Source of the DNA: an uncultured Flaviramulus sp. | GTDB lineage: Bacteria > Bacteroidota > Bacteroidia > Flavobacteriales > Flavobacteriaceae | DNA: 64,000 bases | NCBI GenBank assembly: GCA_947487155.1 | Contig: CANKVS010000007.1 | Location: forward strand, 17,020-81,019 | Direction: 5' to 3' | In this document: piece by piece, positions 1-64,000 of the stretch | Position numbering within the stretch: the first letter of the stretch is position 1 | Layout of the letters: each line of letters starts with the position of its first letter | The notes under the pieces: generated by a model | What the model was told of the DNA's origin: nothing | Seen by the model: only the letters and a program-made list of their open reading frames with translations | Database searches by the model: none | Translations under genes and position numbers: made by a program

Positions 1-678
1 TGGACATTCAATCTCACAAGCTCCAGTATTAGTACAGTTACCAAAACCTTCAAGATCCATTTGAGCAACCATGTTTTGAACACGATCTGCAGCTTCAACT
101 TGACCTTGAGGTAATAACGCATATTGCGATACTTTGGCTCCTACAAATAACATTGCCGAAGAGTTTTTACAAGTTGCCACACAAGCACCACAACCAATAC
201 AAGTTGCTGCATCCATAGCTTCATCGGCAGCATGCTTAGAGATAGGAATAGAATTCGCATCTTGTGTATTACCAGAGGTGTTTACAGAAATGTAACCTCC
301 CGCTTGTTGAATACGTTCAAACGCCATTCTATCAACCACTAAATCTTTAATTACAGGAAATGCAGCTGCTCTAAATGGTTCAATTGTAATGGTATCGCCA
401 TCTTTAAACATACGCATGTGTAATTGGCAAGTCGTTATACCTCTATCTGGTCCGTGAGCCTCACCGTTAATATACATTGAACACATGCCACAAATACCTT
501 CACGACAATCATGATCGAAAGCTACAGGCTCTTCTCCTAAATTTACTAGCTGCTCATTTAAAACATCCATCATTTCTAAAAAAGACATATGCTCTGAAAT
601 CTCAGTAACTTTATAATCGACCATTTGACCCTTAGAAGAAGCGTCTTTTTGTCTCCAAATTTTAAGTGTTAAATTCAT
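1..678 (-). CDS. sdhB: Succinate dehydrogenase / fumarate reductase iron-sulfur subunit; the C-terminal end runs off the window start.
   Basis: Reverse-strand translation from the ATG at 676-678 gives [12 protein letters not shown]... with Cys clusters (CxxCxxC...CP) typical of the SdhB ferredoxin domains. It lies directly downstream of sdhA in the same operon. Confidence 0.85.
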
Positions 679-720
679 ATATACTCTAGGTTTAAGTGAT
701 GAGCGAAAAGCGAAAAGGAT

Positions 721-1083
721 TTATTCTTTTTCTTCAAGTTTCTTAATTAATGAATTTAGCATTTTACTAATTTCAATAATTAATCTTTCTAGTGATTCAC
801 TATCATTTATATAATTTAATTCTTTTGTTATTATTATTTGCGTTTCCAATTCATATAAAGAGCCTCTGGAGATTCTTAAAAATTGGATATAATTTTTTCT
901 TGAGAACCTCCCCCATCCTTCAGCAATATTTGAAGGGATTGAGACACTGCATCTTCTCATTTGACTGGTTAATCCAAATTTCTCTTCTTCAGGAAAATCC
1001 TTAGAACATTTGTAAATCTCTTTTACTAAGGTCATTGATTTTTGCCAAACAATTAACTCTTTGTATGAATTTACAATACTCAT
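721..1083 (-). CDS. Four-helix-bundle protein (23S rRNA intervening-sequence protein family).
   Basis: The 120-aa ORF carries the conserved WQKS...GLTSQMRR..SIPSNIAEG motif of the family. It is paralogous to the ORF at 21566-21937. Confidence 0.8.
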   Translation of the reverse strand: MSIVNSYKELIVWQKSMTLVKEIYKCSKDFPEEEKFGLTSQMRRCSVSIPSNIAEGWGRFSRKNYIQFLRISRGSLYELETQIIITKELNYINDSESLERLIIEISKMLNSLIKKLEEKE

Positions 1084-1128
1084 TTTTTTCTTTTCCTTCC
1101 CTAATTCCTTTTTCCTTGTAACTTATCG

Positions 1129-3144
1129 CTACTTATATGAACGTTGTTTTAGTTCAATATCTTTAAATTCTAATTCTTCTTTATGTAAAACTGCATCTGC
1201 TGGCTCTCCTTTATATTCCCAAGCAGCCACAAATGCAAAATCTTTATCATTTCTTTTTGCTTCACCCTTTTGTTCGCCATCTAACTCTACAGATTCTTCT
1301 CTAAAGTGACCTCCACAAGATTCTTCTCTCATTAAAGCATCTTTTGCAAACAATTCTCCTAGCTCTAAAAAGTCAGCAACACGTCCGGCTTTTTCTAATT
1401 CAGGGTTCATTTCGTCAGCACTACCAGGAACTTTTACATCTTTCCAGAACTCTTCGCGAATGGCTTTAATTTCTGCCATTGCTTCTTTTAATCCTTCAGC
1501 ATTACGAGACATTCCTGCCTTGTTCCACATCACATTCCCTAACTTCTTATGGAAGTAATCTACAGATTTGCTTCCTTTATTATTCACAAAGAAATTGATC
1601 CTATCGGTTACATCTTTTTCGGCTTCATCAAATTCTTTCGTTTCTGTTGAAATTTTTCCAGTACGAATATCATCAGATAGATAATCTCCGATGGTATATG
1701 GCAATACAAAATAACCATCAGCCAACCCTTGCATTAATGCAGAAGCTCCTAGCCTATTTGCACCATGATCAGAGAAATTAGCTTCTCCAATACAATACAA
1801 TCCGTTTACTGTAGTCATTAGGTTATAATCTACCCAAACACCTCCCATTGTGTAATGTACCGCAGGGTAAATCATCATTGGTGTTTCATATGGGTTTTGA
1901 TCTACAATTTTCTCGTACATCTGAAATAAGTTTCCATATTTCGCTTCTACGATAGCCTGACCTAATTCGTATATTTTTGCTTCAGAAGCATTTTCAATAT
2001 TATGAATCTTAGCTTGCTCTTTTCCGTATCGTTCAATCGCAGACGCAAAATCTAAATACACTGCTTCTCCTGTTGCATTTACACCATAACCTTCATCACA
2101 ACGTTCTTTAGCAGCTCTTGATGCTACATCACGAGGCACTAAGTTTCCAAACGCTGGGTATCTTCTTTCTAAGTAATAATCTCTTTCATCTTCAGACAAA
2201 TCCGTTGGTTTTTTACTTCCCTCACGAATTGCCTTAACATCTTCTAAATTCTTTGGTACCCAGATTCGCCCATCATTACGTAAAGACTCAGACATCAACG
2301 TTAATTTCGACTGATAATCTCCTGATCGAGGAATACACGTTGGGTGAATTTGTGTATAACAAGGATTCGCAAAATACGCTCCTTTTTTATGTATTTTCCA
2401 TGCTGCTGTTGCATTAGACCCCATAGCATTAGTAGATAAGAAATATACATTTCCATATCCTCCAGAAGCAATGACTACAGCATGTGCTGAATGACGCTCT
2501 ATTTCACCAGTAATTAAATTACGAGCAATAATACCTCTCGCTTTCCCATCAACAATCACAACATCTAACATTTCGTGACGGTTAAACATTTCTATTTTAC
2601 CACGAGCAATTTGTCTGTTCATTGCAGAATAAGCTCCTAATAGTAATTGTTGTCCGGTTTGTCCTTTTGCGTAAAACGTTCTTGAAACTAATACGCCTCC
2701 AAAAGAACGATTGTCTAACAATCCACCATAATCACGTGCAAAAGGAACTCCTTGTGCCACACATTGATCAATGATGTTTGCAGAAACTTCTGCCAAACGA
2801 TATACATTGGCTTCACGAGAACGGTAATCGCCTCCCTTTACAGTATCATAAAATAATCGGTATGTCGAATCTCCATCTCCTTGGTAGTTTTTTGCTGCAT
2901 TAATTCCGCCTTGCGCAGCAATTGAATGTGCTCTACGTGGTGAATCTTGATAAGCAAATGCTTTTACATTGTATCCTAATTCAGCTAAAGTTGCTGAAGC
3001 AGAACCTCCTGCTAAACCAGTTCCTACTACAATAACATCGATATGACGTTTGTTTGCAGGATTTACTAAATCGATATGATTTTTATAATCCGTCCACTTA
3101 TCTTTAATTGGACCCTTAGGTACTTTTGAATCTAAAGTTGCCAT
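1129..3144 (-). CDS. sdhA: Succinate dehydrogenase flavoprotein subunit.
   Basis: The 671-aa product has an N-terminal FAD-binding GTGLAGGSA motif and the SdhA/FrdA-type histidine FAD-attachment region. It sits between sdhC and sdhB. Confidence 0.92.
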
Positions 3145-3147
3145 ATG

Positions 3148-3834
3148 TTATGATAATACGTGTTTAAGATGATGATATAATGCAATAAAGATAAAGCCTA
3201 AAGGAATAATAATTGAATAGGCTTTCCCTATGTTTTGTAATGTCTTTTTTCTTCCTGCTGTTGCTCCCATAGATTGAAATGCAGAAGTAAACCCATGAAG
3301 TAAATGCAGTGCTAAAAACACAAACGCTATAACGTAAGCTATCGTTCTTATATGACTATGAAATTTATGCACTAACTCTTCATGGTAGCGAAACCCTTCA
3401 ACACCTTCAATGGTTCCAGACCAGTCTCCTTGAACAAACTTGGTATTAATTTCTGGAAACCAAAAATCTATAAAGTGTAAAATAATAAAAGCTAAAATAG
3501 CAACACCACTATAAATCATGTTTCTACTCATCCAAGATGAATTAGCAGTACCATTATTTCTTGCATAAGACACGCCTTGTGCTTTTTTATTTTTAAGTTC
3601 TAAGACAAATCCCATTACAAAATGAAATACAACACCAAAAATTAATACGGGTTGTAATGCATATTGAACTAGTGGATTTGTTCCCATAAAATGGGATACT
3701 TCATTAAATACATCTGCGCTAAAAACAGATAACATATTAATTACAAAATGCTGAAGTAAGAAAAACATGAGGAAGAATGCAGAAAGCGCCATGGCTACTT
3801 TTCTTCCTATCGAAGATTTAAAAAATCCGCTCAT
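3148..3834 (-). CDS. sdhC: Succinate dehydrogenase cytochrome b subunit (b558-type, 5 TM).
   Basis: The 228-aa polytopic membrane protein has conserved His residues and a stop 4 bp upstream of sdhA. Confidence 0.8.
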   Translation of the reverse strand: MSGFFKSSIGRKVAMALSAFFLMFFLLQHFVINMLSVFSADVFNEVSHFMGTNPLVQYALQPVLIFGVVFHFVMGFVLELKNKKAQGVSYARNNGTANSSWMSRNMIYSGVAILAFIILHFIDFWFPEINTKFVQGDWSGTIEGVEGFRYHEELVHKFHSHIRTIAYVIAFVFLALHLLHGFTSAFQSMGATAGRKKTLQNIGKAYSIIIPLGFIFIALYHHLKHVLS

Positions 3835-4074
3835 TTTTTTGAAGTTATTTATATATTTACAAATGTACTTTACAATAAATTTATAGACAAAAAGTTAAGC
3901 CTTTAAATTGGTATTTAGAATGATTTTAAGGAGTTGTTATTAATAACAATAAAAGAGCATCTAAAAAGTCATTTTATTAAGTTTGACAAACGTTGATGTA
4001 TTTCAACAATTATGTCTACTAAATTTCACTTTTTAGACGCCCTCTTTTTATTATACTTACTTTATAAGTGAAAA

Positions 4075-5913
4075 TTACTTTAAGATTATCTTTCTGGTAA
4101 TTGAAGCATTTTCTGAAAATATATTTACAAAATAAATGCCTTTAGACACACCAATAACATTTATTGTTTTGGTTCTTGTACTATTAGACAAATCATGCTC
4201 AGAAATTAATCGACCACTTAAATCGTAAACAACCGCTTTTTGTAAATTAATAAATGATGCATTTTTAATGTAAAACTGTCCATTTGATGGGTTTGGAAAT
4301 ATACTAATTGCTTGGTCTAGTTCATTTTCATCAACACTTAAATTACATGTTGAAGAATCTGTCATAACAGATGTTGGAAATTTAGAATCAGGAGGATTAA
4401 CTGGATTAGGACAAGGATTAATTACCGTACTTCTATCTTGTACACTATTCCCTCCTGCAATGTTATTAACATTTGGAACTCTTTGTTCTTCATTAAGCAT
4501 AATGTTATAATGCATAATATCGTTACTAGTATCAATAACATGACCTAATTGATGCCCATGCCCCAATTCATGCAAAATAACACTTCGAAAGTCATACTCA
4601 AGATCTGGTGGGACTATTGAACCAGATCCAAAGTTCCAAACTACACCATCATCAAAAACAATATCCATTTCACTAACAAACCAATTAATATCAGGAGTTG
4701 CTCCTGTTAAACAACCTGAATACCAAGAGGTACAACGTCCAAGAACACCAGCCTCCAGTTCATTCCCATTATCAAATCGTACTACATTTGTATCATCAGG
4801 GTTGGTTCCAACTACATCAACCGTTGTTGCAGAACTGCTTACGTCCCAATTTATTTTAGTTTCGCAGCGCCATGTATCTATAGCCCATTCAAAATCTGAT
4901 TTAGCAGCAGTATCATTAAAAAAATCTGTAAACATCTCCCAGGTATATCCTCCACTTCCATTATCATTAATATGCTGTACTTGATAAGCATTACCAAATC
5001 CAGTATTTCCCATTGGAGGTATTACATTTATTTCAGCGTGCGATATCGTCAAAGGGAAAGTAGCTGATGTCGCGTCAGAATTATGCGTTACTCTTACAAG
5101 ACCAGTCCCAGCACTTGCAGGAACTTCAACCACAATTGAAGTATTATTCCAACTTACTATTTCACTTGCCAAAGCATCGATAAAAGACCCACCCCCATCA
5201 TCAGCATCACTAAAACTAACTGTTCCTGCAGTATTGCCAAAATCAGACCCTGTTATTGTTAATTGAGCTTTTTCACCTGCAATTATTGTAGTTGGAGAAA
5301 TATTTGTTATACCAACAGGCAAAAAAGCTTTACTACTTGAGTTTTTAAAACTATTCTTCGAAACAATCTTTTTCTTTTTTATCTCAACAACTTTCTTTTG
5401 AGTGACTTGTTGCACTTTGTTATAAAAAGCATCTTCAATACCTTTATGAGATTTAAATACATTATTTGCATTATTAGAAATGACATCATATTTATAAAAT
5501 CCTTGTATACCACTATAAGCCTCATATTCTTTATTTCCGCCTTTTCTTTGAAGGTTTACAATTCTGGCTGGATGAAGCATAAAAACACCTAAACTATGCG
5601 TTCTTAACTGTAAACTATGCGAAGATATTTGAGCAACAAGATCTACCACACCTCCTAAAGTAATGACATCTATATATTCAACTTTTTCTCCTTTAAAGAC
5701 TTTATAAACTTCTACCGTATTTCTAGTATATATGTTCCTGTGATTAGCATCCCAAAAAGAATTTTGAGATATCACTTTCCCTTCTATTATTGAGCTAGAT
5801 TGTTCAATCTGTTGTTCAATAGAGATTTCTACTAAACTTTGGGAAATAACACTAAAACCTGTTAAACATAGTAGTAAGGTGATAATGCGTGTTGATTGTG
5901 TAATTTTTTCCAT
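4075..5913 (-). CDS. Secreted zinc metalloprotease (metzincin-like) with a T9SS C-terminal sorting domain.
   Basis: A signal peptide is present. The HELGHGHQLGH motif fits the HExxHxxGxxH pattern. A C-terminal beta-sandwich ends KGIYFVNIFS...ILK, typical of Por/T9SS CTDs. Confidence 0.75.
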   Translation of the reverse strand: MEKITQSTRIITLLLCLTGFSVISQSLVEISIEQQIEQSSSIIEGKVISQNSFWDANHRNIYTRNTVEVYKVFKGEKVEYIDVITLGGVVDLVAQISSHSLQLRTHSLGVFMLHPARIVNLQRKGGNKEYEAYSGIQGFYKYDVISNNANNVFKSHKGIEDAFYNKVQQVTQKKVVEIKKKKIVSKNSFKNSSSKAFLPVGITNISPTTIIAGEKAQLTITGSDFGNTAGTVSFSDADDGGGSFIDALASEIVSWNNTSIVVEVPASAGTGLVRVTHNSDATSATFPLTISHAEINVIPPMGNTGFGNAYQVQHINDNGSGGYTWEMFTDFFNDTAAKSDFEWAIDTWRCETKINWDVSSSATTVDVVGTNPDDTNVVRFDNGNELEAGVLGRCTSWYSGCLTGATPDINWFVSEMDIVFDDGVVWNFGSGSIVPPDLEYDFRSVILHELGHGHQLGHVIDTSNDIMHYNIMLNEEQRVPNVNNIAGGNSVQDRSTVINPCPNPVNPPDSKFPTSVMTDSSTCNLSVDENELDQAISIFPNPSNGQFYIKNASFINLQKAVVYDLSGRLISEHDLSNSTRTKTINVIGVSKGIYFVNIFSENASITRKIILK

Positions 5914-6112
5914 CTCTGTATTTTTATATATTAAAAAAGTTATCTTTAGAATTAATATACGTGATGCAATTAACTTACAGATGCTTTAATTGAAGCTTGA
6001 AAAATTAATAGTAGTTAAAAACTATATAATGGGGATTATCAAATATAAGGAAATATAATTCAAATGATTTATTCGGATTTATTACTTTTATCGAACTTAA
6101 TATATTCTTAAC

Positions 6113-7405
6113 ATGAAGTACCATCCAATAAACAATACCCTCTTTATAAAGAATCGCAAAAACTTTACAGCTAAAATGAAACCAAATAGTTTAGCTGTTT
6201 TTAACTCTAACGATATTTACCCTATAAGTGCCGATAGCACCTTACCATTTGAACAACATCGCGATATTTTTTATTTAAGTGGTGTAGACCAAGAAGAAAG
6301 TATTTTAATTTTATTTCCAGACTGTCCAAAGGCACAACATCGTGAAATATTATTTTTAAAAGAAACCAACGAACATATAGCTATTTGGGAAGGCGAAAAA
6401 CTAACTAAAGAAAAAGCTTTTGAAACAAGTGGCATTAAAACAGTGTATTGGTTGCAAGACATGGAAAAAATCATGTTTGAAATTATGACACAATGCGATA
6501 CCGTTTACATTAACACTAACGAACATTATAGAGCTAATGTAGAAACCGAAACCAGAGAAGACCGTTTTACCAAATGGTTAAAGAATAAATACCCTGCACA
6601 TACTGTCGCTAAAAGCAATCCTATTTTACAGCGATTACGATCGGTTAAAGATACTATTGAAATAGATTTAATACAACAAGCCTGTAACATTACTGAAAAA
6701 GGATTTCAACGTGTTTTAAAATTCGTAAAACCCAATGTTTGGGAATATAATATTGAAGCAGAATTTATGCATGAATTTTTAAACAATCGTTCTAAAGGGT
6801 TTGCGTATACACCAATAATAGCATCAGGAAACAATGCTAACGTTTTACATTACATTGAAAACAATCAGCAATGTAAAGCTGGCGATTTAATTTTATTCGA
6901 CGTTGCTGCAGAGTATGCCAATTACTCTAGCGATATGTCGCGCACCATCCCTGTTTCTGGTAAATATACAGCAAGACAAAAAGAGATTTACAATGCCGTA
7001 AATAGAGTTAAAAACGAAGCTACTAAACTGTTAATTCCTGGAACTATTTGGGCAGATTATCATGTTGAAGTCGGAAAAATTATGACCTCAGAGTTATTAG
7101 GTTTGGGATTAATAGACAAAGCCGATATACAAAATGAAGATCCTAATTGGCCCGCGTATAAAAAATATTTTATGCACGGTACTTCTCACCATATGGGACT
7201 AGACACACATGATTATGGCATTTTAACTGAACCCATGCAAGCCAACATGGTGTTTACTGTTGAACCTGGAATTTATATCCCTAATGAAGGTTTTGGTATT
7301 CGATTGGAAGACAATGTTGTTGTTCAAGAAAGCGGAGCTCCTTTTAATTTAATGCAAAACATCCCTATTGAAGCAGAAGAAATAGAAGATATTATGAATG
7401 CTTAA
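6113..7405 (+). CDS. pepP: Xaa-Pro aminopeptidase (M24B family).
   Basis: The 430-aa product has an N-terminal creatinase-like domain and a C-terminal pita-bread fold with HHMGLDTHD / VFTVEPGIY / EDNV metal-ligand motifs. Confidence 0.85.
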   Translation: MKYHPINNTLFIKNRKNFTAKMKPNSLAVFNSNDIYPISADSTLPFEQHRDIFYLSGVDQEESILILFPDCPKAQHREILFLKETNEHIAIWEGEKLTKEKAFETSGIKTVYWLQDMEKIMFEIMTQCDTVYINTNEHYRANVETETREDRFTKWLKNKYPAHTVAKSNPILQRLRSVKDTIEIDLIQQACNITEKGFQRVLKFVKPNVWEYNIEAEFMHEFLNNRSKGFAYTPIIASGNNANVLHYIENNQQCKAGDLILFDVAAEYANYSSDMSRTIPVSGKYTARQKEIYNAVNRVKNEATKLLIPGTIWADYHVEVGKIMTSELLGLGLIDKADIQNEDPNWPAYKKYFMHGTSHHMGLDTHDYGILTEPMQANMVFTVEPGIYIPNEGFGIRLEDNVVVQESGAPFNLMQNIPIEAEEIEDIMNA

Positions 7406-7423
7406 AAATAAAAAGAGGGTTGT

Positions 7424-7443
7424 ATTTTAAAATACAACCCTCT
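7424..7443. terminator. Bidirectional rho-independent terminator hairpin between pepP (+) and lysC (-).
   Basis: Perfect palindrome agagggttgtattttaaaatacaaccctct, flanked by A/T runs. Confidence 0.6.
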
Positions 7444-7467
7444 CGCTAACAACACTAAAATTGCAAT

Positions 7468-8796
7468 TTACAGAGTGACTAATTCAAATAAATAATCGTT
7501 TAGTTTTCCTAGCGTTTTAACTTTATCTTTTGAGTTAATTAGTAATGAAATATTGTTTTTGCTTCCTCCGTAAGAAATCATTCTAATTTTAACATCTTGC
7601 AGTATTTGAAACAACTTATATGTTTCTTGGTGGTTTACTATTGAGTGTCCAACCAAACAAACAATGCTTTGATTTTTATCAATTTCAATTAAAGCGAACT
7701 GCTCTAATTCTGCAATAATTTTATCTAAATTTCTATCATCGTCAATAGTTAATGAAACTGCAACTTCAGAAGTTGTAATCATGTCAATTGCCGTTTCGTA
7801 AATCTCAAAAATTTCGAATACTTTCTTTAAAAAACCATGTGCCTGCAACATTCTTGCCGACTTAATTTTTATGGCAATAATATTATCTTTTGCGGCAATG
7901 GCTTTAATACCATTTTCAATATGATTACTGGTTATCGACGTTCCTAAAGCCTCTGGATTCATCGTGTTTTTTAATCGCACAGGAATATTATCTGTACGAA
8001 CTGGAGTAACCGTTTGCGGGTGTAATATTTTAGCTCCAAAATAGGCTAATTCCGCAGCTTCATCAAAAGACAAATTAGAAATAGGTCTTGTATTCTCAAC
8101 ATATCTTGGGTCATTATTATGCATCCCATCAATATCTGTCCAAATCTGAACTTCTTCAGCTACAATAGCAGCACCAATTATGGTTGCCGTATAATCGCTA
8201 CCTCCACGTTGTAAATTAGACACTTCACCATTGGCATCTAAACAAATAAAGCCTTGGGTAATATAAATATCAGCTTCTGCGGTATTATTTAAAACCTCAG
8301 CAAATTTTTGTTTTATATATTTAATGTCTGGTTCTTTTGCAGCATCTAAACGCATAAAATCTAATGCAGGTAATAGAGCCGATTTAATACCTTCTTGTTG
8401 CAAGTAACAATTAAACATAAATGTTGACAACAACTCGCCTTGAGCAACAATTTTATTTTCTAATAATTCTGAAAACTCTTTGTAAGTACATTCAACTAAA
8501 GAATTAAAAACTTCGGTTACATGGTTTTTTACTTTTTCGTTTAAATTTTTATCCGAAATAAGATTATCTATAGTAGAATAATACGTTTCGTGTAGCTTAT
8601 TGATTTTATCTATAGCATCGTTTGATGCTTTTTCTGAAATATTATTTGCAATAGCAACTAACTGATTTGTAGTACCAGACATTGCCGATAGTACAACCAC
8701 TTTCTTTTCTCCGTCGTTAATAATATTTTTAACGTTACATATATTTTCGATGGAACCAACAGATGTGCCTCCAAACTTTAACACTTTCATTTTCAT
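7468..8796 (-). CDS. lysC: Aspartate kinase.
   Basis: MKVLKFGGTSVGS N-terminus (amino-acid kinase fold) with C-terminal ACT domains; 442 aa. Confidence 0.9.
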   Translation of the reverse strand: MKMKVLKFGGTSVGSIENICNVKNIINDGEKKVVVLSAMSGTTNQLVAIANNISEKASNDAIDKINKLHETYYSTIDNLISDKNLNEKVKNHVTEVFNSLVECTYKEFSELLENKIVAQGELLSTFMFNCYLQQEGIKSALLPALDFMRLDAAKEPDIKYIKQKFAEVLNNTAEADIYITQGFICLDANGEVSNLQRGGSDYTATIIGAAIVAEEVQIWTDIDGMHNNDPRYVENTRPISNLSFDEAAELAYFGAKILHPQTVTPVRTDNIPVRLKNTMNPEALGTSITSNHIENGIKAIAAKDNIIAIKIKSARMLQAHGFLKKVFEIFEIYETAIDMITTSEVAVSLTIDDDRNLDKIIAELEQFALIEIDKNQSIVCLVGHSIVNHQETYKLFQILQDVKIRMISYGGSKNNISLLINSKDKVKTLGKLNDYLFELVTL

Positions 8797-8888
8797 TAAT
8801 TTGAGCTACGAATTTATAACTCATAAATTCAAAAACTATATTTATTTAAAAAAAAGTTTATTTTTGCACATATTGTTAAATAATTAAC

Positions 8889-9545
8889 ATGAAAACTGTA
8901 TCAAACTGTGTTGAAGATATTTTAATAACACAACCGTATTTAGAGGAAGCCCTTTCTAGAAATATTATAAATTTTAGTGCTTTGGCAATTGAGCTTACCG
9001 AACCTATAAGTAAAATGCTTAAAAAAGAAGTTAAACCTGGAGCAATTATGATGGCTTTAAGGCGCTATAATCCACCTACAACATTATCTAATTCAATAAA
9101 AATGAAACGGGTAATTAAGAATTTGGGCGATATAACTGTGCGATCTAATTTAACAGACTTTACAGTTAAAAACTCGGAAACCATTATAGATAATCATGCT
9201 AAAATTTTAGAACGCATAAATCAAGAAACAAAATTATTTTACACATTTACTAGAGGCATTCACGAAAGCAACATTATTATTTCTAGTAGTTTAAAAGATT
9301 TTATTCTTGAACATTTAAAACATGAAACTTTTTTGGCTGTGCAAGACGGGTTATCGGCTATTAGTATTAATTTACCACAAGATAACTCAAAAATTGCAGG
9401 GTTGTATTATCATTTTTTTAAACGTTTAGCATGGGAAGGTGTTGTGCTTTACGAAGTTATTTCTACTACAAACGAGTTTACCATTTTGGTTGAAGACGAG
9501 TTTGTAGACAAGGCATTTACTGCCATAAAAAAAGTGAAGGAATAA
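8889..9545 (+). CDS. Hypothetical cytoplasmic protein, possibly with an ACT-like domain.
   Basis: 218-aa ORF with no overlapping competitor and good coding bias. I do not recognise the family. Confidence 0.5.
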   Translation: MKTVSNCVEDILITQPYLEEALSRNIINFSALAIELTEPISKMLKKEVKPGAIMMALRRYNPPTTLSNSIKMKRVIKNLGDITVRSNLTDFTVKNSETIIDNHAKILERINQETKLFYTFTRGIHESNIIISSSLKDFILEHLKHETFLAVQDGLSAISINLPQDNSKIAGLYYHFFKRLAWEGVVLYEVISTTNEFTILVEDEFVDKAFTAIKKVKE

Positions 9546-9551
9546 AAAAAA

Positions 9552-9580
9552 GGTATGCTAAACAAGTAGCACACCCTTTT
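9552..9580. terminator. Putative bidirectional terminator hairpin.
   Basis: The ggtatgct...agcacacc stem has 7 of 8 pairs, flanked by A-run and T-run. It lies between convergent genes. Confidence 0.4.
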
Positions 9581-9601
9581 CAACTATCAATCAAAACTAT
9601 T

Positions 9602-9970
9602 TTACTTTACTGTTAATGTGTACTGTGGTGTTTTATTAAACGGACAGAAATATTTATAAGTCCCTTTTTTAAGTTTTACAGCTTTTGAAGATTCTGTTTT
9701 CCCGTGTTTTACCATTTGAGAAACATAAGCATCAGCAATATGGTTTTTAGGATTAGATCCATCTTTACCTTCTTCAATTAAAACTAAACCTACTTCAGCA
9801 GCAGCTTCATTATTAGACACTTCAAAAACATAAGTTCCTTCAGAAAGTGTTAATGCTTTTTGTGTAAATTCTCCTTTTGTTTGCTCTAGAGCTACTGTTT
9901 TCAAGTCTTGAGCTGTTGCAGAAAAATTGATTCCTACTAATAATACTACGATTGCAATTACTTTTTTCAT
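9602..9970 (-). CDS. Small secreted hypothetical protein.
   Basis: 122 aa with a signal peptide (MKKVIAIVVLLVGINFSATA). Function unknown. Confidence 0.55.
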   Translation of the reverse strand: MKKVIAIVVLLVGINFSATAQDLKTVALEQTKGEFTQKALTLSEGTYVFEVSNNEAAAEVGLVLIEEGKDGSNPKNHIADAYVSQMVKHGKTESSKAVKLKKGTYKYFCPFNKTPQYTLTVK

Positions 9971-10021
9971 CTTTAAAATATTTATTTATTATTAATTTAC
10001 TATTTGTTAATTTATTATTTG

Positions 10022-10378
10022 TTATGCGTGGTAATAACGTTCTCTATATATTTTACCATCTTTCCATTTTGTTGCTACTACTTGTTCTGAAAGCATTGTG
10101 CTTCCATCTTTTAATTTTAATTCCATTTCGGCTGTGTAAAACGAATTGTTTCCTTGCACAGCAACATCTTTAACATCGTATCTTATAAACTCTTCCAATT
10201 GATTGTTTATAAAGTCGTGTTCGAAATCTAAATTAAATTGTTTTCCTTTTTTAGGTTCGCCATTAGCTTCTCTTAATTCTACATCATCATGAAGATAGGT
10301 TTCCATGGCTTCAATAAATTTAGCTTCAGCTAACAATTCGTGTATATGTTTTAAACTTTTTTTAATTGGATTTGCCAT
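10022..10378 (-). CDS. Hypothetical protein, possibly NTF2/SnoaL-like fold.
   Basis: 118-aa ORF upstream of the AhpD-like gene. Weak family assignment. Confidence 0.45.
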   Translation of the reverse strand: MANPIKKSLKHIHELLAEAKFIEAMETYLHDDVELREANGEPKKGKQFNLDFEHDFINNQLEEFIRYDVKDVAVQGNNSFYTAEMELKLKDGSTMLSEQVVATKWKDGKIYRERYYHA

Positions 10379-10406
10379 TTTTTTTAATTTTTTTTAAGAT
10401 TAATAA

Positions 10407-10967
10407 TTAGTTAGCAGTTACAGTAAATTTTCCTGTTTCAACACTTGGGAAATCAACTTCAGTTTCTGCGATATGGTTTACATAATTTGTTAATGTGTTT
10501 GCCACTACATTTAAAACAATTTCTAAAATGTCGCCGTCGTTATAACCAGCTTCTTTTACTGCTTGAATAGCTTCCGTAGATACTTGCCCTCTGTTTTTTG
10601 TTACAGTTTGTGCAAATTGTAATCCTGCTTGTGTTTTTGCATCAGCAGCAATACCCTGTCTGTTTTGTTCTGTTTCTTCTATGGTTAAACCATTCATTTT
10701 TCCAATAGTTGTATGTGCAGATAAGCAATAATTACATGCGTTTTCTTCTGCAATTGCCAACGCTAATCGCTCTCTAAACTTATTGCTAAAATTCCCAGAT
10801 GCCGATAACTCTCCTAAACTTAAATAGGTTTGTAATGTTGCTGGAGAGTTTCCAAATACTTTTATTAGGTTTGGAATAAATCCTAATTTGTTTTGAACTG
10901 CATTAAACAATTCTTTCGATTTTCCTGTTGTGGTTTCTGGGTTTAATGTTTCTATTCTTGTGCTCAT
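10407..10967 (-). CDS. Carboxymuconolactone decarboxylase / AhpD-family peroxidase-like protein.
   Basis: 186 aa with a CNYCLSAHT CxxC...H core motif characteristic of the AhpD-like family. Confidence 0.7.
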   Translation of the reverse strand: MSTRIETLNPETTTGKSKELFNAVQNKLGFIPNLIKVFGNSPATLQTYLSLGELSASGNFSNKFRERLALAIAEENACNYCLSAHTTIGKMNGLTIEETEQNRQGIAADAKTQAGLQFAQTVTKNRGQVSTEAIQAVKEAGYNDGDILEIVLNVVANTLTNYVNHIAETEVDFPSVETGKFTVTAN

Positions 10968-10996
10968 AATTTCTATTCTTTAATTATTATTTTAAT

Positions 10997-11095
10997 TTAT
11001 TTACCTGTGTTTTTACATTCACATAATTTATTATCGGGTTGTGTCTCGTCGTACACTTCCCAACAATTTGGGCATTGTTTATTTTCTGTTGTCAT
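10997..11095 (-). CDS. Possible 32-aa Cys-rich peptide (MTTENKQCPNCWEVYDETQPDNKLCECKNTGK).
   Basis: Short ORF found by hand in the 277-bp gap between the AhpD-like and AraC genes. It has a CxxC...CxC zinc-knuckle-like pattern. It is too short to judge by coding statistics. Confidence 0.25.
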   Translation of the reverse strand: MTTENKQCPNCWEVYDETQPDNKLCECKNTGK

Positions 11096-11244
11096 ATTTA
11101 TTTTGTTTTAATTTCCTATTAAAGGAAATGATAGTTTTTAAAATCTTAAAACGTTATTAAGACATCTGTTTCTTAATTACAATGCAAATATGCGACAGAA
11201 AGGAAGGGTAGAAAATGGACAAAAGTTCCTAATGATAGGACTGA

Positions 11245-12090
11245 CTATTTTTTATAGTCTTTTTTAAACTGAAGTGGGGATTTTAATGTTGCTTTTTTGA
11301 AGAATCGTGTAAAATAAGCCGAATCATTAAAACCTATATCGTAAGCAATTTCCTTTACAGAATCATCGGTGTAAATTAATTGACGCTTAGCTTCTAAAAT
11401 AATTCTATTTTTTATGAAATCGCTTGGGGTTTGTGTGCCTATTTTTTGAAAGTGTTTTGTTATAGATTTTGGAGACACACCTAATCTATTTGCATAATCG
11501 GTTACAGAATGAAGGGTTTTAAAATTCTGATTTACCAACAAGCTAAAATCTTTAAACAATTTGGTCTCTTCATCGTTCTTAATTATATGATGTTCTTTTT
11601 TAACCCGAACCGAATGTATTATAAATTGTTTTAAGTACGATTGAAGCATATCGTATTGTGCCGTTTCGTTACGTTTAAACTCGTCTATTAAACTTTCTAA
11701 AATAAAATCGAGTTTTTTGGTATCGCTTTCGCAAGGTTTTACAAAAGGGGTTTCATAAACATTATTAAAAAGCACACCGTTGCAAGCCACCTCTTTATCG
11801 TGTGTTTGAATACAATAAAAATCGCGAATAAAAGTAAGCTTATAAGCGGCTTTAATTTTTTCTGAATCTACTTGAAAAACCTGCCCTGGCGACAAGAAAA
11901 AGAGCACATTATCTGTAAAAGAATAACTTTTAAAATCTATATTATAAGTACCCTTGCCTTCCTTAATCCAATAAATACTATAGGCATCAACTTGATTGGG
12001 CTTTTTAAATACGCATGCTTTTTCAAATTTAATTTCGCTAAGCGAAAAAATATCTTTGTATATATACGTTGAAATATCTTGAACAGCCAT
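11245..12090 (-). CDS. AraC-family transcriptional regulator.
   Basis: C-terminal HTH_AraC region (SVKEIAYDIGFNDSAYFTRFFKK); 281 aa. Confidence 0.8.
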   Translation of the reverse strand: MAVQDISTYIYKDIFSLSEIKFEKACVFKKPNQVDAYSIYWIKEGKGTYNIDFKSYSFTDNVLFFLSPGQVFQVDSEKIKAAYKLTFIRDFYCIQTHDKEVACNGVLFNNVYETPFVKPCESDTKKLDFILESLIDEFKRNETAQYDMLQSYLKQFIIHSVRVKKEHHIIKNDEETKLFKDFSLLVNQNFKTLHSVTDYANRLGVSPKSITKHFQKIGTQTPSDFIKNRIILEAKRQLIYTDDSVKEIAYDIGFNDSAYFTRFFKKATLKSPLQFKKDYKK

Positions 12091-12102
12091 TAATTTAATT
12101 AA

Positions 12103-13386
12103 CTATAAGGATGGTTTAGTCGTAATTTTACGCAAATTTAACAACAAAAATACAATTAACGATGGCAGTACCCATCCTAAATTATGTTTTGCCAATGGAA
12201 TAACATTAATAATACCTTGTAGGTTTTCAACAGGGACTAAAAAACTCAAAAAATCGGGAATACTAAAAATAAAAGCAACTAAAACTACGCCTCTAAAAAC
12301 AAGTTTTGGCGCATATTTTTCTGGAATTACATTAAGTAAAATAAGCACAATACATAATGGATAAATAAACATTAATACAGGAAGCGCCACATCTATAATG
12401 TATTTAACTTCCATTTGCCCAACTATAACACCTACCAAACAACAGGTAATAGTTGTAATTATATACGCTTTTTGAGAACCGTTAAAATAGGTCTTAAAAA
12501 AATCTGCAATGCTTACAATAATAGCTACTGCTGTAGTAAAACAAGCTAAAGCAACCAATACGCTTAAAAATGTAGCACCAACGTTTCCTAAAGTTTTTGT
12601 AGCTAAGCCAGAAAGGAGATTGGTTCTAGAAATATCATTATCAAATTGCCCATTATAAAACGCACCAATGGCAATTAAACCTGTATAAATAATAAACAAT
12701 CCCAATATTGCTATAAGTCCAGATTTTGCCACCATTTTTCTTTTTTCGATAAAAGATAAATTGTTTTTAGAGTTATTAATTGAAACCAATACAACGCCTC
12801 CCATAATCATACCAGCCATTGCATCATAAGTTTGGTAACCTTCTAACAATCCGCTTATTATTGGAAGCTCAAAATTTGAAGGTTGAATCGTTGTTTCTGT
12901 AGAAAAAACACCAATAATTATAATGGCTAATACTATTAAAACAATCATTGGCGTTAAATATTTACCAATTATGTTTAATACTTTGTTTCGATTCATCACA
13001 AAAATAAATGCTAATAAAAAATAAACAATACTAGTAAGCAATGCGCTTGAATTAAAAAACGGAGCAATTGCCATCTCATGTGTTACTGCTGCTGTTCTGG
13101 GACAAGGTAATGCTATAGTAATGGCAAACATAGAAAAGCAAAAAATTAAACTAAAAAATGGTGATACTTTTTTACCAAAATCAAACATAGTGCCTTGTAA
13201 TTTAGCATGTGCAAAAATGGCTAATAAAGGAATTACAGTTGCCGATGCTATAAAACCCAACGCAACCAACCACCAATCTGTACCAGAGTTAAACCCTAAT
13301 AGTGGTGGTAAAATTAAATTTCCAGCTCCAAAAAATCCAGCAAATAATGCAAAGCCAAATACAAATGTTTCCTTAGTTTTATTCAT
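12103..13386 (-). CDS. brnQ: Branched-chain amino acid transport system II carrier (LIVCS family).
   Basis: 427-aa protein with 12 TM segments. The N-terminal FGAGNLILPPLLG motif is typical of BrnQ. Confidence 0.75.
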   Translation of the reverse strand: MNKTKETFVFGFALFAGFFGAGNLILPPLLGFNSGTDWWLVALGFIASATVIPLLAIFAHAKLQGTMFDFGKKVSPFFSLIFCFSMFAITIALPCPRTAAVTHEMAIAPFFNSSALLTSIVYFLLAFIFVMNRNKVLNIIGKYLTPMIVLIVLAIIIIGVFSTETTIQPSNFELPIISGLLEGYQTYDAMAGMIMGGVVLVSINNSKNNLSFIEKRKMVAKSGLIAILGLFIIYTGLIAIGAFYNGQFDNDISRTNLLSGLATKTLGNVGATFLSVLVALACFTTAVAIIVSIADFFKTYFNGSQKAYIITTITCCLVGVIVGQMEVKYIIDVALPVLMFIYPLCIVLILLNVIPEKYAPKLVFRGVVLVAFIFSIPDFLSFLVPVENLQGIINVIPLAKHNLGWVLPSLIVFLLLNLRKITTKPSL

Positions 13387-13421
13387 TTGATGATTTTATC
13401 TTTGCCTAAGATAGTTTAAAA

Positions 13422-14201
13422 ATGATTTTAGAGTATAAAGGCATTAATATTTTTTATTCGGATGATGGTAAAGGTGATACCATAGTACTGCTTCATGGCT
13501 TTTTAGAAAACAGCACCATGTGGCTACCTTTTATCTCTTCTTTTTCAGAAAAAAATAGAGTTATTTGTATCGATTTATTAGGTCATGGTAAAACGGATAG
13601 CTTGGGTTATATACATAGTATGGAACTTATGGCTACATGTGTTGAAGCTGTTCTTAATCATCTTAAAATTAAACAAGCTACTTTTATTGGTCATTCCATG
13701 GGTGGTTATGTCGCATTAGCTTTTGCCGAAAACTATCCCGACAAAGTAAATGGACTATGCTTAATGAATTCTACGGCTCAAGACGATTCTTCTGAAAGAA
13801 AAGCAAACAGGAGTAGAGCCATTTTAGCAGTTAAACAAAACCATAAAACATTTATAAGGTTGGCTGTTTCAAATTTATTCGGATTAAAAAACAGAACGCT
13901 TTTTTCTAAAGAAATAACGCATACAATAGACCAAGCATTACAGACACCTTTACAGGGAATTATTGCCGCATTAGAGGGTATGAAAATAAGACCTGATAGG
14001 CAATCTGTTTTTAAATCGGCTAAATTTAAAAAAATGATAATCGTTAGTAAAAACGATCCTGTTTTAGAATACAATTCATTAATTAATGAAGCAAAAAACT
14101 ACAGCGCTAAACTAGTAGAATTTCCTGATGGACATATGAGCCATATTGAAAACGAAAGTGATTTCTCATTTAATATACTGCATTTTGTCGAAAAAACATA
14201 A
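13422..14201 (+). CDS. Alpha/beta-fold hydrolase.
   Basis: HGF oxyanion region and a GHSMGG nucleophile elbow; 259 aa. Confidence 0.75.
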   Translation: MILEYKGINIFYSDDGKGDTIVLLHGFLENSTMWLPFISSFSEKNRVICIDLLGHGKTDSLGYIHSMELMATCVEAVLNHLKIKQATFIGHSMGGYVALAFAENYPDKVNGLCLMNSTAQDDSSERKANRSRAILAVKQNHKTFIRLAVSNLFGLKNRTLFSKEITHTIDQALQTPLQGIIAALEGMKIRPDRQSVFKSAKFKKMIIVSKNDPVLEYNSLINEAKNYSAKLVEFPDGHMSHIENESDFSFNILHFVEKT

Positions 14202-14231
14202 CGTTTTGTCGTTTTTTATGATAATTTCATT

Positions 14232-14528
14232 ATGTTTATTGCTCAAAAACAGAACATTATGCAAAAACCTACTACGAATAAACCTACTTTAATACCTAAA
14301 ATGTACTGTAATCTTTTCGGACATGACTTTCAAGTAACTAAAAAAGTAACTTACCACGTTAAGGAATATACGTGCAACCACTGCAAAAAACAATTAACCA
14401 CAAACAGTAACGGAAGTTTAATTGAGCTTACCCCAAAGTTTAGAGAGATTAATGCCATTTTAGAACGCATCCACAACTCGAAAATGCTACGTTCAAAGAA
14501 AAAAATGGTCGGTTCATCGATTTATTAA
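14232..14528 (+). CDS. Small Cys/His zinc-ribbon-like protein, paralog 1. The start is more likely the ATG at 14301 (MYCNLFGHDFQ...).
   Basis: It shares C-x-x-FGH-D/N ... C-x-x-CKKQLTT ... LTPKF-EIN-LERI with 14603-14851, and more distantly with 20757-20954. Confidence 0.6.
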   Translation: MFIAQKQNIMQKPTTNKPTLIPKMYCNLFGHDFQVTKKVTYHVKEYTCNHCKKQLTTNSNGSLIELTPKFREINAILERIHNSKMLRSKKKMVGSSIY

Positions 14529-14602
14529 CAATACATAAAACGCAATAGAATCATTTTTAATACTTTAACAGACTCTCTAAACTAATTAAGCAAAACCAGA
14601 GT

Positions 14603-14851
14603 ATGAAAAACATTCATTGCAAGGTGTTTGGTCATGATTTTCAAGTAACAAGACATGTAACATATCATGTTAAAGAATATGCATGCAAAAACTGCAAAAA
14701 ACAATTAACCACAAGTAGCAATGGTGGTTTAACCGACCTAACGCCTAAGTTTAAAGAAATTAATGATGTGTTAGAACGCATTTATTACAAACGCACTACT
14801 AGAGTTAATAGACAGCCAATAAATCCTAACTTATTAGTTTTTAAGCATTAA
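14603..14851 (+). CDS. Small Cys/His zinc-ribbon-like protein, paralog 2.
   Basis: About 65% identical to paralog 1 over the core (HCKVFGHDFQVTRHVTYHVKEYACKNCKKQLTTSSNGGLTDLTPKFKEINDVLERI). Confidence 0.6.
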   Translation: MKNIHCKVFGHDFQVTRHVTYHVKEYACKNCKKQLTTSSNGGLTDLTPKFKEINDVLERIYYKRTTRVNRQPINPNLLVFKH

Positions 14852-15887
14852 AATTTTTCCAGCCTTGTGCTTTTAATGGTATTCTAGATTCTGCTCTAGT
14901 TACTAAATGCATACCAGCTTCTGCTTCTCTCATAAACCCTACAACTGTAAAATTTGGGTTTGCCTTTATTTTAGAGTAATCGTCTTGAGAAATTGTAAAC
15001 AAAAGTTCGTAGTCTTCACCGCCATTTAAAGCAACCGTCGTACTATCTATATTAAATTCTTCACAGGTAGAAATAACAACAGGATCTAAAGGGATTTTTT
15101 CTTCATATAAATCGCAACCAACATTACTTGCTTTGCATAAATGTATTATTTCAGAAGAAAGCCCGTCGCTAACATCAATCATCGAAGATGGTTTTACATC
15201 TAAATCTTTCAATAACTCAACAATATCTTTACGTGCTTCTGGCTTTAATTGGCGTTCAATAATATAAGAATACGCATCTAAATCGGGTTGACTATTAGGG
15301 TTTACTTTATAAACTTCTTTCTCTCGTTCAAGAACTTGCAACCCCATATATGCACCACCTAAATCGCCAGTTACAACAAGTAAATCGTTAGGTTTTGCAC
15401 CATTTCTGTAAACCTCATCATCATCTTCAACTTCACCAATAGCTGTTACCGAAATTAGTAATCCTGTAGTAGAAGACGTGGTATCGCCACCAACTAAATC
15501 TATGTTATAAATATTGGCTGCTGTTTCTATTCCAGCATATAAATCTTCAAGGGCTTCTAAAGGAAATCTATTCGACACAGCAATAGAAACTGTTATTTGA
15601 GTTGCCTTAGCATTCATTGCATAAACATCAGACAAATTAACCATAACCGCTTTATAACCTAAATGCTTTAAGGGCATATAACTTAAATCGAAATGAACAC
15701 CTTCAACAAGCAAATCGGTTGTAACCACAATTTTTTTGTTTTCAAAATTTAAAACTGCCGCATCATCACCAATAGCTTTAACGGTCGATTTATGATTGAT
15801 TTTAAACTTTTCTGTTAAATGATCTATAAGTGCAAACTCACCTAAATCACTTAATTGCGTGCTTTGTTGATTTTTATCTTCTATCAT
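14841..15887 (-). CDS. thiL: Thiamine-monophosphate kinase.
   Basis: AIR-synthase-related fold (PurM-like N and C domains) and a ThiL-type N-terminus (LGEFALIDHL...IGDDAAV). Confidence 0.8.
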   Translation of the reverse strand: MIEDKNQQSTQLSDLGEFALIDHLTEKFKINHKSTVKAIGDDAAVLNFENKKIVVTTDLLVEGVHFDLSYMPLKHLGYKAVMVNLSDVYAMNAKATQITVSIAVSNRFPLEALEDLYAGIETAANIYNIDLVGGDTTSSTTGLLISVTAIGEVEDDDEVYRNGAKPNDLLVVTGDLGGAYMGLQVLEREKEVYKVNPNSQPDLDAYSYIIERQLKPEARKDIVELLKDLDVKPSSMIDVSDGLSSEIIHLCKASNVGCDLYEEKIPLDPVVISTCEEFNIDSTTVALNGGEDYELLFTISQDDYSKIKANPNFTVVGFMREAEAGMHLVTRAESRIPLKAQGWKNFNA

Positions 15888-16160
15888 GCTGCAAAAATAA
15901 GAAGCCTATTTATATTTATTAGCACTAATGCGCTATAAAACCGTCTATGAAATGCATCAATTGTTAATCAACTAAACTATTTTAACATTAAAGCTATTAA
16001 GATATAATGGTTTTAAGTTAAATTTGTTTATACACATATTGTTGTGTTAATAGAATAATCCCGTCTAATTACTAACAACAATATTGCATAAAAAGCACCG
16101 TTTTAATTAATGCTATGATTTAAAACACCCGCTATAATTGAAAAAGATTAATTTAAAAAA

Positions 16161-17411
16161 TTGCAAAGAATGAACATTTTACAAAGCAACCTTTCTATAT
16201 TAAAAATTTTAATTTTTGGATGTTTTACGGTTATTACGTTTCAAAGTTGTAATGATGATGATCGTCCTGTTAGCAACACGTCTACAATAGTACCTTGCGA
16301 AAATGGGTTTGCTGATATATACCCTTGTAACGATTACGATTTAATGGCTCAAGTTCCATTAGCTACTTTTGGAGCTGCTGCAGGAAATGATTCTTGGGGT
16401 TGGACAGACCCTACCAACGGTAAAGAATATGCTTTAATGGCAACCAACACAAACGTTGTATTTGTAGACATAACAGACACTACAAATCCCATTTATTTAG
16501 GAAACGTACCAACAGCAACTATTAACAGCTCATGGCGAGATGTAAAAGTTTATAACAATCATGCATTCATTGTTGCAGATAATGCCGATAACCATGGCAT
16601 GCAAGTATTTGATTTAATGCGATTACGCAATGTGGCAAACCCACCAGAAGTTTTTGCTCCCGATGCACATTTAACCGATTTTGGAAGTGCTCATAACATT
16701 GTTATTAATCATGATAGCGGCTACGCCTATGTTGTTGGTACAAACAGAAATGACACGTATGCGGGAGGGCCTTTGTTTATAAATATTCAAAATCCAACAG
16801 CCCCAATATTTGAAGGCGGTTTTGGTGAAGGCGGCTATTCTCACGATGCCCAAGTGGTTACCTATGCTGGTTTAGATACCGATTATACTGGTCGTGAAAT
16901 ACTTATTGGAAGTAACGAAAATGAAGTTGTTATTGCTGATGTAACAGATAAATCGAATCCTATTAAAATTTCAGATATAAGTTATAGTAATGTAAGATAT
17001 GCGCATCAAGGGTGGTTTACCGAAGATATGAAGTATTTTATATTAGGTGATGAATTAGATGAACTACGAGTAGGAAATAATACCCGAACTCTTATTTTCG
17101 ATTTTACAGATTTAGATGCACCTGCGTTTCATTTCGATTACATAGGACCATCGGCAGCTATAGACCACAATGGCTATGTAAAAAACAATAGCTACTATTT
17201 TGCAAACTATAGAGCTGGATTAAGAGTTCTTGATATTTCTCAAATTGAAAATAGATTGTTTACCGAAATTGGTTTTTTTGACACATATCCAGAAAATGAT
17301 GGAACCGATTTTGATGGTGCTTGGAATGTCTATCCCTATTTCCCTAGCGGAAATATTATAATTAGCGATATTAATAGAGGGCTTTTTGTAGTTAGAAAAA
17401 GTGGTTCTTAA
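16161..17411 (+). CDS. Secreted lipoprotein with LVIVD-type beta-propeller repeats (choice-of-anchor B-like).
   Basis: Signal peptide followed by a Cys at the lipobox. It has repeated hydrophobic-hydrophobic-x-D blade motifs (AFIVADNADN, YAYVVGTN, VVIADVTD, YFILGDELDE, IIISDINRGLFVV). Confidence 0.6.
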   Translation: MQRMNILQSNLSILKILIFGCFTVITFQSCNDDDRPVSNTSTIVPCENGFADIYPCNDYDLMAQVPLATFGAAAGNDSWGWTDPTNGKEYALMATNTNVVFVDITDTTNPIYLGNVPTATINSSWRDVKVYNNHAFIVADNADNHGMQVFDLMRLRNVANPPEVFAPDAHLTDFGSAHNIVINHDSGYAYVVGTNRNDTYAGGPLFINIQNPTAPIFEGGFGEGGYSHDAQVVTYAGLDTDYTGREILIGSNENEVVIADVTDKSNPIKISDISYSNVRYAHQGWFTEDMKYFILGDELDELRVGNNTRTLIFDFTDLDAPAFHFDYIGPSAAIDHNGYVKNNSYYFANYRAGLRVLDISQIENRLFTEIGFFDTYPENDGTDFDGAWNVYPYFPSGNIIISDINRGLFVVRKSGS

Positions 17412-17422
17412 AGCTTTTTGCT

Positions 17423-18781
17423 ATGCAAATAAGTAATAGAAAATACACACTACTATGCAAAACTATTTTTGCCTTTACTTTAGTTTTTAATTGTTCAACA
17501 AAAAATGAACCTGTAGAAGTTCCTGGTGATTTTCAAACAGAAATTAATGACATAATAACGTTAGGTGGTACAAAAAACGAAAGCGCACAAGCCATTACTA
17601 AAACTTCAGATGGTGGTTATGCCATTTTAGGATATACGCAAAGTTTAGATGGTGATGTAGAAAATAAAACCAACGAATCTTACGACTATTGGTTATTAAA
17701 ATTTAACGCAACCAACACCTTACAATGGCAAAAAACATTTGGTGGGAGTGATGACGATAGAGGACGTAGTTTATTACAAACTAACGATGGTGGTTATGCC
17801 CTTTTTGGTTACTCTCAAAGTACAGATGGCGATATTACAGAAAATGCCGGTGCTAGAGATTTCTGGATGTCTAAATTAGATGGTTCTGGGAATATCTCTT
17901 GGCAAAAATCTTATGGTTTTTCGGGGGCAGATGATGGGATTTCAATTATTCAAACTAATGATAATGGTTATCTTTTAACTGGCGTTATAGATGTTTCAGC
18001 ATCTGGCGGGCAAGGTAATAGCAAAACAACTTTAGCAAAAAGACACGCTGGTGGCGACTATTGGGTTATTAAACTTAATGCAGCAGGCAACAAACAATGG
18101 AGTAGGTATTTTGGGGGTACATTTACAGATACGCCTTACGATGCCATTCAAACTGAAGATAATGGTTATATTATTGTAGGCTCGTCAGATAGTAACGATG
18201 TAGATATTAAAAACAACAAAGGCTCTTATGATTTTTGGATTATAAAAATTTCTGAAACAGGCACATTAATTTGGGAAAAGTCTTTTGGAGGTTCGGAAGT
18301 TGATGAAGCCCAAGCCATTACCAAATCTTCCGATGGCAATTATGTTATTATTGGTGATACTAGAAGTAGTGATTTAGACGTTTCTAAAAATAAAGGAGCT
18401 GCCGATTTATGGATGATTAAAATCTCGCCTTCGGGCACGTTAATTTGGGAAAAAACATTTGGTGGCAGTAGTTTTGATTCTGGTTGTTCTATCTCCAACA
18501 CACAAGATGACGGGTTTATAATTTCGGGAAGTTCTCGAAGTTCTGATGGTGATCTTACAAACAATCAGGGTCAAAACGACGTTTGGGTTTTAAAAACGAA
18601 CAATCAAGGCGATTTACAATGGCAAAAAACCATTGGTGGTTCCAATATCGATTTTGCTTTTGATAGTATTGAACTCGATAACGGAACCGTTATCACCGTA
18701 GGTGAATCTGCAAGTTCTGATGCCGATATATTAGAAAACAAAGGCTTTACCGACGCACTAATTTTTAAAATAAACCGATGA
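17423..18781 (+). CDS. Secreted beta-propeller repeat protein (about 8 repeats of roughly 55 aa).
   Basis: It has a recurrent ...W(Q/E)K(T/S)FGGS..D.......T.DGGY...G.S.S.DGD... unit. Its stop overlaps the start of the next gene (ATGA). Confidence 0.6.
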   Translation: MQISNRKYTLLCKTIFAFTLVFNCSTKNEPVEVPGDFQTEINDIITLGGTKNESAQAITKTSDGGYAILGYTQSLDGDVENKTNESYDYWLLKFNATNTLQWQKTFGGSDDDRGRSLLQTNDGGYALFGYSQSTDGDITENAGARDFWMSKLDGSGNISWQKSYGFSGADDGISIIQTNDNGYLLTGVIDVSASGGQGNSKTTLAKRHAGGDYWVIKLNAAGNKQWSRYFGGTFTDTPYDAIQTEDNGYIIVGSSDSNDVDIKNNKGSYDFWIIKISETGTLIWEKSFGGSEVDEAQAITKSSDGNYVIIGDTRSSDLDVSKNKGAADLWMIKISPSGTLIWEKTFGGSSFDSGCSISNTQDDGFIISGSSRSSDGDLTNNQGQNDVWVLKTNNQGDLQWQKTIGGSNIDFAFDSIELDNGTVITVGESASSDADILENKGFTDALIFKINR

Positions 18782-19539
18782 AAAAAATAATCTACATACT
18801 TATAGTAACACTGTTATTTTCTTGTCATACTGATAATGATGATAATGTGTTTCAAGTTAACACAACATTCAACTTTATTCATTATTGGGATGACACTAAA
18901 GTAACCAATACCGATTTTAATACCATTCAATATACCAATGCAAATGGCGAAGAAATGAGTATTGAAAAACTACGCTATTTAATTTCAAAAATTACGTTTC
19001 AAAAATCAACAGGAGAAACCTTTGTGCTCGATGGTTATAATTTAGTCGATGTTACAAACGGCACCAATTTATCGTTTACATCCACTACAACAGTTCCAAC
19101 GGGCGATTATACTAACGTAGTTTTTACCTTTGGGTTTAATAACGACGATAATGCTGCTAATTACCAAGACTTAAATTCTGCATCTTGGAGCGTTCCTGCA
19201 ATACTTGGTGGAGGGTATCATTTTATGCAATTAGAGGGGAAGTTTATTGACAATACAACAACTGAAACAGGGTATGCATATCATGCTATTAGAGCGGTAG
19301 ACAATTCTAAAACACCGCAAGAATTTCAAGATACATTTATTGAAGTTGACCTAGGTGAAGTATCCATTACAAAAGAAGCTACATTTGAAATTAAAATGAA
19401 TATTGCCGAATGGTTTAAAAGTCCAAATATTTGGGATTTGAATGTATTAAACAATATGTTAATGCCTAATTTTAATGCTCAAGTCATGATTTTTGAAAAT
19501 GGGCAAAATGTTTTTAGTTTAGAATCTATAACACAATAG
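18778..19539 (+). CDS. MbnP-like periplasmic lipoprotein (partner of a di-haem peroxidase).
   Basis: 253-aa lipoprotein (LFSC lipobox) translationally coupled to the upstream gene and immediately upstream of a di-haem CCP. Its size and context match MbnP-MbnH pairs. Confidence 0.5.
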   Translation: MKKIIYILIVTLLFSCHTDNDDNVFQVNTTFNFIHYWDDTKVTNTDFNTIQYTNANGEEMSIEKLRYLISKITFQKSTGETFVLDGYNLVDVTNGTNLSFTSTTTVPTGDYTNVVFTFGFNNDDNAANYQDLNSASWSVPAILGGGYHFMQLEGKFIDNTTTETGYAYHAIRAVDNSKTPQEFQDTFIEVDLGEVSITKEATFEIKMNIAEWFKSPNIWDLNVLNNMLMPNFNAQVMIFENGQNVFSLESITQ

Positions 19540-19557
19540 TTTTTTTAAAATGAACTG

Positions 19558-20622
19558 ATGAAAAAATGGCTGTTCCATATTAGTTCTCTTTTTATTTTCA
19601 TTTGTTTATCATGTTCAAATGAAAGTACAAATGAATACGTTCCAACACCAAGTCCTTTACAAATTCCGCAATTTTTTCAAGACAATATTCTAAATCCTAT
19701 TATCCCAAATAGTAATCCACAAACTATTGAAGGTATTACTTTAGGAAAAAAACTATTTTTCGATCCTATTTTATCGGGAGATAATACGCAAGCCTGTGCC
19801 GATTGTCATGCTCCAGAACATGCGTTTTCTGATACCGATAGGTTTAGTGACGGTATTGACGGCATTGTAGGTAATCGTAATTCCATGCCCCTATTTAATT
19901 TAGCATGGAATTATGATGAAAAATTTTTTTGGGATGGTAAATCATTTAGCTTAGAGCATCAAGCATTTGTGCCTGTTACTAGCCCAATTGAAATGAAAAG
20001 CACATGGCAAGAGGTAGCACAAAAATTGCAACAACATTCAGAATATCCCAATCTGTTTAATCAAGCATTTGGCACATCAACAATCGATTCAACATTGGTA
20101 ACAAAAGCTATTGCTCAATTTGAAAGAACTTTAATTTCATCAAATTCAAAATTCGATAAACATCTTTTAAGTGGAGCCACTTTAACCCCAGAAGAACGCA
20201 ATGGTTTTAATGTGTTTATGGATGAAACCAAAGGCGATTGTTTTCATTGCCACGGCAGTGATAAAAACCCGCTTTGGACCGACAATATTTTTCATAACAA
20301 CGGCTTAAATGCAATCATTACAGATTTAGGATTAGGTGCAGTAACTGGAGACCCTGCAGATAATGGAAAGTTTAAATCGCCATCATTACGAAATCTAGCG
20401 TTTACAGCACCTTACATGCACGATGGCAGGTTTGCCACACTCGACGAGGTTATTAATCATTATAGCGAAGGCTTGAAAAACTCAACAACAATTGATCCTT
20501 TAATGAAAAAAGTAGCTCAAGGAGGTGTGCAACTTTCGGCACAAGACAAAGCCGATTTAAAAGCTTTTTTATTATCGCTTTCAGATTATGAGTTTATAAA
20601 TAATCCTAACTTTAAAAATTAA
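19558..20622 (+). CDS. Di-haem cytochrome c peroxidase family protein (MbnH/MauG-like).
   Basis: Two CxxCH haem-binding motifs (CADCH and CFHCH) with CCP-family spacing; 354 aa with a signal peptide. Confidence 0.8.
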   Translation: MKKWLFHISSLFIFICLSCSNESTNEYVPTPSPLQIPQFFQDNILNPIIPNSNPQTIEGITLGKKLFFDPILSGDNTQACADCHAPEHAFSDTDRFSDGIDGIVGNRNSMPLFNLAWNYDEKFFWDGKSFSLEHQAFVPVTSPIEMKSTWQEVAQKLQQHSEYPNLFNQAFGTSTIDSTLVTKAIAQFERTLISSNSKFDKHLLSGATLTPEERNGFNVFMDETKGDCFHCHGSDKNPLWTDNIFHNNGLNAIITDLGLGAVTGDPADNGKFKSPSLRNLAFTAPYMHDGRFATLDEVINHYSEGLKNSTTIDPLMKKVAQGGVQLSAQDKADLKAFLLSLSDYEFINNPNFKN

Positions 20623-20756
20623 AAGTTCCTACTTATAGAAGCTAAAATTTATAGTTGAATTTTAAAACCTTAACGCATTTCATCGAAAAAACAAACGCTT
20701 TCATCTATTATTTAAAAGATTTTGTTATGTTTATCTCCCCCTAAGAATTAATTATT

Positions 20757-20954
20757 ATGAAATCTAATCTAGCAACAAACCTACATTGCTCAGCTTTTGG
20801 TCACAATTATTTTCTAGTAAATAAATTAAATAATAACATATCGAGCTTAGTTTGCAAATGCTGTAAAAAGCATTTTATTTCTAAAGCAAATGGTGAAATT
20901 TTAAGCATTTCTATAGGTCATAATAACGTAACACCTTTAGTAGAATACCTATAA
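20757..20954 (+). CDS. Small Cys/His zinc-ribbon-like protein, paralog 3 (divergent).
   Basis: HCSAFGHNYF...CKCCKKHF pattern, the same C-x4-H ... C-x2-C arrangement as 14232-14851. Confidence 0.5.
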   Translation: MKSNLATNLHCSAFGHNYFLVNKLNNNISSLVCKCCKKHFISKANGEILSISIGHNNVTPLVEYL

Positions 20955-20980
20955 AATAGCTAAACAACTACTATCAAAAT

Positions 20981-21022
20981 ATCAATTTCTTTTACAGTAA
21001 TTTCAAACAAAAAATAGTATAA
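20981..21022. repeat. 42-bp conserved element, copy A (atcaatttcttttacagtaatttcaaacaaaaaatagtataa).
   Basis: 40 of 42 nt identical to 32901-32942. Both copies lie in long AT-rich regions upstream of plus-strand operons. Confidence 0.7.
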
Positions 21023-21197
21023 GGTTTTACAAACCTCATTCATTTCTTTTTACTCTTTATTAAAATAATACAGGCTCATTAAAGTCAATAAATAAAACCT
21101 ATAAAACCATATACCAATATAATGTTAGGTTATATGGTAATAGTTGACTTATATTGTATATTTGCAGTCTATTTAGACGAAATCCATATAAATAATT

Positions 21198-21527
21198 ATG
21201 ATTAAAGTTTCTGAAACAGCTAAGAAAAAAGTTATTGAACTTATGCAAGATGAAGGATTTAACCCTACAACAGACTATGTGCGTGTAGGTGTTAAAAGTG
21301 GCGGTTGTTCTGGTTTGTCGTACGATTTAAAGTTCGACAAAGAAAATCAAGAAGACGATAAGGTTTTTGAAGATAATAATGTAAAAATTATTGTTGATAA
21401 AAAAAGCTTTTTATACTTAATAGGAACAACTCTTGAATATTCTGGAGGACTAAACGGAACTGGTTTTGTATTTAATAACCCTAACGCAAACCGTACTTGT
21501 GGTTGTGGTGAAAGTTTTTCGTTATAG
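21198..21527 (+). CDS. Fe-S cluster insertion protein (HesB/IscA/SufA/ErpA family).
   Basis: 109 aa with the C-terminal CGCGESF signature. Confidence 0.85.
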   Translation: MIKVSETAKKKVIELMQDEGFNPTTDYVRVGVKSGGCSGLSYDLKFDKENQEDDKVFEDNNVKIIVDKKSFLYLIGTTLEYSGGLNGTGFVFNNPNANRTCGCGESFSL

Positions 21528-21565
21528 TTTAAATGTTGAAAGTAGGCACGTTTAAAAGTTAATAA

Positions 21566-21937
21566 ATGGCAAAGTTTAATTCTTTTGAAGAAATTATTTC
21601 TTGGCAAAAAGCAAGAGCATTAAACAAGACTATTTACAACATAACAAATAATAACCCCTCTTTTTCCAAAGATTTTGGATTAAGAGATCAAATAAGAAGG
21701 TCTAGTATTTCAATATCTTCCAATATTGCTGAAGGATTTGAAAGACAGACCACAAAAGAGTTTATTCGTTTTTTATATATAGCAAAAGCATCTGCTGGAG
21801 AATGTCGTTCTCAATTATATCTAGCATTTGATTTAAAATATATAAATGATGATGATTTTAATACATTAAAGTTAAATGTAAATGACATTTCAAAAATGAT
21901 AAGTGGATTAATAAAATATCTTGATTCCACTTTATAA
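21566..21937 (+). CDS. Four-helix-bundle protein (23S rRNA intervening-sequence protein family).
   Basis: WQKAR...GLRDQIRRSSISISSNIAEG motif. Paralog of 721-1083. It lies between the sufA-like gene and sufB. Confidence 0.8.
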   Translation: MAKFNSFEEIISWQKARALNKTIYNITNNNPSFSKDFGLRDQIRRSSISISSNIAEGFERQTTKEFIRFLYIAKASAGECRSQLYLAFDLKYINDDDFNTLKLNVNDISKMISGLIKYLDSTL

Positions 21938-21967
21938 CATTTAACTTTACAACATTAAAACAAATTT

Positions 21968-23416
21968 ATGTCGAAGTATACCGAAGATGATTTACGCGAA
22001 GAGCTAAAAACCAAAGAATATGAATATGGTTTTTATACTGATATAGAATCTGAAACATTTCCTATTGGTTTAAATGAAGATATTGTACGCGCTATTTCTA
22101 AAAAGAAAGAAGAACCACAATGGATGACCGATTGGAGATTGGACGCTTTTAAGGTTTGGAAAGATATGGCAGAACCTGATTGGGCAAATGTTAATTATGA
22201 AAAACCCGATTTTCAAGGTATTGCATATTACTCTGCTCCAACAGCAGTAGACCCTAATAAAACATTAGATGATGTAGATCCTGATTTATTAGCAATGTAT
22301 AAAAAATTAGGAATTTCTATTGATGAGCAGAAAAAGATGAACAATGTTGCTATGGATATTGTTGTAGATTCTGTTTCAGTTGCAACTACATTCAAGAAAA
22401 CATTAGGCGAAAAAGGTATTATTTTTATGAGTATTTCTGAGGCTATTAAAGAGCATCCAGAACTTGTAAGGAAACATTTAGGAACTGTAGTTCCTACAAA
22501 AGATAATTTTTATGCCGCTTTAAATTCGGCTGTATTTAGTGATGGAAGTTTCTGTTACATTCCAAAAGGTGTTCGTTGCCCAATGGAATTATCGACTTAC
22601 TTCAGAATTAATCAAGCAGGAACAGGTCAGTTTGAAAGAACGCTAGTAATTGCTGATGAAGGGAGTTACGTAAGCTACCTTGAAGGTTGTACCGCACCAA
22701 GTCGTGATGAAAACCAATTACACGCAGCAGTTGTAGAGTTAATTGCTTTAGATGATGCAGAAATTAAATATTCAACTGTACAAAACTGGTATCCTGGAAA
22801 TGCAGAAGGCAAAGGTGGTGTTTACAACTTTGTAACCAAACGTGGTTTATGCGAGAAAAACGCAAAAATCTCTTGGACACAAGTAGAAACAGGGAGTGCA
22901 GTGACTTGGAAATACCCAAGTTGTATCTTGAAAGGTGACAATTCTGTTGGTGAATTTTATTCAATTGCAGTTACAAATAATTATCAACAAGCCGATACTG
23001 GAACGAAAATGATTCATTTAGGTAAAAACACCAAATCAACCATCATTTCAAAAGGTATTTCAGCAGGAAAATCACAGAACAGTTATAGAGGATTAGTGCA
23101 AGTAAGCTCAAGAGCAGAAAACGCTCGTAATTTTTCTCAATGTGATAGTTTATTAATGGGTAATGAATGTGGTGCACATACATTCCCATATATAGAAGCT
23201 AAAAATAAATCAGCAAAAATAGAACACGAAGCGACTACTAGTAAAATTGGTGAAGATCAAATTTTCTATTGTAATCAACGTGGTATAGATACTGAAAAAG
23301 CCATTGCTTTAATAGTAAACGGATTTAGTAAAGAAGTTTTAAATAAGCTTCCTATGGAATTTGCTGTTGAAGCTCAAAAATTATTAGAAATAAGTTTAGA
23401 AGGAAGTGTTGGGTAG
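21968..23416 (+). CDS. sufB: Fe-S cluster assembly scaffold protein SufB.
   Basis: 482 aa with conserved SufB/SufD beta-helix core motifs. Confidence 0.9.
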
Positions 23417-23423
23417 TCACTTT

Positions 23424-23478
23424 TTGTCATTCCCTAGTTTAACTGAACGCAGTCGAAGTAAAAGCAGGAATCTCATTA
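23424..23478. repeat. GTCATTCCC-type intergenic repeat (Bacteroidetes REP-like).
   Basis: tgtcattccc...gcaggaatctca, related to the composite hairpin at 30519-30578. Confidence 0.5.
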
Positions 23479-23501
23479 ATTGAATCGAAAATATTAAGAA
23501 A

Positions 23502-23936
23502 ATGAAAAAAACATTTTTTATAGCATTAACTCTATTAGTTGGTATTTCAGCATTAATAAGCTGTAAAAAAGACGCTAAATCAGACGTTCAAAAAGAGGTA
23601 ATAGGTACAGACAGTCAAGAAAAAACAGAAAAACAAAATGATGGATTAACCTTATTAAAAGGAGAATTTGTTTATTATAAAGATGCTGCCGTATTACAAA
23701 CTCATGCTAACATTTATGGTGTATTTGTTACAGATAAAATGCTTGAGTTAAACAAACTAGCAGAGAAATATAAAAAAGAACCAACAGATATGGTTCCTGT
23801 TGAAATAAGAGGTAAAATCACTAACAAAAAAGATGATAAAATTCTTTGGGAAAATAAAGTTGAAATAGTAGAGATTCTAAATATTTCTAAACCTAAATCT
23901 GAAGAAAATAACGTTGTAAAATTAGGAAGCGAATAG
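23502..23936 (+). CDS. Hypothetical lipoprotein inserted between sufB and sufC.
   Basis: 144 aa with signal peptide and lipobox (LISC). Its stop overlaps the sufC start region. Confidence 0.55.
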   Translation: MKKTFFIALTLLVGISALISCKKDAKSDVQKEVIGTDSQEKTEKQNDGLTLLKGEFVYYKDAAVLQTHANIYGVFVTDKMLELNKLAEKYKKEPTDMVPVEIRGKITNKKDDKILWENKVEIVEILNISKPKSEENNVVKLGSE

Positions 23937-23937
23937 T

Positions 23938-24690
23938 ATGTTAAAAATAAATAATTTACACGCAAGTGTTGACGACAAAGCAATTTTAAGAGGTATTAAT
24001 TTAGAGGTAAAACCTGGTGAAGTTCATGCCATTATGGGGCCAAACGGTTCTGGAAAAAGCACCTTAGCATCAGTAATTGCTGGAAAAGAAGAATACGAAG
24101 TAACAGAAGGAAGTATTGAATTTAAAGATGAAGACATTGATGAATTAGCAGCCGAAGAACGTGCTCATAAAGGTGTGTTTTTATCATTTCAATACCCTGT
24201 AGAAATCCCAGGCGTATCGGTTACCAATTTTATTAAAACAGCAATAAACGAATCGCGTAAAGCACAGGGATTAGAAGACATGCCTGCCAAAGACATGCTA
24301 AAATTAATTCGCGAAAAAGCAGATTTATTAGAAATAGACAGGAAGTTTTTATCACGTTCGTTAAACGAAGGGTTTTCTGGAGGAGAAAAAAAACGTAACG
24401 AAATTTTTCAAATGGCGATGTTAGAACCTAAACTTGCCATTTTAGACGAAACGGATTCTGGTTTAGATATTGATGCCCTTCGTATTGTTGCAAACGGTGT
24501 TAACAAGTTAAAAAATAAAGATAATGCCACTATTGTTATAACGCATTACCAACGTTTGTTAGATTATATCGTTCCAGATTTTGTACACGTTTTATACAAT
24601 GGTAAAATTGTAAAATCGGGCACAAAAGAATTGGCTCACGAACTTGAAGAAAAAGGATACGATTGGATTAAAGAAGAAGTAAATGCCTAG
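23938..24690 (+). CDS. sufC: Fe-S cluster assembly ATPase SufC.
   Basis: Walker A GPNGSGKST, ABC signature and Walker B; 250 aa. Confidence 0.92.
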   Translation: MLKINNLHASVDDKAILRGINLEVKPGEVHAIMGPNGSGKSTLASVIAGKEEYEVTEGSIEFKDEDIDELAAEERAHKGVFLSFQYPVEIPGVSVTNFIKTAINESRKAQGLEDMPAKDMLKLIREKADLLEIDRKFLSRSLNEGFSGGEKKRNEIFQMAMLEPKLAILDETDSGLDIDALRIVANGVNKLKNKDNATIVITHYQRLLDYIVPDFVHVLYNGKIVKSGTKELAHELEEKGYDWIKEEVNA

Positions 24691-24698
24691 TTAGTATG

Positions 24699-24844
24699 CA
24701 GTATTCAGTCTTCAGTTAGCAGTCGCTTTCTCAATATCTGATTACGCTTACTAATCTATTCAAAATAAAACAGTAATAAAATATACGGTTTTAGTAATGC
24801 TTTTTTTGACTGCTTACTGAAGACTGATCACTGAAGACTGACAC
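24699..24844. repeat. Inverted-repeat element between sufC and sufD.
   Basis: The left arm cagtattcagtcttcagttagcagtc pairs with the right arm gactgcttactgaagactgatcactg at about 23 of 26 positions, with about 85 bp between them. The right arm also carries a direct repeat of actgaagactga. Confidence 0.6.
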
Positions 24845-24845
24845 A

Positions 24846-26159
24846 ATGGATTTAAAAGAAAAATTATTATCATCCTTTTTAGTATTTGAGAACAAAGTAG
24901 ATATTGATACTTATGTTCACGATGTTAGAAATGATGCTATAAAAGCTTTTGAAGAAAAAGGATTTCCAACTAAAAAAGAAGAAGCTTGGAAATACACCTC
25001 TTTAAACAAAATATTAAAAGAAGATTATAGTCTTTTTCCAAAGCAGGAAAATGCCTTAGAATACAAAAACATTAAAAAGTATTTTCTTTACGATATAGAT
25101 ACTTATAAAATTGTGTTTATAGATGGCAAGTACTCTTCACACCTATCGCAAACTACACACGACGGTATGGATGTTTGCTTAATGTCGGCAGCCCTAACAA
25201 AGCCTAAATATCGCTTAATTATTGAAAACTATTTTAATAAAGCCGCTACCAAAGATAGCTTACCATCGTTAAATACAGCATTTTCAAGCGAAGGCGCCTA
25301 TATTCATATTCCAAAAAACAAATTGGTTGAAAAGCCAATTCAAATTATACACTTTTCTACAGGAAATGAATCTGCAATTATGTTACAACCACGTAACCTA
25401 ATTGTTGTAGAAGAGAATTCGCATGTGCAAATCATAGAGCGTCATCAAAGTTTAACAAATAATGCCGTTTTAACCAATAGTGTTACCGAAATATTTGCTA
25501 AAAAACGAGCTATTGTTGATTATTACAAAATACAGAACGACAATAAAGATGCCTCTTTAATAGACAACACATTTATTAAACAAAAGCAAGAAAGTATTTG
25601 CTCTGTACATACATTTGCCTTTGGTGGCAAATTAATACGTAATAATCTTAACTTTTATCAAGAAGGAGAACGTATCGATTCTATATTAAAAGGTGTTACT
25701 ATTTTAAGCGACAAACAACATGTAGATCATAATACCCTGGTACATCATATAGAACCCAATTGTGAAAGTCATCAAGACTATAAAGGCATTTTTGGCGAAA
25801 ACTCAACAGGTGTTTTCAATGGTAAAATAATTGTTGAAAAAGAAGCACAAAAAACCAATGCCTTTCAAGCCAATAACAATATTTTAATAAGCGATAAAGC
25901 AACTATAAACACCAAACCTCAGCTCGAAATTTTTGCAGACGATGTTAAATGTTCACACGGTTGCACCATTGGACAATTAGACGAAAGTGCTATGTTTTAT
26001 ATGCGTTCGCGGGGAATTCCAGAAAAAGAAGCCAAAGCCCTTTTAATGTATGCCTTTAGTAATAACGTATTGAGTTCGGTTAAAATTCCAGAAATGAAAC
26101 AACGCATCACTAAAATTATTGCCAATAAATTAGGAGTAAATATTGGCTTCGATTTATAA
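24846..26159 (+). CDS. sufD: Fe-S cluster assembly protein SufD.
   Basis: 437 aa with a C-terminal SufBD beta-helix region; position after sufC. Confidence 0.85.
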   Translation: MDLKEKLLSSFLVFENKVDIDTYVHDVRNDAIKAFEEKGFPTKKEEAWKYTSLNKILKEDYSLFPKQENALEYKNIKKYFLYDIDTYKIVFIDGKYSSHLSQTTHDGMDVCLMSAALTKPKYRLIIENYFNKAATKDSLPSLNTAFSSEGAYIHIPKNKLVEKPIQIIHFSTGNESAIMLQPRNLIVVEENSHVQIIERHQSLTNNAVLTNSVTEIFAKKRAIVDYYKIQNDNKDASLIDNTFIKQKQESICSVHTFAFGGKLIRNNLNFYQEGERIDSILKGVTILSDKQHVDHNTLVHHIEPNCESHQDYKGIFGENSTGVFNGKIIVEKEAQKTNAFQANNNILISDKATINTKPQLEIFADDVKCSHGCTIGQLDESAMFYMRSRGIPEKEAKALLMYAFSNNVLSSVKIPEMKQRITKIIANKLGVNIGFDL

Positions 26160-26218
26160 AATTATTTGAAGCTATTTCCCGCTATCCACTGTATCTTTTT
26201 CTCGTACCTCAAAAAAGG

Positions 26219-27466
26219 ATGCCGTTTCTATCGGGGCTAGACATAAACGCTATGTTCAACGTAAACGACATAAGAAAAGACTTTCCCATTCTTTCACGTA
26301 AAGTAAATGGTAAACCTTTGGTGTATTTAGATAATGCAGCAACGTCACAAACACCTCAACACGTTATAGATATTATTGTATACTATTACTCAAACTATAA
26401 CGCCAACATTCACCGTGGTGTACACACCTTAAGTCAAGAAGCTACCGATTTATACGAACAAGCACGTATTAAAATTCAAAATCATTTCAATGCTAAATTT
26501 TCTCATGAAATCATACTAACATCAGGAACAACACATAGTATTAATTTAGTAGCAAATGGGTTTTCAGCACTATTAAAAAAAGACGATGAGGTTATTGTTT
26601 CAGCTTTAGAGCATCATAGTAATATTGTGCCTTGGCAAATGTTATGCGAGCGTACAGGTGCTATTTTAAAAGTTATCCCAATGAACGAAGCTGGCGAGTT
26701 GGAAATGGCTGAATACAACAATTTACTTTCAGAAAAAACAAAATTGGTTTTTGTAAATCACATCTCAAATGCTTTAGGTACCATAAATCCTATTGAATAT
26801 ATTATTGAAAAAGCACATGGTGTTGGTGCTGCTGTTTTAATTGATGGTGCGCAATCATGCCCACATATAAAACCCGATGTTCAAAAATTAGATGTCGATT
26901 TCTATGTCGCTTCAGCACATAAAATGTGCGGACCAACAGGCGTTGGTATGCTTTACGGAAAAGAAGAATGGCTCAATAAATTACCTCCATATCAAGGTGG
27001 TGGCGAAATGATTGCCGAAGTCACTTTTGAGAAAACAACTTACGCTAATTTGCCTCATAAATTTGAAGCAGGAACTCCAAATATTGCTGGAGGAATTGCC
27101 TTTGGAGCAGCTATAGATTATATGAATGGTATTGGTTTCAATGCTATTGCTTTATACGAAAACGACCTGCTAACCTATGCTACCAAAAAACTATCACAAA
27201 TAGATGGATTAAAAATTTACGGAACATCTAAAAACAAAACATCCGTCATTTCATTTAATTTAGAAGGTATTCATCCTTACGATGTGGGCACCATTTTAGA
27301 TAAATTAGGAATTGCTGTTCGTACTGGTCATCATTGTGCACAACCTATTATGGATTTTTTCTGTATCCCAGGAACCGTAAGGGCTTCATTTGCATTTTAT
27401 AACAAAAAAGCAGAGATAGATATTTTGGTAGAAGGTATAAAAAAAGCAAAAATAATGTTGGGCTAA
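26219..27466 (+). CDS. sufS: Cysteine desulfurase, SufS subfamily (class V aminotransferase).
   Basis: PLP lysine motif SAHKMCGPTGVG and active-site Cys in GHHCAQP; 415 aa. Confidence 0.9.
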   Translation: MPFLSGLDINAMFNVNDIRKDFPILSRKVNGKPLVYLDNAATSQTPQHVIDIIVYYYSNYNANIHRGVHTLSQEATDLYEQARIKIQNHFNAKFSHEIILTSGTTHSINLVANGFSALLKKDDEVIVSALEHHSNIVPWQMLCERTGAILKVIPMNEAGELEMAEYNNLLSEKTKLVFVNHISNALGTINPIEYIIEKAHGVGAAVLIDGAQSCPHIKPDVQKLDVDFYVASAHKMCGPTGVGMLYGKEEWLNKLPPYQGGGEMIAEVTFEKTTYANLPHKFEAGTPNIAGGIAFGAAIDYMNGIGFNAIALYENDLLTYATKKLSQIDGLKIYGTSKNKTSVISFNLEGIHPYDVGTILDKLGIAVRTGHHCAQPIMDFFCIPGTVRASFAFYNKKAEIDILVEGIKKAKIMLG

Positions 27467-27558
27467 ATAGCAGTCTATTTAGGAGTATTTAAGTCTTAAT
27501 TATTGTATAAATTTTCTTTTATTTTCATTAATTTAGAGTTTTTTAAAACCTAAACATA

Positions 27559-29970
27559 ATGCAAAAACCTAACATTACACTTACCCTATTTTTATTAGTA
27601 TCGTTAATCGTAAAATCGCAAAACACCTCAACGGTTTTTCCAGGAGCTGATGAAAAAACGCCAGCCAAAGCACAATACTTTTCTTGGATAAACAATACTA
27701 ATGAAGGCACTACAGAAGAGCACACCTTAATCAATTTTAACTTTTTTAAATGGCTAAAAAACGAGTACGGTATGCAACTAGATATTTATGCTTTTGATGC
27801 CGGTGCTATAGATGGTAGGCTTTTTTATGGTAGTATGAACTCCAATAGGTTTAAAACTCAATTTCCTAATGGGTTCGATCCCATACATAAAGAAGCAAAA
27901 AATATAGGGTTTACATTAGGTTTATGGGGAGGTCCGGATGGTTTTGGTAACACTCCAAAAGAAGAAAAAGCCAGAACAGATATGATGGTTAAATTAGTAA
28001 GAGATTACGATTTTAACCTATTTAAATTCGATCAAGTTTGTGGGCAATTACGACCCGAAAAAGAAGATGCTTTTATAAATATGATGATTGAAGCACGTAA
28101 ACACAGACCAGATCTTATTTTATTAAATCATAGATTAGCATTAACCGAAAAAGGCTTACCGCACGCTACTACCTTTTTGTGGGAAGGCGTAGAAACCTAT
28201 GTAGATGGGCATATAAAAAACGATAGAACAGCAACGCATCATCGTGTTGGTAATTTACTTCGTGGTTATACCCCTGGTATGAAACGTTTAACCGAAGACC
28301 ACGGCGTATGTCTCTCATCGTGTTTAGATTATTGGGAAGACGATTTAATTCTTCAGGCGTTTCATAGAAATTTAATTCTAGCCCCAGAAATATACGGAAA
28401 CCCCTGGTTATTAAGAGATGACGAATATTCAAAACTGGCAAGAATTTTCAATCTTCATAAGCAATATAGAGATATTATAGTTGAAGGTATTAAACTGCCA
28501 GAAGCTCAATATGGTATGCATGCCATTTCTAGAGGAGACAATAATACCCGATTATTGGTTTTAAAAAACCTGTCGTGGCAACCTATTACCTATCAAATAG
28601 ATTTAAACGAAAGTATTGGTTTACTAGCCTCTAATAACGCTGTAGAAGTTAAACAATATCACCCTTTTGAACAGGTTATTGGTAACTTTAAATACGGAAA
28701 CAAAACAACAGTAACCGTTTTACCATTTAGGTCTTGTTTGGTTAAAGTTTCTAATACAAACAATCACGATTTAAGCTTACTAGGTACAAATTATGAAGTG
28801 GTTAAAAATATTGAAGGACAACCTGTAGAAATTAATGTTTTAGGTTACTCTGGAACCACCTCTAGTATAAAATTAAATGATTTTAGTACATTCAAATCGG
28901 CTAAAGTTGATGATAAAAATGTATCAAGATTACTAAAAGGAAAATGGTTAAAAGTAAATTTTGAAGGTGAAAAATTAAATCGGTTTTGGCATAGAAAATT
29001 AACCGATTTAAAACCTGTTGATTTCCCTACTGATGCAGAAGCCTTATACGAAACCACTTGTTACGCTGCAAATAGTAATGCTTTTGAGGTGCGTTCGCTA
29101 TTCCGTTCTGGCGAGACCAAAATACCACAAGTAAAAGCGGCCAGAGATGCGTTTTTTAATCAAAAAACATTTGTAGATAGAGGAGTTTGGGATAAAAATT
29201 TATTTGATAACAATTATAGCACGTCTTTTTACGTAGGTAAGCATCGCGATAAAGTTGTAAAAATTAAAAAAGCGGCTTTTAGGTTAGATTTTGGTGAACC
29301 TATTTTTATCGACAAACTAAATATTACATCTCCAGACACCTATTCGTTTATGCCAAGAAACGTTGAAGAAGCTATTATTGCCGAAGTGTCTTCAGATTTA
29401 AAAACTTGGAAAAAAGTTATTTTTATGGGCAACCTTAAAATGAGCTTAGATTTATCAAATAGCGGTAAAATACGCTATGTAAGAATTACAGACTTTGCAG
29501 ATAGATTGTCTGAAGTTTCGGGGTATTATAAAGGCAAAAAACTAGATGCTTCAAAATGGAAAGCTTCTAATTTATTGGGGAATTATAAAGAAATGAATTT
29601 TGATAAAGCTTTTTCAGGATTATTTACTATAAATGAAATGCATAAAAACAGTTATTTAGCTGTGGCATTAAATGGATATCATGGCAAAGAAGGGGCTTAT
29701 GCGGCTTTACGTGTTGATGGCAAAATTATTGGCGCGCCAGACAGAAGTATTTCTTACCCGTCTAACTCTTGGGAAGCTGCTGTATGCGATAAATGTATTT
29801 TCGATAAAAATTTCACGTATTACTTTCCAGTGACTAAAGACATGATTGGAAAAACAGTTGAAGTGGTTGTTTTAGGAACTGCCGATTGCGATCCAAATTT
29901 AAAAAATGAAGTTTGGATTACCAGTTACCCTATTCCTTTTCAAAAAAAGAAATTGGTGTTAACACCTTAA
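27559..29970 (+). CDS. Large secreted protein, possibly a glycoside-hydrolase-like domain plus a C-terminal discoidin/F5-8-type-C-like domain, inserted between sufS and sufE.
   Basis: 803 aa with a signal peptide. Family not recognised with confidence. Confidence 0.5.
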   Translation: MQKPNITLTLFLLVSLIVKSQNTSTVFPGADEKTPAKAQYFSWINNTNEGTTEEHTLINFNFFKWLKNEYGMQLDIYAFDAGAIDGRLFYGSMNSNRFKTQFPNGFDPIHKEAKNIGFTLGLWGGPDGFGNTPKEEKARTDMMVKLVRDYDFNLFKFDQVCGQLRPEKEDAFINMMIEARKHRPDLILLNHRLALTEKGLPHATTFLWEGVETYVDGHIKNDRTATHHRVGNLLRGYTPGMKRLTEDHGVCLSSCLDYWEDDLILQAFHRNLILAPEIYGNPWLLRDDEYSKLARIFNLHKQYRDIIVEGIKLPEAQYGMHAISRGDNNTRLLVLKNLSWQPITYQIDLNESIGLLASNNAVEVKQYHPFEQVIGNFKYGNKTTVTVLPFRSCLVKVSNTNNHDLSLLGTNYEVVKNIEGQPVEINVLGYSGTTSSIKLNDFSTFKSAKVDDKNVSRLLKGKWLKVNFEGEKLNRFWHRKLTDLKPVDFPTDAEALYETTCYAANSNAFEVRSLFRSGETKIPQVKAARDAFFNQKTFVDRGVWDKNLFDNNYSTSFYVGKHRDKVVKIKKAAFRLDFGEPIFIDKLNITSPDTYSFMPRNVEEAIIAEVSSDLKTWKKVIFMGNLKMSLDLSNSGKIRYVRITDFADRLSEVSGYYKGKKLDASKWKASNLLGNYKEMNFDKAFSGLFTINEMHKNSYLAVALNGYHGKEGAYAALRVDGKIIGAPDRSISYPSNSWEAAVCDKCIFDKNFTYYFPVTKDMIGKTVEVVVLGTADCDPNLKNEVWITSYPIPFQKKKLVLTP

Positions 29971-30034
29971 GCGTATTGTAATGTCTGTTAACTATTCCTC
30001 AAAATATTGAATAGCAATATATCTTGTCGTATTT

Positions 30035-30475
30035 TTGCATAAAATTGTAACTGTGAGTATTGAAGACATACAAAACGAAATAATTGACGAATTCTCAATG
30101 TTTGAAGATTGGGAAGAACGCTACCAATATATGATTGATTTAGGTAAAGATTTACCTTTAATTAACGACCAATATAAAACCGACGATAATATTATTAAAG
30201 GTTGCCAAAGTAAAGTTTGGGTTCATGCCGAAATGCAAGACAATAAAATTGAATTTACTGCCGATAGTGATGCCATAATTACTAAAGGCATTATTGCTAT
30301 ATTAATCCGAACGTTTTCAAATCAGCATCCAAAAGATATTATTAATGCAGATACTGGTTTTATTGATAAAATAGGGTTAAAAGAACATTTGTCGCCAACA
30401 CGCGCCAACGGTTTGCTAAGTATGGTAAAACAACTTAAAATGTATGCTATAGCATACCAAACGCAATTGAATTGA
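30035..30475 (+). CDS. sufE: Cysteine desulfuration protein SufE. The true start is probably a few codons inside the ORF-track start, which is a TTG.
   Basis: SufE fold with the conserved Cys in KGCQSKVW; about 140 aa. Confidence 0.8.
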   Translation: MHKIVTVSIEDIQNEIIDEFSMFEDWEERYQYMIDLGKDLPLINDQYKTDDNIIKGCQSKVWVHAEMQDNKIEFTADSDAIITKGIIAILIRTFSNQHPKDIINADTGFIDKIGLKEHLSPTRANGLLSMVKQLKMYAIAYQTQLN

Positions 30476-30485
30476 AAAAAATACT

Positions 30486-30510
30486 CCAAAAGACAGTAGT
30501 CTTTTGGTTT
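30486..30510 (+). terminator. Rho-independent terminator-like hairpin after sufE.
   Basis: The perfect stem ccaaaagac / gtcttttgg is followed by a T-run. Confidence 0.55.
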
Positions 30511-30518
30511 CATATAAA

Positions 30519-30578
30519 CTGTCATTCCCGAGACATCGGGAATCCATTAAACAGATTCCTACCTACGTGGGAATGACA
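30519..30578. repeat. GTCATTCCC composite palindromic repeat.
   Basis: tgtcattcccgagacatcgggaatcc ... gtgggaatgaca. The outer arms gtcattccc/gggaatgac enclose an inner stem ttcccga/tcgggaa. Confidence 0.65.
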
Positions 30579-30592
30579 AAAAATAATTTATT

Positions 30593-30919
30593 ATGAATGA
30601 AACAACTATAGATACAAACGCTCTAGGCGAGAAAATAGTAAACGTTTTAAAAACGATTTACGATCCAGAAATCCCCGTAGACATCTACGAATTAGGATTA
30701 ATTTACGATGTATTTGTAAATGAAGATTACGATGTAAAAATATTAATGACTTTAACAACTCCTAACTGTCCTGTGGCCGAAACATTGCCTTTAGAAGTTG
30801 AAGAAAAAGTAAAATCGCTTAACGATGTAAAAAGTGCCGAAGTAGAAATTACTTTCGATCCACCTTGGACACAAGATTTAATGAGTGAAGAAGCAAAGTT
30901 GGAATTGGGGATGCTTTAA
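30593..30919 (+). CDS. DUF59 / MIP18-family Fe-S assembly protein (SufT-like).
   Basis: 108 aa with the conserved TTPNCP Cys motif of the family. It is the last suf-related gene. Confidence 0.75.
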   Translation: MNETTIDTNALGEKIVNVLKTIYDPEIPVDIYELGLIYDVFVNEDYDVKILMTLTTPNCPVAETLPLEVEEKVKSLNDVKSAEVEITFDPPWTQDLMSEEAKLELGML

Positions 30920-30984
30920 AATTAGTTTGCAGTGTTTAGTTGCAGTTTTACAGTAATATTATCTAACATTAACAACAAACATTT

Positions 30985-31494
30985 TTGAAAGACGACATTA
31001 TAAATCGCGTTGCGAATAGCAAATTAGTAACTATAGATCTTGAGGATTATTATCCTGAAGGGAAACGTGTACTTTTTGATATTAAAGATTGGTTGTTTGA
31101 AGGTTTCGTTTTACGCGAAAAAGAGTTTAGAAACCACGTTTCAGAATTCAATTGGAGTCAATATCAAGATTGCTATGTTGCATTAACCTGTAGTACAGAT
31201 GCTATTATTCCTGCTTGGGCTTTTATGCTACTAAGTATTCATTTACAACCTTTGGCAAAAAAAGTAGTTATTGGTAATTTAGAAACTCTTGAAACCGCAA
31301 TCTATCAAGACATTATAACCATTTTAGATATTTCAGAATTCAAAAACAAACCTATTATCATTAAGGGTTGTTCTAAAAAACCAGTACCCCAAAATGCTTA
31401 TATTATGCTTTCAAATAAGCTAAAACCTATTGCTAAATCCATTATGTATGGAGAAGCCTGCTCTTCTGTTCCTCTTTACAAAAATAAACACTAG
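30985..31494 (+). CDS. Hypothetical protein (DUF2480-like), commonly found after suf genes in Bacteroidetes.
   Basis: 169-aa ORF. Context only. Confidence 0.5.
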   Translation: MKDDIINRVANSKLVTIDLEDYYPEGKRVLFDIKDWLFEGFVLREKEFRNHVSEFNWSQYQDCYVALTCSTDAIIPAWAFMLLSIHLQPLAKKVVIGNLETLETAIYQDIITILDISEFKNKPIIIKGCSKKPVPQNAYIMLSNKLKPIAKSIMYGEACSSVPLYKNKH

Positions 31495-31788
31495 TGTCCG
31501 ATTAAAAATACTGAGACTAGTTAGATGCATTAAACTTCAAAACACTTTAAAACAATACACCTTGTTTTTTACAAAGCTTAATAATGTCGAGATGTAAAAA
31601 ATAAACAGGAGTTTTATACTGTTTTTTCAATTAGTTACAATCAAGTCTTTAGTCTTGATTCTAAAAGCGAAACAATCTGTATTCTTTTATCGGACATTAA
31701 TGAAAAAAAGTAATTTTTATTGTGACCTAAAAACATATAAAGGGTCTAAATCCTATATTTGCAAAAAATTAAATAACTCAAATTCAAA

Positions 31789-32715
31789 ATGAAAAAACTA
31801 TTATTATTATGTGTATTTTTTGTTGGGATAATCTCAATAAACGCACAAACTAAAGAGGAATTACAAACTCAAAAAGCAGAAAAACAAGCTGCTGCCGATG
31901 CTTTACAAGCAGAAGCAAACGCAATACAAGCTAAAATTGATGCCTTACCAGGTTGGAGAATAGGTGCTTTTGGTACCATTGGTGGAAGTTTATCGAATTT
32001 TAATAACTGGTATGCACAAGGTGCACCTAATAACTCATCTGGTAATATTGGTTTTACTTTAAACGCTTATGCTAACCAAATTCAAGAAAAATATTTTTGG
32101 AGAAATAGCTTAACCACAAACTTAAATTGGGTAAAGTTAGATAATAAAGATATTAGTACAGATGATGATAGCTTTAACCCAACTACTGATGTTTTTAATA
32201 TCTCATCTTTATACGGTAGAAATATTAATAAAACATTAGCTATTTCTGGTTTAATGGAATATAGAACAACCTTATTAGATAATTTTAACGATCCTGGATA
32301 CTTAGATATAGGTGTTGGAGCTACATGGACTCCTATACAAGATTTAATAGTTGTTATACATCCTTTAAACTATAACTTTGTGTTTAGCAGCGGAGATACC
32401 GTTTTTGAATCTTCTTTGGGAGCAAAAATTGTAGCAGATTATACAAAGCAAATAGGAGCTATTAATTTTAAAACAAACTTATCTATGTTCCAAAGTTATA
32501 AATCTTCAAATTTATCTAACTGGACTTGGACAAACTCCTTTGGGTACACCTTATGGAAAATGATTGGTGTTGGTTTCGATTTTGGTTTAAGAAGCAACAA
32601 ACAAGAAGCTTTAAATTATGCACTAGCTCAAACACCTGTTATTGCAACGTCTTTTGATGATGTAGACAACGATTTACAAACCTACTACACCATAGGCTTA
32701 AGCTATAAGTTTTAA
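31789..32715 (+). CDS. Secreted protein with an N-terminal coiled coil and a C-terminal predicted outer-membrane beta-barrel (DUF3078-like).
   Basis: Signal peptide, alternating hydrophobic beta-strand pattern, and a terminal LSYKF aromatic end. Confidence 0.55.
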   Translation: MKKLLLLCVFFVGIISINAQTKEELQTQKAEKQAAADALQAEANAIQAKIDALPGWRIGAFGTIGGSLSNFNNWYAQGAPNNSSGNIGFTLNAYANQIQEKYFWRNSLTTNLNWVKLDNKDISTDDDSFNPTTDVFNISSLYGRNINKTLAISGLMEYRTTLLDNFNDPGYLDIGVGATWTPIQDLIVVIHPLNYNFVFSSGDTVFESSLGAKIVADYTKQIGAINFKTNLSMFQSYKSSNLSNWTWTNSFGYTLWKMIGVGFDFGLRSNKQEALNYALAQTPVIATSFDDVDNDLQTYYTIGLSYKF

Positions 32716-32900
32716 AGTAAAATAAAACGATTTTTTATATAAAAGCATTTCTTAAAAGAAGTGCTTTTTTTTTGACTAATACCATTTCTCATCTGAAATG
32801 ACTGTAATAAATCGCACTTTTCTCCTTTCTATTTCAACATAAAAAGAAACCGTAACTTAGGCTATACTCTATTTTTCTGTTTTCTATAAAGAAAAAAATC

Positions 32901-32942
32901 ATCAATTTCTTTTACAGTAATTTCAAACAAGAAATGGTATAA
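32901..32942. repeat. 42-bp conserved element, copy B (atcaatttcttttacagtaatttcaaacaagaaatggtataa).
   Basis: 40 of 42 nt identical to 20981-21022. It lies in the 380-bp AT-rich leader of the 33096-40289 operon. Confidence 0.7.
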
Positions 32943-33095
32943 AATGTAATCTACTGTAATTTAAATCATAATTAACAATGATATAAAATTCTTTCAAATT
33001 TTATAATAAAATACACTTTATCTATTTTTTTTGTATTTTAACGATTATTTTTAATATATTGCCCTCTTAAAATGACTATTTAATACAAATGCATT

Positions 33096-33461
33096 ATGGT
33101 TAAAAAGAAAATTGTTTTAGCAGAAGACAACTCAACCTTATCATTGCTACTAAAGTTTAGATTAGAAAAAGAAGGTTATAATCTATTTGCCGCAGTAGAT
33201 GGAAAAGAAGCACTTCAATTAATAGAAGCAGAAGAACCTGATTTAATAATAACAGACATTATGATGCCTTTTATTAGTGGTTTAGAAGTGATTAGTCATG
33301 TAAGATTAAAATTTGATTTAGACACACCTATTATTGTATTCTCTTCTGCAGGTCAAGAAGAAATGGTATTAAAAGCCTTTAATTTAGGAGCCAATGATTT
33401 TATGGGAAAACCATTTAGCCCAAACGAATTAATAATTAGAGTTAAAAGGTTATTAAATTAA
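33096..33461 (+). CDS. Stand-alone response-regulator receiver (CheY-like REC only).
   Basis: 121 aa with a phospho-acceptor Asp in LIITDIMMP and the conserved acidic pocket and Lys (FMGKPF). Confidence 0.8.
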   Translation: MVKKKIVLAEDNSTLSLLLKFRLEKEGYNLFAAVDGKEALQLIEAEEPDLIITDIMMPFISGLEVISHVRLKFDLDTPIIVFSSAGQEEMVLKAFNLGANDFMGKPFSPNELIIRVKRLLN

Positions 33462-33467
33462 TATGGC

Positions 33468-34571
33468 ATGATTATTAATAACGGTATATTAGAATATATA
33501 GAAAAATTTCCTTTTCTAGTTCAGTTAGCTTATATATTAAGCTGTGTTCTTTTTACTGCCATTATTGTTCTTACTATATATTTAAAAATTATACGATCGT
33601 CTCTTAGGAAAAAACATGAAATACGTGTAAAGTTAAAGGCTGACTATGAGGCGTTATTAATTGAATATCTTTACTCTGGTGATGAAACTAATGAAATTAG
33701 TGAAATACAAGAACTAATAATTAATAAGTTAAAAAAAGTTATTCATTCCAAGTTTAATCGTAAAATTATAATATCTATTATATACAATTTAATGAATGAG
33801 GTCTCTGGAGAAATGTCAGATTCTATAAAAACATTATACTTTAAAACAGGGCTTTACAATTATGCACAAAACAGGTTAAAAAATAAAAACTGGTATATTA
33901 TTGCTAAAGGAATAGGTGAATTAACACGATTTAAAATAGGTGAAGCTCATGATGACGTTGCTAAATTTATAACACATCAAAGGAGCGAAGTTCGTAAAGA
34001 AACTCAATTATATTTAGTAAACTTATTCCGATTTAACGGGTTAACATTTCTTAATGATTTAAAAACACCACTATCAGAATGGGCTCAAGTACAATTATTA
34101 GAAACACTACAAAAGTTTGATGATCAACAAATTTGCGATATAAAACCTTGGCTAAAATCTTCAAACAATACAGTGGTTTTATTTGCCTTAAAATTAGCTC
34201 AAATTTATAATCAGTTTGAAGTTAAAGACACTTTAATAGAACTATTATCGCATAACGAAAAAACCATCAGGCTCCAAGTAATAGAAGTATTAACACACTT
34301 ATATGGCATTGAAGCTAAAGAAATGCTTAAAGCTAACTTTAACAATTTAAGTTTAGAAGAACAAATTAGCTTCTTTGGCTTACTAGAAAAGCTAGTGGTT
34401 CCATCTGACGAGCCTTTTGTTGAAAAACATTTATTTCATAAAAACTTCGAAATACAGCTATTAGCACTTAAAATATTAAAATCTATAAACCTAGATAAAT
34501 TCATGGGCTTAAATAAAAAAGTTTCTAAGAAAAGTAATCCTGAAATTTTCAAATTTGTAAAAAACATATAA
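33468..34571 (+). CDS. Membrane-anchored HEAT/ARM-like repeat protein.
   Basis: One N-terminal TM helix followed by repeated about 30-aa helical units (..EVRKETQLYLVNL.., ..EKTIRLQVIEVLTHL.., ..NFEIQLLALKILKSI..). It is 7 bp from the RR gene and 3 bp before the GT2 gene. Confidence 0.55.
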   Translation: MIINNGILEYIEKFPFLVQLAYILSCVLFTAIIVLTIYLKIIRSSLRKKHEIRVKLKADYEALLIEYLYSGDETNEISEIQELIINKLKKVIHSKFNRKIIISIIYNLMNEVSGEMSDSIKTLYFKTGLYNYAQNRLKNKNWYIIAKGIGELTRFKIGEAHDDVAKFITHQRSEVRKETQLYLVNLFRFNGLTFLNDLKTPLSEWAQVQLLETLQKFDDQQICDIKPWLKSSNNTVVLFALKLAQIYNQFEVKDTLIELLSHNEKTIRLQVIEVLTHLYGIEAKEMLKANFNNLSLEEQISFFGLLEKLVVPSDEPFVEKHLFHKNFEIQLLALKILKSINLDKFMGLNKKVSKKSNPEIFKFVKNI

Positions 34572-34574
34572 ATT

Positions 34575-36005
34575 ATGGATACTAGTACGCTTCAAATAAT
34601 TTTAAAAATTCTCCATTACATATTTTTTGCATATGCTTTTTTTGCTATTACATCTTATATAGTACTTTCTGTTATTTCTGGAAAAGAAACTCTAGAATAT
34701 CTTAAAAAAAATAGTTTTGTAAACTACAAAGATATTTTATCATCTACCATGTCTCCATCAATAACCATTATAGCTCCCGCATATAATGAAAGCCTTAATG
34801 TTGTTGAAAATGTGAGGTCTCTACTATCTAATCACTATGTAAACTACAAAGTAATTATTATTAACGACGGTAGTACAGATGATAGTTTAGAAAAACTAAT
34901 TGCTACTTACGACTTAGAGGCAATCGATTTTATTATAAATAATAAAATTAAAACAAAACCACTACGTACAGGTGTTTTTAAATCTAAAAACCCTGCTTTT
35001 GAAAAACTTATGGTGGTTGATAAAGAAAATGGCGGAAAAGCAGATGCACTAAATATGGGGTTAAATATTAGCAAAACTAAGTACGTTGCTTGTATTGATG
35101 TAGATTGCCTGCTTTTGGAAGATGCTTTACAAAAAATGATAAAACCTTTTTTAGAAGTAACCAATGCCAAAGTAATTGCTGCTGGTGGTGTTATTAGAAT
35201 AGCAAACTCTTGTATTATACGTGGTGGTAAATTAATAGATGTAAATCTGCCAAAAAACTTATTAGTTCAAGCACAAATTTTAGAATATTTAAGAGCTTTT
35301 TTATTAGGAAGAATGGCATGGAGCAGATTAAACGGTTTACTTGTAATTTCTGGAGCCTTTGGTATTTTAGATAAAGAAACTGCTATTGCAGTTGGAGGAT
35401 ATGACACTGAAACCGTTGGAGAAGACATGGAAATTATTGTGAGAATGAGACGCTATATGGAAGAAAAAGGAGAAAAATACAGAGTCTCTTACATTCCTGA
35501 TCCTTTATGTTGGACTGAAGCCCCAGACACTTACAAAATTTTTATATCACAACGAAACAGATGGACTAGAGGTACTATAGAAACTTTAAATAAACACAGG
35601 AAAATAGGGTTTAACAGAAATTATGGAACCTTCGGGTTATTAAGTTATCCGTATTGGTTAATTTTTGAAAGACTAGCTCCTTTAATTGAAGCTGTTGGCT
35701 TAGTGTACTTTATCATTTTAGTAGCTTTAAGAGAGGTTAAGTGGGAATATGCTTTATCATTCTTAATATTAGCATACATGTTTTCTGTACTGTTCTCTAT
35801 TGTTGCTATATATTCAGAAGAACTTACATTTCATCAATACAAAAAGAAAGGCACAGGTTTTAAATTAATTTTATTAAGTGCCTTAGAGCCTTTTATATTA
35901 CACCCTTTTATATTATATGCTGCTGTAAAAGGGAATTACGATTACTATTTTAACAGGAAAAAGAAATGGGGATCTATGGTGCGAAAAGGCTTAACTACTA
36001 CTTAA
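34575..36005 (+). CDS. Family-2 processive beta-glycosyltransferase (PgaC/IcaA/NodC/cellulose-synthase-like polysaccharide synthase).
   Basis: N-terminal TM segment, a GT-A core with DGSTDDS and CIDVDC (DxD), and the processive-synthase signature QRNRWTRG (QxxRW). There are 4 C-terminal TM helices and no PilZ domain. Confidence 0.8.
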   Translation: MDTSTLQIILKILHYIFFAYAFFAITSYIVLSVISGKETLEYLKKNSFVNYKDILSSTMSPSITIIAPAYNESLNVVENVRSLLSNHYVNYKVIIINDGSTDDSLEKLIATYDLEAIDFIINNKIKTKPLRTGVFKSKNPAFEKLMVVDKENGGKADALNMGLNISKTKYVACIDVDCLLLEDALQKMIKPFLEVTNAKVIAAGGVIRIANSCIIRGGKLIDVNLPKNLLVQAQILEYLRAFLLGRMAWSRLNGLLVISGAFGILDKETAIAVGGYDTETVGEDMEIIVRMRRYMEEKGEKYRVSYIPDPLCWTEAPDTYKIFISQRNRWTRGTIETLNKHRKIGFNRNYGTFGLLSYPYWLIFERLAPLIEAVGLVYFIILVALREVKWEYALSFLILAYMFSVLFSIVAIYSEELTFHQYKKKGTGFKLILLSALEPFILHPFILYAAVKGNYDYYFNRKKKWGSMVRKGLTTT

Positions 36006-36030
36006 CAAAAAATGACTTAATTAATAATAC

Positions 36031-38448
36031 ATGAAACTTAATTTTAAAAATATTGATGCTTTTATTTATTTATGTGCGATCGCATCTTTAATTGTTGTTT
36101 TTTGGTTAATTGGACTGACTGAAGTCTTTCTATCAAAATCCTATACAACCAATATAATTGGAGCCCTATTTTTAAAATTCACAAACGATTTTTGGGCATG
36201 TTTTTTAATAGGTTTAACCGTTTTTCCTTTGTATTTACTTTTACATATTTTTATAAAAAAATATGCTTTTACAATAATAAGAATCCTTTTTATATTCATT
36301 ATACTCGCTCAATTTTCACTAGTAAAGTATAGTATTACCACGATGTTAAATTTAGGTGCAGATATTTTAGGCTATTCGTTTGATGATGCCTTTAGTACAG
36401 TTTCAGTATCAGAATCTATTTCTTTTACTTATTTTCTACCTTTTATAATTTTTCCATTATTATTCTTTGTATTCTATGCTCTGTTAAAAAACCGTTTATC
36501 TACAAATAAATTAAAAGGAGTAAGTTTAATTATTATACTCTTTTTTGGAAGTATTAAATTAATTTTCTCAAATACTTTTGAAGCAAAACATCAAAACAAA
36601 ATTGTTTTTTTTGTCGATAATATCATTGCTTTTCAAAATGAAAAAAGCCAATTAAATGCATTTAATTTTTCACAACGTAGCGATTACCCGTTATTAAAAC
36701 CTTATAATCAATCAAAAGATGTATTATCCTCATTTATTAATACGAAAGACGAAAAACCAAATATTGTTGTAATAGTAGTTGAAGGTTTAGGTGGTGAGTT
36801 TGTAAACAACAATGCTTTTAGCGGTTTTACGCCGTATATAGATTCTATTATACCCCATGCCTTATATTGGGATAATTTTGTAAGTACTACAGGGCGATCT
36901 TTTGGAATACTACCATCATTATTTGGTTCCCTACCATACGGTGAAAAAGGGTTTTTGGAGTTAACAGACACACCTTCTCACGCATCCTTAATAAGTGTTT
37001 TAAAAGCCAATGGATATCAAACCAATTATTACTCTGGAGGACCATCTAGCTTTGACAGAAAAATTAATTTCTTAGAGTATAACGGCATTGATAATTTAAT
37101 AGACGAAAATAAATACGGTCCTAGTTATACAAAAACGGCAAGTAACGATGGTGGGTTTTCTTGGGGATATCCAGATAGTGAAATTTTTAAAAAAGCCTTT
37201 TCTTCTTTAAATGTTGAAAAACAACCCAGACTCGATATTGTAATGACACTGTCTTCTCACGAGCCTTTTGAATATCCAAATAAGGAAGTTTACATGGATG
37301 AAGTTGAAAAACGACTCGAAAACTTAGATAAATCGGAAGCATTAGAAAATAAAATTGAAAATCATAAAGATATTTTTGGTTGTTTATTATTTACAGATAA
37401 TGCCATTAAAAATTTTATGGAGGACTATAAAAAAAGACCCGATTATTCAAATACCATTTTTATAATTACTGGAGATCACAGACTTATTCCTATTGAACAA
37501 AAAGATAAGTTATGCAGGTTTCACGTTCCGTTTTTAATTTACAGTCCCTTATTAAAAACATCAGAAAAGTTTAAGTCAATTTCATCTCATTGGGATGTAA
37601 CCCCTAGTGTATTACGTTTTTTAACAAACAATTACAAGTTTAAACCCATAGAAAATACCGCTTGGATGGGTAGTGGCTTAGACACTGTAAAACAATTTAG
37701 AAACGTTAAAAAAATACCTTTAATGCGGTACAAAGGAAATATAAATGATTTTATTTATGAAAACTATTTTTATTCTGATGGAGAATTATTCAAAATAAAT
37801 GAGAATTTTGGAACTTATAAAGTACATGAAGATGGTCTTTTAAAAACCATTTCAGATTCTTTAATGGCTTTTAAAAAAATGAATGCCTATGTTACACAAC
37901 ACAACAAAATTTTTCCAGATTCACTTAATATTTATATAACACCAAAAACTAAATTTTCTAAAGAACAATTAGCAGAGATTAGCCAATATTCAAAAGAAAA
38001 AACATTTGATGAATTATTGTTAACAGCTAGAGATTTGTCTCAAAAAAAACAATATGATACTACACGTTTATTATGCGACTATATTTTAAATGAGTTTCCA
38101 AATTACACAGATGCTAGAATACTAAAAGGAAGAACTTTAGCTTGGGAACAAAATTATAGAGAATCTGAATCTGTTTTATTAAACGCTCTTAAAAGATCTC
38201 CTTATTATGATGATGCTTATTTGGCGATTTTAGATATGTATTGGTGGTCTGGTCAAGAAAAAAAATCTATAAGCATTTTTAATCAAGCTATTAATAATGA
38301 CTTAACAAATCCTGAAATAAGTTTTAAAATGGCTAAAGCTTACAACCGAATGAATCGTATTAATACATCTAAAAAAATAGTAGATAGCTTAATTAAAATC
38401 TATCCAAATGTCTCTGAATATAAAACTTTTAAAAAAGCCTTAAAATAG
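36031..38448 (+). CDS. Polytopic membrane alkaline-phosphatase-superfamily transferase (LtaS/OpgB/BcsG/EptA-like sulfatase fold) fused to C-terminal TPR repeats.
   Basis: About 5 N-terminal TM helices, then a sulfatase-type core (PNIVVIVVEGLGGEF ... TTGRS ... ITGDHR), then about 170 aa of TPR-like helices. Confidence 0.7.
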   Translation: MKLNFKNIDAFIYLCAIASLIVVFWLIGLTEVFLSKSYTTNIIGALFLKFTNDFWACFLIGLTVFPLYLLLHIFIKKYAFTIIRILFIFIILAQFSLVKYSITTMLNLGADILGYSFDDAFSTVSVSESISFTYFLPFIIFPLLFFVFYALLKNRLSTNKLKGVSLIIILFFGSIKLIFSNTFEAKHQNKIVFFVDNIIAFQNEKSQLNAFNFSQRSDYPLLKPYNQSKDVLSSFINTKDEKPNIVVIVVEGLGGEFVNNNAFSGFTPYIDSIIPHALYWDNFVSTTGRSFGILPSLFGSLPYGEKGFLELTDTPSHASLISVLKANGYQTNYYSGGPSSFDRKINFLEYNGIDNLIDENKYGPSYTKTASNDGGFSWGYPDSEIFKKAFSSLNVEKQPRLDIVMTLSSHEPFEYPNKEVYMDEVEKRLENLDKSEALENKIENHKDIFGCLLFTDNAIKNFMEDYKKRPDYSNTIFIITGDHRLIPIEQKDKLCRFHVPFLIYSPLLKTSEKFKSISSHWDVTPSVLRFLTNNYKFKPIENTAWMGSGLDTVKQFRNVKKIPLMRYKGNINDFIYENYFYSDGELFKINENFGTYKVHEDGLLKTISDSLMAFKKMNAYVTQHNKIFPDSLNIYITPKTKFSKEQLAEISQYSKEKTFDELLLTARDLSQKKQYDTTRLLCDYILNEFPNYTDARILKGRTLAWEQNYRESESVLLNALKRSPYYDDAYLAILDMYWWSGQEKKSISIFNQAINNDLTNPEISFKMAKAYNRMNRINTSKKIVDSLIKIYPNVSEYKTFKKALK

Positions 38449-38463
38449 GTAACCAAATATATT

Positions 38464-39714
38464 ATGCGCAAATCAATTTTAATATTGTTTTTAATAAGTT
38501 CTTTTTCTTATGCTCAAACAAAAGTGTTTAATGGAGACCCCGACAAAGCTTTTGAGGTTGCCCGCAAATTAGCATTTAATAAACAACGCAAACAAGCTCA
38601 AGATTCTTTATTACTAATTCTAACAAAATATCCAGATTATCATGATATAAGATCCTTTTTGGCAAGCACTTATTCTTGGGATGGTGATTATAAAAAAGCA
38701 AAAAAAGAATTTGATTATATACTTAAAAAAAGCCCTAAACGATTAGATACTTGGCAAGCTGCTATTAAAAACGAACTATGGAGAACAGCAGCTTTTAGTG
38801 CTTTAGAAATGAGTGATAAAGCCTTAAAATATTTTCCAAAAAATCCAGACATCTTGTATTTAAAAGCAAGTGCTGAAGACGCTACAGATAACCATGAAGA
38901 AGCTTTATTAACCATTAATAAAATATTAAAAGACAATCCAGATCATGAAAAAACAAAAGCTTACAAAGCTAGTTTAATAGATAAGTTAAGCCTTAACACT
39001 ATAGGACTAAAAGCTTCGGTTGATATTTATTCTGAAGTATTCGACCCCATGCAGTATTATTTATTAAAGTACGTTAGAAATACAAAATATGGTAGTATTC
39101 ATAGTAAAATTAACTTTAGTAGAAGGTTTGCATCTAATGGCGCTCAATTCGAAATTGATATGTATCCTCGAATAGCAAAAGGCTTATATGCATATATGAA
39201 CTTTGGAGTATCTAATTCCTTTTTATATCCAGATATAAGATATGGTGCAGAGTTACACAAATCGTTACCAAAAAGTTTCGAAGCCTCTCTTGGATTTAGA
39301 GCTTTAAAATATAGTAGTGGGATTACTAATATTTATACTGGTTCTGTAGGATGGTATAGCGGAAATAGTTATTGGTCTTTTAGAGTTTATGTAACCCCAG
39401 GAGAACCTGCTGCAAGTAAATCGGGGACATTAAGTTATAGAAAATACAGAAGAGATGCTAACAATTATTTTAGTATAGATGCTGGTATGGGGTTTTCTCC
39501 AGACATTTATAGGTTTGATTTTGAAAACAATGAAGATTCAATTATAAATCTTAATTCTCAAAAATTCAATCTAGGCTATTATTTTTCATCTAAAAACAAT
39601 AAAAACTATTGGGGAATTCAATCAGGAATTTCACATCAAGAAATTAGTTTTAACCCTGGTTCATACTTCTGGATTTATTCCTTTTCATTATCTTGGGACA
39701 TGAAATTTAGATAA
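38464..39714 (+). CDS. TPR-repeat plus outer-membrane beta-barrel protein (PgaA/BcsC/PelB-like exporter, short form).
   Basis: Signal peptide, about 170 aa of TPR, then about 230 aa with alternating aromatic/hydrophobic beta-strand periodicity ending ...SWDMKFR. Confidence 0.6.
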   Translation: MRKSILILFLISSFSYAQTKVFNGDPDKAFEVARKLAFNKQRKQAQDSLLLILTKYPDYHDIRSFLASTYSWDGDYKKAKKEFDYILKKSPKRLDTWQAAIKNELWRTAAFSALEMSDKALKYFPKNPDILYLKASAEDATDNHEEALLTINKILKDNPDHEKTKAYKASLIDKLSLNTIGLKASVDIYSEVFDPMQYYLLKYVRNTKYGSIHSKINFSRRFASNGAQFEIDMYPRIAKGLYAYMNFGVSNSFLYPDIRYGAELHKSLPKSFEASLGFRALKYSSGITNIYTGSVGWYSGNSYWSFRVYVTPGEPAASKSGTLSYRKYRRDANNYFSIDAGMGFSPDIYRFDFENNEDSIINLNSQKFNLGYYFSSKNNKNYWGIQSGISHQEISFNPGSYFWIYSFSLSWDMKFR

Positions 39715-39734
39715 TACGCTATTAGTTAAATTAA

Positions 39735-40289
39735 ATGAATCAAAAACTTAAAACATCCATAGCATTTGCTAAAAATTTATTGGTTACTGGAGCCATATCT
39801 GAAACTAGTAGACAAGTTGAAATTGATATTTGTAAAAACATTTCAAAAGAAGAAAATAAAATTATTGTCGAATTTGGAATGGGACATGGTAATATCACTA
39901 AAGAAATATTAAATACCATAGCTCCAACATCAAAATTATATGCTTTTGAAGTAAAGGAAAGTTTTTGCAATCACGTTAAAAGTATTATTTCAGACGATAG
40001 ACTTATTATTATTAATGATGGGGCCCAAAACTTAAAAAAACATATACAGCAAGATATAAATACTGTAATATCTTCAATTCCATTTTCTTTCTTTAGCAAA
40101 GAAAAAGGTTTGGCTATTATACAAGACGCTTACGATCTTTTAGAGAATAATGCATACTATAGCCAAGTTTTATATACTAAATTCAATTTTAAAAAGTTTC
40201 AAAAAATATTTGAGGAATGCGAAATGACTTCAAACAAAAACTTGTTTACAGAATATATTTATCATTGTAAAAAAACAGCTAATACATAG
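39735..40289 (+). CDS. Small class-I SAM-dependent methyltransferase of the KsgA/Erm/PmtA-like family.
   Basis: The N-terminal ...NLLVTGAISETSRQVEIDI... plus motif I IIVEFGMGHGNITKEIL resembles the rRNA adenine dimethylase/PmtA fold. It is only 184 aa. Confidence 0.55.
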   Translation: MNQKLKTSIAFAKNLLVTGAISETSRQVEIDICKNISKEENKIIVEFGMGHGNITKEILNTIAPTSKLYAFEVKESFCNHVKSIISDDRLIIINDGAQNLKKHIQQDINTVISSIPFSFFSKEKGLAIIQDAYDLLENNAYYSQVLYTKFNFKKFQKIFEECEMTSNKNLFTEYIYHCKKTANT

Positions 40290-40295
40290 GCGGTT

Positions 40296-41513
40296 TTACT
40301 TCATATCCTCATAATTATAATCTGGATATAAAAAATGATTATACGGGAATCGGGTAACATGAATTTCCCTAACCTCATCGTAAACACGTTTTTTAAAATC
40401 TTCTAAATTCTGTTTATTTAAGGCCGAAATAAACAAGGCATTATTACCAACTTTACTCATCCAAGTTCTTTTCCATTCTTCAAGACTGTAATTGGCTCCA
40501 ATACGTTCTGCTATCAAATCGGTCTCATCAAAAGGTTCTGCTTGGTAAGCATCAATTTTATTAAACACCATAATAGTTGGTTTATCACCACTTTTTATTT
40601 CACCTAAAATCTTTTCTACAGAAGCAATGTGTTCTTCAAAATTAGGGTGCGAAATATCAACAACATGCAACAATAAATCGGCTTCCCTAACTTCGTCTAA
40701 GGTGCTTTTAAAACTATCAACCAATTGTGTGGGAAGCTTTCTAATAAAACCAACAGTATCACTTAATAAAAATGGTAAATTCTGAATAACTACTTTTCTA
40801 ACTGTGGTATCTAATGTTGCAAACAACTTATTTTCAGCAAATACCTCACTTTTGCTAACAACATTCATAAGAGTAGATTTTCCAACATTTGTATAACCTA
40901 CAAGTGCTACACGAACCATTTTACCACGATTACCACGTTGCACCGCCATTTGCTTGTCAATTGTTTTTATGCGGTCTTTTAACAGCGCAATTTTATCGCG
41001 TACTATACGTCTATCTGTTTCAATTTCGGTTTCTCCTGGTCCACGCATTCCAATACCTCCTTTTTGACGTTCGAGGTGCGTCCACATACCTCTTAATCGT
41101 GGTAATAAGTATTGGCATTGCGCTAATTCTACCTGTGTTCTAGCATAACTGGTTTGCGCTCGTTGTGCAAAAATATCGAGTATTAAATTCGTTCTATCTA
41201 AGACTTTACAATCAAGAATTTTACTAATATTACGTTCTTGTGCTGCCGATAATTCATCATCAAAAATAGCTGTACCTATATCATTATTTTCAATAAACTG
41301 GCGCACATCTTCCATTTTCCCTGTTCCAATAAAAGTTTTAGGATTAGGCATATCCATTTTTTGAGTAAAACGCTTTATGGCATATCCGCCTGCTGTAAAC
41401 GTTAAAAACTCCAACTCATCCAAATACTCTTTAGATTTTACTTCATCTTGATCTTTAGTAATAATCCCAATCAAAACGGCTCTTTCTAAAGCGATGTCTT
41501 TCTTTTCTATCAT
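40296..41513 (-). CDS. hflX: GTPase HflX.
   Basis: G1 GYTNVGKST, G3 DTVG, G4 NKID motifs and an HflX N-terminal domain; 405 aa. Confidence 0.9.
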   Translation of the reverse strand: MIEKKDIALERAVLIGIITKDQDEVKSKEYLDELEFLTFTAGGYAIKRFTQKMDMPNPKTFIGTGKMEDVRQFIENNDIGTAIFDDELSAAQERNISKILDCKVLDRTNLILDIFAQRAQTSYARTQVELAQCQYLLPRLRGMWTHLERQKGGIGMRGPGETEIETDRRIVRDKIALLKDRIKTIDKQMAVQRGNRGKMVRVALVGYTNVGKSTLMNVVSKSEVFAENKLFATLDTTVRKVVIQNLPFLLSDTVGFIRKLPTQLVDSFKSTLDEVREADLLLHVVDISHPNFEEHIASVEKILGEIKSGDKPTIMVFNKIDAYQAEPFDETDLIAERIGANYSLEEWKRTWMSKVGNNALFISALNKQNLEDFKKRVYDEVREIHVTRFPYNHFLYPDYNYEDMK

Positions 41514-41587
41514 ATAAATAAATATTGTACAAAGTTACATAATTGCAACCATTTTAATTTTTATATTTTTAAGCCTATTTTTGATTT

Positions 41588-42574
41588 ATGACAGACGCTT
41601 TTAAAGATATTCCTGTTCGGGATGATATGCAAACTATTGCATTCTACAATTTGGAAAACTTATTTGATTTATACGACGATAAACACACTAACGATAATGA
41701 TTTTCTGCCTACTTCAGTAAAAAAATGGACCCCTAAACGTTATGATAATAAACTTAGAAAATTAGGGTTTGCCATTTCTAATATTGGGTGGAAAGAAACG
41801 GGAAAACATCCAGCAATTGTTGGGCTTGCAGAAGTTGAAAATGCCACAGCTATTGAAGATCTTATCGCATCAAAACATTTAAAAGATTGTCATTATAGCT
41901 ATGTGCATTACGATTCGTTAGATGAACGTGGTATTGATGTTGCCTTATTATACGACACAACGGCTTTTAAAGTTATAACTTCTGAAACCTTTACCATACA
42001 CTTAACAGACGACGATGGATCTCCCGACTATACGCGCGATATCTTACTTGTTTCGGGGTTACTTGATGGCGAGCGTATTGATGTTTTAGTAAACCACTGG
42101 TCGTCTAGACGAGAAGGCGAAAAAGAAACTGAACATAAACGGATGGCTTCATCTAATAAGGTTGGTGAAATTATTACGGCGTTACGAAAAAATAATCCTG
42201 ATTCTAAAATTATTGTAATTGGCGACTTTAATGACGACCCATCTAATGCCAGTATTAAGCAGTTAGTGAACACGTACAATTTATACAATCCTATGGAAAC
42301 ACTACGATCGTATAATAGAGGAACAACAAACTACAATAGACAATGGAATTTATTCGATCAAATATTGTTTTCAACTAATTTTTTTGAAAGTGCAGACGAC
42401 GAATTTGAATATTATAAAGCTAATATTTTTGATGAAGAATTTTTAAAACTCTTTGACGGAAAATATAAAGGCACTCCATTTAGAACCTATGTTGGTAAAA
42501 AATACAAAGGTGGCTATAGCGACCATTTTCCTGTGTATGCTATTTTTAAGAAATCTCCGATACGTCTTCTGTAA
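41588..42574 (+). CDS. Endonuclease/exonuclease/phosphatase (EEP) family protein.
   Basis: 328 aa with EEP-fold catalytic motifs (N-terminal E, GDFN, SDH at the C-terminus). Confidence 0.65.
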   Translation: MTDAFKDIPVRDDMQTIAFYNLENLFDLYDDKHTNDNDFLPTSVKKWTPKRYDNKLRKLGFAISNIGWKETGKHPAIVGLAEVENATAIEDLIASKHLKDCHYSYVHYDSLDERGIDVALLYDTTAFKVITSETFTIHLTDDDGSPDYTRDILLVSGLLDGERIDVLVNHWSSRREGEKETEHKRMASSNKVGEIITALRKNNPDSKIIVIGDFNDDPSNASIKQLVNTYNLYNPMETLRSYNRGTTNYNRQWNLFDQILFSTNFFESADDEFEYYKANIFDEEFLKLFDGKYKGTPFRTYVGKKYKGGYSDHFPVYAIFKKSPIRLL

Positions 42575-42743
42575 AAACAGAGAAATACCCATTGTTCTTT
42601 CCATTATAGAAATCCCATTTATCATGAGTATATTGGTTTTTTGGAACAAGTTGTATTACTCCGCTACTAACATCATAATACTAAACCCAATTAGTTGGGA
42701 AACTGAAATGTAACTACTTAAATCCCGCAATTAATTGCCCACT

Positions 42744-43496
42744 TTAATACGTTTTCAATTCCAAATGCTCCCCATCAAAAACACCATAAGTGTAATACGA
42801 AATCCAATCACCAAGATTAATGTACTTAGATTGTTCATTAAGGTCTATATTTAATGGTAAATGCCTATGGCCAAATACAAAATAATCGTGATGTTTACTT
42901 TCAAGTTTGCGTTTGCAGTATTGTACTAACCACTCATTGTCTTCACCAAGAAACGTAACATCGTCATCTCCAGAAATGAGTTTGTTTTTTATCGATAAAT
43001 GCTGAGCAAGACGCACACCAATATCTGGATGTAGCCACCTAAATAGCCATTTACAAAAAGGGTTTGTAAACACTTTTTTCATACGTTTATAGCCCTTATC
43101 TCCAGGGCCTAAACCATCGCCATGACCTATAAAAAAGGTTTTGTTATTAAAGGTGAACGTTTTGGGTTTGTGGTAAACAGGAATGTTGAGTTCTTCTTCA
43201 AAATAGCCGTTCATCCAAAGGTCGTGATTGCCAACAAAATAATAGATTGGAATTCCAGAATCACTAATTTCGGCTAGTTTTCCAAGAGTTCGTGTAAACC
43301 CTTTTGGAACTACTTTTTTATACTCCATCCAAAAATCGAATAAATCGCCTAAAAGGAAAATGGCAGCAGCATCTTTTTTTATGTGGTCTAACCAAGCGAC
43401 AAACTTTTTTTCGCGAGGAAGGGATGCTTCGTGTGTTGGTGCTCCTAAATGATTATCGGATGCGAAATATATTTTTTTTCCTTGTGGAATTTGCAT
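42744..43496 (-). CDS. Calcineurin-like metallophosphoesterase, UDP-2,3-diacylglucosamine hydrolase (LpxH)-like.
   Basis: YFASDNHLG, GDLFDFW, GNHD and GHRH motifs; 250 aa. Confidence 0.7.
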   Translation of the reverse strand: MQIPQGKKIYFASDNHLGAPTHEASLPREKKFVAWLDHIKKDAAAIFLLGDLFDFWMEYKKVVPKGFTRTLGKLAEISDSGIPIYYFVGNHDLWMNGYFEEELNIPVYHKPKTFTFNNKTFFIGHGDGLGPGDKGYKRMKKVFTNPFCKWLFRWLHPDIGVRLAQHLSIKNKLISGDDDVTFLGEDNEWLVQYCKRKLESKHHDYFVFGHRHLPLNIDLNEQSKYINLGDWISYYTYGVFDGEHLELKTY

Positions 43497-43700
43497 GTTG
43501 TAAATATAAATAATTCCTGCGAAGACAGTAATTTCACTATTATGAATTTGTAATATTAATTAAAGTTAGCCTTATACGCTAGGGATTGAAGTCCTTCTAC
43601 TCCGCTCAAGATAAACTTATCCTTTTATTTGGACATTGAGCGTAGCCAAAATGCCCAAATAAAAAGATATAGCGAAAAGCCCGACCTAAAAGGGAACGCC

Positions 43701-44153
43701 CTAAATATTATCGGAAGCAAACCATTCGGCAAACGAGGTTTCTGTTTCTTGAAGTTTAAGGGAATGCAATGAAATGTGATTTGGCAACCGCTTTTTTATT
43801 TTTTTTGCAAAATCGATAACCATCATTTCGCTAGTTGGTTGATAATCTACTAAAAGCACATTATGACCTCGATCTTCAAGCTCTTTAGCCAGTTCTACAT
43901 GCGGCGTGTTTTTGTTAAATACAGTGGCATGATCGAATATGTTTACGATGTCTTCCTTCACAATTTTTTTTAAATCGCCAAAATCGATAACCATTCCAAA
44001 TTTTACATTTGTATGGTCTGTGATGGGCTTTCCAAAAACAGTAACCGATAGTTTATAACTGTGCCCATGTACATTTTTACACTTGCCATCGTACCCATAA
44101 AGGGCATGACCTGTCTCGAAAGAAAATTGTTTTGTAATTCGAATATTGCTCAT
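43701..44153 (-). CDS. queD: 6-carboxy-5,6,7,8-tetrahydropterin synthase (QueD / PTPS family).
   Basis: 150 aa with a CxxxHGH zinc-binding motif (CKNVHGHSY) and a PTPS fold. Confidence 0.85.
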   Translation of the reverse strand: MSNIRITKQFSFETGHALYGYDGKCKNVHGHSYKLSVTVFGKPITDHTNVKFGMVIDFGDLKKIVKEDIVNIFDHATVFNKNTPHVELAKELEDRGHNVLLVDYQPTSEMMVIDFAKKIKKRLPNHISLHSLKLQETETSFAEWFASDNI

Positions 44154-44439
44154 TAGCGTCGTTTGTTTCTATTGTAAAAATAAATAACAATTAAGACGAT
44201 TGCTAGTAATAAAAAAAGTATGTTTCCACCCATTTTACTCTTTATTTAAACGTTTTTTGTTATAATAATAAATGGCATATGCTATAAGTACTAATACAAC
44301 AAACGGGAGTATTGAACCTATAAAAACACCTATTTCGTAACCCTTATCTGGAGCGTTTTGTATTTTTCCTTCAATAATTTCTACCTGCTGTAAAAACGTA
44401 AAGACTAGTTGCATATTATTTGTGCTTGCTTGTACAAAG

Positions 44440-45792
44440 TTAGTTGTTTTGTGAAAGCGGAATAAATATTTTTCTAAATTTTATAATTAATGGAAATCCT
44501 CTAACAATTATCCATAACATAATGCCTATAAAAATAGCATGTAGCTTATAATTTAAATAGTCTAGATAGAATAATACTGGTAGAAATACTAAGAATGTAG
44601 AGATTAATAATAGATTACGTAAGTATTTCATTTTACCAAGACCTTTAAAAATACCATCGAAAATGAAGGCTAAGGCACAAAATGGCTGCATTATTAATAC
44701 CAGCCAGAATATATTATAAAAAGCAGCTAAAACCTCTTGGTCTTTTGTAAAGAGTGCCCCCAATGGGTAATATAAAAAGGTTCCCAAAAGCCCTGTTGCA
44801 GCCCCCATTACTATACCATATTTAATGAGTTTATTACTTAAAATTATAAGCAAATGGTATTGTTTTGCGCCAAATAATTTGCCCGATAATATGTTTCCAG
44901 CACTGGAATAGCCATCTATAATAAAAGCAGCTAAAAACCATAAATTAATAGCTATGGTATAAGCAGCTATGTATTGCGCACCATAACTGGTAGCAAAAGC
45001 ACTAGCAAAATAAAGTGTAACGTTTAATGCCACAGTACGAACAAAAAGATTAAGAATCATGCCAATAAAACGTTTAATCTCTTTATTAAAAGGAAAACTT
45101 AGTTTTAATGGAATAATTGTTTTTTTAAGTAAAAAATATGCAGCTAAAAATGCCATAATAAATTGGGCAATAACACTGGCATAAGCGGCACCTTTAATAT
45201 GCATTGGAGAAATAAACCCAGTAATTCCATAAACTAAAACAACATCTAAAACAATGTTAACCAATGCTCCAATAATAGCAATAACCATAGGGTAATACGT
45301 GTTTTGAAGCCCCCTAAATGCTCCAAAAACAGCAATTGTAAATAAGGTAAAAGGAAACCCAAAGACTCTTATTTTATAGTAAACTACGCTGTATTCTAAA
45401 ATTAAATTTGAAGCATTGTATAGCTTGAAAATGTGTTGAGCTATAGGATATGTTCCAATAATGATTAAAACACTTAACGATGTAATTATAAAAATAGCTT
45501 GGGCTGGAAGGTTTTTAATTTTATCTATTTGATTGGCTCCAACATATTGTGATACAATAGACGAAATAGCACTTCGTGTTTGCCCTAAAACCCAAATGAG
45601 CATAGACATAAATGTGGTAACAATACCAATTGCTGCTAACGATTCGGTTGCATTTATAGATATGTTACCTACTATAGCGGCATCGGTTAAAGACAAAACA
45701 GGTTCTGATATTCCAGAAATTAATGCTGGAATTGCAAGCTTATTTATATTTTTAAAACTTATTTGACTGTTCAAAATACAAGTTCGTAACAA
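44440..45792 (-). CDS. MATE-family multidrug/oligosaccharide efflux transporter.
   Basis: 450 aa with 12 TM segments and MATE-type repeats. Confidence 0.7.
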   Translation of the reverse strand: MLRTCILNSQISFKNINKLAIPALISGISEPVLSLTDAAIVGNISINATESLAAIGIVTTFMSMLIWVLGQTRSAISSIVSQYVGANQIDKIKNLPAQAIFIITSLSVLIIIGTYPIAQHIFKLYNASNLILEYSVVYYKIRVFGFPFTLFTIAVFGAFRGLQNTYYPMVIAIIGALVNIVLDVVLVYGITGFISPMHIKGAAYASVIAQFIMAFLAAYFLLKKTIIPLKLSFPFNKEIKRFIGMILNLFVRTVALNVTLYFASAFATSYGAQYIAAYTIAINLWFLAAFIIDGYSSAGNILSGKLFGAKQYHLLIILSNKLIKYGIVMGAATGLLGTFLYYPLGALFTKDQEVLAAFYNIFWLVLIMQPFCALAFIFDGIFKGLGKMKYLRNLLLISTFLVFLPVLFYLDYLNYKLHAIFIGIMLWIIVRGFPLIIKFRKIFIPLSQNN

Positions 45793-46271
45793 TAAAAAGG
45801 ATGAGGACTCTGCTTAGGAAAGTGTATCTCCCCTAAGCGTTTATAACCGCGTTTTTCATAAATTTTTTGATTTCTAAGGTTTTTAGAAAAGGTATCTAAT
45901 CTAACCGAAGGGAAATTGTTTTCTCTAGCAAAACGCTCTGCAAATGTCATTAATTTTTGAGCATACCCTTTACCTTGATGTTTAGGGTTTATAGCTAAAC
46001 GATGAATATAAATAGTGTTATTGCTTTCTGTTAACCAAGAAATGGGTATGTATTCGTTGTCCATAAATGTTGAAATAACCACACATCCAATTAATTGAGC
46101 GGTATCTTCTAAAACATATAACTCACCTCTTAAAACATCATTTTTAAATGCCAATTCGTTAGGATAGTGCGCGTTCCATTGGTAAATCCCATTTTTAATC
46201 ATGGTTTTGGCACAAGCTTTAGTTATTTCTATTATCCTATCTATATCTTGAAGCGTTCCTTTCCGAATCAT
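45771..46271 (-). CDS. GNAT-family N-acetyltransferase.
   Basis: 166 aa with acetyl-CoA-binding motif A (RLAINPKHQGKGYAQKL). Confidence 0.75.
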   Translation of the reverse strand: MIRKGTLQDIDRIIEITKACAKTMIKNGIYQWNAHYPNELAFKNDVLRGELYVLEDTAQLIGCVVISTFMDNEYIPISWLTESNNTIYIHRLAINPKHQGKGYAQKLMTFAERFARENNFPSVRLDTFSKNLRNQKIYEKRGYKRLGEIHFPKQSPHPFYCYELVF

Positions 46272-46329
46272 TTTTAATGTTTACTTTTGCATAAATATTG
46301 CTGTAAATTTAGTCTTTAAATTATTTATT

Positions 46330-47124
46330 ATGAAGAATATTTTAGTTCCCGTTGGCTCATCTAAAAATGCTTTAAGTCATTTACAGTATGCTGTAGATTT
46401 TGCTGAAGCTTTTGGTGCAAAACTTTATATTGTACAGGTGTATAATGTTTATACAAAGGCAGGAACTATGATTAGTGTCGATCAGATTATTGAACGTGAA
46501 AGTAGAACTTTTTTAAATGATCTGGTTTCTAAGATAGACACCAAAAGTGTTGATGTTGTTGTTAAAACTTTAAAAGGAAAATTAGTAGATACTTTAGAGT
46601 TAGCATGTAAAGTAGGACATGTCGATTTAATTTTAGTAGAACCTAGAACAAACTCTATAAAAGATGAAGTTTTTTTAGGAAGAACATCTGGGAAAATAAT
46701 TAAACAAACTAATATCCCCGCACTAATAGTACCTGAAGGCTATACGTTTAAACCATTTAACAAAGCTTTATTGGCAATTAAATCGGCTATTATAAAAAAG
46801 GAAAATGCATTAGAACCTTTACTTAGTATTAAACATCAATTTAATGTTGTTTTAAATTTATTATTGGTAAAAACACCCTACTATAATGATGGCGATTTTG
46901 ATGTTAAAGAAAATTTAAGCAGTATAATTAACAATATTAAGGAAACAGAAAACGCTACAACATTTCAAGGTGTTTTACAGCATTTCGAATCGCATAGCCC
47001 AGATTTACTATGTGTGGTAAGACGTAAAAGAGGATTTTTTACAAAGAAATGGGAGAAAAATGTAATATTGAAAAAGGATTTTTCAAGCTCAATTCCTGTT
47101 TTGGTTTTAAGAGGGTTGAAGTAG
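46330..47124 (+). CDS. Tandem-domain universal stress protein (UspA family).
   Basis: 264 aa with two Usp-like alpha/beta domains (N-terminal ILVPVGSS ... ). Confidence 0.65.
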   Translation: MKNILVPVGSSKNALSHLQYAVDFAEAFGAKLYIVQVYNVYTKAGTMISVDQIIERESRTFLNDLVSKIDTKSVDVVVKTLKGKLVDTLELACKVGHVDLILVEPRTNSIKDEVFLGRTSGKIIKQTNIPALIVPEGYTFKPFNKALLAIKSAIIKKENALEPLLSIKHQFNVVLNLLLVKTPYYNDGDFDVKENLSSIINNIKETENATTFQGVLQHFESHSPDLLCVVRRKRGFFTKKWEKNVILKKDFSSSIPVLVLRGLK

Positions 47125-47188
47125 AATGTAAAAAGACGTTGTTATAATAGGCAGCAGATTCATGCATGATAATTAATTTTACAGTATT

Positions 47189-48157
47189 CTATACCGTTTT
47201 TTCTTCTTCGTTTAGTGGTATGTTTTTTTCCTTACAATACTTTTCAATTTCTGAATCTGTTTTAAAATAGTCATCGCAGAAACTTTCAAATTCTTTTTTT
47301 GTTCCTTTTATATATTTTTCAGGAGCAATTAACATAGTTTCAGTTTGTCCAATAAACTTTTCAAATTCAGAATTGATTTCGCACAACTTATCCATTGTTT
47401 TAAAATCCAATTCTTTGTAAGTTGGTTGAAACAAAACTTTACTTTCATAAGGATTTCCGTTTAACTCTATAATTCCTATTCCGAAAGACTGGTTTAGTCT
47501 TTCCATTTCATTCATTAGATTTTTACTTATTTCAAAAGCAACTAAATATCCATAATTAGCCCAACTTGAATTAGAAACGGCTTGAAAGAAGCATTTTTTC
47601 AATTCGTAATCGGACTTTATTTCCCGTTTTAATTCATATGATATTAAGTTAAATGCGTCAGCTTTATTTATTACTTTTAATAGCGCATTGCTTGAAGCAT
47701 TTTTGAGATTCAAAAAATCAATTCCTAGCATATCTGGATGTATCCATTTTTGGTGGTCATCTTTACTGTTTGCAGATTTTTTGTGAAATATTGTTTTTGA
47801 ATAGACATTTTGACTTTTCAAGTAAGAACTTAAAAGTTTGTGTAAATCTCTTTCTTGGTATTTTTTTGAAGCAGGTTTTTTAGACAAAGATTCTATTTCA
47901 ACAACTTCAGAAAGATTTAACTCACCTTCATATTTGGCTAAATAACATTCAAATCCCTTTTTCCCTTTTACACGTTTAACTCTTGAATCGTTTTGCCTAA
48001 TAAAATGACCTAATTGTGCACCAATTGTATCAGAAGGAGTCTTTGCGTTTCCCCAATCAATATAACTCTTTTCATCAATCATTTTCAGAACTTCTAAATA
48101 TGTGAAAGAACCAATGTTATCTTCTAATACTTTTAAAATAGCTTCTTTTATTGTCAT
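47189..48157 (-). CDS. HARE-HTH domain protein with a C-terminal PD-(D/E)xK-like nuclease region (HrgA/Mrr-like solitary restriction-type endonuclease).
   Basis: The N-terminus KEAILKVLEDNIGSFTYLEVLKMI...KTPSDTIGAQL...RVKRVKGKKGFECYL matches HARE-HTH. Downstream, IHPDMLGIDF ... ISYELKREIK fits the PD...(D/E)xK spacing. Confidence 0.55.
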   Translation of the reverse strand: MTIKEAILKVLEDNIGSFTYLEVLKMIDEKSYIDWGNAKTPSDTIGAQLGHFIRQNDSRVKRVKGKKGFECYLAKYEGELNLSEVVEIESLSKKPASKKYQERDLHKLLSSYLKSQNVYSKTIFHKKSANSKDDHQKWIHPDMLGIDFLNLKNASSNALLKVINKADAFNLISYELKREIKSDYELKKCFFQAVSNSSWANYGYLVAFEISKNLMNEMERLNQSFGIGIIELNGNPYESKVLFQPTYKELDFKTMDKLCEINSEFEKFIGQTETMLIAPEKYIKGTKKEFESFCDDYFKTDSEIEKYCKEKNIPLNEEEKTV

Positions 48158-48409
48158 TTATTCATAATTTTTGTGAATAATTATATTAGGGTATAAAAAT
48201 AAAGTTGTGTTTCATACTTATGCAAATTCAGCATGAAGTAAACTTTATCAATCATTAAACGAATATAGCTGTTTTTTCTGTCAAATTCAAGCTTAATCCA
48301 ACTCAATATTTTGTTAATAACCCATAGTTGTTTTAACAGTTTTCATTAAAAATAATATCTAATTTTATAGGGTTAGGTATTCCCCTTTACATTCAAAACT
48401 ATAAATATT

Positions 48410-49483
48410 ATGAACCCCAAATCTACCATAAAAGGACGTGGTGCTCAACTAAATGTCCCCAATCGTTTCTTCGAATTAAGTCATGAAATGCGTGACGATT
48501 TTTTAGAGTTTTGTCAAAAGGAAGGTGAAGAAAGCGATAAAAATAAAACCTTGTATTTAGAGGTTTTTCCTAAAACGATAGTTAATAAAGTTGAAAGTCC
48601 AGATATTGGGATGATGTACTCCATGAATTCGTATCAAGGTTGCGAACATGGTTGTATTTATTGTTATGCCCGAAATTCTCACGAATATTGGGGGTATAGT
48701 GCGGGTTTAGATTTTGAGCGTCGAATTATGGTTAAAAAAGATGCCCCAAAATTGTTAGAAGCAGTAATAAAAAAGAAGTGTTGGAAAGCACACCCCATAG
48801 TAATGTCTGGAAATACCGATTGTTACCAACCAGCAGAAAAACAGTTTAAAATAACACGAGAATGTTTAAAGGTGTTTTTAAAGTACAAACATCCTGTTGC
48901 TATCATTACAAAAAATGCTTTAATATGCCGCGATTTAGATATTTTAAAGCCGTTAGCAAAAGAAAACTTGATTGGTGTAAATATTTCTATTACGTCACTA
49001 TCTGAAGATACCAGACGTATTTTAGAACCTAGAACAGCAACTATTAAAAAGCGTTTAGAAACGGTAAGCATATTAAGTGAAAATGGTATTCCAGTTAACG
49101 TGATGCTAGCCCCTATTATTCCATCTATAAATAGTCATGAAATTTTACCATTAGCAAAAGCAGCATCAGAACATGGTGCTTTAGGTATAGCGCATACCAT
49201 TGTAAGACTTAATGGTGCTATTGGGCAAATTTTTTCAGATTGGATACATAAAACCATGCCAGACAGAGCCGAAAAAGTATTACACCAAATAGAAAATTGC
49301 CACGGTGGAACATTAAACGATAGCCGCTACGGAACCAGAATGCGATGCGAAGGTAAAATAGCAGAACAGATAAATACTTTAGTTAGACTAGCCAGAAAGA
49401 AATATTTTAAAGATAAACGAATGCCTAAATTAAATGTAGATTTGCACGAGCAATTTAAAGATGGGCAGTTAAAATTATTTTAG
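48410..49483 (+). CDS. Radical SAM protein of the spore-photoproduct-lyase / DNA-repair-photolyase-like (PA0069/Rv2578c) family.
   Basis: 357 aa with a CEHGCIYCYA radical-SAM Cys triad and a TIM-barrel core. Confidence 0.75.
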   Translation: MNPKSTIKGRGAQLNVPNRFFELSHEMRDDFLEFCQKEGEESDKNKTLYLEVFPKTIVNKVESPDIGMMYSMNSYQGCEHGCIYCYARNSHEYWGYSAGLDFERRIMVKKDAPKLLEAVIKKKCWKAHPIVMSGNTDCYQPAEKQFKITRECLKVFLKYKHPVAIITKNALICRDLDILKPLAKENLIGVNISITSLSEDTRRILEPRTATIKKRLETVSILSENGIPVNVMLAPIIPSINSHEILPLAKAASEHGALGIAHTIVRLNGAIGQIFSDWIHKTMPDRAEKVLHQIENCHGGTLNDSRYGTRMRCEGKIAEQINTLVRLARKKYFKDKRMPKLNVDLHEQFKDGQLKLF

Positions 49484-50133
49484 GCTTTACCATGCCATTC
49501 GTTATAAAATTGGTCTAAAAAGTTTTGCATATAAATGTGCCTATTTAAAGCAATTTGCTTCCCCGTTTTAGTGTTCATTCTATCTTTTAACAGCAATAAT
49601 TTTTCGTAAAAATGATTAATAGTTGGAGACGTTGATGTTTTATATTCAGCTTTACTCATATTAAGATTTGGTTTAATTTCTGGGTTGTAAAGTTGCCTGT
49701 CTTTAAAACCGCCATAATTAAAACAACGTGCAATACCAATAGCACCAATAGCATCTAATCGATCTGCATCTTGTACCACATCTAATTCTGCCGATTTAAA
49801 CTTTTGAGCTTCATTACCCCCTTTAAAAGAAATGTTTTCAATAATATTTACAACATGTTCAATAATAGTAGAATCTACATTGAGTTTGAATAAAAACTCA
49901 CGGGCTATTTTAGGTCCAACGGTTTCATCACCATCATGGAATTTGCTATCGGCAATATCATGCAATAAAGCTCCAAGCGATACTACAAATTCATCAACAG
50001 GTTCTGTTTTAGCAATTAGTAATGCATTTTTATACACCCGCTCTATATGAAACCAATCATGCCCACCTTCAGCATTGGCAAGGGTGTCTTTTACAAAAAC
50101 TATGGTTTTATTTATTGTTTCTTTGGAAGACAT
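49480..50133 (-). CDS. HD-domain phosphohydrolase.
   Basis: HD motif (H...HD...D) in DWFHIERV ... LLHDIAD; 217 aa. Confidence 0.75.
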   Translation of the reverse strand: MSSKETINKTIVFVKDTLANAEGGHDWFHIERVYKNALLIAKTEPVDEFVVSLGALLHDIADSKFHDGDETVGPKIAREFLFKLNVDSTIIEHVVNIIENISFKGGNEAQKFKSAELDVVQDADRLDAIGAIGIARCFNYGGFKDRQLYNPEIKPNLNMSKAEYKTSTSPTINHFYEKLLLLKDRMNTKTGKQIALNRHIYMQNFLDQFYNEWHGKA

Positions 50134-50217
50134 ATTTGGTAAAAATAAAAATTCCTTTTGGTTTGTAAAAGCACTGAATTATAAATTAAACAGATGTGTG
50201 TTAGAGTTTTATAAAAC

Positions 50218-50301
50218 TAGTCACCCTGAACTTGTTTCAAGGTCTCATTAGAACATAAAATTAGGGCTGTTATGTGATTCTGAAACAAGTTCAGAATGAC
50301 G
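50218..50301. repeat. Inverted pair of GAACTTGTTTCAG-family palindromic repeat units.
   Basis: caccctgaacttgtttcaaggtc at 50221-50243 is opposed by attctgaaacaagttcagaatgac at 50277-50300. Confidence 0.65.
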
Positions 50302-50347
50302 TATATTTCAACTTTAAGTGTTTTTAGATAATTTAAATTATTGAATA

Positions 50348-51340
50348 CTACTTAATTACAGCAGGCTCAACCCACTTAAACTGAAACGAGTTTTCTGGAA
50401 TTTTAACTCTGTCTGCTAGTCGTAACATCCTATCAGGAAGTCTCATTAAATAGTCTCTGGCTTTTTCAGCTTCATCGGTTAGATTACTTATTTTATCAAT
50501 TTCCCAACGTACAATTAGTTTTTGCAAAATATCTACGTAATCTTTAGAAGTGTAAACACCAATACGCTGTGCGGTATTAGAAAACTCTTCGAATGCGGTA
50601 CTTATTTTATCGCCAGATTCTCTTAAAAAATGAGCAGGCATGGTAATTTTTTGTTTCATCATATAATGAAATGCCATCATCATTTGGCTAGGATCTACTT
50701 TAAAAATACGCTCAACAAATTCAGAATATGCATTATGATGTCTCATCTCATCGCCAGCAACAATTTTACACATTTTGGCTAGTTGTTTATTGCTTTTTTC
50801 TTTTGCTATTTTAGCAACACGATTATGCGAAATATAGGTTGCTAACTCTTGAAAGCTCGTGTACACAAAGTTTTTATAAGGGTCTCTATCGGTACCAATA
50901 TCAAAACCGTCGGCAATAAGGTATTGTGTGGTTTTTTCAATTTCTCGCATGTTTACACGCCCCGAAAGGTATAAGTATTTGTTAAGTACATCGCCATGGC
51001 GGTTTTCTTCTCCAGTCCAATGGCGCACCCATTTTGCCCATGCGTTCTCTCTGTCTTGTTGTTTAACACCTTCTACATCCATGAGCCACGATTCGTAAGT
51101 AGGGAGTGCTTCTTCGGTAATCATATCACCAACTAAAACAACCCAAAAATCATAGGGTAATTCTTTAGAGAGTTCTCTAATTTCGGTAATTTCTTCAAAA
51201 AAATTATCACCTTCAGGATTTGGTAAAAAATCTGTTGGTTGCCAAATATTTTCAATAGGAATTAAGTACTTTTTTATTAGAGATTCAACGTCTTTTTCCA
51301 AAAACTGCATCACTTCTAATCTAACATTCTTTAACGACAT
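50348..51340 (-). CDS. Soluble acyl-[acyl-carrier-protein] desaturase (di-iron, stearoyl-ACP-desaturase-like).
   Basis: 330 aa with paired E...ExxH di-iron motifs (EENRHG ... DEMRHH) and the plant-type DesA fold. Confidence 0.75.
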   Translation of the reverse strand: MSLKNVRLEVMQFLEKDVESLIKKYLIPIENIWQPTDFLPNPEGDNFFEEITEIRELSKELPYDFWVVLVGDMITEEALPTYESWLMDVEGVKQQDRENAWAKWVRHWTGEENRHGDVLNKYLYLSGRVNMREIEKTTQYLIADGFDIGTDRDPYKNFVYTSFQELATYISHNRVAKIAKEKSNKQLAKMCKIVAGDEMRHHNAYSEFVERIFKVDPSQMMMAFHYMMKQKITMPAHFLRESGDKISTAFEEFSNTAQRIGVYTSKDYVDILQKLIVRWEIDKISNLTDEAEKARDYLMRLPDRMLRLADRVKIPENSFQFKWVEPAVIK

Positions 51341-51353
51341 CTATCTATATGTT

Positions 51354-52127
51354 TTAAGGGTGTATGTGCTCTTTTATAGTAGTTTCAATACTATTTATTA
51401 AATCTTCTTTATTGTTGGTAAAGGTAGACAATTTTAAAGGCTTATGTACGGTGAAAGTAATATGAGTACCCAAACCCATTGGGAATTTACCATAACGAAG
51501 CATTTTCCATGAATTATTTATAGAAATGGGTACAATTAAAGCATTAGGAATTTTTTTAAATAAAATCTCTAAGCCTTTTGTTTGAAATGATTTGGGGATG
51601 CCGTTTTTACTTCGTGTACCTTCAGGGAAAATAACTGCTGCGCGTTTATTGGTCTCAATGTATTCGCCAAATTTCATGAGTGCAGGAAGCGATTGTCTTG
51701 GGTTTTTTCTATCGATTAAGGCAGCTCCGCCATGGCGTAAATTGTATGACACACTAGGTATGCCTTTTCCTAATTCTATTTTACTAATAAATTTTGGATG
51801 ATATTTTCTCATATACCATGTAAGCGGGTATATGTCGTGTAAACTTTGATGGTTTACAACAATAATTAAAGGTTGATTTACATCTATGCTATGCGGGTTA
51901 TGAAACGAGAAACGGGTTCCTAAAATATTAGCGCAACGCATTAACCAAAACTGTAAGGCATCTACACTTTTTTTATGAGCTTGATATCCAAAAACATTAA
52001 AGCAAACCCATTGAATAGGATGAAATATAACTAATGTTATTAAGAAACATAGGTAGTAAATTGCGGTTATTGGGTAAGACAATAATTTTAGCATGCACAA
52101 AAATAAAGCAATGCATATTAATGGCAT
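51354..52127 (-). CDS. 1-acyl-sn-glycerol-3-phosphate acyltransferase (PlsC family).
   Basis: N-terminal TM segments, an HX4D motif (NHQSLHD) and FPEGTRS. Confidence 0.8.
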   Translation of the reverse strand: MPLICIALFLCMLKLLSYPITAIYYLCFLITLVIFHPIQWVCFNVFGYQAHKKSVDALQFWLMRCANILGTRFSFHNPHSIDVNQPLIIVVNHQSLHDIYPLTWYMRKYHPKFISKIELGKGIPSVSYNLRHGGAALIDRKNPRQSLPALMKFGEYIETNKRAAVIFPEGTRSKNGIPKSFQTKGLEILFKKIPNALIVPISINNSWKMLRYGKFPMGLGTHITFTVHKPLKLSTFTNNKEDLINSIETTIKEHIHP

Positions 52128-52137
52128 AAAAAAACCG

Positions 52138-52166
52138 TGATAATGTTCACGGTTTTTAATTTTTTA
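52138..52166 (-). terminator. Rho-independent terminator for the bacilliredoxin gene.
   Basis: The aaccgtga/tcacggtt stem is followed by a T-run on the minus strand. Confidence 0.6.
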
Positions 52167-52243
52167 TCGTTGTTCCGAACGAAGCGTGGGAACCTGCTAA
52201 ATAAGCGTTATAAATCTTATATAGTTTTCACTATTTCTAAACC

Positions 52244-52654
52244 CTAACAATGCTCATTATAAGCATCAACAAGATTTTCTGCAATTAATTCTGCTGGACG
52301 TCCTTCAATATGATGACGTTCTAACATGTGCACTAATTCGCCATCCTTAAATAAAGCCATACATGGCGAACTTGGAGGAAACGGAATCATATAACCACGA
52401 GCTGCATCAACAGCTTCTTTATCAACACCTGCAAAAACAGTTGTAATATGGTCTGGTTTTTTAGCATTTTGTAAACTTATTCTAGCACCTGGGCGCGCAT
52501 TTGCTGCAGCGCAACCACAAACCGAATTCACAACCACTAGCGTAGTACCTTCTTTGGCTAAAGCAGCATCAACAGCCTCGGCAGTTTGTAATTCTTCAAA
52601 ACCAACATTTGTTAAATCTTCACGCATTGGTTTTACTAATTCTGCTGGATACAT
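52244..52654 (-). CDS. Bacilliredoxin (BrxA/BrxB, YphP/YqiW, DUF1094 family) thiol-disulfide oxidoreductase.
   Basis: MYPAELVKPMREDL...VVVNSVCGCAA with the CGC redox motif. The start is taken at the ATG 52652-52654 rather than the longer ORF-track start at 52711. Confidence 0.75.
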   Translation of the reverse strand: MYPAELVKPMREDLTNVGFEELQTAEAVDAALAKEGTTLVVVNSVCGCAAANARPGARISLQNAKKPDHITTVFAGVDKEAVDAARGYMIPFPPSSPCMALFKDGELVHMLERHHIEGRPAELIAENLVDAYNEHC

Positions 52655-52771
52655 ATTTTTAATTTTTTTAATTAACAATTTTAGATTGCAAAGATACCAA
52701 TTGTGTAACAATATGATATAATTATCAACTAACTAATATTATATTTACCGATAAATAAAATTTATAATTAC

Positions 52772-53554
52772 ATGAGTTTTTCAAAATGGATAGGAGCCTC
52801 TTTAGGCTGGTCGTTTGGAGGTCCAATAGGAGCAATAATAGGTTTAGCACTAGGAAGTGCTGTTGATGCGATGTCTAACGGCGATAAAAGTCCTTTTTTA
52901 GGAGAAGGTCAACAACGTGGTAGCGGAAGAAGAACCACGTATAGAACACAACAAAGGCAGCGACCACAAACACAATCGGGCGATTTTGAAGTGAGTTTAC
53001 TCATATTAGCTTCTATAGTGATTAAAGCAGATGGCAAACAAGACCAACGTGAGTTAGATTTTGTACGTCAGCAATTTGTTGGTATGTATGGTAAAGAACG
53101 TGCTAATCATGCGTTTAAGCTATTTAAAGGCATAAATAACCAAACTAATATTTCAACAAGGCAGGTGTGTTTGCAAATTAAACAAATGATGGATCATCCA
53201 TCGCGTTTACAATTGATGCACTTTTTGTTTGGTATAGCCAAAGCTGATGGGCATGTGACTAACGATGAGGTGAAACAAATTTATACTATAGCTGGGTACT
53301 TAGGGATTAATCATAACGATTACGAAAGTATTAAAGCCATGTTTTATAATAGTGAAGATAATGCTTATAAAGTCTTAGAAATTGACAAAAGTGCTACTAA
53401 CGACGACATTAAAAAGGCGTACCGAAAAATGGCTAAAAAATACCACCCAGATAAAGTGATTCATTTAGGTAAAGAACACCAAAAAGGTGCTGAAGAAAAG
53501 TTTAGACAAGTGCAAGCAGCTTACGAGCAATTGCAGAAGGAACGTAGGTTTTAA
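52772..53554 (+). CDS. DjlA-like co-chaperone: N-terminal TM, TerB-like domain, C-terminal J domain.
   Basis: C-terminal DnaJ motif ([30 protein letters not shown]) and a central TerB-like helical domain; 260 aa. Confidence 0.75.
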
Positions 53555-53606
53555 GTGTTTGTCATTTTTAACTATAGAATAAGATAAGCCTAATAATTAT
53601 GTAAAC

Positions 53607-53645
53607 AAAAGGGTGTGATATTTTCAATCGCACCCTTTTTGTATA
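53607..53645 (+). terminator. Rho-independent terminator after the djlA-like gene.
   Basis: The aaaagggtgtgat / atcgcaccctttt stem contains one G-U pair and is followed by a T-run. Confidence 0.55.
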
Positions 53646-53719
53646 ACAAATTTCAAAAAATATTTAAATAGAATAGGAGACCTTTTTACAATTTGATCAT
53701 TAAGTAATAAACCAGTTTT

Positions 53720-54259
53720 ATGAACGATAAAAAAATCTTAGAACTTTTTAAGCAAGGTCAGCGCGAAAAGGCATTTAAAAAATTATACAATTTATATCCT
53801 AAAATTGAAACATTAATTGTTTCAAAAGGAGGGAACAAACAAGACGCTTCTGATGTTTTTCAGGAAGCTCTTATTATATTAAATAGAAATCTGAAAAAAT
53901 CAGATTTTAAACTTACGTCTTCATTTTACACCTATTTATATTCCGTATCTCGATTTATATGGAAGGATACACAAAAGAAATTTTCAAAACAGGAACTTCA
54001 TAATTTAAGTGATAATGAAGTAGGCTATTTTCATAGTGTTTTAGAAGAAAAAAAATACCAACTAGCAGAACGTGCATTCCTTGAATTAGGAAAACGATGT
54101 CGGCAACTGTTACAACTGTTTTATCATAAAGCAATGTCTTTTAAAGATATAGCAAATGTGATGCAATTTAAATCTGAAAAGATTGCAAAAAACCAGAAGT
54201 ATAAATGCTTAACAAAAGCCAAAGACATCTATCGAACTAGTAATTCTATTCAATCTTAA
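53720..54259 (+). CDS. ECF-type RNA polymerase sigma-70 factor.
   Basis: 179 aa with sigma-70 regions 2 and 4 (DVFQEALIIL ... FKDIANVM). Confidence 0.75.
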   Translation: MNDKKILELFKQGQREKAFKKLYNLYPKIETLIVSKGGNKQDASDVFQEALIILNRNLKKSDFKLTSSFYTYLYSVSRFIWKDTQKKFSKQELHNLSDNEVGYFHSVLEEKKYQLAERAFLELGKRCRQLLQLFYHKAMSFKDIANVMQFKSEKIAKNQKYKCLTKAKDIYRTSNSIQS

Positions 54260-54270
54260 TTCAGGAAATC

Positions 54271-56025
54271 ATGGAAAATCATATACAGAATATAGAACTA
54301 ATAAATGATTATTTAAACAAAAGGCTTTCAGAAAGCGACATTCAAGATTTTGAATCTCGTTTAAAATCAGAAGAACTTTTCAGCAAAGAATTTGAAGAAC
54401 ATGTTGTTTTTTTAGAAGGCTTAAAACGTCAACAACTTAGAAAAGATATTGCAAAGGCAAAACAGTCTTATATTAAAAATATATGGTTTAAATATTTAGG
54501 GTTTTTTATAGGGTTAATTGCTTTATGCACAGTTATTTATTTGAATTTTATAAACGCTAAAACTGAAAACTTAAACCCAACTAAAAGTGAAATAAGTAAT
54601 TCCGTTAGAGTTTCAGACTCTGTTGTTAAAAATGATACTATTAAAGGCGTTGTTTTTAAAGACACTGCAAAAACTGAGCAGCCTAAAGCAAAAGAAGCGG
54701 CTGTTAAAAAGGAGACAATAATCAAAAAGGAAATAGCCGAAATTAAAATACCTAAAAAACAAACTCAAATTTTCACTATCAACACTACAAAAGATACCAC
54801 TATAGTTTGTAAAGAAGGAACCAAATTAACTATTAAAGCAAATTCATTTGTAGATAAAAACAATGAAATTGTTATAGGAGAAATAAACCTTAAAGTTACA
54901 GAGTACTATCAACTTTCTGATATCCTTTTAGCTAATCTATCAACACAATCTAATGGTAAACTTTTGGAAACAGGCGGCATGTTAAACTTGCAAGCATATA
55001 GCGGGAATGAGCTTCTAAATTTAAGGCAGAATTTTACTATTGAAATTATATTTCCTACCAAAAAGAAAAACATGAAATTGTTTACGGGAGAATGGAACAA
55101 TGGAGTTATTAATTGGAATTTTGCTAGTGCTGAAGAAGAAATTGAACCAATTATTAGGGAAATAGTTGTTGAAAAAAAAGAAGAAATTAATGTCCCGTTT
55201 TCAGTGATTGAACAGGTGCCAATATATCCAGGTTGTGAGGTAGGGAATAATACTCAAAGAAAAGATTGTATGAGGGAAGCCATTAGCAAATTTGTACAAC
55301 GTAATTTTAATACGCAAATAACTGATGACATTGGGTTAGCAGGAAGACAACGAATTAATGTGACTTTTAGAATTGATAAAAATGGAGACATTGTTGATGT
55401 TCGATCTAGAGCACCTGAACCTGAGCTAGAAATGGAAGCAATTAGGGTAATCTCATTGCTTCCAAAAATGTTACCAGGAAAGCAAAGAGATAAAGCTGTT
55501 AATGTTCCATATTCGTTGCCAATCATTTTTGAAGCTAATGGAATACCAAGTGTTGGACGTTCACCTATAAGTAGAAAAATTCGAGACTCAATAAACAACA
55601 AAAAATTTGAGGCTAGATTAACGCAAAAAGATAGTTCTCAGGTTACCGCTTCTGAGGTGAGTAGTTATATATTAAGAACTTCAAAATTAGGTTGGATAAA
55701 TTGCGATAGGTTTACAAATAGTAGAAATAAAATTAATTATAAACTTAAAATTGAAGATGCTAGAGGAGTAATAAGAATAAGTATGGTTTTTAAATCTATG
55801 AATTCTGTTTTACCAAGTAGAAGGTCTGGAAAAGAATTTGATTTTAAAGAGGTTCCTAAAAATGAAGATATAATACTAATTGCGATAAAAAAAGATAAAG
55901 GGAAATTATATTTAGACATTATTAATGCAAAAACAGAGGGAAATCCCAACATTGACTTCAGTTTTAAGCAAGTAGACTTAGAAGAGTTAAAAAGTGAATT
56001 AAAAAAGTTGAATAAACTTTTTTAG
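54271..56025 (+). CDS. Single-pass membrane protein with a TonB C-terminal domain, probably the anti-sigma partner of the upstream ECF sigma.
   Basis: 584 aa with one TM helix (IWFKYLGFFIGLIALCTVIYLNF). The TonB_C-like segment is VIEQVPIYPGC ... NVPYSLPIIFE. There is a 12-bp gap after the sigma gene. Confidence 0.6.
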   Translation: MENHIQNIELINDYLNKRLSESDIQDFESRLKSEELFSKEFEEHVVFLEGLKRQQLRKDIAKAKQSYIKNIWFKYLGFFIGLIALCTVIYLNFINAKTENLNPTKSEISNSVRVSDSVVKNDTIKGVVFKDTAKTEQPKAKEAAVKKETIIKKEIAEIKIPKKQTQIFTINTTKDTTIVCKEGTKLTIKANSFVDKNNEIVIGEINLKVTEYYQLSDILLANLSTQSNGKLLETGGMLNLQAYSGNELLNLRQNFTIEIIFPTKKKNMKLFTGEWNNGVINWNFASAEEEIEPIIREIVVEKKEEINVPFSVIEQVPIYPGCEVGNNTQRKDCMREAISKFVQRNFNTQITDDIGLAGRQRINVTFRIDKNGDIVDVRSRAPEPELEMEAIRVISLLPKMLPGKQRDKAVNVPYSLPIIFEANGIPSVGRSPISRKIRDSINNKKFEARLTQKDSSQVTASEVSSYILRTSKLGWINCDRFTNSRNKINYKLKIEDARGVIRISMVFKSMNSVLPSRRSGKEFDFKEVPKNEDIILIAIKKDKGKLYLDIINAKTEGNPNIDFSFKQVDLEELKSELKKLNKLF

Positions 56026-56068
56026 GCACTTAACAAATCAAAAAACACAACTAGCTAAATAACACTAT

Positions 56069-57478
56069 TTATTCTTCCTCTTCTTTAATAGTTTCAATTG
56101 CTTCAGAAGGTATTTCTTTTCCTTTTAAATAATCTGGTAATTGCATTCCAGCCATATTAAACATTTCTTGTAAAGGTGGAACCGCTTTGTACATCCCAGA
56201 AATAAAATTAGAAGTAGATGTTTGCCCATCTTTACCGCTACCGTTTTCCCAAACAGTAACTTTATCAATCTTAATATTTTTAATAGCTTCAGCTTGAATT
56301 TTTACTAATTCTGGTAATTTATCGGCAATTAATAATAAAGCAGCATTTTGAGAATCGTTACCAGCCGCTTTAACTATTTGGTCTAAACCAGCCGCTTGTT
56401 TGGTTAAAACTTCGTATAATCCTTTGGCTTCAGCTTGTGCTTTAAATAAAATAGCATCGGCTTCACCTTTTGCTCGTCTTCTTATTTTTTCAGCTTCAGC
56501 TTCAGCATCTATTTCTACTTTTCGTTTATCAATTTCGGCTGGTACAATAACATCGGCAATTTGCGATGAACGTTCCCTTTCAGCTCTGGCAGATTCGGCT
56601 TCTTGTTCAGCGGCATACGACTCTTCTAATGCTTTTGCGGTTTGTACTTTTTCTGATGCAATGGCTACTCTTTCAGCTTCAGCTTCTCGTTGGCGTCGTA
56701 ACGAATCGGAATTAGCCACAGCAATTTTTGCTGTATTTTCACCTTCTACAGCTTGGGCATTAGCAGCAGCAACCTGAGTTCTTTCATCCTGCACTGCATT
56801 GGCTTCACCAATAGATCCATCTCTGGTTTTTTCGGCAACCGATTTACGTGCAGCATTTATAGCATGTGCAGCAGCTTCTTTTCCTAAAGCTTCAATATAA
56901 CCCGACTCATCAACAATATCGGTAATGTTTACGTTGATTAACTTTAAACCAACCTTTTTTAATTCAGATTCGACACTTTTAGAAATATTGGTTAAAAATT
57001 TATCTCGGTCTGAATTGATTTCTTCAATATCCATAGAAGCTACAACGAGACGTAACTGACCAAAAATAATTTCTTGTGCCAATTCTTGAATTTCATTTTG
57101 ACCTAGTCCTAATAAACGTTCGGCAGCGTTTTGCATAATCCCAGGCTCTGTTGAAATACCTATTGTAAAACGAGAGGGCACATTAACACGAATATTTTGT
57201 TTAGAAAGCGCATTAATTAGGTTTACTTCTATAGAAATAGGGGTTAAATCTAAAAATTCGTAATCTTGAATTACAGGAAGAATAAAGGCTGCGCCACCAT
57301 GAATACATTTTGCCGATTGACCACCACCAACTTTTCCATAGACCACTAAAATCCTGTCTGAAGGACAACGTTTATAGCGTTTAATAAGAATGATTAAAAA
57401 TACAAATACAAAGAGTATTGCAAAAATTACGGCAATAGGTAATCCTAAATTAAATTCTTGTGTTAGTAGGTAATTCAT
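56069..57478 (-). CDS. Flotillin-like SPFH/band-7 protein (YqiK/FloT-like).
   Basis: N-terminal TM, SPFH domain, then a long Ala/Glu-rich coiled coil; 469 aa. Confidence 0.8.
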   Translation of the reverse strand: MNYLLTQEFNLGLPIAVIFAILFVFVFLIILIKRYKRCPSDRILVVYGKVGGGQSAKCIHGGAAFILPVIQDYEFLDLTPISIEVNLINALSKQNIRVNVPSRFTIGISTEPGIMQNAAERLLGLGQNEIQELAQEIIFGQLRLVVASMDIEEINSDRDKFLTNISKSVESELKKVGLKLINVNITDIVDESGYIEALGKEAAAHAINAARKSVAEKTRDGSIGEANAVQDERTQVAAANAQAVEGENTAKIAVANSDSLRRQREAEAERVAIASEKVQTAKALEESYAAEQEAESARAERERSSQIADVIVPAEIDKRKVEIDAEAEAEKIRRRAKGEADAILFKAQAEAKGLYEVLTKQAAGLDQIVKAAGNDSQNAALLLIADKLPELVKIQAEAIKNIKIDKVTVWENGSGKDGQTSTSNFISGMYKAVPPLQEMFNMAGMQLPDYLKGKEIPSEAIETIKEEEE

Positions 57479-58082
57479 AGCTTTCTGTTTTTATAGGTTC
57501 TATAGGTTTTTGTGTTTGATTAACAATTAAAATACCATTATTAGTAACATCTACTACTTTTATAATGGTTCCAGATTTAACTTCGGTAAGCGAATCGGAA
57601 AGTGCTTCAAGTTCACGAAGTGCACCCTGAACTCTAATATGTACTTTCCCCATTTTTGAACGGTTTGCTCCAATAGAAAGGTACACTTCGCCAATAGCTC
57701 CAATAGCATTTTTATAATTTAGAGTCCCGCTATCATTTAATTTTTTCATATAATAAAACATGGCAGCCATTATGCTCATCATTGCTAATCCACAAAACGC
57801 AGATATTGCAATTGTAATGGCGTTTGAAAACCCCGCATCAATACAGGCTATACCACTCCATCCAAAAATGGTAAAAAAGCCGATTAAATTTTTAAACGTA
57901 ATAAATTGAAATTCTATGCCAACATCTGCATCTATATTAGTATCTATATCATCAAAATCATCTGCACCATCAATACCTATAAAGGTTGCAATGATTATAA
58001 AAACGAATATAAGCGAACCAATTAAAGCTATAATCCAATAAAATTTTGGAAAAAGTTCTAAATTTGAAAACCACTCTATCAT
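57450..58082 (-). CDS. NfeD/YqiJ-like membrane protein partnered with flotillin.
   Basis: 210 aa with N-terminal TM helices and a C-terminal OB-fold-like segment. It overlaps the flotillin start by 29 bp. Confidence 0.65.
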   Translation of the reverse strand: MIEWFSNLELFPKFYWIIALIGSLIFVFIIIATFIGIDGADDFDDIDTNIDADVGIEFQFITFKNLIGFFTIFGWSGIACIDAGFSNAITIAISAFCGLAMMSIMAAMFYYMKKLNDSGTLNYKNAIGAIGEVYLSIGANRSKMGKVHIRVQGALRELEALSDSLTEVKSGTIIKVVDVTNNGILIVNQTQKPIEPIKTESYELPTNTRI

Positions 58083-58142
58083 AGTTTTATGAATTAAAAA
58101 ATTAACGACTTAAATGTAAGATTATTTATATAATCTCGCAAT

Positions 58143-59330
58143 TTATTTTGAAAGTAAAATAGATACTGCATTTCCACCAAAACCAACAGCGTTTACAAGA
58201 ATGTTGGTTAATTTTTTAGGTGTTTTTTGATGTTCTAAAAAAGGCACACCAATAAAATTTTGATGTTGTAACATTAAAACAGCAAGTTCTACGTTTAAAG
58301 TTCCTGAAGCTCCAAAGGTGTGACCTATCTTCCACTTGTTTGTAGTTAATGAAGGCATTTTGTTACAAAATATTTTTTCTATGGCTTTAAATTCGGAAGA
58401 ATCACCTTTTACTGTACCTGGAGCATGCATGACGATTGCATCAACATCATCAGGATTAATATTTCTTAAAGCCATTTGCATCGATTTTTGAAAACATTGT
58501 GCATCGCTAGAAATAGAAATGTTGTGTTTTAAAATTTCAGTAGCGTAACCAAATCCGTTAATAATAGCAAGGGCATTACTCTTTTTACCAGCTTCCAAAC
58601 ACACCATGGATGCACCTTCACCTAAAATCATGGTGTTTTGTTTTTTTGAAAGATCTAAGGCGCGACAAGGGTAATTTTGAACACTGAGCGTAGCCGAAGT
58701 GTCAACTTTGGCATAAATTTTTAACGCTTGCATCTGTGCGATAGTAAATGGTGTTAACGGCGCTTCGCTACCACCTACTAAAAATTTATTGCACATACCA
58801 GAATTAATCCAAGCTATACCATTTAGCATAGCATGTAAGGCTGTAGAACAGGTTATGGAATGACTTATTTCTGGGCCTTTGGTTTGTAAATCGTGTGCTA
58901 CCCAAGACGAGATGTTTCCCAGTGTTGTGGTTGGAGAACTTAATGTTTGGGCTTTTTTGTTTTTTAAAAAATCTTCATGATAGGTTTCAAATAAACCTGT
59001 AGCCCCGCGTGAAGAACCAATGTTAATGCCAAAATTATCAGAACTACTCCAATCGGCATCTTTTATAGCTTGTCTTGATGCATAAATAGCGTATAAAACG
59101 GAGTTGTCGAGTGTTTTATACTTACTATCTGATACTTTTAAAGCCTCAATATCTTGTCTTGCATTTTCAGGAATTTTTGCTACTAAAACAGTTTTATTAT
59201 TTAATGTTTTTTCAACAATACAGTGGTCGTTAGTTTGGTACTTTTTCCAAGTAGCTTTTAATGATGTTCCCAAAGGAGAAATAGAAGCAATTGCTGTTAT
59301 GGAGATTGGTTTTTTCATGATTTTCGTCAT
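58143..59330 (-). CDS. Beta-ketoacyl-ACP synthase I/II-like condensing enzyme located in the bio cluster.
   Basis: 395 aa with a thiolase fold, an active-site Cys in the CSTALHAM region and downstream His residues (HAPGT..GD, IGHTFGASG). Confidence 0.75.
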   Translation of the reverse strand: MTKIMKKPISITAIASISPLGTSLKATWKKYQTNDHCIVEKTLNNKTVLVAKIPENARQDIEALKVSDSKYKTLDNSVLYAIYASRQAIKDADWSSSDNFGINIGSSRGATGLFETYHEDFLKNKKAQTLSSPTTTLGNISSWVAHDLQTKGPEISHSITCSTALHAMLNGIAWINSGMCNKFLVGGSEAPLTPFTIAQMQALKIYAKVDTSATLSVQNYPCRALDLSKKQNTMILGEGASMVCLEAGKKSNALAIINGFGYATEILKHNISISSDAQCFQKSMQMALRNINPDDVDAIVMHAPGTVKGDSSEFKAIEKIFCNKMPSLTTNKWKIGHTFGASGTLNVELAVLMLQHQNFIGVPFLEHQKTPKKLTNILVNAVGFGGNAVSILLSK

Positions 59331-59384
59331 ACAGAACTCGTTTTTAGTAGTTCGTAGTTTCAGATTGACGTTCAGTTTTCAAAG

Positions 59385-60650
59385 TTAGACTATTTCTAAA
59401 GCTTCTTCAATAGCTTGGTATACTTTTTCTAGCTGTTTATTTGTAATAACATATGGGACTTGTATATAAATGGTATTGCCTAGGGGTCTTAAAAAGACAC
59501 CCTTTTGCATGAAGAATTTTAAAAGTTTATCGCGCAAATCGCCATAGCGTTCCATTTTTGTATTAAGATCTAAGGCAAAAATAACACCTAAATGCCTCGT
59601 TGTTTTTACTTTAGGGTGATTTTTAATCCGTTTATTAAACGCTTGATGCTTATAAATAATACGCGCTATATTATTTTGTATTTCAGCAGATGTTAAAAGT
59701 TCTATTCCAGCAATTGCTGTAGCACAAGCCACTGGGTTTGCCGAATATGTGTGACAATGAAAAAAGCCTTTAGCAATATCATTACTTAAAAAAGCATCGT
59801 AAATATCTTGTGTACACGAAGTAATTGCCATAGGTATTAAACCCGCGGTTAAAGCTTTACTTAAACACATAATATCAGGCTTTGTTTTTACATAATCAGA
59901 CGCAAAATATTTTCCTGTTTTACCAAAACCTGTCATCACCTCGTCTGCAATAGTAATTATATTATGTTTTTTAAAAAACTGTAAAATTTTATTTAAGCCA
60001 TTGGCATCGTGCATTTGCATTCCTGCGGCTCCTTGTACTAAAGGTTCATATATAAATCCTGCAATGTTATAATTAGAAACTATATTTTTTAATTGATTTA
60101 AAATATCTTGAATATTAGAGCTATTAGGTGTTGGAATTCGTTTGACATCAATTAAAAAATCTTCAAAAGGGCCATTGTAAACTGATAACCCTGAAACGCC
60201 CATAGCACCAAAAGTATCACCGTGAAAACCGTTTTCAAAAGCAATAAACATAGCACGTTTTTCACCCTTGTTAAAGTAATATTGTAATGTCATTTTAATG
60301 CCAGCCTCAACAGCTGTAGACCCATTGTCATTAAAGAAAATTTTATTTTGCCCTTTTGGTAAGATTTTAATAAGTTCTTCTGAAAGTTTTACAGCAGGTT
60401 CATGTGTAAAATCACTAAACATAATTTGATCTAATTGCTGCATTTGATTATATGTTTTTTCAATAATATAATCATTGCAATGCCCAAACATACAAGTGTA
60501 CCAAGACGCAATAGCATCAATATATTCGTTCCCTTCTTCATCAATTAATATGCAGTCTTTAGCCTTTACAATTGCTAAACTATCAGGGTTTAGTTGATGT
60601 TGTTTTAACGGATGCCATAAGTGTTTTTTATCGCGTTGTTGTAATGTCAT
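59385..60650 (-). CDS. bioA: Adenosylmethionine-8-amino-7-oxononanoate aminotransferase.
   Basis: Class-III aminotransferase with a PLP Lys in CLSKALTAG; 421 aa. bio context. Confidence 0.85.
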   Translation of the reverse strand: MTLQQRDKKHLWHPLKQHQLNPDSLAIVKAKDCILIDEEGNEYIDAIASWYTCMFGHCNDYIIEKTYNQMQQLDQIMFSDFTHEPAVKLSEELIKILPKGQNKIFFNDNGSTAVEAGIKMTLQYYFNKGEKRAMFIAFENGFHGDTFGAMGVSGLSVYNGPFEDFLIDVKRIPTPNSSNIQDILNQLKNIVSNYNIAGFIYEPLVQGAAGMQMHDANGLNKILQFFKKHNIITIADEVMTGFGKTGKYFASDYVKTKPDIMCLSKALTAGLIPMAITSCTQDIYDAFLSNDIAKGFFHCHTYSANPVACATAIAGIELLTSAEIQNNIARIIYKHQAFNKRIKNHPKVKTTRHLGVIFALDLNTKMERYGDLRDKLLKFFMQKGVFLRPLGNTIYIQVPYVITNKQLEKVYQAIEEALEIV

Positions 60651-61770
60651 TAGTTTTGCTTAAAAGATATTTCAAATGTACAATACAAATACATAAAAAC
60701 ACACCCAAGTAAACAATAAAGAGTAACCACATTACCGATGTTGAAAACAGCTTTGATAGTACTGATGGAAATATTAAAACAGCTTCTGAAAACAAAACCG
60801 TAATCCCATAGCAAATCCACGTTTTTATGTTAATTTTTATTGGTATAAATATCCAAATAAAAGGGAGGTAGCATCCTAAAAATAAAAAATGAAGATAGGC
60901 TATAAGTATAAATCTGTTTTCTTCAACTAAAGAGGCAAACAGTGGAAGGCTTCCAGCTATATTTATAACCACAATACATAACAGGATATAGTAAATTAAT
61001 TTATAAATAGTCTCTTGGTTTTGAAACTGTTTTTTGATGCTAAAAAGAATACTGAAAAGTAATATAGCCCCAATGCCACCAAGCGTGTTTATTAGCCAAT
61101 AATTAAAACTATAATTTAATGAATGCGTGTATAGTAATACCGAACAAAGTGTAATTAATAAAACTTGTTTTCTTTTAAGTGAAACAGCGGTTTTTTGAAA
61201 TACTATGGCTAGTAACCAAACTAAAAAAGATCCTAAATATTGAAAGTGCAAATAGAAAAATATGGCTTGTTGATACCAAGGCGATTCTTGCATTTTAAAA
61301 ACCATTAAAGGGCCTAAGCAATAAGGTCCTATAGATGAAATAAAGTGAAATAAAATACCAACTTTTATAAGGGATACTAGATTTTTATTTCCGTTAAGGC
61401 GTTTCCAAAGGCGAATAAGTAATATATAGCTAATCCATAAATGGAGGGTTGAAAATGTTATAGAAATCAGTGCATAACCTTGAATGATAAATGCGACTAA
61501 CATAACTGATAAACAAATTTGTAGAGCTATATAATACAAAAAAGAAAGACGGTCTATTCCCTTTGTGAAAAACGTCCAAAGTAAAACGATAAAGGCATTG
61601 AAAACAAACCCCAAAAGCATAACATGGGAATGCGAATGCAATACATTTTTTATAGGAAATCCAGTAAAAGCACCAGTGAAAGCATGCCTAAGCACTAAAC
61701 CTATTAAAGCGCCTAGTATTCCAAATAGTAATGGGTAAAACCATAACTGCTTAATAGATGCAGGTTTCAT
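60628..61770 (-). CDS. Polytopic membrane protein of unknown function embedded in the bio cluster.
   Basis: 380 aa with about 12 predicted TM helices and a conserved HSHSH segment near the N-terminus. It overlaps the bioA start by 23 bp. Confidence 0.5.
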   Translation of the reverse strand: MKPASIKQLWFYPLLFGILGALIGLVLRHAFTGAFTGFPIKNVLHSHSHVMLLGFVFNAFIVLLWTFFTKGIDRLSFLYYIALQICLSVMLVAFIIQGYALISITFSTLHLWISYILLIRLWKRLNGNKNLVSLIKVGILFHFISSIGPYCLGPLMVFKMQESPWYQQAIFFYLHFQYLGSFLVWLLAIVFQKTAVSLKRKQVLLITLCSVLLYTHSLNYSFNYWLINTLGGIGAILLFSILFSIKKQFQNQETIYKLIYYILLCIVVINIAGSLPLFASLVEENRFILIAYLHFLFLGCYLPFIWIFIPIKINIKTWICYGITVLFSEAVLIFPSVLSKLFSTSVMWLLFIVYLGVFLCICIVHLKYLLSKTNDITTTR

Positions 61771-62391
61771 TTATAACGTCTCTAAAGTAGATTTAAATAA
61801 ATTGGCGTATTCTTTTATTACATTTTTATCAAAATAAGGTTCTTCATCAATTCGTCCAATTACAGGAGTATCAGTTATTTTTTTAATAATATGTTCTGTA
61901 GATTGGTGTTCGTTTCCACTAAAAAGAATGGCAACATCAAATCCTTTTTCTTTTAAAGTATTAACCGTTAATAGTGTATGGTTAATGCTTCCTAAATAAT
62001 GTCTGGAGACTACAATGACTTTGTAATTGGGTTTTATAAGGTCTAAAATGGTGTCATTATTATTTAACGGAACTAATAATCCTCCGGCACCTTCAATAAC
62101 CAAGTTGTTTTTAGTTTTTGGTACAGTAATTTTGGATGTATCAATAGTTAAATTATCAATTTCTGCAGCTGCATGCGGGCTCATAGGCGTATTTAAGGCA
62201 TAAGCATTTTTATGGAACTTAGATTTACTATTAGAGACTAAACGCTCAACTTTTTTAGTATCGCAATGGCTTAATTCTCCTGCTTGAACTGGTTTCCAAT
62301 AATCGGCTTCTAAAGCTTCAGTTAATATTGCCGAGGCTATTGTTTTTCCAACATCGGTTGAAATTCCTGTGATGAAATATGTTTTTGGCAT
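61771..62391 (-). CDS. bioD: Dethiobiotin synthetase.
   Basis: N-terminal P-loop GISTDVGKT; 206 aa. Confidence 0.85.
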   Translation of the reverse strand: MPKTYFITGISTDVGKTIASAILTEALEADYWKPVQAGELSHCDTKKVERLVSNSKSKFHKNAYALNTPMSPHAAAEIDNLTIDTSKITVPKTKNNLVIEGAGGLLVPLNNNDTILDLIKPNYKVIVVSRHYLGSINHTLLTVNTLKEKGFDVAILFSGNEHQSTEHIIKKITDTPVIGRIDEEPYFDKNVIKEYANLFKSTLETL

Positions 62392-62400
62392 TTATACGTC

Positions 62401-62421
62401 ATGCTGAACTCGTTTCAGCAT
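62401..62421. repeat. GAACTCGTTTCAG-family palindrome (atgctgaactcgtttcagcat).
   Basis: A near-perfect hairpin between bioD and the GIY-YIG gene. Confidence 0.6.
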
Positions 62422-62437
62422 CTCACAATTTATGTTA

Positions 62438-62716
62438 TTAATAATCCAATATTTTTAAAGTAGGGTTTACTGTTTTAATTAAATTCAGTTTCCATTCTTT
62501 ATGCCAGTTTTTCAATTGCTTTTCTCTTTTAATGGCTTGCTCAATATCTGAAAATGTTTCGAAATAGATTAAATCTTTGACATTATATTTTTTCGTGAAT
62601 TTTGAGGCAATTTCATCATAATGTTCATTAAGTCGTTTTGAAAGATTTGTCGTAACTCCAATATAAAATGTCATTCTGTATTTGTTAGTTAATATGTACA
62701 CATAACTTGATTTCAT
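62438..62716 (-). CDS. Small GIY-YIG nuclease-domain protein.
   Basis: 92 aa with YVYILTN...FYIGVT...RLNEH motifs (GIY-x10-YIG ... R ... E) of the GIY-YIG superfamily. Confidence 0.75.
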   Translation of the reverse strand: MKSSYVYILTNKYRMTFYIGVTTNLSKRLNEHYDEIASKFTKKYNVKDLIYFETFSDIEQAIKREKQLKNWHKEWKLNLIKTVNPTLKILDY

Positions 62717-62728
62717 AATAAATAATGC

Positions 62729-62752
62729 GACCCTGAAACAAGTTCAGGGTGA
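62729..62752. repeat. GAACTTGTTTCAG-family palindrome (gaccctgaaacaagttcagggtgac).
   Basis: A perfect 20-bp palindrome ccctgaaacaagttcagggt between the GIY-YIG gene and bioF. Confidence 0.65.
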
Positions 62753-63901
62753 CGATGACACAAAAGTACTAAGTAATTGCAACACTTCTACTATTTCTTT
62801 TTCAGAATTAAAGCTATGCAAACAAAAGCGTAAGCGTTCTTCACCTTTTAAAACCGTTGGCGATAAAATGGGTTTTACATTAAACCTGTGTGTTTGAATT
62901 TTTTGAGCGATAGACTTCACTGTTTTATTTCCTGAAATAATACAACAATGAATTGCAGAATGACTTTCTATAAAGATATTTTGAAGTTGATTTTTAACGA
63001 TTTCAGTTTTAAATAATGCTATATTTTTATGCAGATTACCTCTGTTTTTTGTAGAAATTAATGCTGTATAAGCTGAATGAATTGTTGCTAATGCATGCGG
63101 AGGTAATGCGGTTGTATATATGAAGCTTCGCGCAAAATTTATTAAATAGTGTTTTAAACTTTCGCTACCAAGAATTGCTGCACCATGGCAACCTATGGCT
63201 TTACCAAAAGTTATTAAACGAGCAAAAACTTCATTTTCAAGATTTAATTTTTGTACAAGTCCTACACCATGTTCACCAAAAATACCAACGGCATGTGCTT
63301 CATCAATTATTAAATAAGCATTGTTGGTTTTAACTATTTGTGACATGGATACTAAATCTGGGGAATCGCCGTCCATAGAAAAAACAGATTCAGTAACCAC
63401 ATATACTGTTTCATCTTCCTGAACTCGTTTTAACATCTCATCAAGATGAGTTAAATTATTATGTTTAAACTTATAAGTTTTTGCTTTTGATAATTGAATA
63501 CCATCACGAATGGAAGCATGTATAAACTCATCATATAAAATAATATCACCACGTTGCGGTACGCTAGAGAAAAACCCAATATTGGCGTCGTATCCAGAAT
63601 TAAAAATTAGGGCAGATTCACAATTGTGAAAATCAGATAGAATATTTTCAACACTATTAAACAATGCATAATTACCAGAAAGCAATCGCGAACCTGTTGC
63701 GCCGTTTTGTGTTATATGATGCGTATTTAAATATTTATGAGTGTTTTTAAAAATAGTTTCAGATTTTGAAAACCCTAAATAATCGTTAGATGAAAAATCA
63801 ACCAGATTTAATGACGCATTTAATTGCCTTAAAGCATTATTTTCTTTTCGCTTATCTAGTTTTTGTTGGAGTTTTTTAGGAATCATGAGGTAAAGATACA
63901 A
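62744..63901 (-). CDS. bioF: 8-amino-7-oxononanoate synthase.
   Basis: Class-II aminotransferase (alpha-oxoamine synthase) with a PLP Lys in TFGKAIG; 385 aa. Confidence 0.85.
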   Translation of the reverse strand: MYLYLMIPKKLQQKLDKRKENNALRQLNASLNLVDFSSNDYLGFSKSETIFKNTHKYLNTHHITQNGATGSRLLSGNYALFNSVENILSDFHNCESALIFNSGYDANIGFFSSVPQRGDIILYDEFIHASIRDGIQLSKAKTYKFKHNNLTHLDEMLKRVQEDETVYVVTESVFSMDGDSPDLVSMSQIVKTNNAYLIIDEAHAVGIFGEHGVGLVQKLNLENEVFARLITFGKAIGCHGAAILGSESLKHYLINFARSFIYTTALPPHALATIHSAYTALISTKNRGNLHKNIALFKTEIVKNQLQNIFIESHSAIHCCIISGNKTVKSIAQKIQTHRFNVKPILSPTVLKGEERLRFCLHSFNSEKEIVEVLQLLSTFVSSSP

Positions 63902-64000
63902 AGACCTTTTATGAGAACCTGCAAGGTTTAAAAAACATAAGTGTTCGGAAGAGTTCTAAGCAGAACTAAATAGTTGTGATTTGCTAGGATCTCCATCGCA

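Follow-up and report, generated by a model that had tools for sequence, protein, structure and literature searches.

Positions 16161–20622 of the window (the whole 64,000-nucleotide stretch of DNA analyzed here) hold a lipoprotein gene cluster, conserved in Flavobacteriaceae, that is best read as a cell-envelope operon built on a divergent MbnP/MbnH "metallo-mystery pair". The ORF listing and reading of the sequence gave four co-oriented lipoprotein genes on the + strand, encoding in order a choice-of-anchor B β-propeller, an SBBP-like β-propeller, an MbnP-fold protein and a di-haem cytochrome c enzyme (Table 1). The genes are separated by 11 bp, −4 bp (an ATGA overlap) and 18 bp, in agreement with an earlier note on this DNA, which had described four co-oriented genes with 11–18 bp spacing and one such overlap. 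A signal peptide with a Cys lipobox opens all four proteins (FQSC, VFNC, LFSC and CLSC, respectively). Gene 1 is likely to start at ATG 16170 rather than at TTG 16161. The 253-aa lipoprotein followed by a di-haem protein with CADCH and CFHCH, as noted earlier, was also recovered, with the LFSC lipobox and both haem motifs in place.

Table 1. Coordinates of the genes and key codons in the window
Feature	Position	Strand	Length	Basis or comment
ORF 1 as listed	16161–17411	+	416 aa	
Gene 1, choice-of-anchor B (LVIVD-type) β-propeller lipoprotein	16170–17411	+		TIGR04312
Gene 2 (ORF 2), seven-repeat SBBP-like β-propeller lipoprotein	17423–18781	+	452 aa	Repeat pattern, weak NF047494 match
Gene 3 (ORF 3), MbnP-fold lipoprotein, non-canonical	18778–19539	+	253 aa	No M-x-W (WxW) core, no four-Cys motif
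Codon W37	18886–18888	+		Trp typical of the clade that lost W139
Codons W137-S138-V139	19186–19194	+		Position of the canonical MbnP M-x-W core, whose Trp is the kynurenine precursor
Codons H169-A-I171	19282–19290	+		Counterpart of the invariant H-x-G of canonical MbnP
Gene 4 (ORF 4), MauG/MbnH-type di-haem cytochrome c enzyme, lipoprotein	19558–20622	+	354 aa	Pfam, NCBIfam and PDB matches
Haem motif CADCH	19795–19809	+		
Haem motif CFHCH	20239–20253	+		
Codon Tyr302	20461–20463	+		Predicted second-haem axial ligand, MauG-like (Tyr); Met in classical peroxidases

The four genes occur together and in the same order in 80 of 80 related Flavobacteriaceae loci with enough flanking sequence, from ~20 genera including Tenacibaculum, Polaribacter, Winogradskyella, Formosa and Lacinutrix. 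Since the order recurs so consistently, the arrangement is not due to chance, and the co-occurrence that the earlier note had proposed to look for is borne out. Loci with both flanks read thiL (− strand), choice-of-anchor B (one to three tandem copies), SBBP-like, MbnP-like and CCP genes, then sufA; wherever flank is available, the SBBP-like gene immediately precedes the MbnP-like one. The string is also present in one relative whose MbnP-fold protein retains W139 and G171. Synteny inside one family, however, mostly reflects common descent and says little about function. Formosa agariphila has lost the propellers and the di-haem gene, and its remaining, decayed MbnP-like copy carries H148Y and H169Y; we count this loss pattern as support for a probable interdependence of the genes.

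The location of the cluster suggests another role, that of an iron/oxidative-stress accessory of the neighboring suf Fe–S assembly operon, in which the di-haem protein would remove periplasmic H2O2 and the other three would be unrelated surface proteins. Wherever sufA is included in the locus, the cluster directly precedes it on the same strand, with a gap of 10–31 bp in four loci and ~105 bp in most; in addition, one gammaproteobacterial choice-of-anchor B gene has genes for imelysin, an iron ABC transporter and a di-haem protein of the DHOR type as neighbors. However, the spacer in the window is 575 bp long and carries its own small ORF, MbnP/CCP pairs of Proteobacteria and of other Bacteroidota recur in the absence of suf, and the di-haem protein, which scores best with MbnH and MauG, has Tyr instead of Met where the second haem is ligated. 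We consider this role highly improbable.

Pfam assigned the di-haem protein to CCP_MauG with 190 bits. Its best NCBIfam match was TIGR04039 (MbnH) at 262.8 bits, which is below the equivalog cut-off of 362.85 and to that extent counts against an MbnH-based operon; the MauG model gave 188 bits (cut-off 444). The best PDB match was 6E1C (167 bits), with classical CCPs at 100–135 bits and MauG at ~95 bits. The inter-haem Trp is present (W125), and in a HMMER alignment to MauG chains (ending ...AILFYNK296) Tyr302 falls on Tyr294 of MauG and on the 6E1C Tyr. All 73 Flavobacteriaceae orthologues have this Tyr, as do all 35 partners of W139-type MbnP-like genes and the gammaproteobacterial MbnHs. By these comparisons, the di-haem protein is nearest MbnH and not the classical peroxidases. 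Given the Tyr302 equivalence, its invariance and the MbnH-closest scores, the grouping with classical peroxidases that the earlier note had named as contrary evidence was not found.

The partner protein is more divergent. The 253-aa protein matched the Pfam MbnP family with 99 bits, but TIGR04052 (MbnP_like_WxW) gave no match even at E 10, and the four Cys typical of TIGR04052 members are missing from the sequence. The canonical core L-[ND]-x3-M-x-W here reads L-N-S-A-S-W137-S-V139. In hhalign, the canonical MbnP counterparts of W137, V139, H169 and I171 are Met173, Trp175, His208 and Gly210, respectively; the register relative to 7L6G is that of a profile alignment and shifts with the profile used, such that a profile of W-N-W-type relatives places W137 on the first Trp of WxW instead. 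Among 193 orthologues, position 139 is Val in 191, position 137 is Trp in 169 and Phe in 24, H169 is present in all, and I171 in 192. The His and Met residues H35, H148, M150, H169 and M207 are invariant. Covariation across 108 representatives separated W139/G171/[V,I]37 from V139/I171/W37, and W37 is found in 190 of the 193 orthologues; we infer that W37 might be a substitute oxidation target.

These data bear on the mechanism put forward in the earlier note, that of a canonical MbnP/MbnH pair in which the di-haem enzyme turns a Trp of the 253-aa protein into kynurenine and thereby completes a His/Met/kynurenine Cu(I) site. Consistent with it are the MbnP fold and family match, the MbnH-like enzyme with its Tyr ligand, the alignment of H169 to the invariant His and, under the W-N-W-type profile, the placement of W137, which most orthologues keep. 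In the gapless register, however, Val almost always stands at the Trp position, and Trp or Phe at that of Met. The other register offers no equivalent of Met, and 24 loci or sequences with an intact di-haem gene have Phe in place of the Trp. Together with the missing TIGR04052 match and Cys residues, this makes a canonical pair distinctly unlikely. Thus, the family and fold assignments of the note held for both proteins in profile searches (for MbnH, below cut-off), and of the copper-site residues His was retained, but assignment to canonical MbnP and conversion of Trp to kynurenine were not supported. Judged from sequence, the clade's 253-aa protein is a divergent, non-canonical MbnP in which, with the core Met and Trp replaced, the published kynurenine/Met/His copper site cannot form as described. 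Because these two residues are gone, copper binding by the protein is a conjecture.

Gene 1 encodes a clear choice-of-anchor B protein (TIGR04312, 556.6 bits; NCBIfam cut-off 100), with NDDD directly after the FQSC lipobox. Its earlier description as an LVIVD-repeat lipoprotein was right as to the lipoprotein, whereas the Pfam LVIVD match is weak (E 0.055). Four His (AHN/YxHD/HxGW/DHNG) and a DExDE motif are among the residues that never vary between Flavobacteriaceae and Gammaproteobacteria. A search for a relative with a solved structure returned none. The second propeller, previously described as ~8-bladed, has seven repeats of ~58 aa each with the pattern W-x-K-x-[FY]-G-G-S ... D-G-G-Y, starting near residues 44, 102, 160, 226, 284, 342 and 400. 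Its sole family match was weak (NF047494, LipL53 SBBP family; 57.8 bits against a cut-off of 400), and its gene is not present at the gammaproteobacterial loci examined.

Outside the family, a choice-of-anchor B gene divergently adjoins canonical MbnP (152.6 bits, TIGR04052; cut-off 140) and MbnH (503 bits, TIGR04039; cut-off 363) genes in Pseudoalteromonas xiamenensis, and the arrangement is the same in Parashewanella spongiae. This adjacency in gammaproteobacteria argues for a real functional link. MbnP is also adjacent in both of two plasmid-database records with a choice-of-anchor B gene, with an annotated MbnH in the first only. Against such a link, of seven choice-of-anchor B loci examined, from gammaproteobacteria or elsewhere, five have no MbnP/MbnH genes nearby, and neither propeller was found at any of 80 metagenomic loci where the MbnP-like gene is of the W139 type.

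The same association could mean that a propeller is the true substrate of the MauG-like enzyme, with the cluster serving to form a protein-derived cofactor within a propeller enzyme at the cell surface and the MbnP-fold protein acting as adaptor or metal chaperone. This would be akin to MauG acting on methylamine dehydrogenase, or to the MauG gene beside copper-dependent methanethiol oxidase; one study reportedly describes a MauG gene next to that of a propeller enzyme, a precedent for such a role. The Tyr-ligated enzyme is strictly conserved despite loss of its partner's canonical Trp, choice-of-anchor B proteins accompany MbnP/MbnH in two phyla, and their invariant Trp, Tyr and four His motifs suggest a possible active site. 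Modification of either propeller is putative, however; choice-of-anchor B genes mostly lack a di-haem neighbor, W139-type MbnP/CCP pairs work without any propeller, and the propeller has no detectable similarity to SBP56 or dehydrogenase heavy chains. On balance, we think it unlikely that a propeller is the substrate.

The explanation that we prefer, and to which we give an even chance, is an envelope operon around a divergent MbnP/MbnH pair with a functionally linked propeller. In this operon, the di-haem enzyme, like MauG and MbnH, would react with H2O2 to reach a high-valent state and oxidize a residue of a partner protein instead of detoxifying peroxide. Because the Met and Trp of the published site are gone, the oxidized residue would be non-canonical and might be W37, W212/W219, W137 in those proteins that have it, or a residue of a propeller. 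The MbnP-fold protein may still handle a metal, most likely copper, which would be held via H35, H148, M150, H169 and M207 and not by the published Met/His/kynurenine site. The choice-of-anchor B propeller, with its four invariant His motifs, would be the functional partner, either as metal recipient or as second substrate.

Like the window, Methylosinus trichosporium OB3b (PDB 7L6G, 6E1C; TIGR04052, TIGR04039) has a periplasmic MbnP-fold protein of ~250–300 aa directly 5′ of a Tyr-ligated MauG-like di-haem enzyme; its MbnH is the best PDB match of the window enzyme, and the invariant His of its MbnP is kept (H169 = His208). Sequence identity is nevertheless only 11–14%, the enzyme reaches 263 bits where the MbnH cut-off is 363, and the MbnP-fold protein lacks the TIGR04052 match and the four-Cys motif and reads W-S-V-P-A for M-x-W-x-W. 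Moreover, both window proteins are lipoproteins, two β-propeller genes precede them, and the cluster lacks methanobactin genes and a TonB-dependent transporter. Also related are Bacteroidota pairs of "MbnP family protein" and cytochrome c peroxidase (M-x-W-P ... H-x-G), for example on a Chondrinema litorale plasmid and at rumen/gut metagenome loci, which share the Pfam family, the alignment block (including GGGYH-x-M, W212 and N241), the MbnP-then-CCP order and the Tyr ligand. Unlike the window clade (W/F137, V139, I171, W37), they retain the canonical Met, Trp and Gly and have no propeller neighbors, and the Chondrinema examples still match TIGR04052 weakly (49–52 bits). One W139-type relative adjoins CusB/HMBD efflux genes, a copper context.

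MauG resembles the window enzyme in its His/Tyr haem (Tyr294 equivalence) and inter-haem Trp, and it oxidizes Trp residues of a partner protein in methylamine dehydrogenase (TTQ biogenesis). The mau cluster also holds a β-propeller protein. The window differs in lacking a MauA-like small subunit, amicyanin and mauDEF genes, and its partner protein has the MbnP fold. P. xiamenensis and P. spongiae share with the window a TIGR04312 propeller immediately beside MbnP/MbnH and the propeller's invariant residues; unlike in the window, their propeller is divergently transcribed and multi-domain (640–900 aa; Calx-β repeats, C-terminal anchor), their MbnP is of the canonical type (M-F-W-T-W, Cys present), and SBBP propeller, suf and thiL neighbors are missing. 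A literature search found no description of an MbnP/MbnH pair with two propellers, in line with the earlier remark that this context is not a characterized one. The context is nonetheless not unique to the window: each of the marine Flavobacteriaceae loci examined has it, and the choice-of-anchor B part also accompanies canonical MbnP/MbnH in Alteromonadales.

The four plus-strand genes of the cluster encode a choice-of-anchor B (ChoB) propeller, an SBBP-like propeller, an MbnP-fold protein of 253 aa (the query, whose residue numbering is used below) and a di-haem enzyme. The co-orientation and tight spacing described in the earlier note were borne out, with an 11-bp gap after the first gene, an ATGA overlap of 4 bp after the second and an 18-bp gap after the third, and all four products begin with a signal peptide ending in a Cys lipobox. 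Two of these lipoproteins, one of MbnP fold and one a di-haem protein of MauG/MbnH type, are in fixed association with the two propeller lipoproteins; the MbnP-fold protein has lost the canonical Met/Trp core, and the enzyme retains its hallmarks. The G+C content of the cluster (~34%) is ordinary for the window. Scans for promoters (31 promoter-like sites vs 29 expected) and terminators (one terminator-like site vs 2.8 expected) were uninformative, and a k-mer search of the spacers between thiL and the choice-of-anchor B gene recovered only the thiL -7 box.

Coordinates of the cluster genes and neighbouring features in the window
Feature	Position	Strand	Remarks
Cupredoxin-like protein	9602-9970	-	PF13473, 35 bits; ~6 kb upstream of cluster
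CMD/AhpD-like protein and AraC-type regulator genes	10407-10967, 11245-12090	-	adjoin the cupredoxin-like gene
Two small DUF1660-like ORFs	14232-14528, 14603-14851		just beyond thiL
thiL	14841-15887	-	upstream flank
Choice-of-anchor B propeller gene	16161-17411	+	ORF; ATG at 16170 is the likelier start
SBBP-like propeller gene	17423-18781	+	ORF
MbnP-fold gene	18778-19539	+	ORF
Di-haem gene	19558-20622	+	ORF
65-aa Cys-rich ORF (HC...H...CKCC)	20757-20954	+	di-haem/sufA spacer; no Pfam match
suf Fe-S assembly operon	21198-27466	+	3' of cluster
23S rRNA intervening-sequence protein family gene	21566-21937	+	between sufA and sufB; four-helix bundle, PF05635, 134 bits

Membership of the query in the MbnP family was recovered with Pfam MbnP (PF20243; 99.4 bits, E 3e-28, GA 27, profile positions 4-181 of 189) but not with the NCBIfam models, none of which, TIGR04052 (cut-off 140 bits) included, matched even at E<=10. 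For comparison, a Pseudoalteromonas MbnP scores 152.6 bits against TIGR04052, and Bacteroidota relatives that keep Trp139 and Gly171 (hereafter W139-type) score 49-52. Queried with the MbnP-like protein, by sequence and by profile, the PDB gave no match. AF2 reached a pLDDT of 33 on the single sequence and 95.2 once 108 diverse representatives were supplied as an alignment; Foldseek comparison of this model with the PDB returned six chains of 7L6G, the MbnP of Methylosinus trichosporium (E 6e-7 to 3e-6), and nothing else below E 0.03. The 7L6G sequence was reached via a Methylocystis MbnP from a plasmid record, after which canonical MbnPs were collected and aligned (alignment A3). Profile-profile comparison of the query family with 31 canonical MbnPs gave a probability of 97.8% and an E value of 9e-13. 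Because of the structural matches and the profile-profile comparison, homology of the query to MbnP is secure. The family identity is already known, and thus not new, since close homologues bear the NCBI name 'MbnP family protein'. A short N-terminal module, EGCTDxxAxNY(x6-8)DDGSC, follows the lipobox in many MbnP-like proteins of Bacteroidota (for example representatives P0184, P0204, P0222, P0172, P0164, P0155, P0154 and P0148 of alignment A2, and positions 6992-7861 of locus L175), and the query is without it.

To our knowledge, MbnP/MbnH pairs are widespread and the methanotroph pair alone has been characterised. In that pair one Trp is oxidised to kynurenine, creating a Cu(I) site, and canonical MbnP binds one Cu(I) in dependence on kynurenine formation. 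In the 2021 work of Manesis et al., the kynurenine reportedly arises from the first Trp of a WxW motif, and the close-homologue numbering, W175-N-W177, agrees with the first Trp of the motif as the precursor. The copper ligands of MbnP are a His, a Met, a solvent molecule and Kyn174, with Trp174 in the conserved WxW motif (PMC11951088). Among the canonical MbnPs of alignment A3, residues L168, M173, W175, W177, H158, H208 and G210 are invariant, as are five Cys (C49, C214, C226, C269 and C278).

The core of the query reads W137-S-V139-P-A141 and holds no intact WxW in either alignment register. Its single Cys is C16 of the lipobox, and the four-Cys motif of the TIGR04052 family is absent. M137, W139, H169 and G171, which form a Met-x-Trp ... 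His-x-Gly pattern as in canonical MbnP, are found in 81/108 representatives of the Bacteroidota family; the query and its closest 27 representatives carry W/F137, V/I/L139, I/T171 and Trp37. This replacement is nearly uniform among 193 distinct close orthologues, with V139 in 191, I171 in place of the Gly in 192 and W37 in 190, while position 137 is Trp in 169 and Phe in 24. H35, H148, M150, H169, M207, W212 and W219 show almost no variation among these orthologues, the His of the His-x-Gly pair (H169) being kept in all 193. As to the Trp/His/Met residues that the earlier note suggested looking for, the Trp and Met columns are replaced and the His of the His-x-Gly pair is kept.

How the core is read depends on the profile used, and we mapped this region through broader profiles; one built from the close clade only aligns to canonical MbnP just to residue 136 (probability 51%). 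In hhalign comparisons, broad or M-x-W profiles (A4) align V139 with the first Trp and W137 with the Met (M173). We favour this register on alignment grounds because it runs gapless from L132 (equivalent to L168), with Leu, Met and Trp matched. A profile of W-N-W relatives (A2) shifts the alignment by two and places W137 on the first Trp, the residue at which the canonical kynurenine mechanism would then act. We consider such chemistry at W137 unlikely. Neither position holds a Trp in the 24 loci or sequences with Phe137 (from Winogradskyella, Bizionia, Hyunsoonleella, Tenacibaculum and Polaribacter), yet an intact di-haem gene is retained, and the conclusion is for this reason independent of the register. 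Given the loss of the core Met and Trp and the lack of any Cys beyond the lipobox, the published kynurenine/Met/His copper site, as judged from these residues, cannot exist in this clade as described.

Both haem motifs predicted for the fourth gene product were found, CADCH at residue 80 and CFHCH at residue 228, together with an inter-haem Trp (W125, in FWDG), features that are common to classical peroxidases too. The protein matches CCP_MauG, and its best NCBIfam model is MbnH (TIGR04039; 262.8 bits, below the cut-off of 362.85), followed by MauG at 188 bits; a Pseudoalteromonas MbnH reaches 503 bits against TIGR04039. The best PDB match is 6E1C, which we take to be the MbnH structure (167 bits), with classical peroxidases at 100-135 bits and MauG at ~95. 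For the C-terminal half the scores are 85 bits for MbnH, 39 for MauG and 28-37 for classical peroxidases. The alignment to MauG ends at ...AILFYNK296, placing Tyr302 of the enzyme on MauG Tyr294 and also on a Tyr of 6E1C. MauG Tyr294 is an axial ligand, and classical peroxidases have Met there; by this alignment the second haem would have Tyr302 as its axial ligand. Tyr302, the two haem motifs and Trp125 are invariant across 73 Flavobacteriaceae orthologues, 35 W139-type partners and the gammaproteobacterial and Methylocystis MbnHs, Tyr302 being present in 113/113 relatives examined. We reject a classical H2O2-detoxifying peroxidase on account of the Tyr in the ligand column and the score order, with MbnH on top. 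The combination that the earlier note named as refuting the pair, failed MbnP profile or structure searches and an enzyme that groups with classical peroxidases, was not found. The MbnP/MbnH pair of the earlier note stands as regards the Pfam family, the fold and the MbnH-like enzyme, but not as regards the published metal site.

A survey of one genome per species yielded 80 loci, all from Flavobacteriaceae, with 47-76% identity in the MbnP-like protein. As to the co-occurrence of the four genes that the earlier note proposed to test, every locus with enough flank shows the order thiL (minus strand), one to three choice-of-anchor B genes, SBBP propeller, MbnP-like gene, di-haem gene and sufA-sufB, so that the MbnP-like and di-haem genes, 18 bp apart in the window, adjoin in all of them. 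The four genes are also found beside thiL in a relative with W-D-W-P and H-M-G retained; therefore, the propeller association is older than the loss of W139. Among 80 W139-type metagenomic loci, an MbnP gene is followed by a di-haem gene in ~55 and a propeller is found in none; the flanks of these pairs are housekeeping genes and are uninformative on function. A Chondrinema plasmid likewise carries two MbnP/di-haem pairs and no propellers. At L175 (7001-10269), a W139-type MbnP-like gene followed by two di-haem genes lies between CusB/HMBD heavy-metal RND efflux genes and FeoAB, and an ArsR-type regulator is close by; no other locus of the Bacteroidota family showed so clear a metal context.

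The cluster has decayed in Formosa agariphila KMM 3901 (L174, 6968-7783), where the MbnP-like gene stands alone between thiL and sufA. Because this leftover copy carries H148Y and H169Y, in addition to W137L and V139I, its sequence suggests that H148 and H169 may matter only while the partner genes are present. Comparable His-to-Tyr changes are seen in representatives P0156, P0162, P0166 and P0169. In the complete genome of Lacinutrix neustonica (L028), thiL and the choice-of-anchor B, SBBP, di-haem and sufB genes are each split into several ORFs, which looks like frameshift-rich sequence, a matter of assembly quality and not of biology.

The first propeller, described in the earlier note as an LVIVD-repeat lipoprotein, is indeed a lipoprotein, but its match to Pfam LVIVD is faint; it belongs to choice-of-anchor B (TIGR04312), matching that model over its whole length, positions 1-364 of 364, at 556.6 bits (cut-off 100). 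In the second propeller we count seven repeats, each of ~58 residues, in place of the approximately eight blades first counted. It matches no Pfam family above threshold, and its score against NF047494 (SBBP/LipL53) of 57.8 bits, below the cut-off of 400, reflects likeness at the repeat level only. Neither the choice-of-anchor B protein nor its profile retrieved a relative from the PDB, and kinship with SBP56/methanethiol oxidase was rejected at the sequence level. The choice-of-anchor B gene is tandemly doubled or tripled in several genera (L015, L029, L040, L053, L056, L069, L073-L075 and L079, with three copies in the Bizionia locus L040), and the other three genes are single-copy.

The same family also neighbours MbnP outside Flavobacteriaceae. 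A tblastn search of 72,556 plasmid/chromid records with the propeller matched two, both from Pseudoalteromonas xiamenensis, in which the choice-of-anchor B gene is divergent from and adjoins a canonical MbnP gene. In the first record the MbnP (152.6 bits, TIGR04052 cut-off 140) has the motif M-F-W-T-W and the MbnH scores 503 bits (TIGR04039 cut-off 363); the gene table of the second lists MbnP and no MbnH. In Parashewanella spongiae, two choice-of-anchor B genes are divergent from an MbnP/CCP pair. Five further choice-of-anchor B loci, from Kangiella, three Pseudomonadota MAGs or metagenome contigs and one Anaerolineae, are without MbnP/MbnH. The association of choice-of-anchor B with MbnP/MbnH is thus recurrent and not obligatory, and MbnP/MbnH is the first functional neighbour of this uncharacterised family that recurs, in two phyla. 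At one of these five loci (L171, 660-7680, gammaproteobacterial), the gene lies beside genes for an imelysin (Peptidase_M75), a DHOR di-haem oxidoreductase and an iron-type ABC transporter. With DHOR, a second type of di-haem protein is seen next to the family.

Across both phyla the propeller domain has invariant residues, namely four His (in AHN, YxHD, HxGW and DHNG motifs), two Cys, a DExDE motif and several Trp and Tyr; because of this invariance they are probably a metal or active site. The pair might accordingly serve the propeller by maturing a cofactor within it, a reading that we regard as rather doubtful, given side by side the invariant residues, the recurrent neighbourhood in two phyla and the five loci that have the propeller and no pair. 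If the pair served the propeller, and the propeller were a metal enzyme, this would point towards a surface activity in ecologically dominant algal-bloom bacteria.

In our main reading, to which we give moderate confidence, the di-haem enzyme would still use H2O2 to oxidise a residue in a protein, the MbnP-fold protein would still handle a metal, probably copper, via its invariant His and Met residues, and the choice-of-anchor B propeller would be a working partner. In a more tentative reading, possible rather than probable, the MauG-type enzyme has been retargeted. No kynurenine would form at the published site, and a residue at a new position would be modified, either in the MbnP-fold protein (e.g. 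W37) or in the choice-of-anchor B protein; W37 would have been gained when W139 was lost. Retargeting, if true, would mean that a surface protein complex of most marine Flavobacteriaceae has a cofactor derived from protein, or a metal site, of a kind not yet described. A large and abundant marine lineage has an intact di-haem enzyme, has lost the target Trp and its neighbouring Met, and keeps the pair locked to two propeller lipoproteins. It thereby offers a natural experiment on whether such pairs serve in general to form kynurenine or do so as one role among several. In the searchable literature we found no large clade that lacks the kynurenine precursor yet keeps the di-haem enzyme, although the 2021 paper may mention one; nor did we find the conserved four-gene architecture in Flavobacteriaceae, in keeping with the earlier impression that a pair with two propellers is uncharacterised, or the cross-phylum choice-of-anchor B/MbnP/MbnH neighbourhood, either of which the neighbourhood analysis of that paper may mention. 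Literature searches on choice-of-anchor B, on LVIVD with peroxidase and on MbnH in Bacteroidetes returned nothing relevant.

Downstream of the cluster lie sufA, the 23S rRNA intervening-sequence protein family gene, sufB, sufC, sufD and sufS, and wherever a related locus (L001-L081) reaches into the suf operon, that operon is 3' of the cluster and co-oriented with it. The di-haem gene and sufA lie 10-31 bp apart in four loci, ~105 bp in most and 575 bp in the window (20623-21197), and judging from this arrangement co-transcription of the cluster with suf is possible. A role of the pair linked to suf, in iron or peroxide metabolism, would fit this constant neighbour; with the enzyme set apart from H2O2-detoxifying peroxidases, we think it improbable. 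The Wocania locus (L001) has no 23S rRNA intervening-sequence protein gene between sufA and sufB. On the other side of the cluster, the cupredoxin-like gene and the adjoining AhpD-like and AraC-type genes form a trio that is syntenic in Wocania.

Follow-up and report, generated by a model that had tools for sequence, protein, structure and literature searches.

The closest described relatives of the locus analysed here include synthase-dependent polysaccharide systems. PgaABCD of Escherichia coli, which makes poly-beta-1,6-GlcNAc, combines an inner-membrane GT2 enzyme and a small transmembrane partner (PgaC and PgaD) with a periplasmic modifying enzyme and the TPR-barrel protein PgaA, and c-di-GMP acts as its activator where PgaC meets PgaD. 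In the Bcs system, BcsG, a membrane-anchored enzyme of the alkaline-phosphatase superfamily, decorates the nascent polysaccharide with a phospholipid headgroup in the periplasm, and export is mediated by the TPR-barrel protein BcsC. NfrBA of E. coli, recently recognised as a synthase-dependent system, consists by annotation of a c-di-GMP-activated GT2 synthase (NfrB) and a TPR-containing outer-membrane protein (NfrA). LtaS and OpgB (MdoB) carry five transmembrane segments and an extracytoplasmic domain, and OpgB adds phosphoglycerol from phosphatidylglycerol to a glucan. Finally, in the operon-like yaiS-yaiP-yaiX-yaiO cluster of E. coli a YaiO barrel is encoded beside a Glyco_trans_2_3 membrane GT2 (yaiP), a PIG-L deacetylase (yaiS) and an acyltransferase (yaiX). 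In K-12, yaiX is disrupted by IS2, and the literature found on yaiO concerns its use as a PCR marker only.

A six-gene cassette with a conserved five-gene core

The window, i.e. the whole stretch of 64,000 nt that was analysed, carries at positions 33096-40289 six genes (g1-g6), all on the plus strand and separated in the ORF list by 6, 3, 25, 15 and 20 bp, in exact agreement with the 3-25 bp of the preliminary description, whose domain calls for all six products were borne out by profile searches, hydropathy and fold models. The features are as follows.

32741-32768, plus strand: terminator-like hairpin with a 12-bp stem, 3 GC pairs and a T run
33096-33461, plus strand: g1, REC-only response regulator, 121 aa
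33468-34571, plus strand: g2, membrane-anchored HEAT/ARM alpha-solenoid, 367 aa
34575-36005, plus strand: g3, membrane GT2 synthase, 476 aa
36031-38448, plus strand: g4, LtaS-family transferase of the alkaline-phosphatase superfamily with C-terminal TPR, 805 aa
38464-39714, plus strand: g5, secreted TPR protein with YaiO-family outer-membrane barrel, 416 aa
39735-40289, plus strand: g6, small accessory PmtA/OlsG-like cytoplasmic class I SAM methyltransferase, 184 aa

The hairpin probably marks the end of the upstream DUF3078 gene and the 5' limit of the cassette transcription unit. An AT-rich gap of 330 bp follows it, the gap in front of g1 measuring 380 bp in all; the longest ORF there does not exceed 26 aa. 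A convergent gene for an HflX-type GTPase (40296-41513) lies directly after g6.

The GT2 gene of the cassette was confirmed in the genomes of at least 566 species, the carriers being marine and freshwater Flavobacteriaceae. Among 80 species loci examined, the order and strand of REC-HEAT-GT2-LtaS/TPR-TPR/YaiO were kept in 67, across five or more distinct genomic settings and with median gaps of 22, 2, 20 and -1 bp between the five core genes. The flanking genes vary from genus to genus, and the next commonest neighbour cluster was seen in only 33 loci. With synteny of five out of six genes in 67 of the 80 loci, the arrangement is not a matter of chance. The six genes had been proposed to form a unit, and the neighbourhood is indeed strongly conserved, but the conserved unit comprises five genes. 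Only nine of the 80 loci carry the methyltransferase gene g6, which follows g5 in six of them, separates g4 from g5 in L034 and L038, and lies at a distance of 5 kb in L015. Distant variants with a GT2 identity of only 47-56% retain REC, HEAT, GT2 and TPR/YaiO, even in reordered loci, and exchange accessory genes (LtaS-like, CotH, DUF4838, LysM); furthermore, a second, diverged cassette of the order HEAT-GT2-TPR/YaiO-DUF4838 was found in seven Flavobacterium loci. The LtaS-like gene g4 is dispensable to the cassette: it is absent from loci L063 and L074, from the second tandem cassettes and from the L085 and L089 variants, and the GT2, HEAT and TPR-barrel genes are always retained, including in these loci.

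No cassette gene passed the curated thresholds for Pga, Bcs, LtaS, OpgB or PmtA, and no paper describing the cassette was found in the literature. The cassette is a real, widespread and previously uncharacterised system of the synthase-dependent type. It probably constitutes a trans-envelope machine, specific to Flavobacteriaceae and related Bacteroidota, that synthesises and exports a polysaccharide; synthesis would be gated by the REC and HEAT proteins, and the polymer decorated by g4 and released through the YaiO barrel. It counts against this reading that genes for a glycoside hydrolase, a lyase or a deacetylase are all missing from the cassette, as most known synthase-dependent systems include one of these.

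The synthase and its REC and HEAT partners

The g3 protein had been described as a processive GT2 with QxxRW and without PilZ, and both points held. It is an inner-membrane GT2 with D98, D175xD177, S259-G-A-F, G-E283-D284 and Q326-R-N-R-W-T-R-G, all invariant in 78 of 78 orthologues, and thus carries the D, DxD, (T/G)ED and Q(Q/R)xRW motifs of synthase-dependent enzymes. Its own transmembrane helices are represented by hydrophobic segments at about residues 8-32, 345-365, 367-385, 394-412 and 429-447, i.e. one N-terminal and three to four C-terminal, and processivity is predicted on these grounds. Pfam matches were obtained with GT2, Glyco_trans_2_3 and Chitin_synth_2, the latter two covering QRNRW and the hydrophobic segments that follow. 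The best curated match was NCBIfam PgaC_IcaA (TIGR03937; 1.3e-37), but at 129.7 bits it falls short of the cutoff of 422.3, so that g3 is not a PgaC orthologue. Over 283 aa, g3 and E. coli PgaC share 27.6% identity. An assignment as an LPS/capsule-type transferase was set aside, PgaC/IcaA-type enzymes being its closest relatives. In contrast to BcsA, of which only a local 25-bit match was obtained, g3 lacks PilZ, and it scored 34-36 bits with the CelA/BcsA models (cutoffs 699-992). The N-terminal half of g3 has only 25% identity to YaiP, and neither g3 and NfrB nor g5 and NfrA showed BLASTP similarity at E<=0.01. In L033, a MAG, the GT2 and g4 are fused in frame, possibly owing to a sequencing error. 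As a PgaC-like processive GT2, g3 would polymerise a nucleotide sugar at the cytoplasmic face and pass the growing chain through its own set of transmembrane helices; faint indications suggest a beta-glycan with GlcNAc as the product.

Unlike the Pga system, the cassette encodes neither a PgaB-type deacetylase/hydrolase nor PgaD, the partner being the 367-aa HEAT protein g2; BcsB, BcsZ, BcsE and BcsF are likewise absent. The HEAT gene adjoins the GT2 gene in every locus and variant examined. A weak Pfam match to HEAT_2 was found for g2, and its AF2 model (pLDDT 85.5) consists of a long helix (residues 16-69) followed by about 17 helices forming an alpha-solenoid, for which Foldseek matched only generic HEAT/ARM repeats. 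Because hydropathy indicates a short N-terminus, one transmembrane helix (about residues 17-41) and then a Lys/Arg-rich stretch, the solenoid is predicted to be cytoplasmic. Judging only from gene position, g2 may be an adaptor of the synthase; it would supply one extra transmembrane helix and a cytoplasmic HEAT solenoid, and act as an obligate partner in a position analogous to that of PgaD.

The g1 protein matched Pfam Response_reg over residues 6-116 (3.9e-27). It is a REC domain without an output domain, and 74-75 of 75 orthologues share its phospho-acceptor pocket (E10, D11, D54, S83 and K105). In 33 of 75 loci the immediate neighbour of REC encodes an Hpt protein or a hybrid HK-REC-Hpt kinase (a hybrid PAS-HK-REC-Hpt kinase in 17 and a stand-alone Hpt in 16), and the same holds for four distant variants (L083, L084, L089 and L090). 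An intact pocket, the lack of an output domain and, in the loci of relatives though not in the window, an adjacent Hpt or kinase are what is expected of the terminal single-domain response regulator of a His-Asp phosphorelay. Profile searches of the six products yielded no match to PilZ, GGDEF, EAL or MshEN at E<=0.01, and a cryptic c-di-GMP binding site in them is conceivable. Regulation by phosphorelay rather than by c-di-GMP and PilZ, as the preliminary description had suggested, is independently supported by the Hpt and hybrid kinase genes beside REC, and the cassette is apparently switched in this way. D54 of g1 would be phosphorylated via a hybrid kinase/Hpt relay, and phospho-g1 would activate or inactivate the synthase by direct contact with g2, g3 or both, so that the relay would stand in for the c-di-GMP receptors known from Pga, Bcs, Pel, Alg and Nfr.

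We regard it as unlikely that REC controls something else or serves only as a phosphate sink, the HEAT protein being an assembly or localisation scaffold and the synthase constitutive or only transcriptionally controlled. Such a role would be in line with the window, where no kinase or Hpt gene adjoins g1, and with the second tandem cassettes, which have no REC of their own, but it does not explain why REC is the first cassette gene in 75 of the 80 loci, at a median of 22 bp from the HEAT gene, why it is retained in reordered variants, and why, across genera (66-89% identity to g1 of the window), it is about as well conserved as the GT2 and far better than the HEAT protein.

The LtaS-like transferase and the accessory methyltransferase

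Five transmembrane segments (aa 11-179, nt 36061-36567) precede an extracytoplasmic catalytic domain (aa 243-529, nt 36757-37617) in g4, which ends with a TPR module (aa 651-805, nt 37981-38445) homologous to that of g5. Pfam matches were Sulfatase (7.7e-32) and TPR_19. In profile comparisons with the PDB, g4 matched 3LXQ (2.8e-23) and Bacillus subtilis LtaS (7e-14), as well as LtaP and LtaS of Listeria and Staphylococcus aureus. Residues E251, S/T290, H410 and D482-H483 align with E255, T300, H416 and D475-H476 of LtaS, and 70-71 of 71 sequences retain them, with the nucleophile position 290 being serine in the window and threonine in 62 of 71 orthologues. Thus, g4 shares with LtaS and OpgB the five N-terminal transmembrane segments and the extracytoplasmic site of Glu, Thr nucleophile, His and Asp-His, including the metal and nucleophile residues (E, T/S, H, D-H). 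Its scores are far below the equivalog cutoffs (LtaS NF053595, 35.8 bits against 970; OpgB PRK12363, 39.5 against 572), and on sequence grounds g4 has the LtaS/OpgB fold and catalytic site and is not an orthologue. It further differs from both in its C-terminal TPR and in its position inside a synthase/exporter operon. Where a BcsG/LtaS-like transferase had been proposed, the LtaS part was upheld by the profile alignment to solved structures, whereas the BcsG Pfam family was not matched at E<=0.01, the catalytic domain aligning to LtaS, LtaP and VP1736 and not to BcsG; the analogy to phosphoethanolamine cellulose is one of function only. Held by its five transmembrane helices, g4 would take a phospho-headgroup off a membrane phospholipid and attach it to the nascent chain in the periplasm, either glycerol-phosphate, by homology to LtaS and OpgB, or phosphoethanolamine, in view of flavobacterial lipids. 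LtaS enzymes use phosphatidylglycerol, which is not known to be the major flavobacterial phospholipid, and this counts against LtaS-like chemistry here.

The best NCBIfam matches of g6 were OlsG (7.6e-13; 48.6 bits, cutoff 350) and PmtA (5e-10; 39.1 bits, cutoff 250), both far below the equivalog thresholds, and its SAM-binding motif E46-x-G-x-G-x-G is conserved in nine of nine orthologues. The presence of g6 co-varies with g4 residues 290 and 409. A small KsgA/PmtA-like methyltransferase had been counted as part of the operon; the class I, PmtA/OlsG-like nature of g6 stands, but it is an occasional accessory, which, where present, may be coupled to a distinct g4 subtype.

The similarity of g4 to LtaS also raises the question of a polymer retained by the cell, either an LTA-like poly(glycerol-phosphate) that g4 would build on a primer (glycolipid or glycan) supplied by g3, or an OPG-type periplasmic or outer-membrane-attached glucan decorated by g4. 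Among solved structures, g4 is nearest to true LtaS polymerases and to the LtaP primase, OpgB, the decorator of periplasmic glucans, is a weak match, no polymer-releasing hydrolase or lyase is encoded, and a gene of faint GDPD-family similarity adjoins the Zobellia cassette. We nevertheless consider this improbable, since g4 is dispensable in several loci that keep the GT2, HEAT and TPR-barrel genes, a TPR-barrel protein and a homologous TPR on g4 are hard to reconcile with a product retained in the periplasm, and g3 bears the motifs of a processive synthase. In addition, the primer glycosyltransferases for LTA are not known to be of the g3 type.

The YaiO-family barrel and the proposed route of export

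The g5 protein begins with a type I signal peptide (aa 1-18) lacking a lipobox Cys, so that an unrelated lipoprotein was discarded as a candidate. In the model, nine TPR helices (aa 26-175, nt 38539-38988) are followed by 14 beta strands (aa 178-415, nt 38995-39708), i.e. a periplasmic TPR scaffold joined to an outer-membrane barrel, as in synthase-dependent systems, with a barrel family unlike that of all known exporters. The barrel region matched the YaiO family well above the curated thresholds (PF19413 and TIGR04390, 211 bits against 23.9 and 191.3 against 32; 1.6e-62), whereas the PgaA model TIGR03939 gave 23.4 bits against 366.65 and matched the TPR only. A TPR protein with an outer-membrane beta-barrel had thus been recognised correctly, but fold comparison ruled out a PgaA/BcsC/AlgE-type exporter barrel. 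Known exporter barrels have 16-18 strands against 14 in g5, which counts against export. The yai cluster is the only other examined context in which a YaiO barrel is paired with a membrane GT2; YaiO (257 aa) lacks TPR, and the cluster has no REC, HEAT or LtaS-like gene. For the exported polymer that we favour, the C-terminal TPR of g4 would pair with the homologous TPR of g5, steering the chain towards its exit from the cell by way of the 14-stranded YaiO barrel.

We know of no member of the YaiO family that has been shown to export anything, and the structures nearest to the g5 barrel are CymA and OmpG, both oligosaccharide channels, and Omp33, the closest relatives being uptake channels; that g5 itself is an uptake channel, with the GT2 making short oligosaccharides or a lipid-linked sugar in a sensing, uptake or envelope-remodelling module, is nonetheless very improbable, as a shared 14-stranded barrel fold reveals little about which way a substrate moves, the pairing of membrane GT2 and YaiO barrel recurs in E. 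coli, QRNRW and GED with four to five transmembrane segments are typical of processive synthases, and the N-terminal TPR on the barrel parallels PgaA, BcsC and PelB.

A more far-reaching interpretation of the export machine is put forward only tentatively. His-Asp signalling may act directly on the proteins of a whole flavobacterial polysaccharide synthase family and gate them, passing from hybrid kinase to Hpt to the REC protein g1 and on to the membrane-anchored HEAT partner of the GT2, with a lipid-derived phospho-headgroup added by an LtaS-like enzyme that is coupled TPR-to-TPR to a new, 14-stranded YaiO class of exporters, and with an N-methylated headgroup in the subtype found in the window. 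If true, g6 and the co-varying g4 site (T290S, N409S/T) of this subtype would lead to a headgroup such as methylated phosphoethanolamine or phosphocholine, and gating by phosphorelay would be a c-di-GMP-independent answer to the control problem that is met elsewhere by PilZ, PelD and PgaD.

Organization and conservation of the cassette

ORF calls recovered the six plus-strand genes which the preliminary description had placed at 33096–40289 and read as a candidate six-gene synthase-dependent exopolysaccharide system. These genes, designated g1 to g6 and separated by successive gaps of 6, 3, 25, 15 and 20 bp, are arranged with their upstream neighbours as follows.

30035–30475: SufE gene
30593–30919: Fe-S assembly gene
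31789–32715: DUF3078 gene, upstream of the cassette (signal peptide; Pfam 8.1e-15)
32741–32768: terminator-like hairpin at the 3′ end of the DUF3078 gene
32716–33095: 380-bp AT-rich gap between the DUF3078 gene and g1
33096–33461, plus strand: g1, ORF for a REC-only regulator
33468–34571, plus strand: g2, ORF for a TM-anchored HEAT protein
34575–36005, plus strand: g3, ORF for a membrane GT2 synthase
36031–38448, plus strand: g4, ORF for an LtaS-type transferase with a C-terminal TPR
38464–39714, plus strand: g5, ORF for a TPR/YaiO barrel
39735–40289, plus strand: g6, ORF for a PmtA/OlsG-like methyltransferase

In the species scan, which covered one genome per species, a close relative of g3 was encoded in at least 566 genomes. 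The best 80 of these loci all belong to Flavobacteriaceae (Flavivirga, Algibacter, Confluentibacter, Lutibacter, Flavobacterium, Tenacibaculum, Polaribacter and Wenyingzhuangia), and tblastn with ORF clustering showed that g1–g5 share order and strand in 67 of the 80, as expected if the proposed neighbourhood is conserved, with median gaps of 22, 2, 20 and −1 bp; the loci outside this number are mostly contig ends. The sixth gene did not hold as part of the unit, as g6 was found in only 9 of the 80 loci and is hence accessory to a cassette of five genes. The next commonest neighbour cluster occurred in only 33 of the 80 loci, and the cassette has at least five distinct upstream and downstream contexts, so it moves as a unit. 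The transferase gene g4 was missing or disrupted in L042, L063, L066 and L074.

Table. Identity to the window's products across genera, with the Wenyingzhuangia locus L079, lower for all, given second
GT2 (g3): 67–89%; 58%
REC (g1): 66–89%; 54%
Barrel (g5): 48–84%; 34%
Transferase (g4): 48–76%; 36%
HEAT (g2): 38–78%; 30%

The occurrence of the synthase in at least 566 species and its identity of 67–90% to the window's copy in nearly all of the loci examined suggest an important and strongly constrained function. One contig with REC-HEAT-GT2 and 85% GT2 identity to the window was binned as ‘Chlorobiota bacterium’ (L011), and is most likely mis-binned.

The housekeeping flanks in the window comprise genes for SufE, the Fe-S assembly protein and DUF2480 on one side and for an EEP-family protein and a metallophosphoesterase on the other, with an HflX-type GTPase gene adjoining the 3′ end of g6 in convergent orientation. 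An 803-aa ORF upstream of the SufE gene (27559–29970) has a signal-like N-terminus and matched no Pfam family at E ≤ 1e-4. The G+C content of the cassette is 27–30%, compared with 30–35% in its surroundings, which is no marked anomaly. The DUF3078 gene lies directly 5′ of the cassette in the window and its close relatives, and also 5′ of the distant reordered variant L085 (L085:5800–6759; 25% identity), a recurrence that may be coincidence or may reflect an additional outer-membrane component.

Predicted properties of the gene products

The g3 product matched Glycos_transf_2, Glyco_tranf_2_3, Glyco_trans_2_3 and Chitin_synth_2 in Pfam, and its best curated model was PgaC/IcaA (1.3e-37; 129.7 bits, below the cutoff of 422), with 27.6% identity to E. 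coli PgaC over 283 residues. Its motifs D98, D175xD177, SGAF, G-E283-D284 and Q326RNRWTRG were invariant in all 78 orthologues, and it has one N-terminal and three to four C-terminal hydrophobic segments. The motif QRNRW agrees with the QxxRW originally reported, and domain searches bore out the reported lack of PilZ, finding neither this nor any other nucleotide-receptor domain in g3. PDB searches with both sequence and profile gave local GT-A matches only (chondroitin synthase, BcsA at 25 bits), and g3 is without a close solved relative in the PDB; an exact-sequence look-up of the window's g3 returned no record.

The g2 product begins with one hydrophobic helix followed by a Lys/Arg-rich stretch, and by the positive-inside rule its remainder is therefore predicted to be cytoplasmic. 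Pfam yielded a sub-threshold HEAT_2 match and nothing else. The initial HEAT assignment was nevertheless upheld by an AlphaFold model built on 42 homologues (pLDDT 85.5), which shows a long helix at residues 16–69 and then an alpha-solenoid whose Foldseek matches were all HEAT/ARM repeat proteins; these were designed or generic repeats and gave no functional lead.

The g5 product starts with a type I signal peptide that lacks a lipobox Cys; TPRs and a YaiO-family barrel follow (PF19413, 1.6e-62; TIGR04390, 2.4e-56). Its AlphaFold model (pLDDT 82.4) contains nine TPR helices and 14 beta strands, in keeping with the TPR plus outer-membrane beta-barrel first proposed. None of PgaA, BcsC and AlgE was among its top 60 structural matches. 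A pairwise BLASTP comparison between g5 and YaiO of E. coli gave no significant match, and membership of the YaiO family rests on the profile HMMs. The TPR region of g5 (aa 20–176) is homologous over its full length to the C-terminal TPR of g4 (aa 651–805; E 2e-11).

In g4, five hydrophobic segments accompany a Sulfatase-superfamily domain (7.7e-32) and the C-terminal TPR detected by Pfam. A profile of 17 orthologues searched against the PDB matched VP1736 best (3LXQ, 2.8e-23), followed by LtaS of Bacillus subtilis, LtaP and LtaS of Listeria, and LtaS of Staphylococcus aureus. Residues E251, S290, H410 and D482-H483 align to E255, T300, H416 and D475-H476 of LtaS; of 71 sequences, 62 have Thr and nine have Ser at position 290, and the other catalytic positions are invariant. 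A sulfatase was ruled out, as the C/S-x-P-x-R motif is replaced by S-x-x-G-R-[TS] and the LtaS residues align. Therefore, g4 is a predicted LtaS/OpgB-type phosphotransferase, which preserves the LtaS half of the BcsG/LtaS-like transferase named in the preliminary description, g4 being no homologue of BcsG.

The accessory g6 product is a 184-aa class I methyltransferase without a TM segment or signal peptide, whose best matches, OlsG and PmtA, both fall far below cutoff. Its gene follows g5 in six loci, and in two from Lutibacter (L034 and L038) it separates g4 from g5; in L015 it is 5 kb away. Even so, g6 (METHYLTRANSFERASE) is probably linked to the cassette by more than accident. Of the 10 g6-positive loci, the window counted, eight (the window, L001–L003, L006, L007, L010 and L038) have Ser as the putative nucleophile of g4, versus 1 of 61 without g6, these being plain counts that ignore kinship and reflect about two independent events. 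Residue 409, beside H410, is Asn except in the seven g6-positive members of the window's clade, all of which have Ser or Thr there. The g6-linked g4 proteins of this clade form one lineage apart from the g6-less ones in the g4 tree; in the GT2 tree, g6-positive and g6-less members are interleaved. Moreover, an independent T-to-S change accompanies an independently placed g6 in the Lutibacter locus L038. Exceptions are L015 and L034, with g6 and Thr290, and L077, with Ser290 and no g6 seen. With about two independent events the co-variation is at most suggestive; it fits a PmtA-like enzyme altering the lipid donor for a matching g4 subtype, although a role of g6 in modifying the donor headgroup appears unlikely.

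Phosphorelay genes and variant cassettes

The 121-aa g1 product is a receiver domain with no other domain (Pfam 3.9e-27), and its acidic pocket and phospho-acceptor residues (E10, D11, D54, S83 and K105) are kept in 74–75 of 75 orthologues. Among the 80 loci, the gene directly 5′ of REC takes three forms: a same-strand gene for a hybrid PAS-PAS-HisKA-HATPase-REC-Hpt kinase (17 loci), a same-strand gene for a stand-alone Hpt (seven loci, including the window's nearest relatives) and a divergent Hpt gene (nine loci); an Hpt or HK is also encoded near REC in four distant variants (L083, L084, L089 and L090). These neighbours argue for a multistep phosphorelay in which g1 is the final receiver. 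In the nearest relatives L001–L003 and L006, a 122-aa Hpt gene lies between DUF3078 and REC; in the window this interval is the 380-bp gap, in which the ORF scan found no ORF of more than 26 aa, and tblastn together with that scan showed no Hpt remnant or kinase gene 5′ of g1, ruling out a decayed copy there. Several other close relatives (L004, L005, L007 and L044) also have no REC-adjoining Hpt or kinase. Therefore, part of the clade has lost the Hpt gene or carries it elsewhere.

As g1 has no output domain, it must act through protein contact, for which its constant neighbours g2 and g3 are the obvious candidates. Domain searches found no c-di-GMP receptor domain among the cassette products. 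As general background, the Bacteroidetes are a phylum poor in c-di-GMP signalling. We regard phosphorelay control via g1 as rather probable; g2 is a tentative candidate for the signal adaptor, the case for it falling just short of evenly balanced.

The HEAT-protein profile matched 1175 representative clusters at E ≤ 1e-10, many of the matches being proteins of 700–1200 aa aligned over the N-terminal 350 residues. A HEAT-GT2 fusion was ruled out, as Pfam found further HEAT repeats and no GT2 domain in these proteins, which are longer HEAT variants beside a separate GT2 gene. The distant variants (HEAT lengths in brackets) were organized as follows.

L082: REC-HEAT(855)-GT2
L083, Zobellia alginiliquefaciens: Hpt-REC-HEAT(962)-GT2-Sulfatase-TPR/YaiO
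L084: hybrid HK-REC, then REC-HEAT(1196)-GT2
L090: HK-REC-Hpt, then REC-HEAT(988)-GT2-Sulfatase-YaiO
L085/L086 (L085:6911–13235): REC-TPR/YaiO-CotH-LysM+HEAT(588)-GT2, reordered
L089, Bacteroidota MAG (L089:3939–13507): CotH-?-Hpt-REC-TPR/YaiO-HEAT(692)-GT2, reordered

The CotH-family protein of L089 bears a T9SS sorting tail. The HEAT partner of L085/L086 has two LysM domains N-terminal to the TM helix, a placement that fits a periplasmic N-terminus binding a GlcNAc-containing glycan or peptidoglycan. A faint GDPD gene is convergent to the cassette end in L083 (L083:18021–19319, minus strand), with none seen in L090; if real, it could strip glycerol-phosphate substituents.

In seven Flavobacterium loci (L030, L035, L037, L042, L046, L048 and L049; e.g. 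L048:15361–21422), the first cassette is directly followed by a second, diverged tandem cassette, HEAT-GT2-TPR/YaiO-DUF4838, that itself contains neither REC nor an LtaS-like gene. Its identity to the first (GT2 45%, HEAT 23%, barrel 25%) indicates that the duplication is old and that the HEAT/GT2/YaiO triads constitute a family, whose members probably make different polymers. From these contexts, the invariant core is HEAT, GT2 and TPR/YaiO, nearly always with REC; the LtaS-like enzyme, CotH, DUF4838, LysM and the methyltransferase are accessories that can replace one another. In the MAG Flavobacteria bacterium RIFCSPLOWO2_12_FULL_35_11 (L033:10001–13891), g3 and g4 form a single in-frame ORF of 1296 aa, as read directly across the junction. 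This may be a true fusion, or the stop codon may have been lost through misassembly; a fusion would agree topologically with g3 ending, and g4 beginning, in the cytoplasm.

Proposed mechanism and relation to known systems

The cassette is a real, widespread and uncharacterised system, of which we found no description in the searchable literature, and its core probably makes and exports a polysaccharide. In the proposed mechanism, g3 would polymerise the chain and translocate it, g2 would contribute a further TM helix together with a cytoplasmic surface for docking, and phosphorylated g1 would gate the synthase complex. The chain would then be decorated by g4 with a phospholipid-derived headgroup, the TPR modules of g4 and g5 would pair and span the periplasm, and the YaiO barrel would be the exit. 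The addition of a phospho-headgroup to the polymer by g4 is an evenly poised proposition, and the combined model as a whole is somewhat favoured. Weak hints of a GlcNAc-containing polymer come from the resemblance of g3 to PgaC/IcaA and Chitin_synth_2, the periplasmic-side LysM of one HEAT variant, the glycosidase-like DUF4838 encoded in the second cassette and the PIG-L deacetylase adjoining yaiO in E. coli.

The overall logic is common to the Pga, Bcs, Pel, alginate and Nfr systems, but no cassette component passes their curated orthologue thresholds and the barrel family differs from that of synthase-dependent exporters. To our knowledge, the HEAT partner and REC have no counterpart in those five systems. 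In E. coli K-12 (NC_000913.3 380069–384616), a YaiO barrel is independently paired with a membrane GT2, as in the cassette: four genes of the same strand follow one another head to tail, namely yaiS, of the PIG-L GlcNAc deacetylase family, yaiP, for a membrane GT2 with the motifs EDLD and RRWRRW, yaiX, an acyltransferase gene interrupted by IS2, and yaiO, for the barrel. The yaiSPXO genes have the appearance of a cryptic polysaccharide cluster of the synthase type, as yet uncharacterised; in the literature that we found, yaiO figures solely as a PCR marker. According to a 2025 preprint, every Flavobacterium exopolysaccharide cluster detected there was of an uncharacterised type.

If the model holds, the few recognised synthase-dependent systems would be joined by a further type, a first function would fall to the YaiO barrel family, E. 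coli yaiSPXO included, and LtaS-type enzymes would be shown to decorate secreted polysaccharides in Gram-negative bacteria. It would also be the first case of a phosphorelay, rather than c-di-GMP, gating such a synthase via a dedicated adaptor. Flavobacteriaceae are among the chief bacteria that colonise and break down algal and particulate organic matter in marine and freshwater habitats and include several fish pathogens (Tenacibaculum and Flavobacterium), and their matrix building and attachment are poorly understood. The cassette offers clear genetic targets for work on biofilms and particle attachment in tractable flavobacteria.

Follow-up and report, generated by a model that had tools for sequence, protein, structure and literature searches.

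A predicted transferase of the LtaS clade with a TPR tail, encoded between a GT2 synthase and a candidate outer-membrane exporter in Flavobacteriaceae

LtaS and OpgB are transferases whose headgroup is phosphoglycerol, and OpgH and OpgB are an established example of a GT2 that works together with an LtaS-like enzyme. For the Alg, Pga, and Pel systems, it took crystal structures of non-covalent complexes to address how polymer modification is tied to export. BcsG, which consists of five transmembrane (TM) helices and an AlkP domain, binds BcsA and adds phosphoethanolamine from PE (PMC8892547). The TPR protein AlgK binds the modifying enzyme AlgX (PMC9734138), and an EPS enzyme has been found to be directly activated by a single-domain regulator (PMC12802240).

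We analyzed a 64,000-nucleotide stretch of DNA (the window) from a contig of an uncultured Flaviramulus sp. It contains what is apparently an undescribed five-gene polysaccharide-secretion operon, widespread in marine Flavobacteriaceae, with the following layout.

32716..33095, + strand: AT-rich spacer upstream of the operon, with no ORF
33096..33461, + strand: receiver-only response regulator, 121 aa, with D54 and K104 (Pfam Response_reg, E 4e-27)
33468..34571, + strand: membrane-anchored HEAT-like repeat protein, 367 aa (weak HEAT_2 match)
34575..36005, + strand: processive GT2 polymer synthase, 476 aa (Pfam GT2 families, Chitin_synth_2)
36031..38448, + strand: transferase gene, ATG start, 805-aa product ("the enzyme")
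38464..39714, + strand: outer-membrane TPR and YaiO-family barrel protein ("the pore"), 416 aa, with an N-terminal signal peptide
39735..40289, + strand: small SAM-dependent methyltransferase, 184 aa

Intergenic gaps in the operon are 3 to 25 bp. The promoter presumably lies in the spacer, where the gene upstream also has its terminator (a 12-bp stem and T-run at 32741-32768). A sigma-70 scan returned fewer sites than shuffled sequences did; Bacteroidota promoters differ from the scanned consensus. In the open-access literature, we found no description of this operon, of YaiO function, or of LtaS-like enzymes in Gram-negative EPS systems, and no biochemical or genetic study of any member of the enzyme family.

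The locus can be compared with Bcs. Like BcsG, the enzyme has five TM helices that a linker connects to a periplasmic transferase domain of the alkaline-phosphatase fold, and its partner is a processive GT2 synthase; the donor of BcsG is a membrane phospholipid (PMC8892547). Both loci also encode an outer-membrane barrel with an attached TPR arm, the export route in Bcs (PMC8892547). The two differ in that the first metal ligand is Cys in BcsG and Glu in the window enzyme, and in that the whole TPR scaffold resides on BcsC, whereas half of it is on the enzyme in the window operon. Furthermore, the window operon lacks a c-di-GMP module, and its barrel is of the 14-strand YaiO type. Pfam and NCBIfam searches identified no PilZ, GGDEF, GIL, or MshEN domain in any operon protein. 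A receiver domain and the HEAT-like protein stand where other synthase-dependent systems have a c-di-GMP receptor.

A first-pass annotation of this DNA had proposed that 36031-38448 on the forward strand encodes an 805-aa fusion of a membrane transferase to a TPR domain. The reading frame was confirmed, and its product has three parts, namely an N-terminal membrane region of five TM helices, a sulfatase-fold domain in the periplasm, and a TPR tail.

36031..36567, + strand: five-helix membrane domain, residues 1-179 (hydropathy, model helices)
36748..37926, + strand: LtaS-type alkaline-phosphatase-fold catalytic domain, periplasmic, residues 240-632 (Pfam, PDB profile matches, Foldseek)
36781-36783, 36898-36900, 37258-37260, and 37474-37479, + strand: codons of the predicted catalytic residues E251, S290, H410, and D482-H483, respectively
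37987..38445, + strand: TPR tail, periplasmic, residues 653-805 (Pfam, AlphaFold, alignment to the pore arm)

The annotation had estimated about five N-terminal TM helices. Hydropathy yielded five (approximately residues 11-29, 57-75, 80-98, 134-152, and 161-179), matching helices at 7-34, 42-74, 76-104, 132-155, and 158-178 in the AlphaFold model, for which overall confidence was mediocre (pLDDT 70) and fell below 50 in the active-site loops. The motifs it had quoted (PNIVVIVVEGLGG, TTGRS, and ITGDHR) all occur in the product. Because the loops containing KK76-77 and KNRLSTNKLK are positively charged, the positive-inside rule places the N terminus inside and the catalytic domain outside. Pfam assigned residues 243-529 to Sulfatase (PF00884, E 8e-32) and residues 742-803 to TPR_19 (E 9e-9), and both domains were present in all 28 aligned orthologues. 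The enzyme has more than 1,600 homologues, of which the best 120 all have close to the full length (about 700-825 aa, with ~805 the usual size), which excludes a chance origin of the architecture; in our representative library there were 744 matches at E ≤ 1e-30. Within the membrane domain, the periplasmic loop between TM3 and TM4 (residues 97-131) had a mean pairwise identity of 77%, compared with 48% for the TM domain as a whole; the loop is probably the lipid-donor site. The alignment to the LtaS model extends N-terminally as far as residue 114.

Using HMMER profiles, we aligned E251, S290, H410, D482, and H483 of the enzyme with E255, T300, H416, D475, and H476 of LtaS from Staphylococcus aureus and Bacillus subtilis, the T300 column being fixed by the structure of the T300A mutant (2w5r). 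All five positions (with Ser or Thr at 290) are kept in the enzyme and its 27 aligned orthologues. Conservation was also high among 135 diverse relatives, with E251 in 124, Ser or Thr at 290 in 127 (Thr in 107 and Ser in 20), H410 in 123, D482 in 123, and H483 in 133. The catalytic Ser/Thr and metal ligands, whose absence would have marked a pseudo-enzyme, are present; judged by these alignments, the LtaS-type catalytic set is intact, and S290 is the predicted nucleophile. Other candidates in the same region fared less well. T286 and T287 of TTGRS were rejected, position 287 being Ala in two orthologues (P0114 and P0119) and Thr, Ser, Ala, Gly, or Gln across the family, and S285 is less likely since it is Ala in 13 of the 135 relatives.

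With this conservation, it is very improbable that the enzyme is either a catalytically dead scaffold or sensor of the PbgA/YejM kind or a true sulfatase (a hydrolase). PbgA/YejM does have five TM helices and an AlkP-like periplasmic domain in a scaffolding or sensing role, and PbgA appeared at ranks 14-16 of the fold search. The Pfam domain is named "Sulfatase," and a 12-member subclade of the enzyme family has indeed lost the catalytic residues. However, PbgA lacks the catalytic set that the window enzyme retains, and only this side branch of the family is degenerate. The formylglycine motif of sulfatases (C/S-x-P-x-R) is missing; the nucleophile region is TTGRSFGILP, and the nucleophile site reads VSTTGRSFGILP. 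The lipid-facing five-TM domain is likewise typical of transferases. Because the degenerate subclade keeps the TM domain and the tail, a scaffold role appears to be selected on its own.

The best sequence and fold matches of the enzyme were the Gram-positive LTA synthase and primase (LtaS and LtaP) and VP1736 from Vibrio. Searched against the PDB, the enzyme profile matched 3lxq (VP1736; 4e-22), 2w8d (5e-12), 4uop (9e-8), and 2w5q (3e-7), and the first 13 Foldseek matches to the enzyme model were all LtaP, VP1736, or LtaS. These proteins share with the enzyme the five-TM and extracellular-domain layout, the nucleophile, the Glu/Asp/His metal site, and an equivalent of His416, but at an identity of only 17-19%. 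LtaS also has neither a TPR tail nor an operon with a GT2 and pore, and the window host is Gram-negative. The best NCBIfam match was OpgB (phosphoglycerol transferase I; E 3e-10), which scored 39.5 bits where the cut-off is 572, and the LtaS equivalog scored 35.8 bits against a cut-off of 970; the enzyme is a member of the clade yet not an orthologue of either LtaS or OpgB. OpgB has no TPR, and the OPG product is not exported, there being no outer-membrane component in that system. By homology, then, the enzyme is assigned to the LtaS/OpgB clade of membrane phospho-headgroup transferases (COG1368). The first-pass annotation had named LtaS, BcsG, OpgB, and EptA together as the type. The LtaS/OpgB part of that placement held, while BcsG and EptA proved to be kin at the level of the superfamily only. 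Neither was matched in the profile search of the PDB at E ≤ 10, BcsG was absent from the top 50 Foldseek matches, and EptC and EptA ranked 33 and 49, with LtaS, PbgA, and true sulfatases ahead of them. At the position of the first metal ligand, the enzyme has Glu; two distant relatives (P0173 and P0176) have Cys there.

Two further readings were weighed. One is that the enzyme is itself an LtaS-like polymerase that builds a teichoic-acid-like poly(glycerol-phosphate), with a glycan or glycolipid from the GT2 as primer. Among solved structures, its nearest relatives are true LTA synthases and an LTA primase, and the nucleophile, metal site, and H410 are all kept. However, the residues that form the glycerol-phosphate pocket of LtaS (H347/W354/R356) are replaced by S335/D342/K344, with D342 kept in 116 of the 135 relatives and position 344 variable, and the LtaS equivalog score is far under its cut-off. 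Moreover, the GT2 is unlike a primer glycolipid synthase because of its processive QxxRW signature and multi-TM channel architecture, and we give the polymerase reading little credence.

The other reading, which we consider similarly improbable, resembles the OPG pathway. In this case, a GT2-made glucan would be decorated with phosphoglycerol by an OpgB-like enzyme and kept in the periplasm, and the TPR-barrel protein would serve only as an anchor. OpgB (MdoB) belongs to the LtaS clade and, in the Gram-negative periplasm, decorates a glycan that a GT2 has made, OpgH and OpgB provide a precedent for the gene pairing, OpgB is the best NCBIfam match, and the pore barrel lies outside the known exporter class. 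Against this, the OpgB score is far under its cut-off. Neither OpgG nor OpgD was identified among the operon proteins by Pfam or NCBIfam, and the hallmark of synthase-dependent export is an outer-membrane barrel that bears a TPR arm. The GT2 is also not OpgH-like. At 476 aa, it is of the PgaC/IcaA type, matching the NCBIfam PgaC_IcaA model at E 1e-37, albeit under the family cut-off. It carries the motifs DVD175, GEDME (around 282), and QRNRW326, has one N-terminal and three C-terminal TM helices, and is better conserved than any other member of the cluster (80-89% identity).

The C-terminal helices of the enzyme are true TPRs by Pfam, by period, and by orthologue matches. In the AlphaFold model, A-helices begin at residues 659, 693, 727, 761, and 795, an exact 34-residue period corresponding to four repeats and a capping helix (pLDDT 80-95), and all 28 orthologues matched TPR_19 with scores that exceed its cut-off. 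The tail, with a mean identity among orthologues of 58%, is about 150 aa long rather than the ~170 residues first estimated, and a linker of ~20 residues, modeled with low confidence, separates it from the catalytic domain. The next gene (38464-39714) had been expected to encode an N-terminal TPR as well, and its product does have one, behind a signal peptide.

38521-38988, + strand: TPR arm of the pore, residues 20-175
38995-39711, + strand: 14-strand YaiO-family beta-barrel of the pore, residues 178-416

The tail and the arm aligned end to end with 25% identity (E 2e-11), and the arm also matched the tails of about 85 family representatives (best E 4e-21). On this alignment, the tail of the enzyme is best described as a paralogue of the TPR arm of the pore. 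The barrel is of the YaiO type, in the CymA/OmpG/FadL class, and is unlike the 16-18-strand barrels of PgaA, BcsC, PelB, and AlgE; given this difference from known exporters, the role of the pore as a polysaccharide channel is assumed. The TPR-YaiO protein is the probable exporter.

Arrangements in which a periplasmic TPR scaffold keeps a polymer-modifying enzyme at the exporter are known from AlgK-AlgX, PgaA-PgaB, and PelB-PelA (PMC9734138). There, enzyme and scaffold are joined non-covalently and the TPR lies on the outer-membrane side, whereas in the window one TPR module is part of the inner-membrane enzyme itself and the pore carries its paralogue. Furthermore, the Alg, Pga, and Pel enzymes act as acetyltransferases, deacetylases, or hydrolases rather than as phosphotransferases.

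We compared the operon with related loci. Among 19 genome loci, the 17 that were long enough all had the regulator, HEAT-like protein, GT2, enzyme, and TPR-YaiO genes in collinear order, and the five-component module recurred in about 100 loci compared, including Flavobacteriaceae, Chitinophagaceae, Sphingobacteriaceae, and Gemmatimonadaceae. In distant lineages, the five components recurred with the order sometimes rearranged. We also found gene fusions. The GT2 is fused to the enzyme in Sediminibacterium (P0199) and Sphingobacterium (P0236), where it is 54% and 50% identical, respectively, to the window's GT2, and in about ten further cases; one protein of 1,267 aa (L037) joins GT2, enzyme, and TPR, and another (P0208) joins a receiver to the enzyme. 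The GT2 fusion is also carried by Sphingobacterium thalpophilum, while an orthologue of the enzyme occurs in Cellulophaga baltica (P0127 cluster). Together with the TPR paralogy and the tail variants described below, these fusions give strong comparative support, at the level of sequence, for a link of the enzyme to both synthase and pore. The first-pass annotation had suggested that the fusion would physically couple modification to export. Gene order with the GT2 and pore, the fusions, and the paralogy all favor such coupling, of which physical docking of the tail to the pore would be the presumed form.

Not all enzymes of the family have a tail. Because many systems are tail-less, the machine can in general do without this part. 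A gene that we call unk387, whose product had no match in Pfam or the PDB, was present in 32 of 46 loci with a tail-less enzyme and in none of the 32 with a tailed one, an exclusivity for which the Fisher test (P = 3e-11) overstates the evidence because about 3 evolutionary events underlie it. In most tailed loci, the pore gene was directly downstream, often overlapping the stop codon of the enzyme. Only two pores (L021 and L084) carried two tandem TPR modules, and both were accompanied by tail-less enzymes; profile scores for these double-module pores did not separate enzyme-type from pore-type modules.

These variants bear on a reading that keeps the same enzyme and operon but has the tail bind the polymer, peptidoglycan, or itself, thereby oligomerizing or positioning the enzyme, and not the pore. 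Polymer binding is also known for the TPR domains of PgaA, BcsC, and AlgK (PMC9734138), and many tail-less relatives retain a pore with one module. In distant lineages, tail and pore modules are barely separable by profile score, and a generic polymer-binding module therefore fits as well as a heterodimer. On the other hand, the module was seen only at the C terminus of the enzyme or the N terminus of the pore in the loci compared, double-module pores occurred solely with tail-less enzymes, and the enzyme and pore genes are adjacent, often overlapping, in tailed systems. We regard a tail that does not dock to the pore as unlikely.

The explanation that best accommodates the whole, and that we favor with modest confidence, is that the enzyme acts as periplasmic modifier and strut of a synthase-dependent polysaccharide secretion machine. 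The GT2 synthase, most like the PgaC/IcaA type, would polymerize a sugar chain and thread it across the inner membrane, and the five TM helices would hold the catalytic domain of the enzyme beside it. Ser290 would accept a phospho-alcohol headgroup from an outer-leaflet phospholipid; phosphoethanolamine is the more likely headgroup here, the hosts being PE-rich bacteria. The enzyme would then hand the headgroup to the nascent chain, with diacylglycerol freed. The flexible linker and tail could span the periplasm by pairing with, or extending, the paralogous arm of the YaiO-type barrel, and pairing of tail and arm would couple decoration to export. Rather than c-di-GMP, the switch may be a phosphorelay that runs from a kinase through Hpt to the receiver-only regulator, with its output relayed by the membrane-anchored HEAT-like protein.

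It is a tentative proposal, to which we attach somewhat less than even probability, that the operon represents an undescribed class of synthase-dependent secretion system, frequent in Bacteroidota and with members in Gemmatimonadota, defined jointly by four features. A kinase, Hpt, single-domain regulator, and HEAT-like adaptor would take the place of c-di-GMP. A YaiO-family barrel would be the exporter, a first function for that family. An LtaS-clade enzyme would phospho-decorate the polymer and form half of a split trans-periplasmic TPR bridge. Finally, the bridge module would be movable between the C terminus of the enzyme and the N terminus of the pore, or be replaced by an uncharacterized protein of ~385 aa.

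Marine Flavobacteriaceae are major particle colonizers, and to our knowledge little is known about how they build an extracellular matrix. The operon offers a compact, testable secretion machine with a single synthase, a single modifying enzyme, and a single pore, and in some lineages both membranes are spanned by only two polypeptides. If the proposal is true, it would extend phospholipid-derived polymer decoration, as in pEtN-cellulose and the phosphoglycerol of OPG, to a new phylum and a different superfamily branch, give the orphan YaiO barrel family a role, and show how such machines are switched on in phyla where c-di-GMP is seldom used. With its domain-shuffled variants, the covalent fusion of enzyme and TPR amounts to a natural experiment on the coupling of modification to export.

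The receiver-only regulator gene was collinear in all 17 genome loci reaching that far upstream, and its product is the probable phosphorylation-dependent switch of the system. No cognate histidine kinase or Hpt gene was found within the window, and the spacer at 32716..33095 contains nothing like the Hpt or kinase genes found at the same position in relatives, in which a hybrid kinase-Hpt or stand-alone Hpt is encoded upstream of the regulator. The HEAT-like protein, with a single N-terminal TM helix at residues 17-35 and the remainder cytoplasmic, was always encoded between the regulator and the GT2 in the loci compared, and it is probably the adaptor linking the two. At the other end of the operon, the methyltransferase gene followed the pore in only 11 of 19 genome loci and is an accessory gene whose membership in the system is uncertain; its product gave weak matches to OlsG and PmtA, which are lipid N-methyltransferases, and to KsgA.

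The open reading frame of the enzyme (36031-38448, forward strand) is genuine: it begins with ATG, encodes 805 aa, and contains all of the motifs quoted for it in the first-pass annotation. It is the fourth of five tightly packed genes, with gaps of 3 to 25 bp:

33096-33461, receiver-only response regulator
33468-34571, protein with one transmembrane (TM) helix and HEAT-like repeats
34575-36005, GT2 synthase with DVD175, GEDME, and QRNRW326, 1+3 TM helices, nearest to PgaC/IcaA models
36031-38448, forward strand, the enzyme
38464-39714, forward strand, the pore: signal peptide, TPR arm, YaiO barrel

We compared 19 Flavobacteriaceae genome loci, including those of Flaviramulus, Flavivirga, Pontimicrobium, Snuella, Algibacter, Thalassobellus, Hwangdonia, and Oceanihabitans. 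The five genes were collinear in all 17 loci that were long enough, and the downstream part was collinear on the other 2 (short contigs). Because the surrounding genes are ordinary chromosomal ones, we place the operon in a housekeeping region syntenic with relatives, not in a mobile element. Neighboring genes (4075-5913, reverse strand; 21968-27466 and 31789-32715, forward strand) include a T9SS-sorted IPT/TIG protein, SufB/SufD/SufS of Suf Fe-S assembly, and a DUF3078 protein. For an 803-aa ORF (27559-29970, forward strand), neither Pfam nor NCBIfam gave a hit at E ≤ 0.01. An HflX gene lies downstream on the opposite strand, and the GC content of the window is 32%. Directly 3' of the pore gene is a gene for a 184-aa SAM-type methyltransferase (39735-40289, forward strand), which we treated as accessory since it was found in only 11 of the 19 related genome loci (and in locus L040). 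The methyltransferase weakly resembles KsgA and two lipid N-methyltransferases, OlsG (48.6 bits against a cut-off of 350) and PmtA; if it methylates the headgroup of the donor lipid, the transferred group could change.

The regulator is preceded by a spacer of 380 bp and, at 32741-32768, by a strong terminator. Relatives carry, directly upstream of the regulator, either a separate gene for Hpt (in Flavivirga and others; 4713-5030 in locus L006) or a hybrid kinase-receiver-Hpt gene (4643-6973 in locus L029). The window has just the ORF-free spacer at this position (32716-33095), so its regulator is an orphan.

The enzyme combines a membrane domain, a sulfatase-fold domain (Pfam Sulfatase, residues 243-529, E = 8e-32), and a TPR tail (TPR_19, residues 742-803, E = 9e-9), with both Pfam domains found in 28/28 aligned orthologues. 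Kyte-Doolittle analysis gave five hydrophobic segments (about 11-29, 57-75, 80-98, 134-152, and 161-179), as first proposed. Basic residues cluster at the N-terminus, the TM2-TM3 turn (KK), and the TM4-TM5 turn (KNRLSTNKLK), a pattern that puts the N-terminus on the cytoplasmic side and everything beyond residue 180 in the periplasm. The most conserved stretch of the membrane domain is the TM3-TM4 periplasmic loop (77% pairwise identity versus 48% for the whole domain), which is a plausible candidate for the lipid-donor site. An AlphaFold model made from the 28 orthologues was mediocre overall (pLDDT 70, pTM 0.47); the TM helices and the tail (pLDDT 80-95) were its confident parts, and a low-confidence linker of ~20 residues (625-643) connects the catalytic domain with the tail.

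The broad initial assignment to LtaS/BcsG/OpgB/EptA-type enzymes narrowed to the LtaS/OpgB clade. When the enzyme was searched as a single sequence against the PDB, its sole match was Vibrio parahaemolyticus VP1736 (3lxq, E = 4e-20). An orthologue profile added LtaS of B. subtilis (2w8d, 5e-12), LtaP of Listeria (4uop, 9e-8), LtaS of S. aureus (2w5q, 3e-7), and LtaS of Listeria (4uoo, 7e-5), but matched no BcsG, EptA, or MCR chain even at E ≤ 10. LtaP, VP1736, and LtaS also occupied Foldseek ranks 1-13, with PbgA and true sulfatases next; EptC ranked 33 and EptA 49, and BcsG was not among the top 50. Because NCBIfam scores fell far under the cut-offs for both OpgB (39.5 against 572 bits) and LtaS (35.8 against 970 bits), the sequence comparisons place the enzyme in this clade as an orthologue of neither.

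HMMER alignments of the family to LtaS, the check proposed for locating the nucleophile and metal ligands, revealed an intact catalytic set: E251, S290, H410, and D482/H483 correspond to E255, T300, H416, and D475/H476 of S. aureus LtaS. The T300 column is pinned by the T300A mutant entry 2w5r. Ser or Thr occupies position 290 in all aligned orthologues ("GR[ST]F"), and 135 diverse representatives have Thr (107) or Ser (20) there. T287 was rejected as nucleophile, being Ala in two orthologues and variable across the wider family. In homologues P0173 and P0176, residue 251 is a Cys, the type of ligand that BcsG uses. With the catalytic set intact and the CxPxR motif absent, we rejected, for the window protein, the very improbable alternative of an inactive scaffold or a genuine sulfatase. 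Loss of catalysis is likely elsewhere in the family: a 12-member subclade (P0150, P0179, P0182, P0184, P0187, P0196, P0198, P0211, P0241, P0246, P0248, and P0270) lacks several of E251, S/T290, H410, and D482, and its members are likely pseudo-enzymes. They retain the TM domain and the tail, which points to a catalysis-independent scaffold role for the latter.

The headgroup pocket appears to differ from that of LtaS, whose glycerol phosphate-holding H347, W354, and R356 are replaced by S335, D342, and K344. D342 is kept in 116/135 relatives; an acidic side chain at this position would be a good fit for an amine like ethanolamine, although this is inference only. Phosphatidylethanolamine is the dominant phospholipid in Flavobacteriaceae. 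Given this and the altered pocket, phosphoethanolamine is at least as likely as phosphoglycerol to be the transferred group. Given these replacements, an LtaS-like polyglycerol-phosphate polymerase seems improbable.

The C-terminal helices are indeed TPRs, although the module spans ~150 aa and not the ~170 residues originally estimated. In the model, the tail has nine helices with a 34-residue period (starts at 659, 693, 727, 761, and 795), i.e., four TPRs and a cap. The downstream gene likewise begins, after its signal peptide, with the predicted TPR arm; in the model of the pore (pLDDT 86), 14 strands follow nine helices of the same period. Tail residues 653-804 align end to end with arm residues 16-171 (25% identity, E = 2e-11), and ~85 family representatives have tails that the arm also hits, with E-values as low as 4e-21. 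Since the two align and share an identical helix period, enzyme and pore each carry one copy of the same ~150-aa module. A mean identity of 58% among orthologues indicates purifying selection on the tail.

Using our own profiles, we annotated 78 loci with a complete enzyme gene. In the 32 loci where the enzyme has a tail, the pore gene lies in most cases directly downstream on the same strand (24/28 loci where a pore could be seen), often with overlap at the enzyme stop codon, and unk387, a gene for a ~385-aa product with an N-terminal TM helix, is never present. The other 46 loci encode tail-less enzymes; 32 of them carry unk387, usually between the enzyme gene and a convergent pore gene. Carriers include L022 (10014-11177, reverse strand), L064, L067, L073, L077, L079, L085, L090-L096, L102, and L104, and the gene is absent in the window and in L001-L019. 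Its product matched nothing in Pfam or PDB and is a possible functional stand-in for the tail. Neighbor-joining of catalytic-core sequences placed the tail-less forms in one clade, with only ~3 changes of tail state on the tree; exclusivity thus rests on few events and is overstated by Fisher's P of 3e-11. Two tandem TPR modules occur only in the pores of L021 (1-1160, reverse strand; copies set apart by a ~120-aa linker rich in Ser/Thr/Asn/Gly) and L084 (13062-14768, reverse strand), both with tail-less enzymes, as though the module had moved from enzyme to pore. We consider it unlikely that the tail contacts polymer or peptidoglycan instead of the pore. Five tail-less-clade proteins (P0228, P0230, P0240, P0254, and P0261; 807-831 aa) have another C-terminal extension of ~140-175 aa without a Pfam match.

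The strongest evidence that the enzyme, synthase, and regulators may act together in one inner-membrane complex comes from fusions in other lineages. GT2 is N-terminal to the enzyme in P0199 (1192 aa) and P0236 (1141 aa), with 54% and 50% identity, respectively, to the window GT2 over 468 aa, and in about ten further proteins among metagenome loci. A 1267-aa polypeptide in L037 (4599-8402, forward strand) joins GT2, LtaS-like enzyme, and TPR tail, with a TPR-YaiO pore gene next, so that synthase, enzyme, and pore would sit on just two polypeptides. A receiver domain is fused to the enzyme in P0208, and P0263 is probably a fusion to the HEAT-like protein (24% identity, E = 3e-10). In P0262, an Acyl_transf_3 domain is fused to the enzyme on its N-terminal side.

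The simplest interpretation is that the operon encodes a machine for synthase-dependent polysaccharide secretion. The enzyme would decorate the polymer in the periplasm, as a functional analogue of BcsG on cellulose (PMC8892547) and of OpgB on periplasmic glucans, and its tail would anchor it to the exporter. The AlgK-AlgX link is non-covalent (PMC9734138), whereas here the same kind of link would be covalent, via the tail. We assumed that the pore is an exporter; its TPR-plus-barrel layout is analogous, not homologous, to known exporters, and the open-access literature searched describes no YaiO function, mentioning YaiO only as a PCR marker. An OPG-like system that keeps its product unexported seems improbable. 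Pfam and NCBIfam detected no PilZ, GGDEF, or similar domain in the operon; the receiver-only regulator and HEAT-like membrane protein may stand in for a c-di-GMP receptor. In Myxococcus, a single-domain regulator directly activates an EPS enzyme (PMC12802240).

Database domain annotations already show the fusion, and the family has many members, so the protein itself is no discovery. Among 1.84 billion representative proteins, 744 relatives were found at E ≤ 1e-30, labeled "sulfatase-like hydrolase/transferase" or "LTA synthase family protein"; named members fall in four families (Cellulophaga baltica, Sediminibacterium roseum, Sphingobacterium thalpophilum, and a Gemmatimonadaceae MAG). Searches of the open-access literature turned up no paper on this enzyme or operon, and none that gives YaiO-type barrels a part in polysaccharide export. 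Among synthase-dependent secretion systems, we rate this one as set apart by its putative LtaS-clade decorating enzyme, split paralogous TPR scaffold, different barrel class, and proposed phosphorelay control. Five distant loci and 80 metagenome loci contain the operon components too, at times rearranged, and the regulator often has a hybrid kinase with Hpt domain as its neighbor there. The HEAT-like protein upstream of GT2 is about twice as long (717-895 aa) in L044, L046, L048-L050, and L057.
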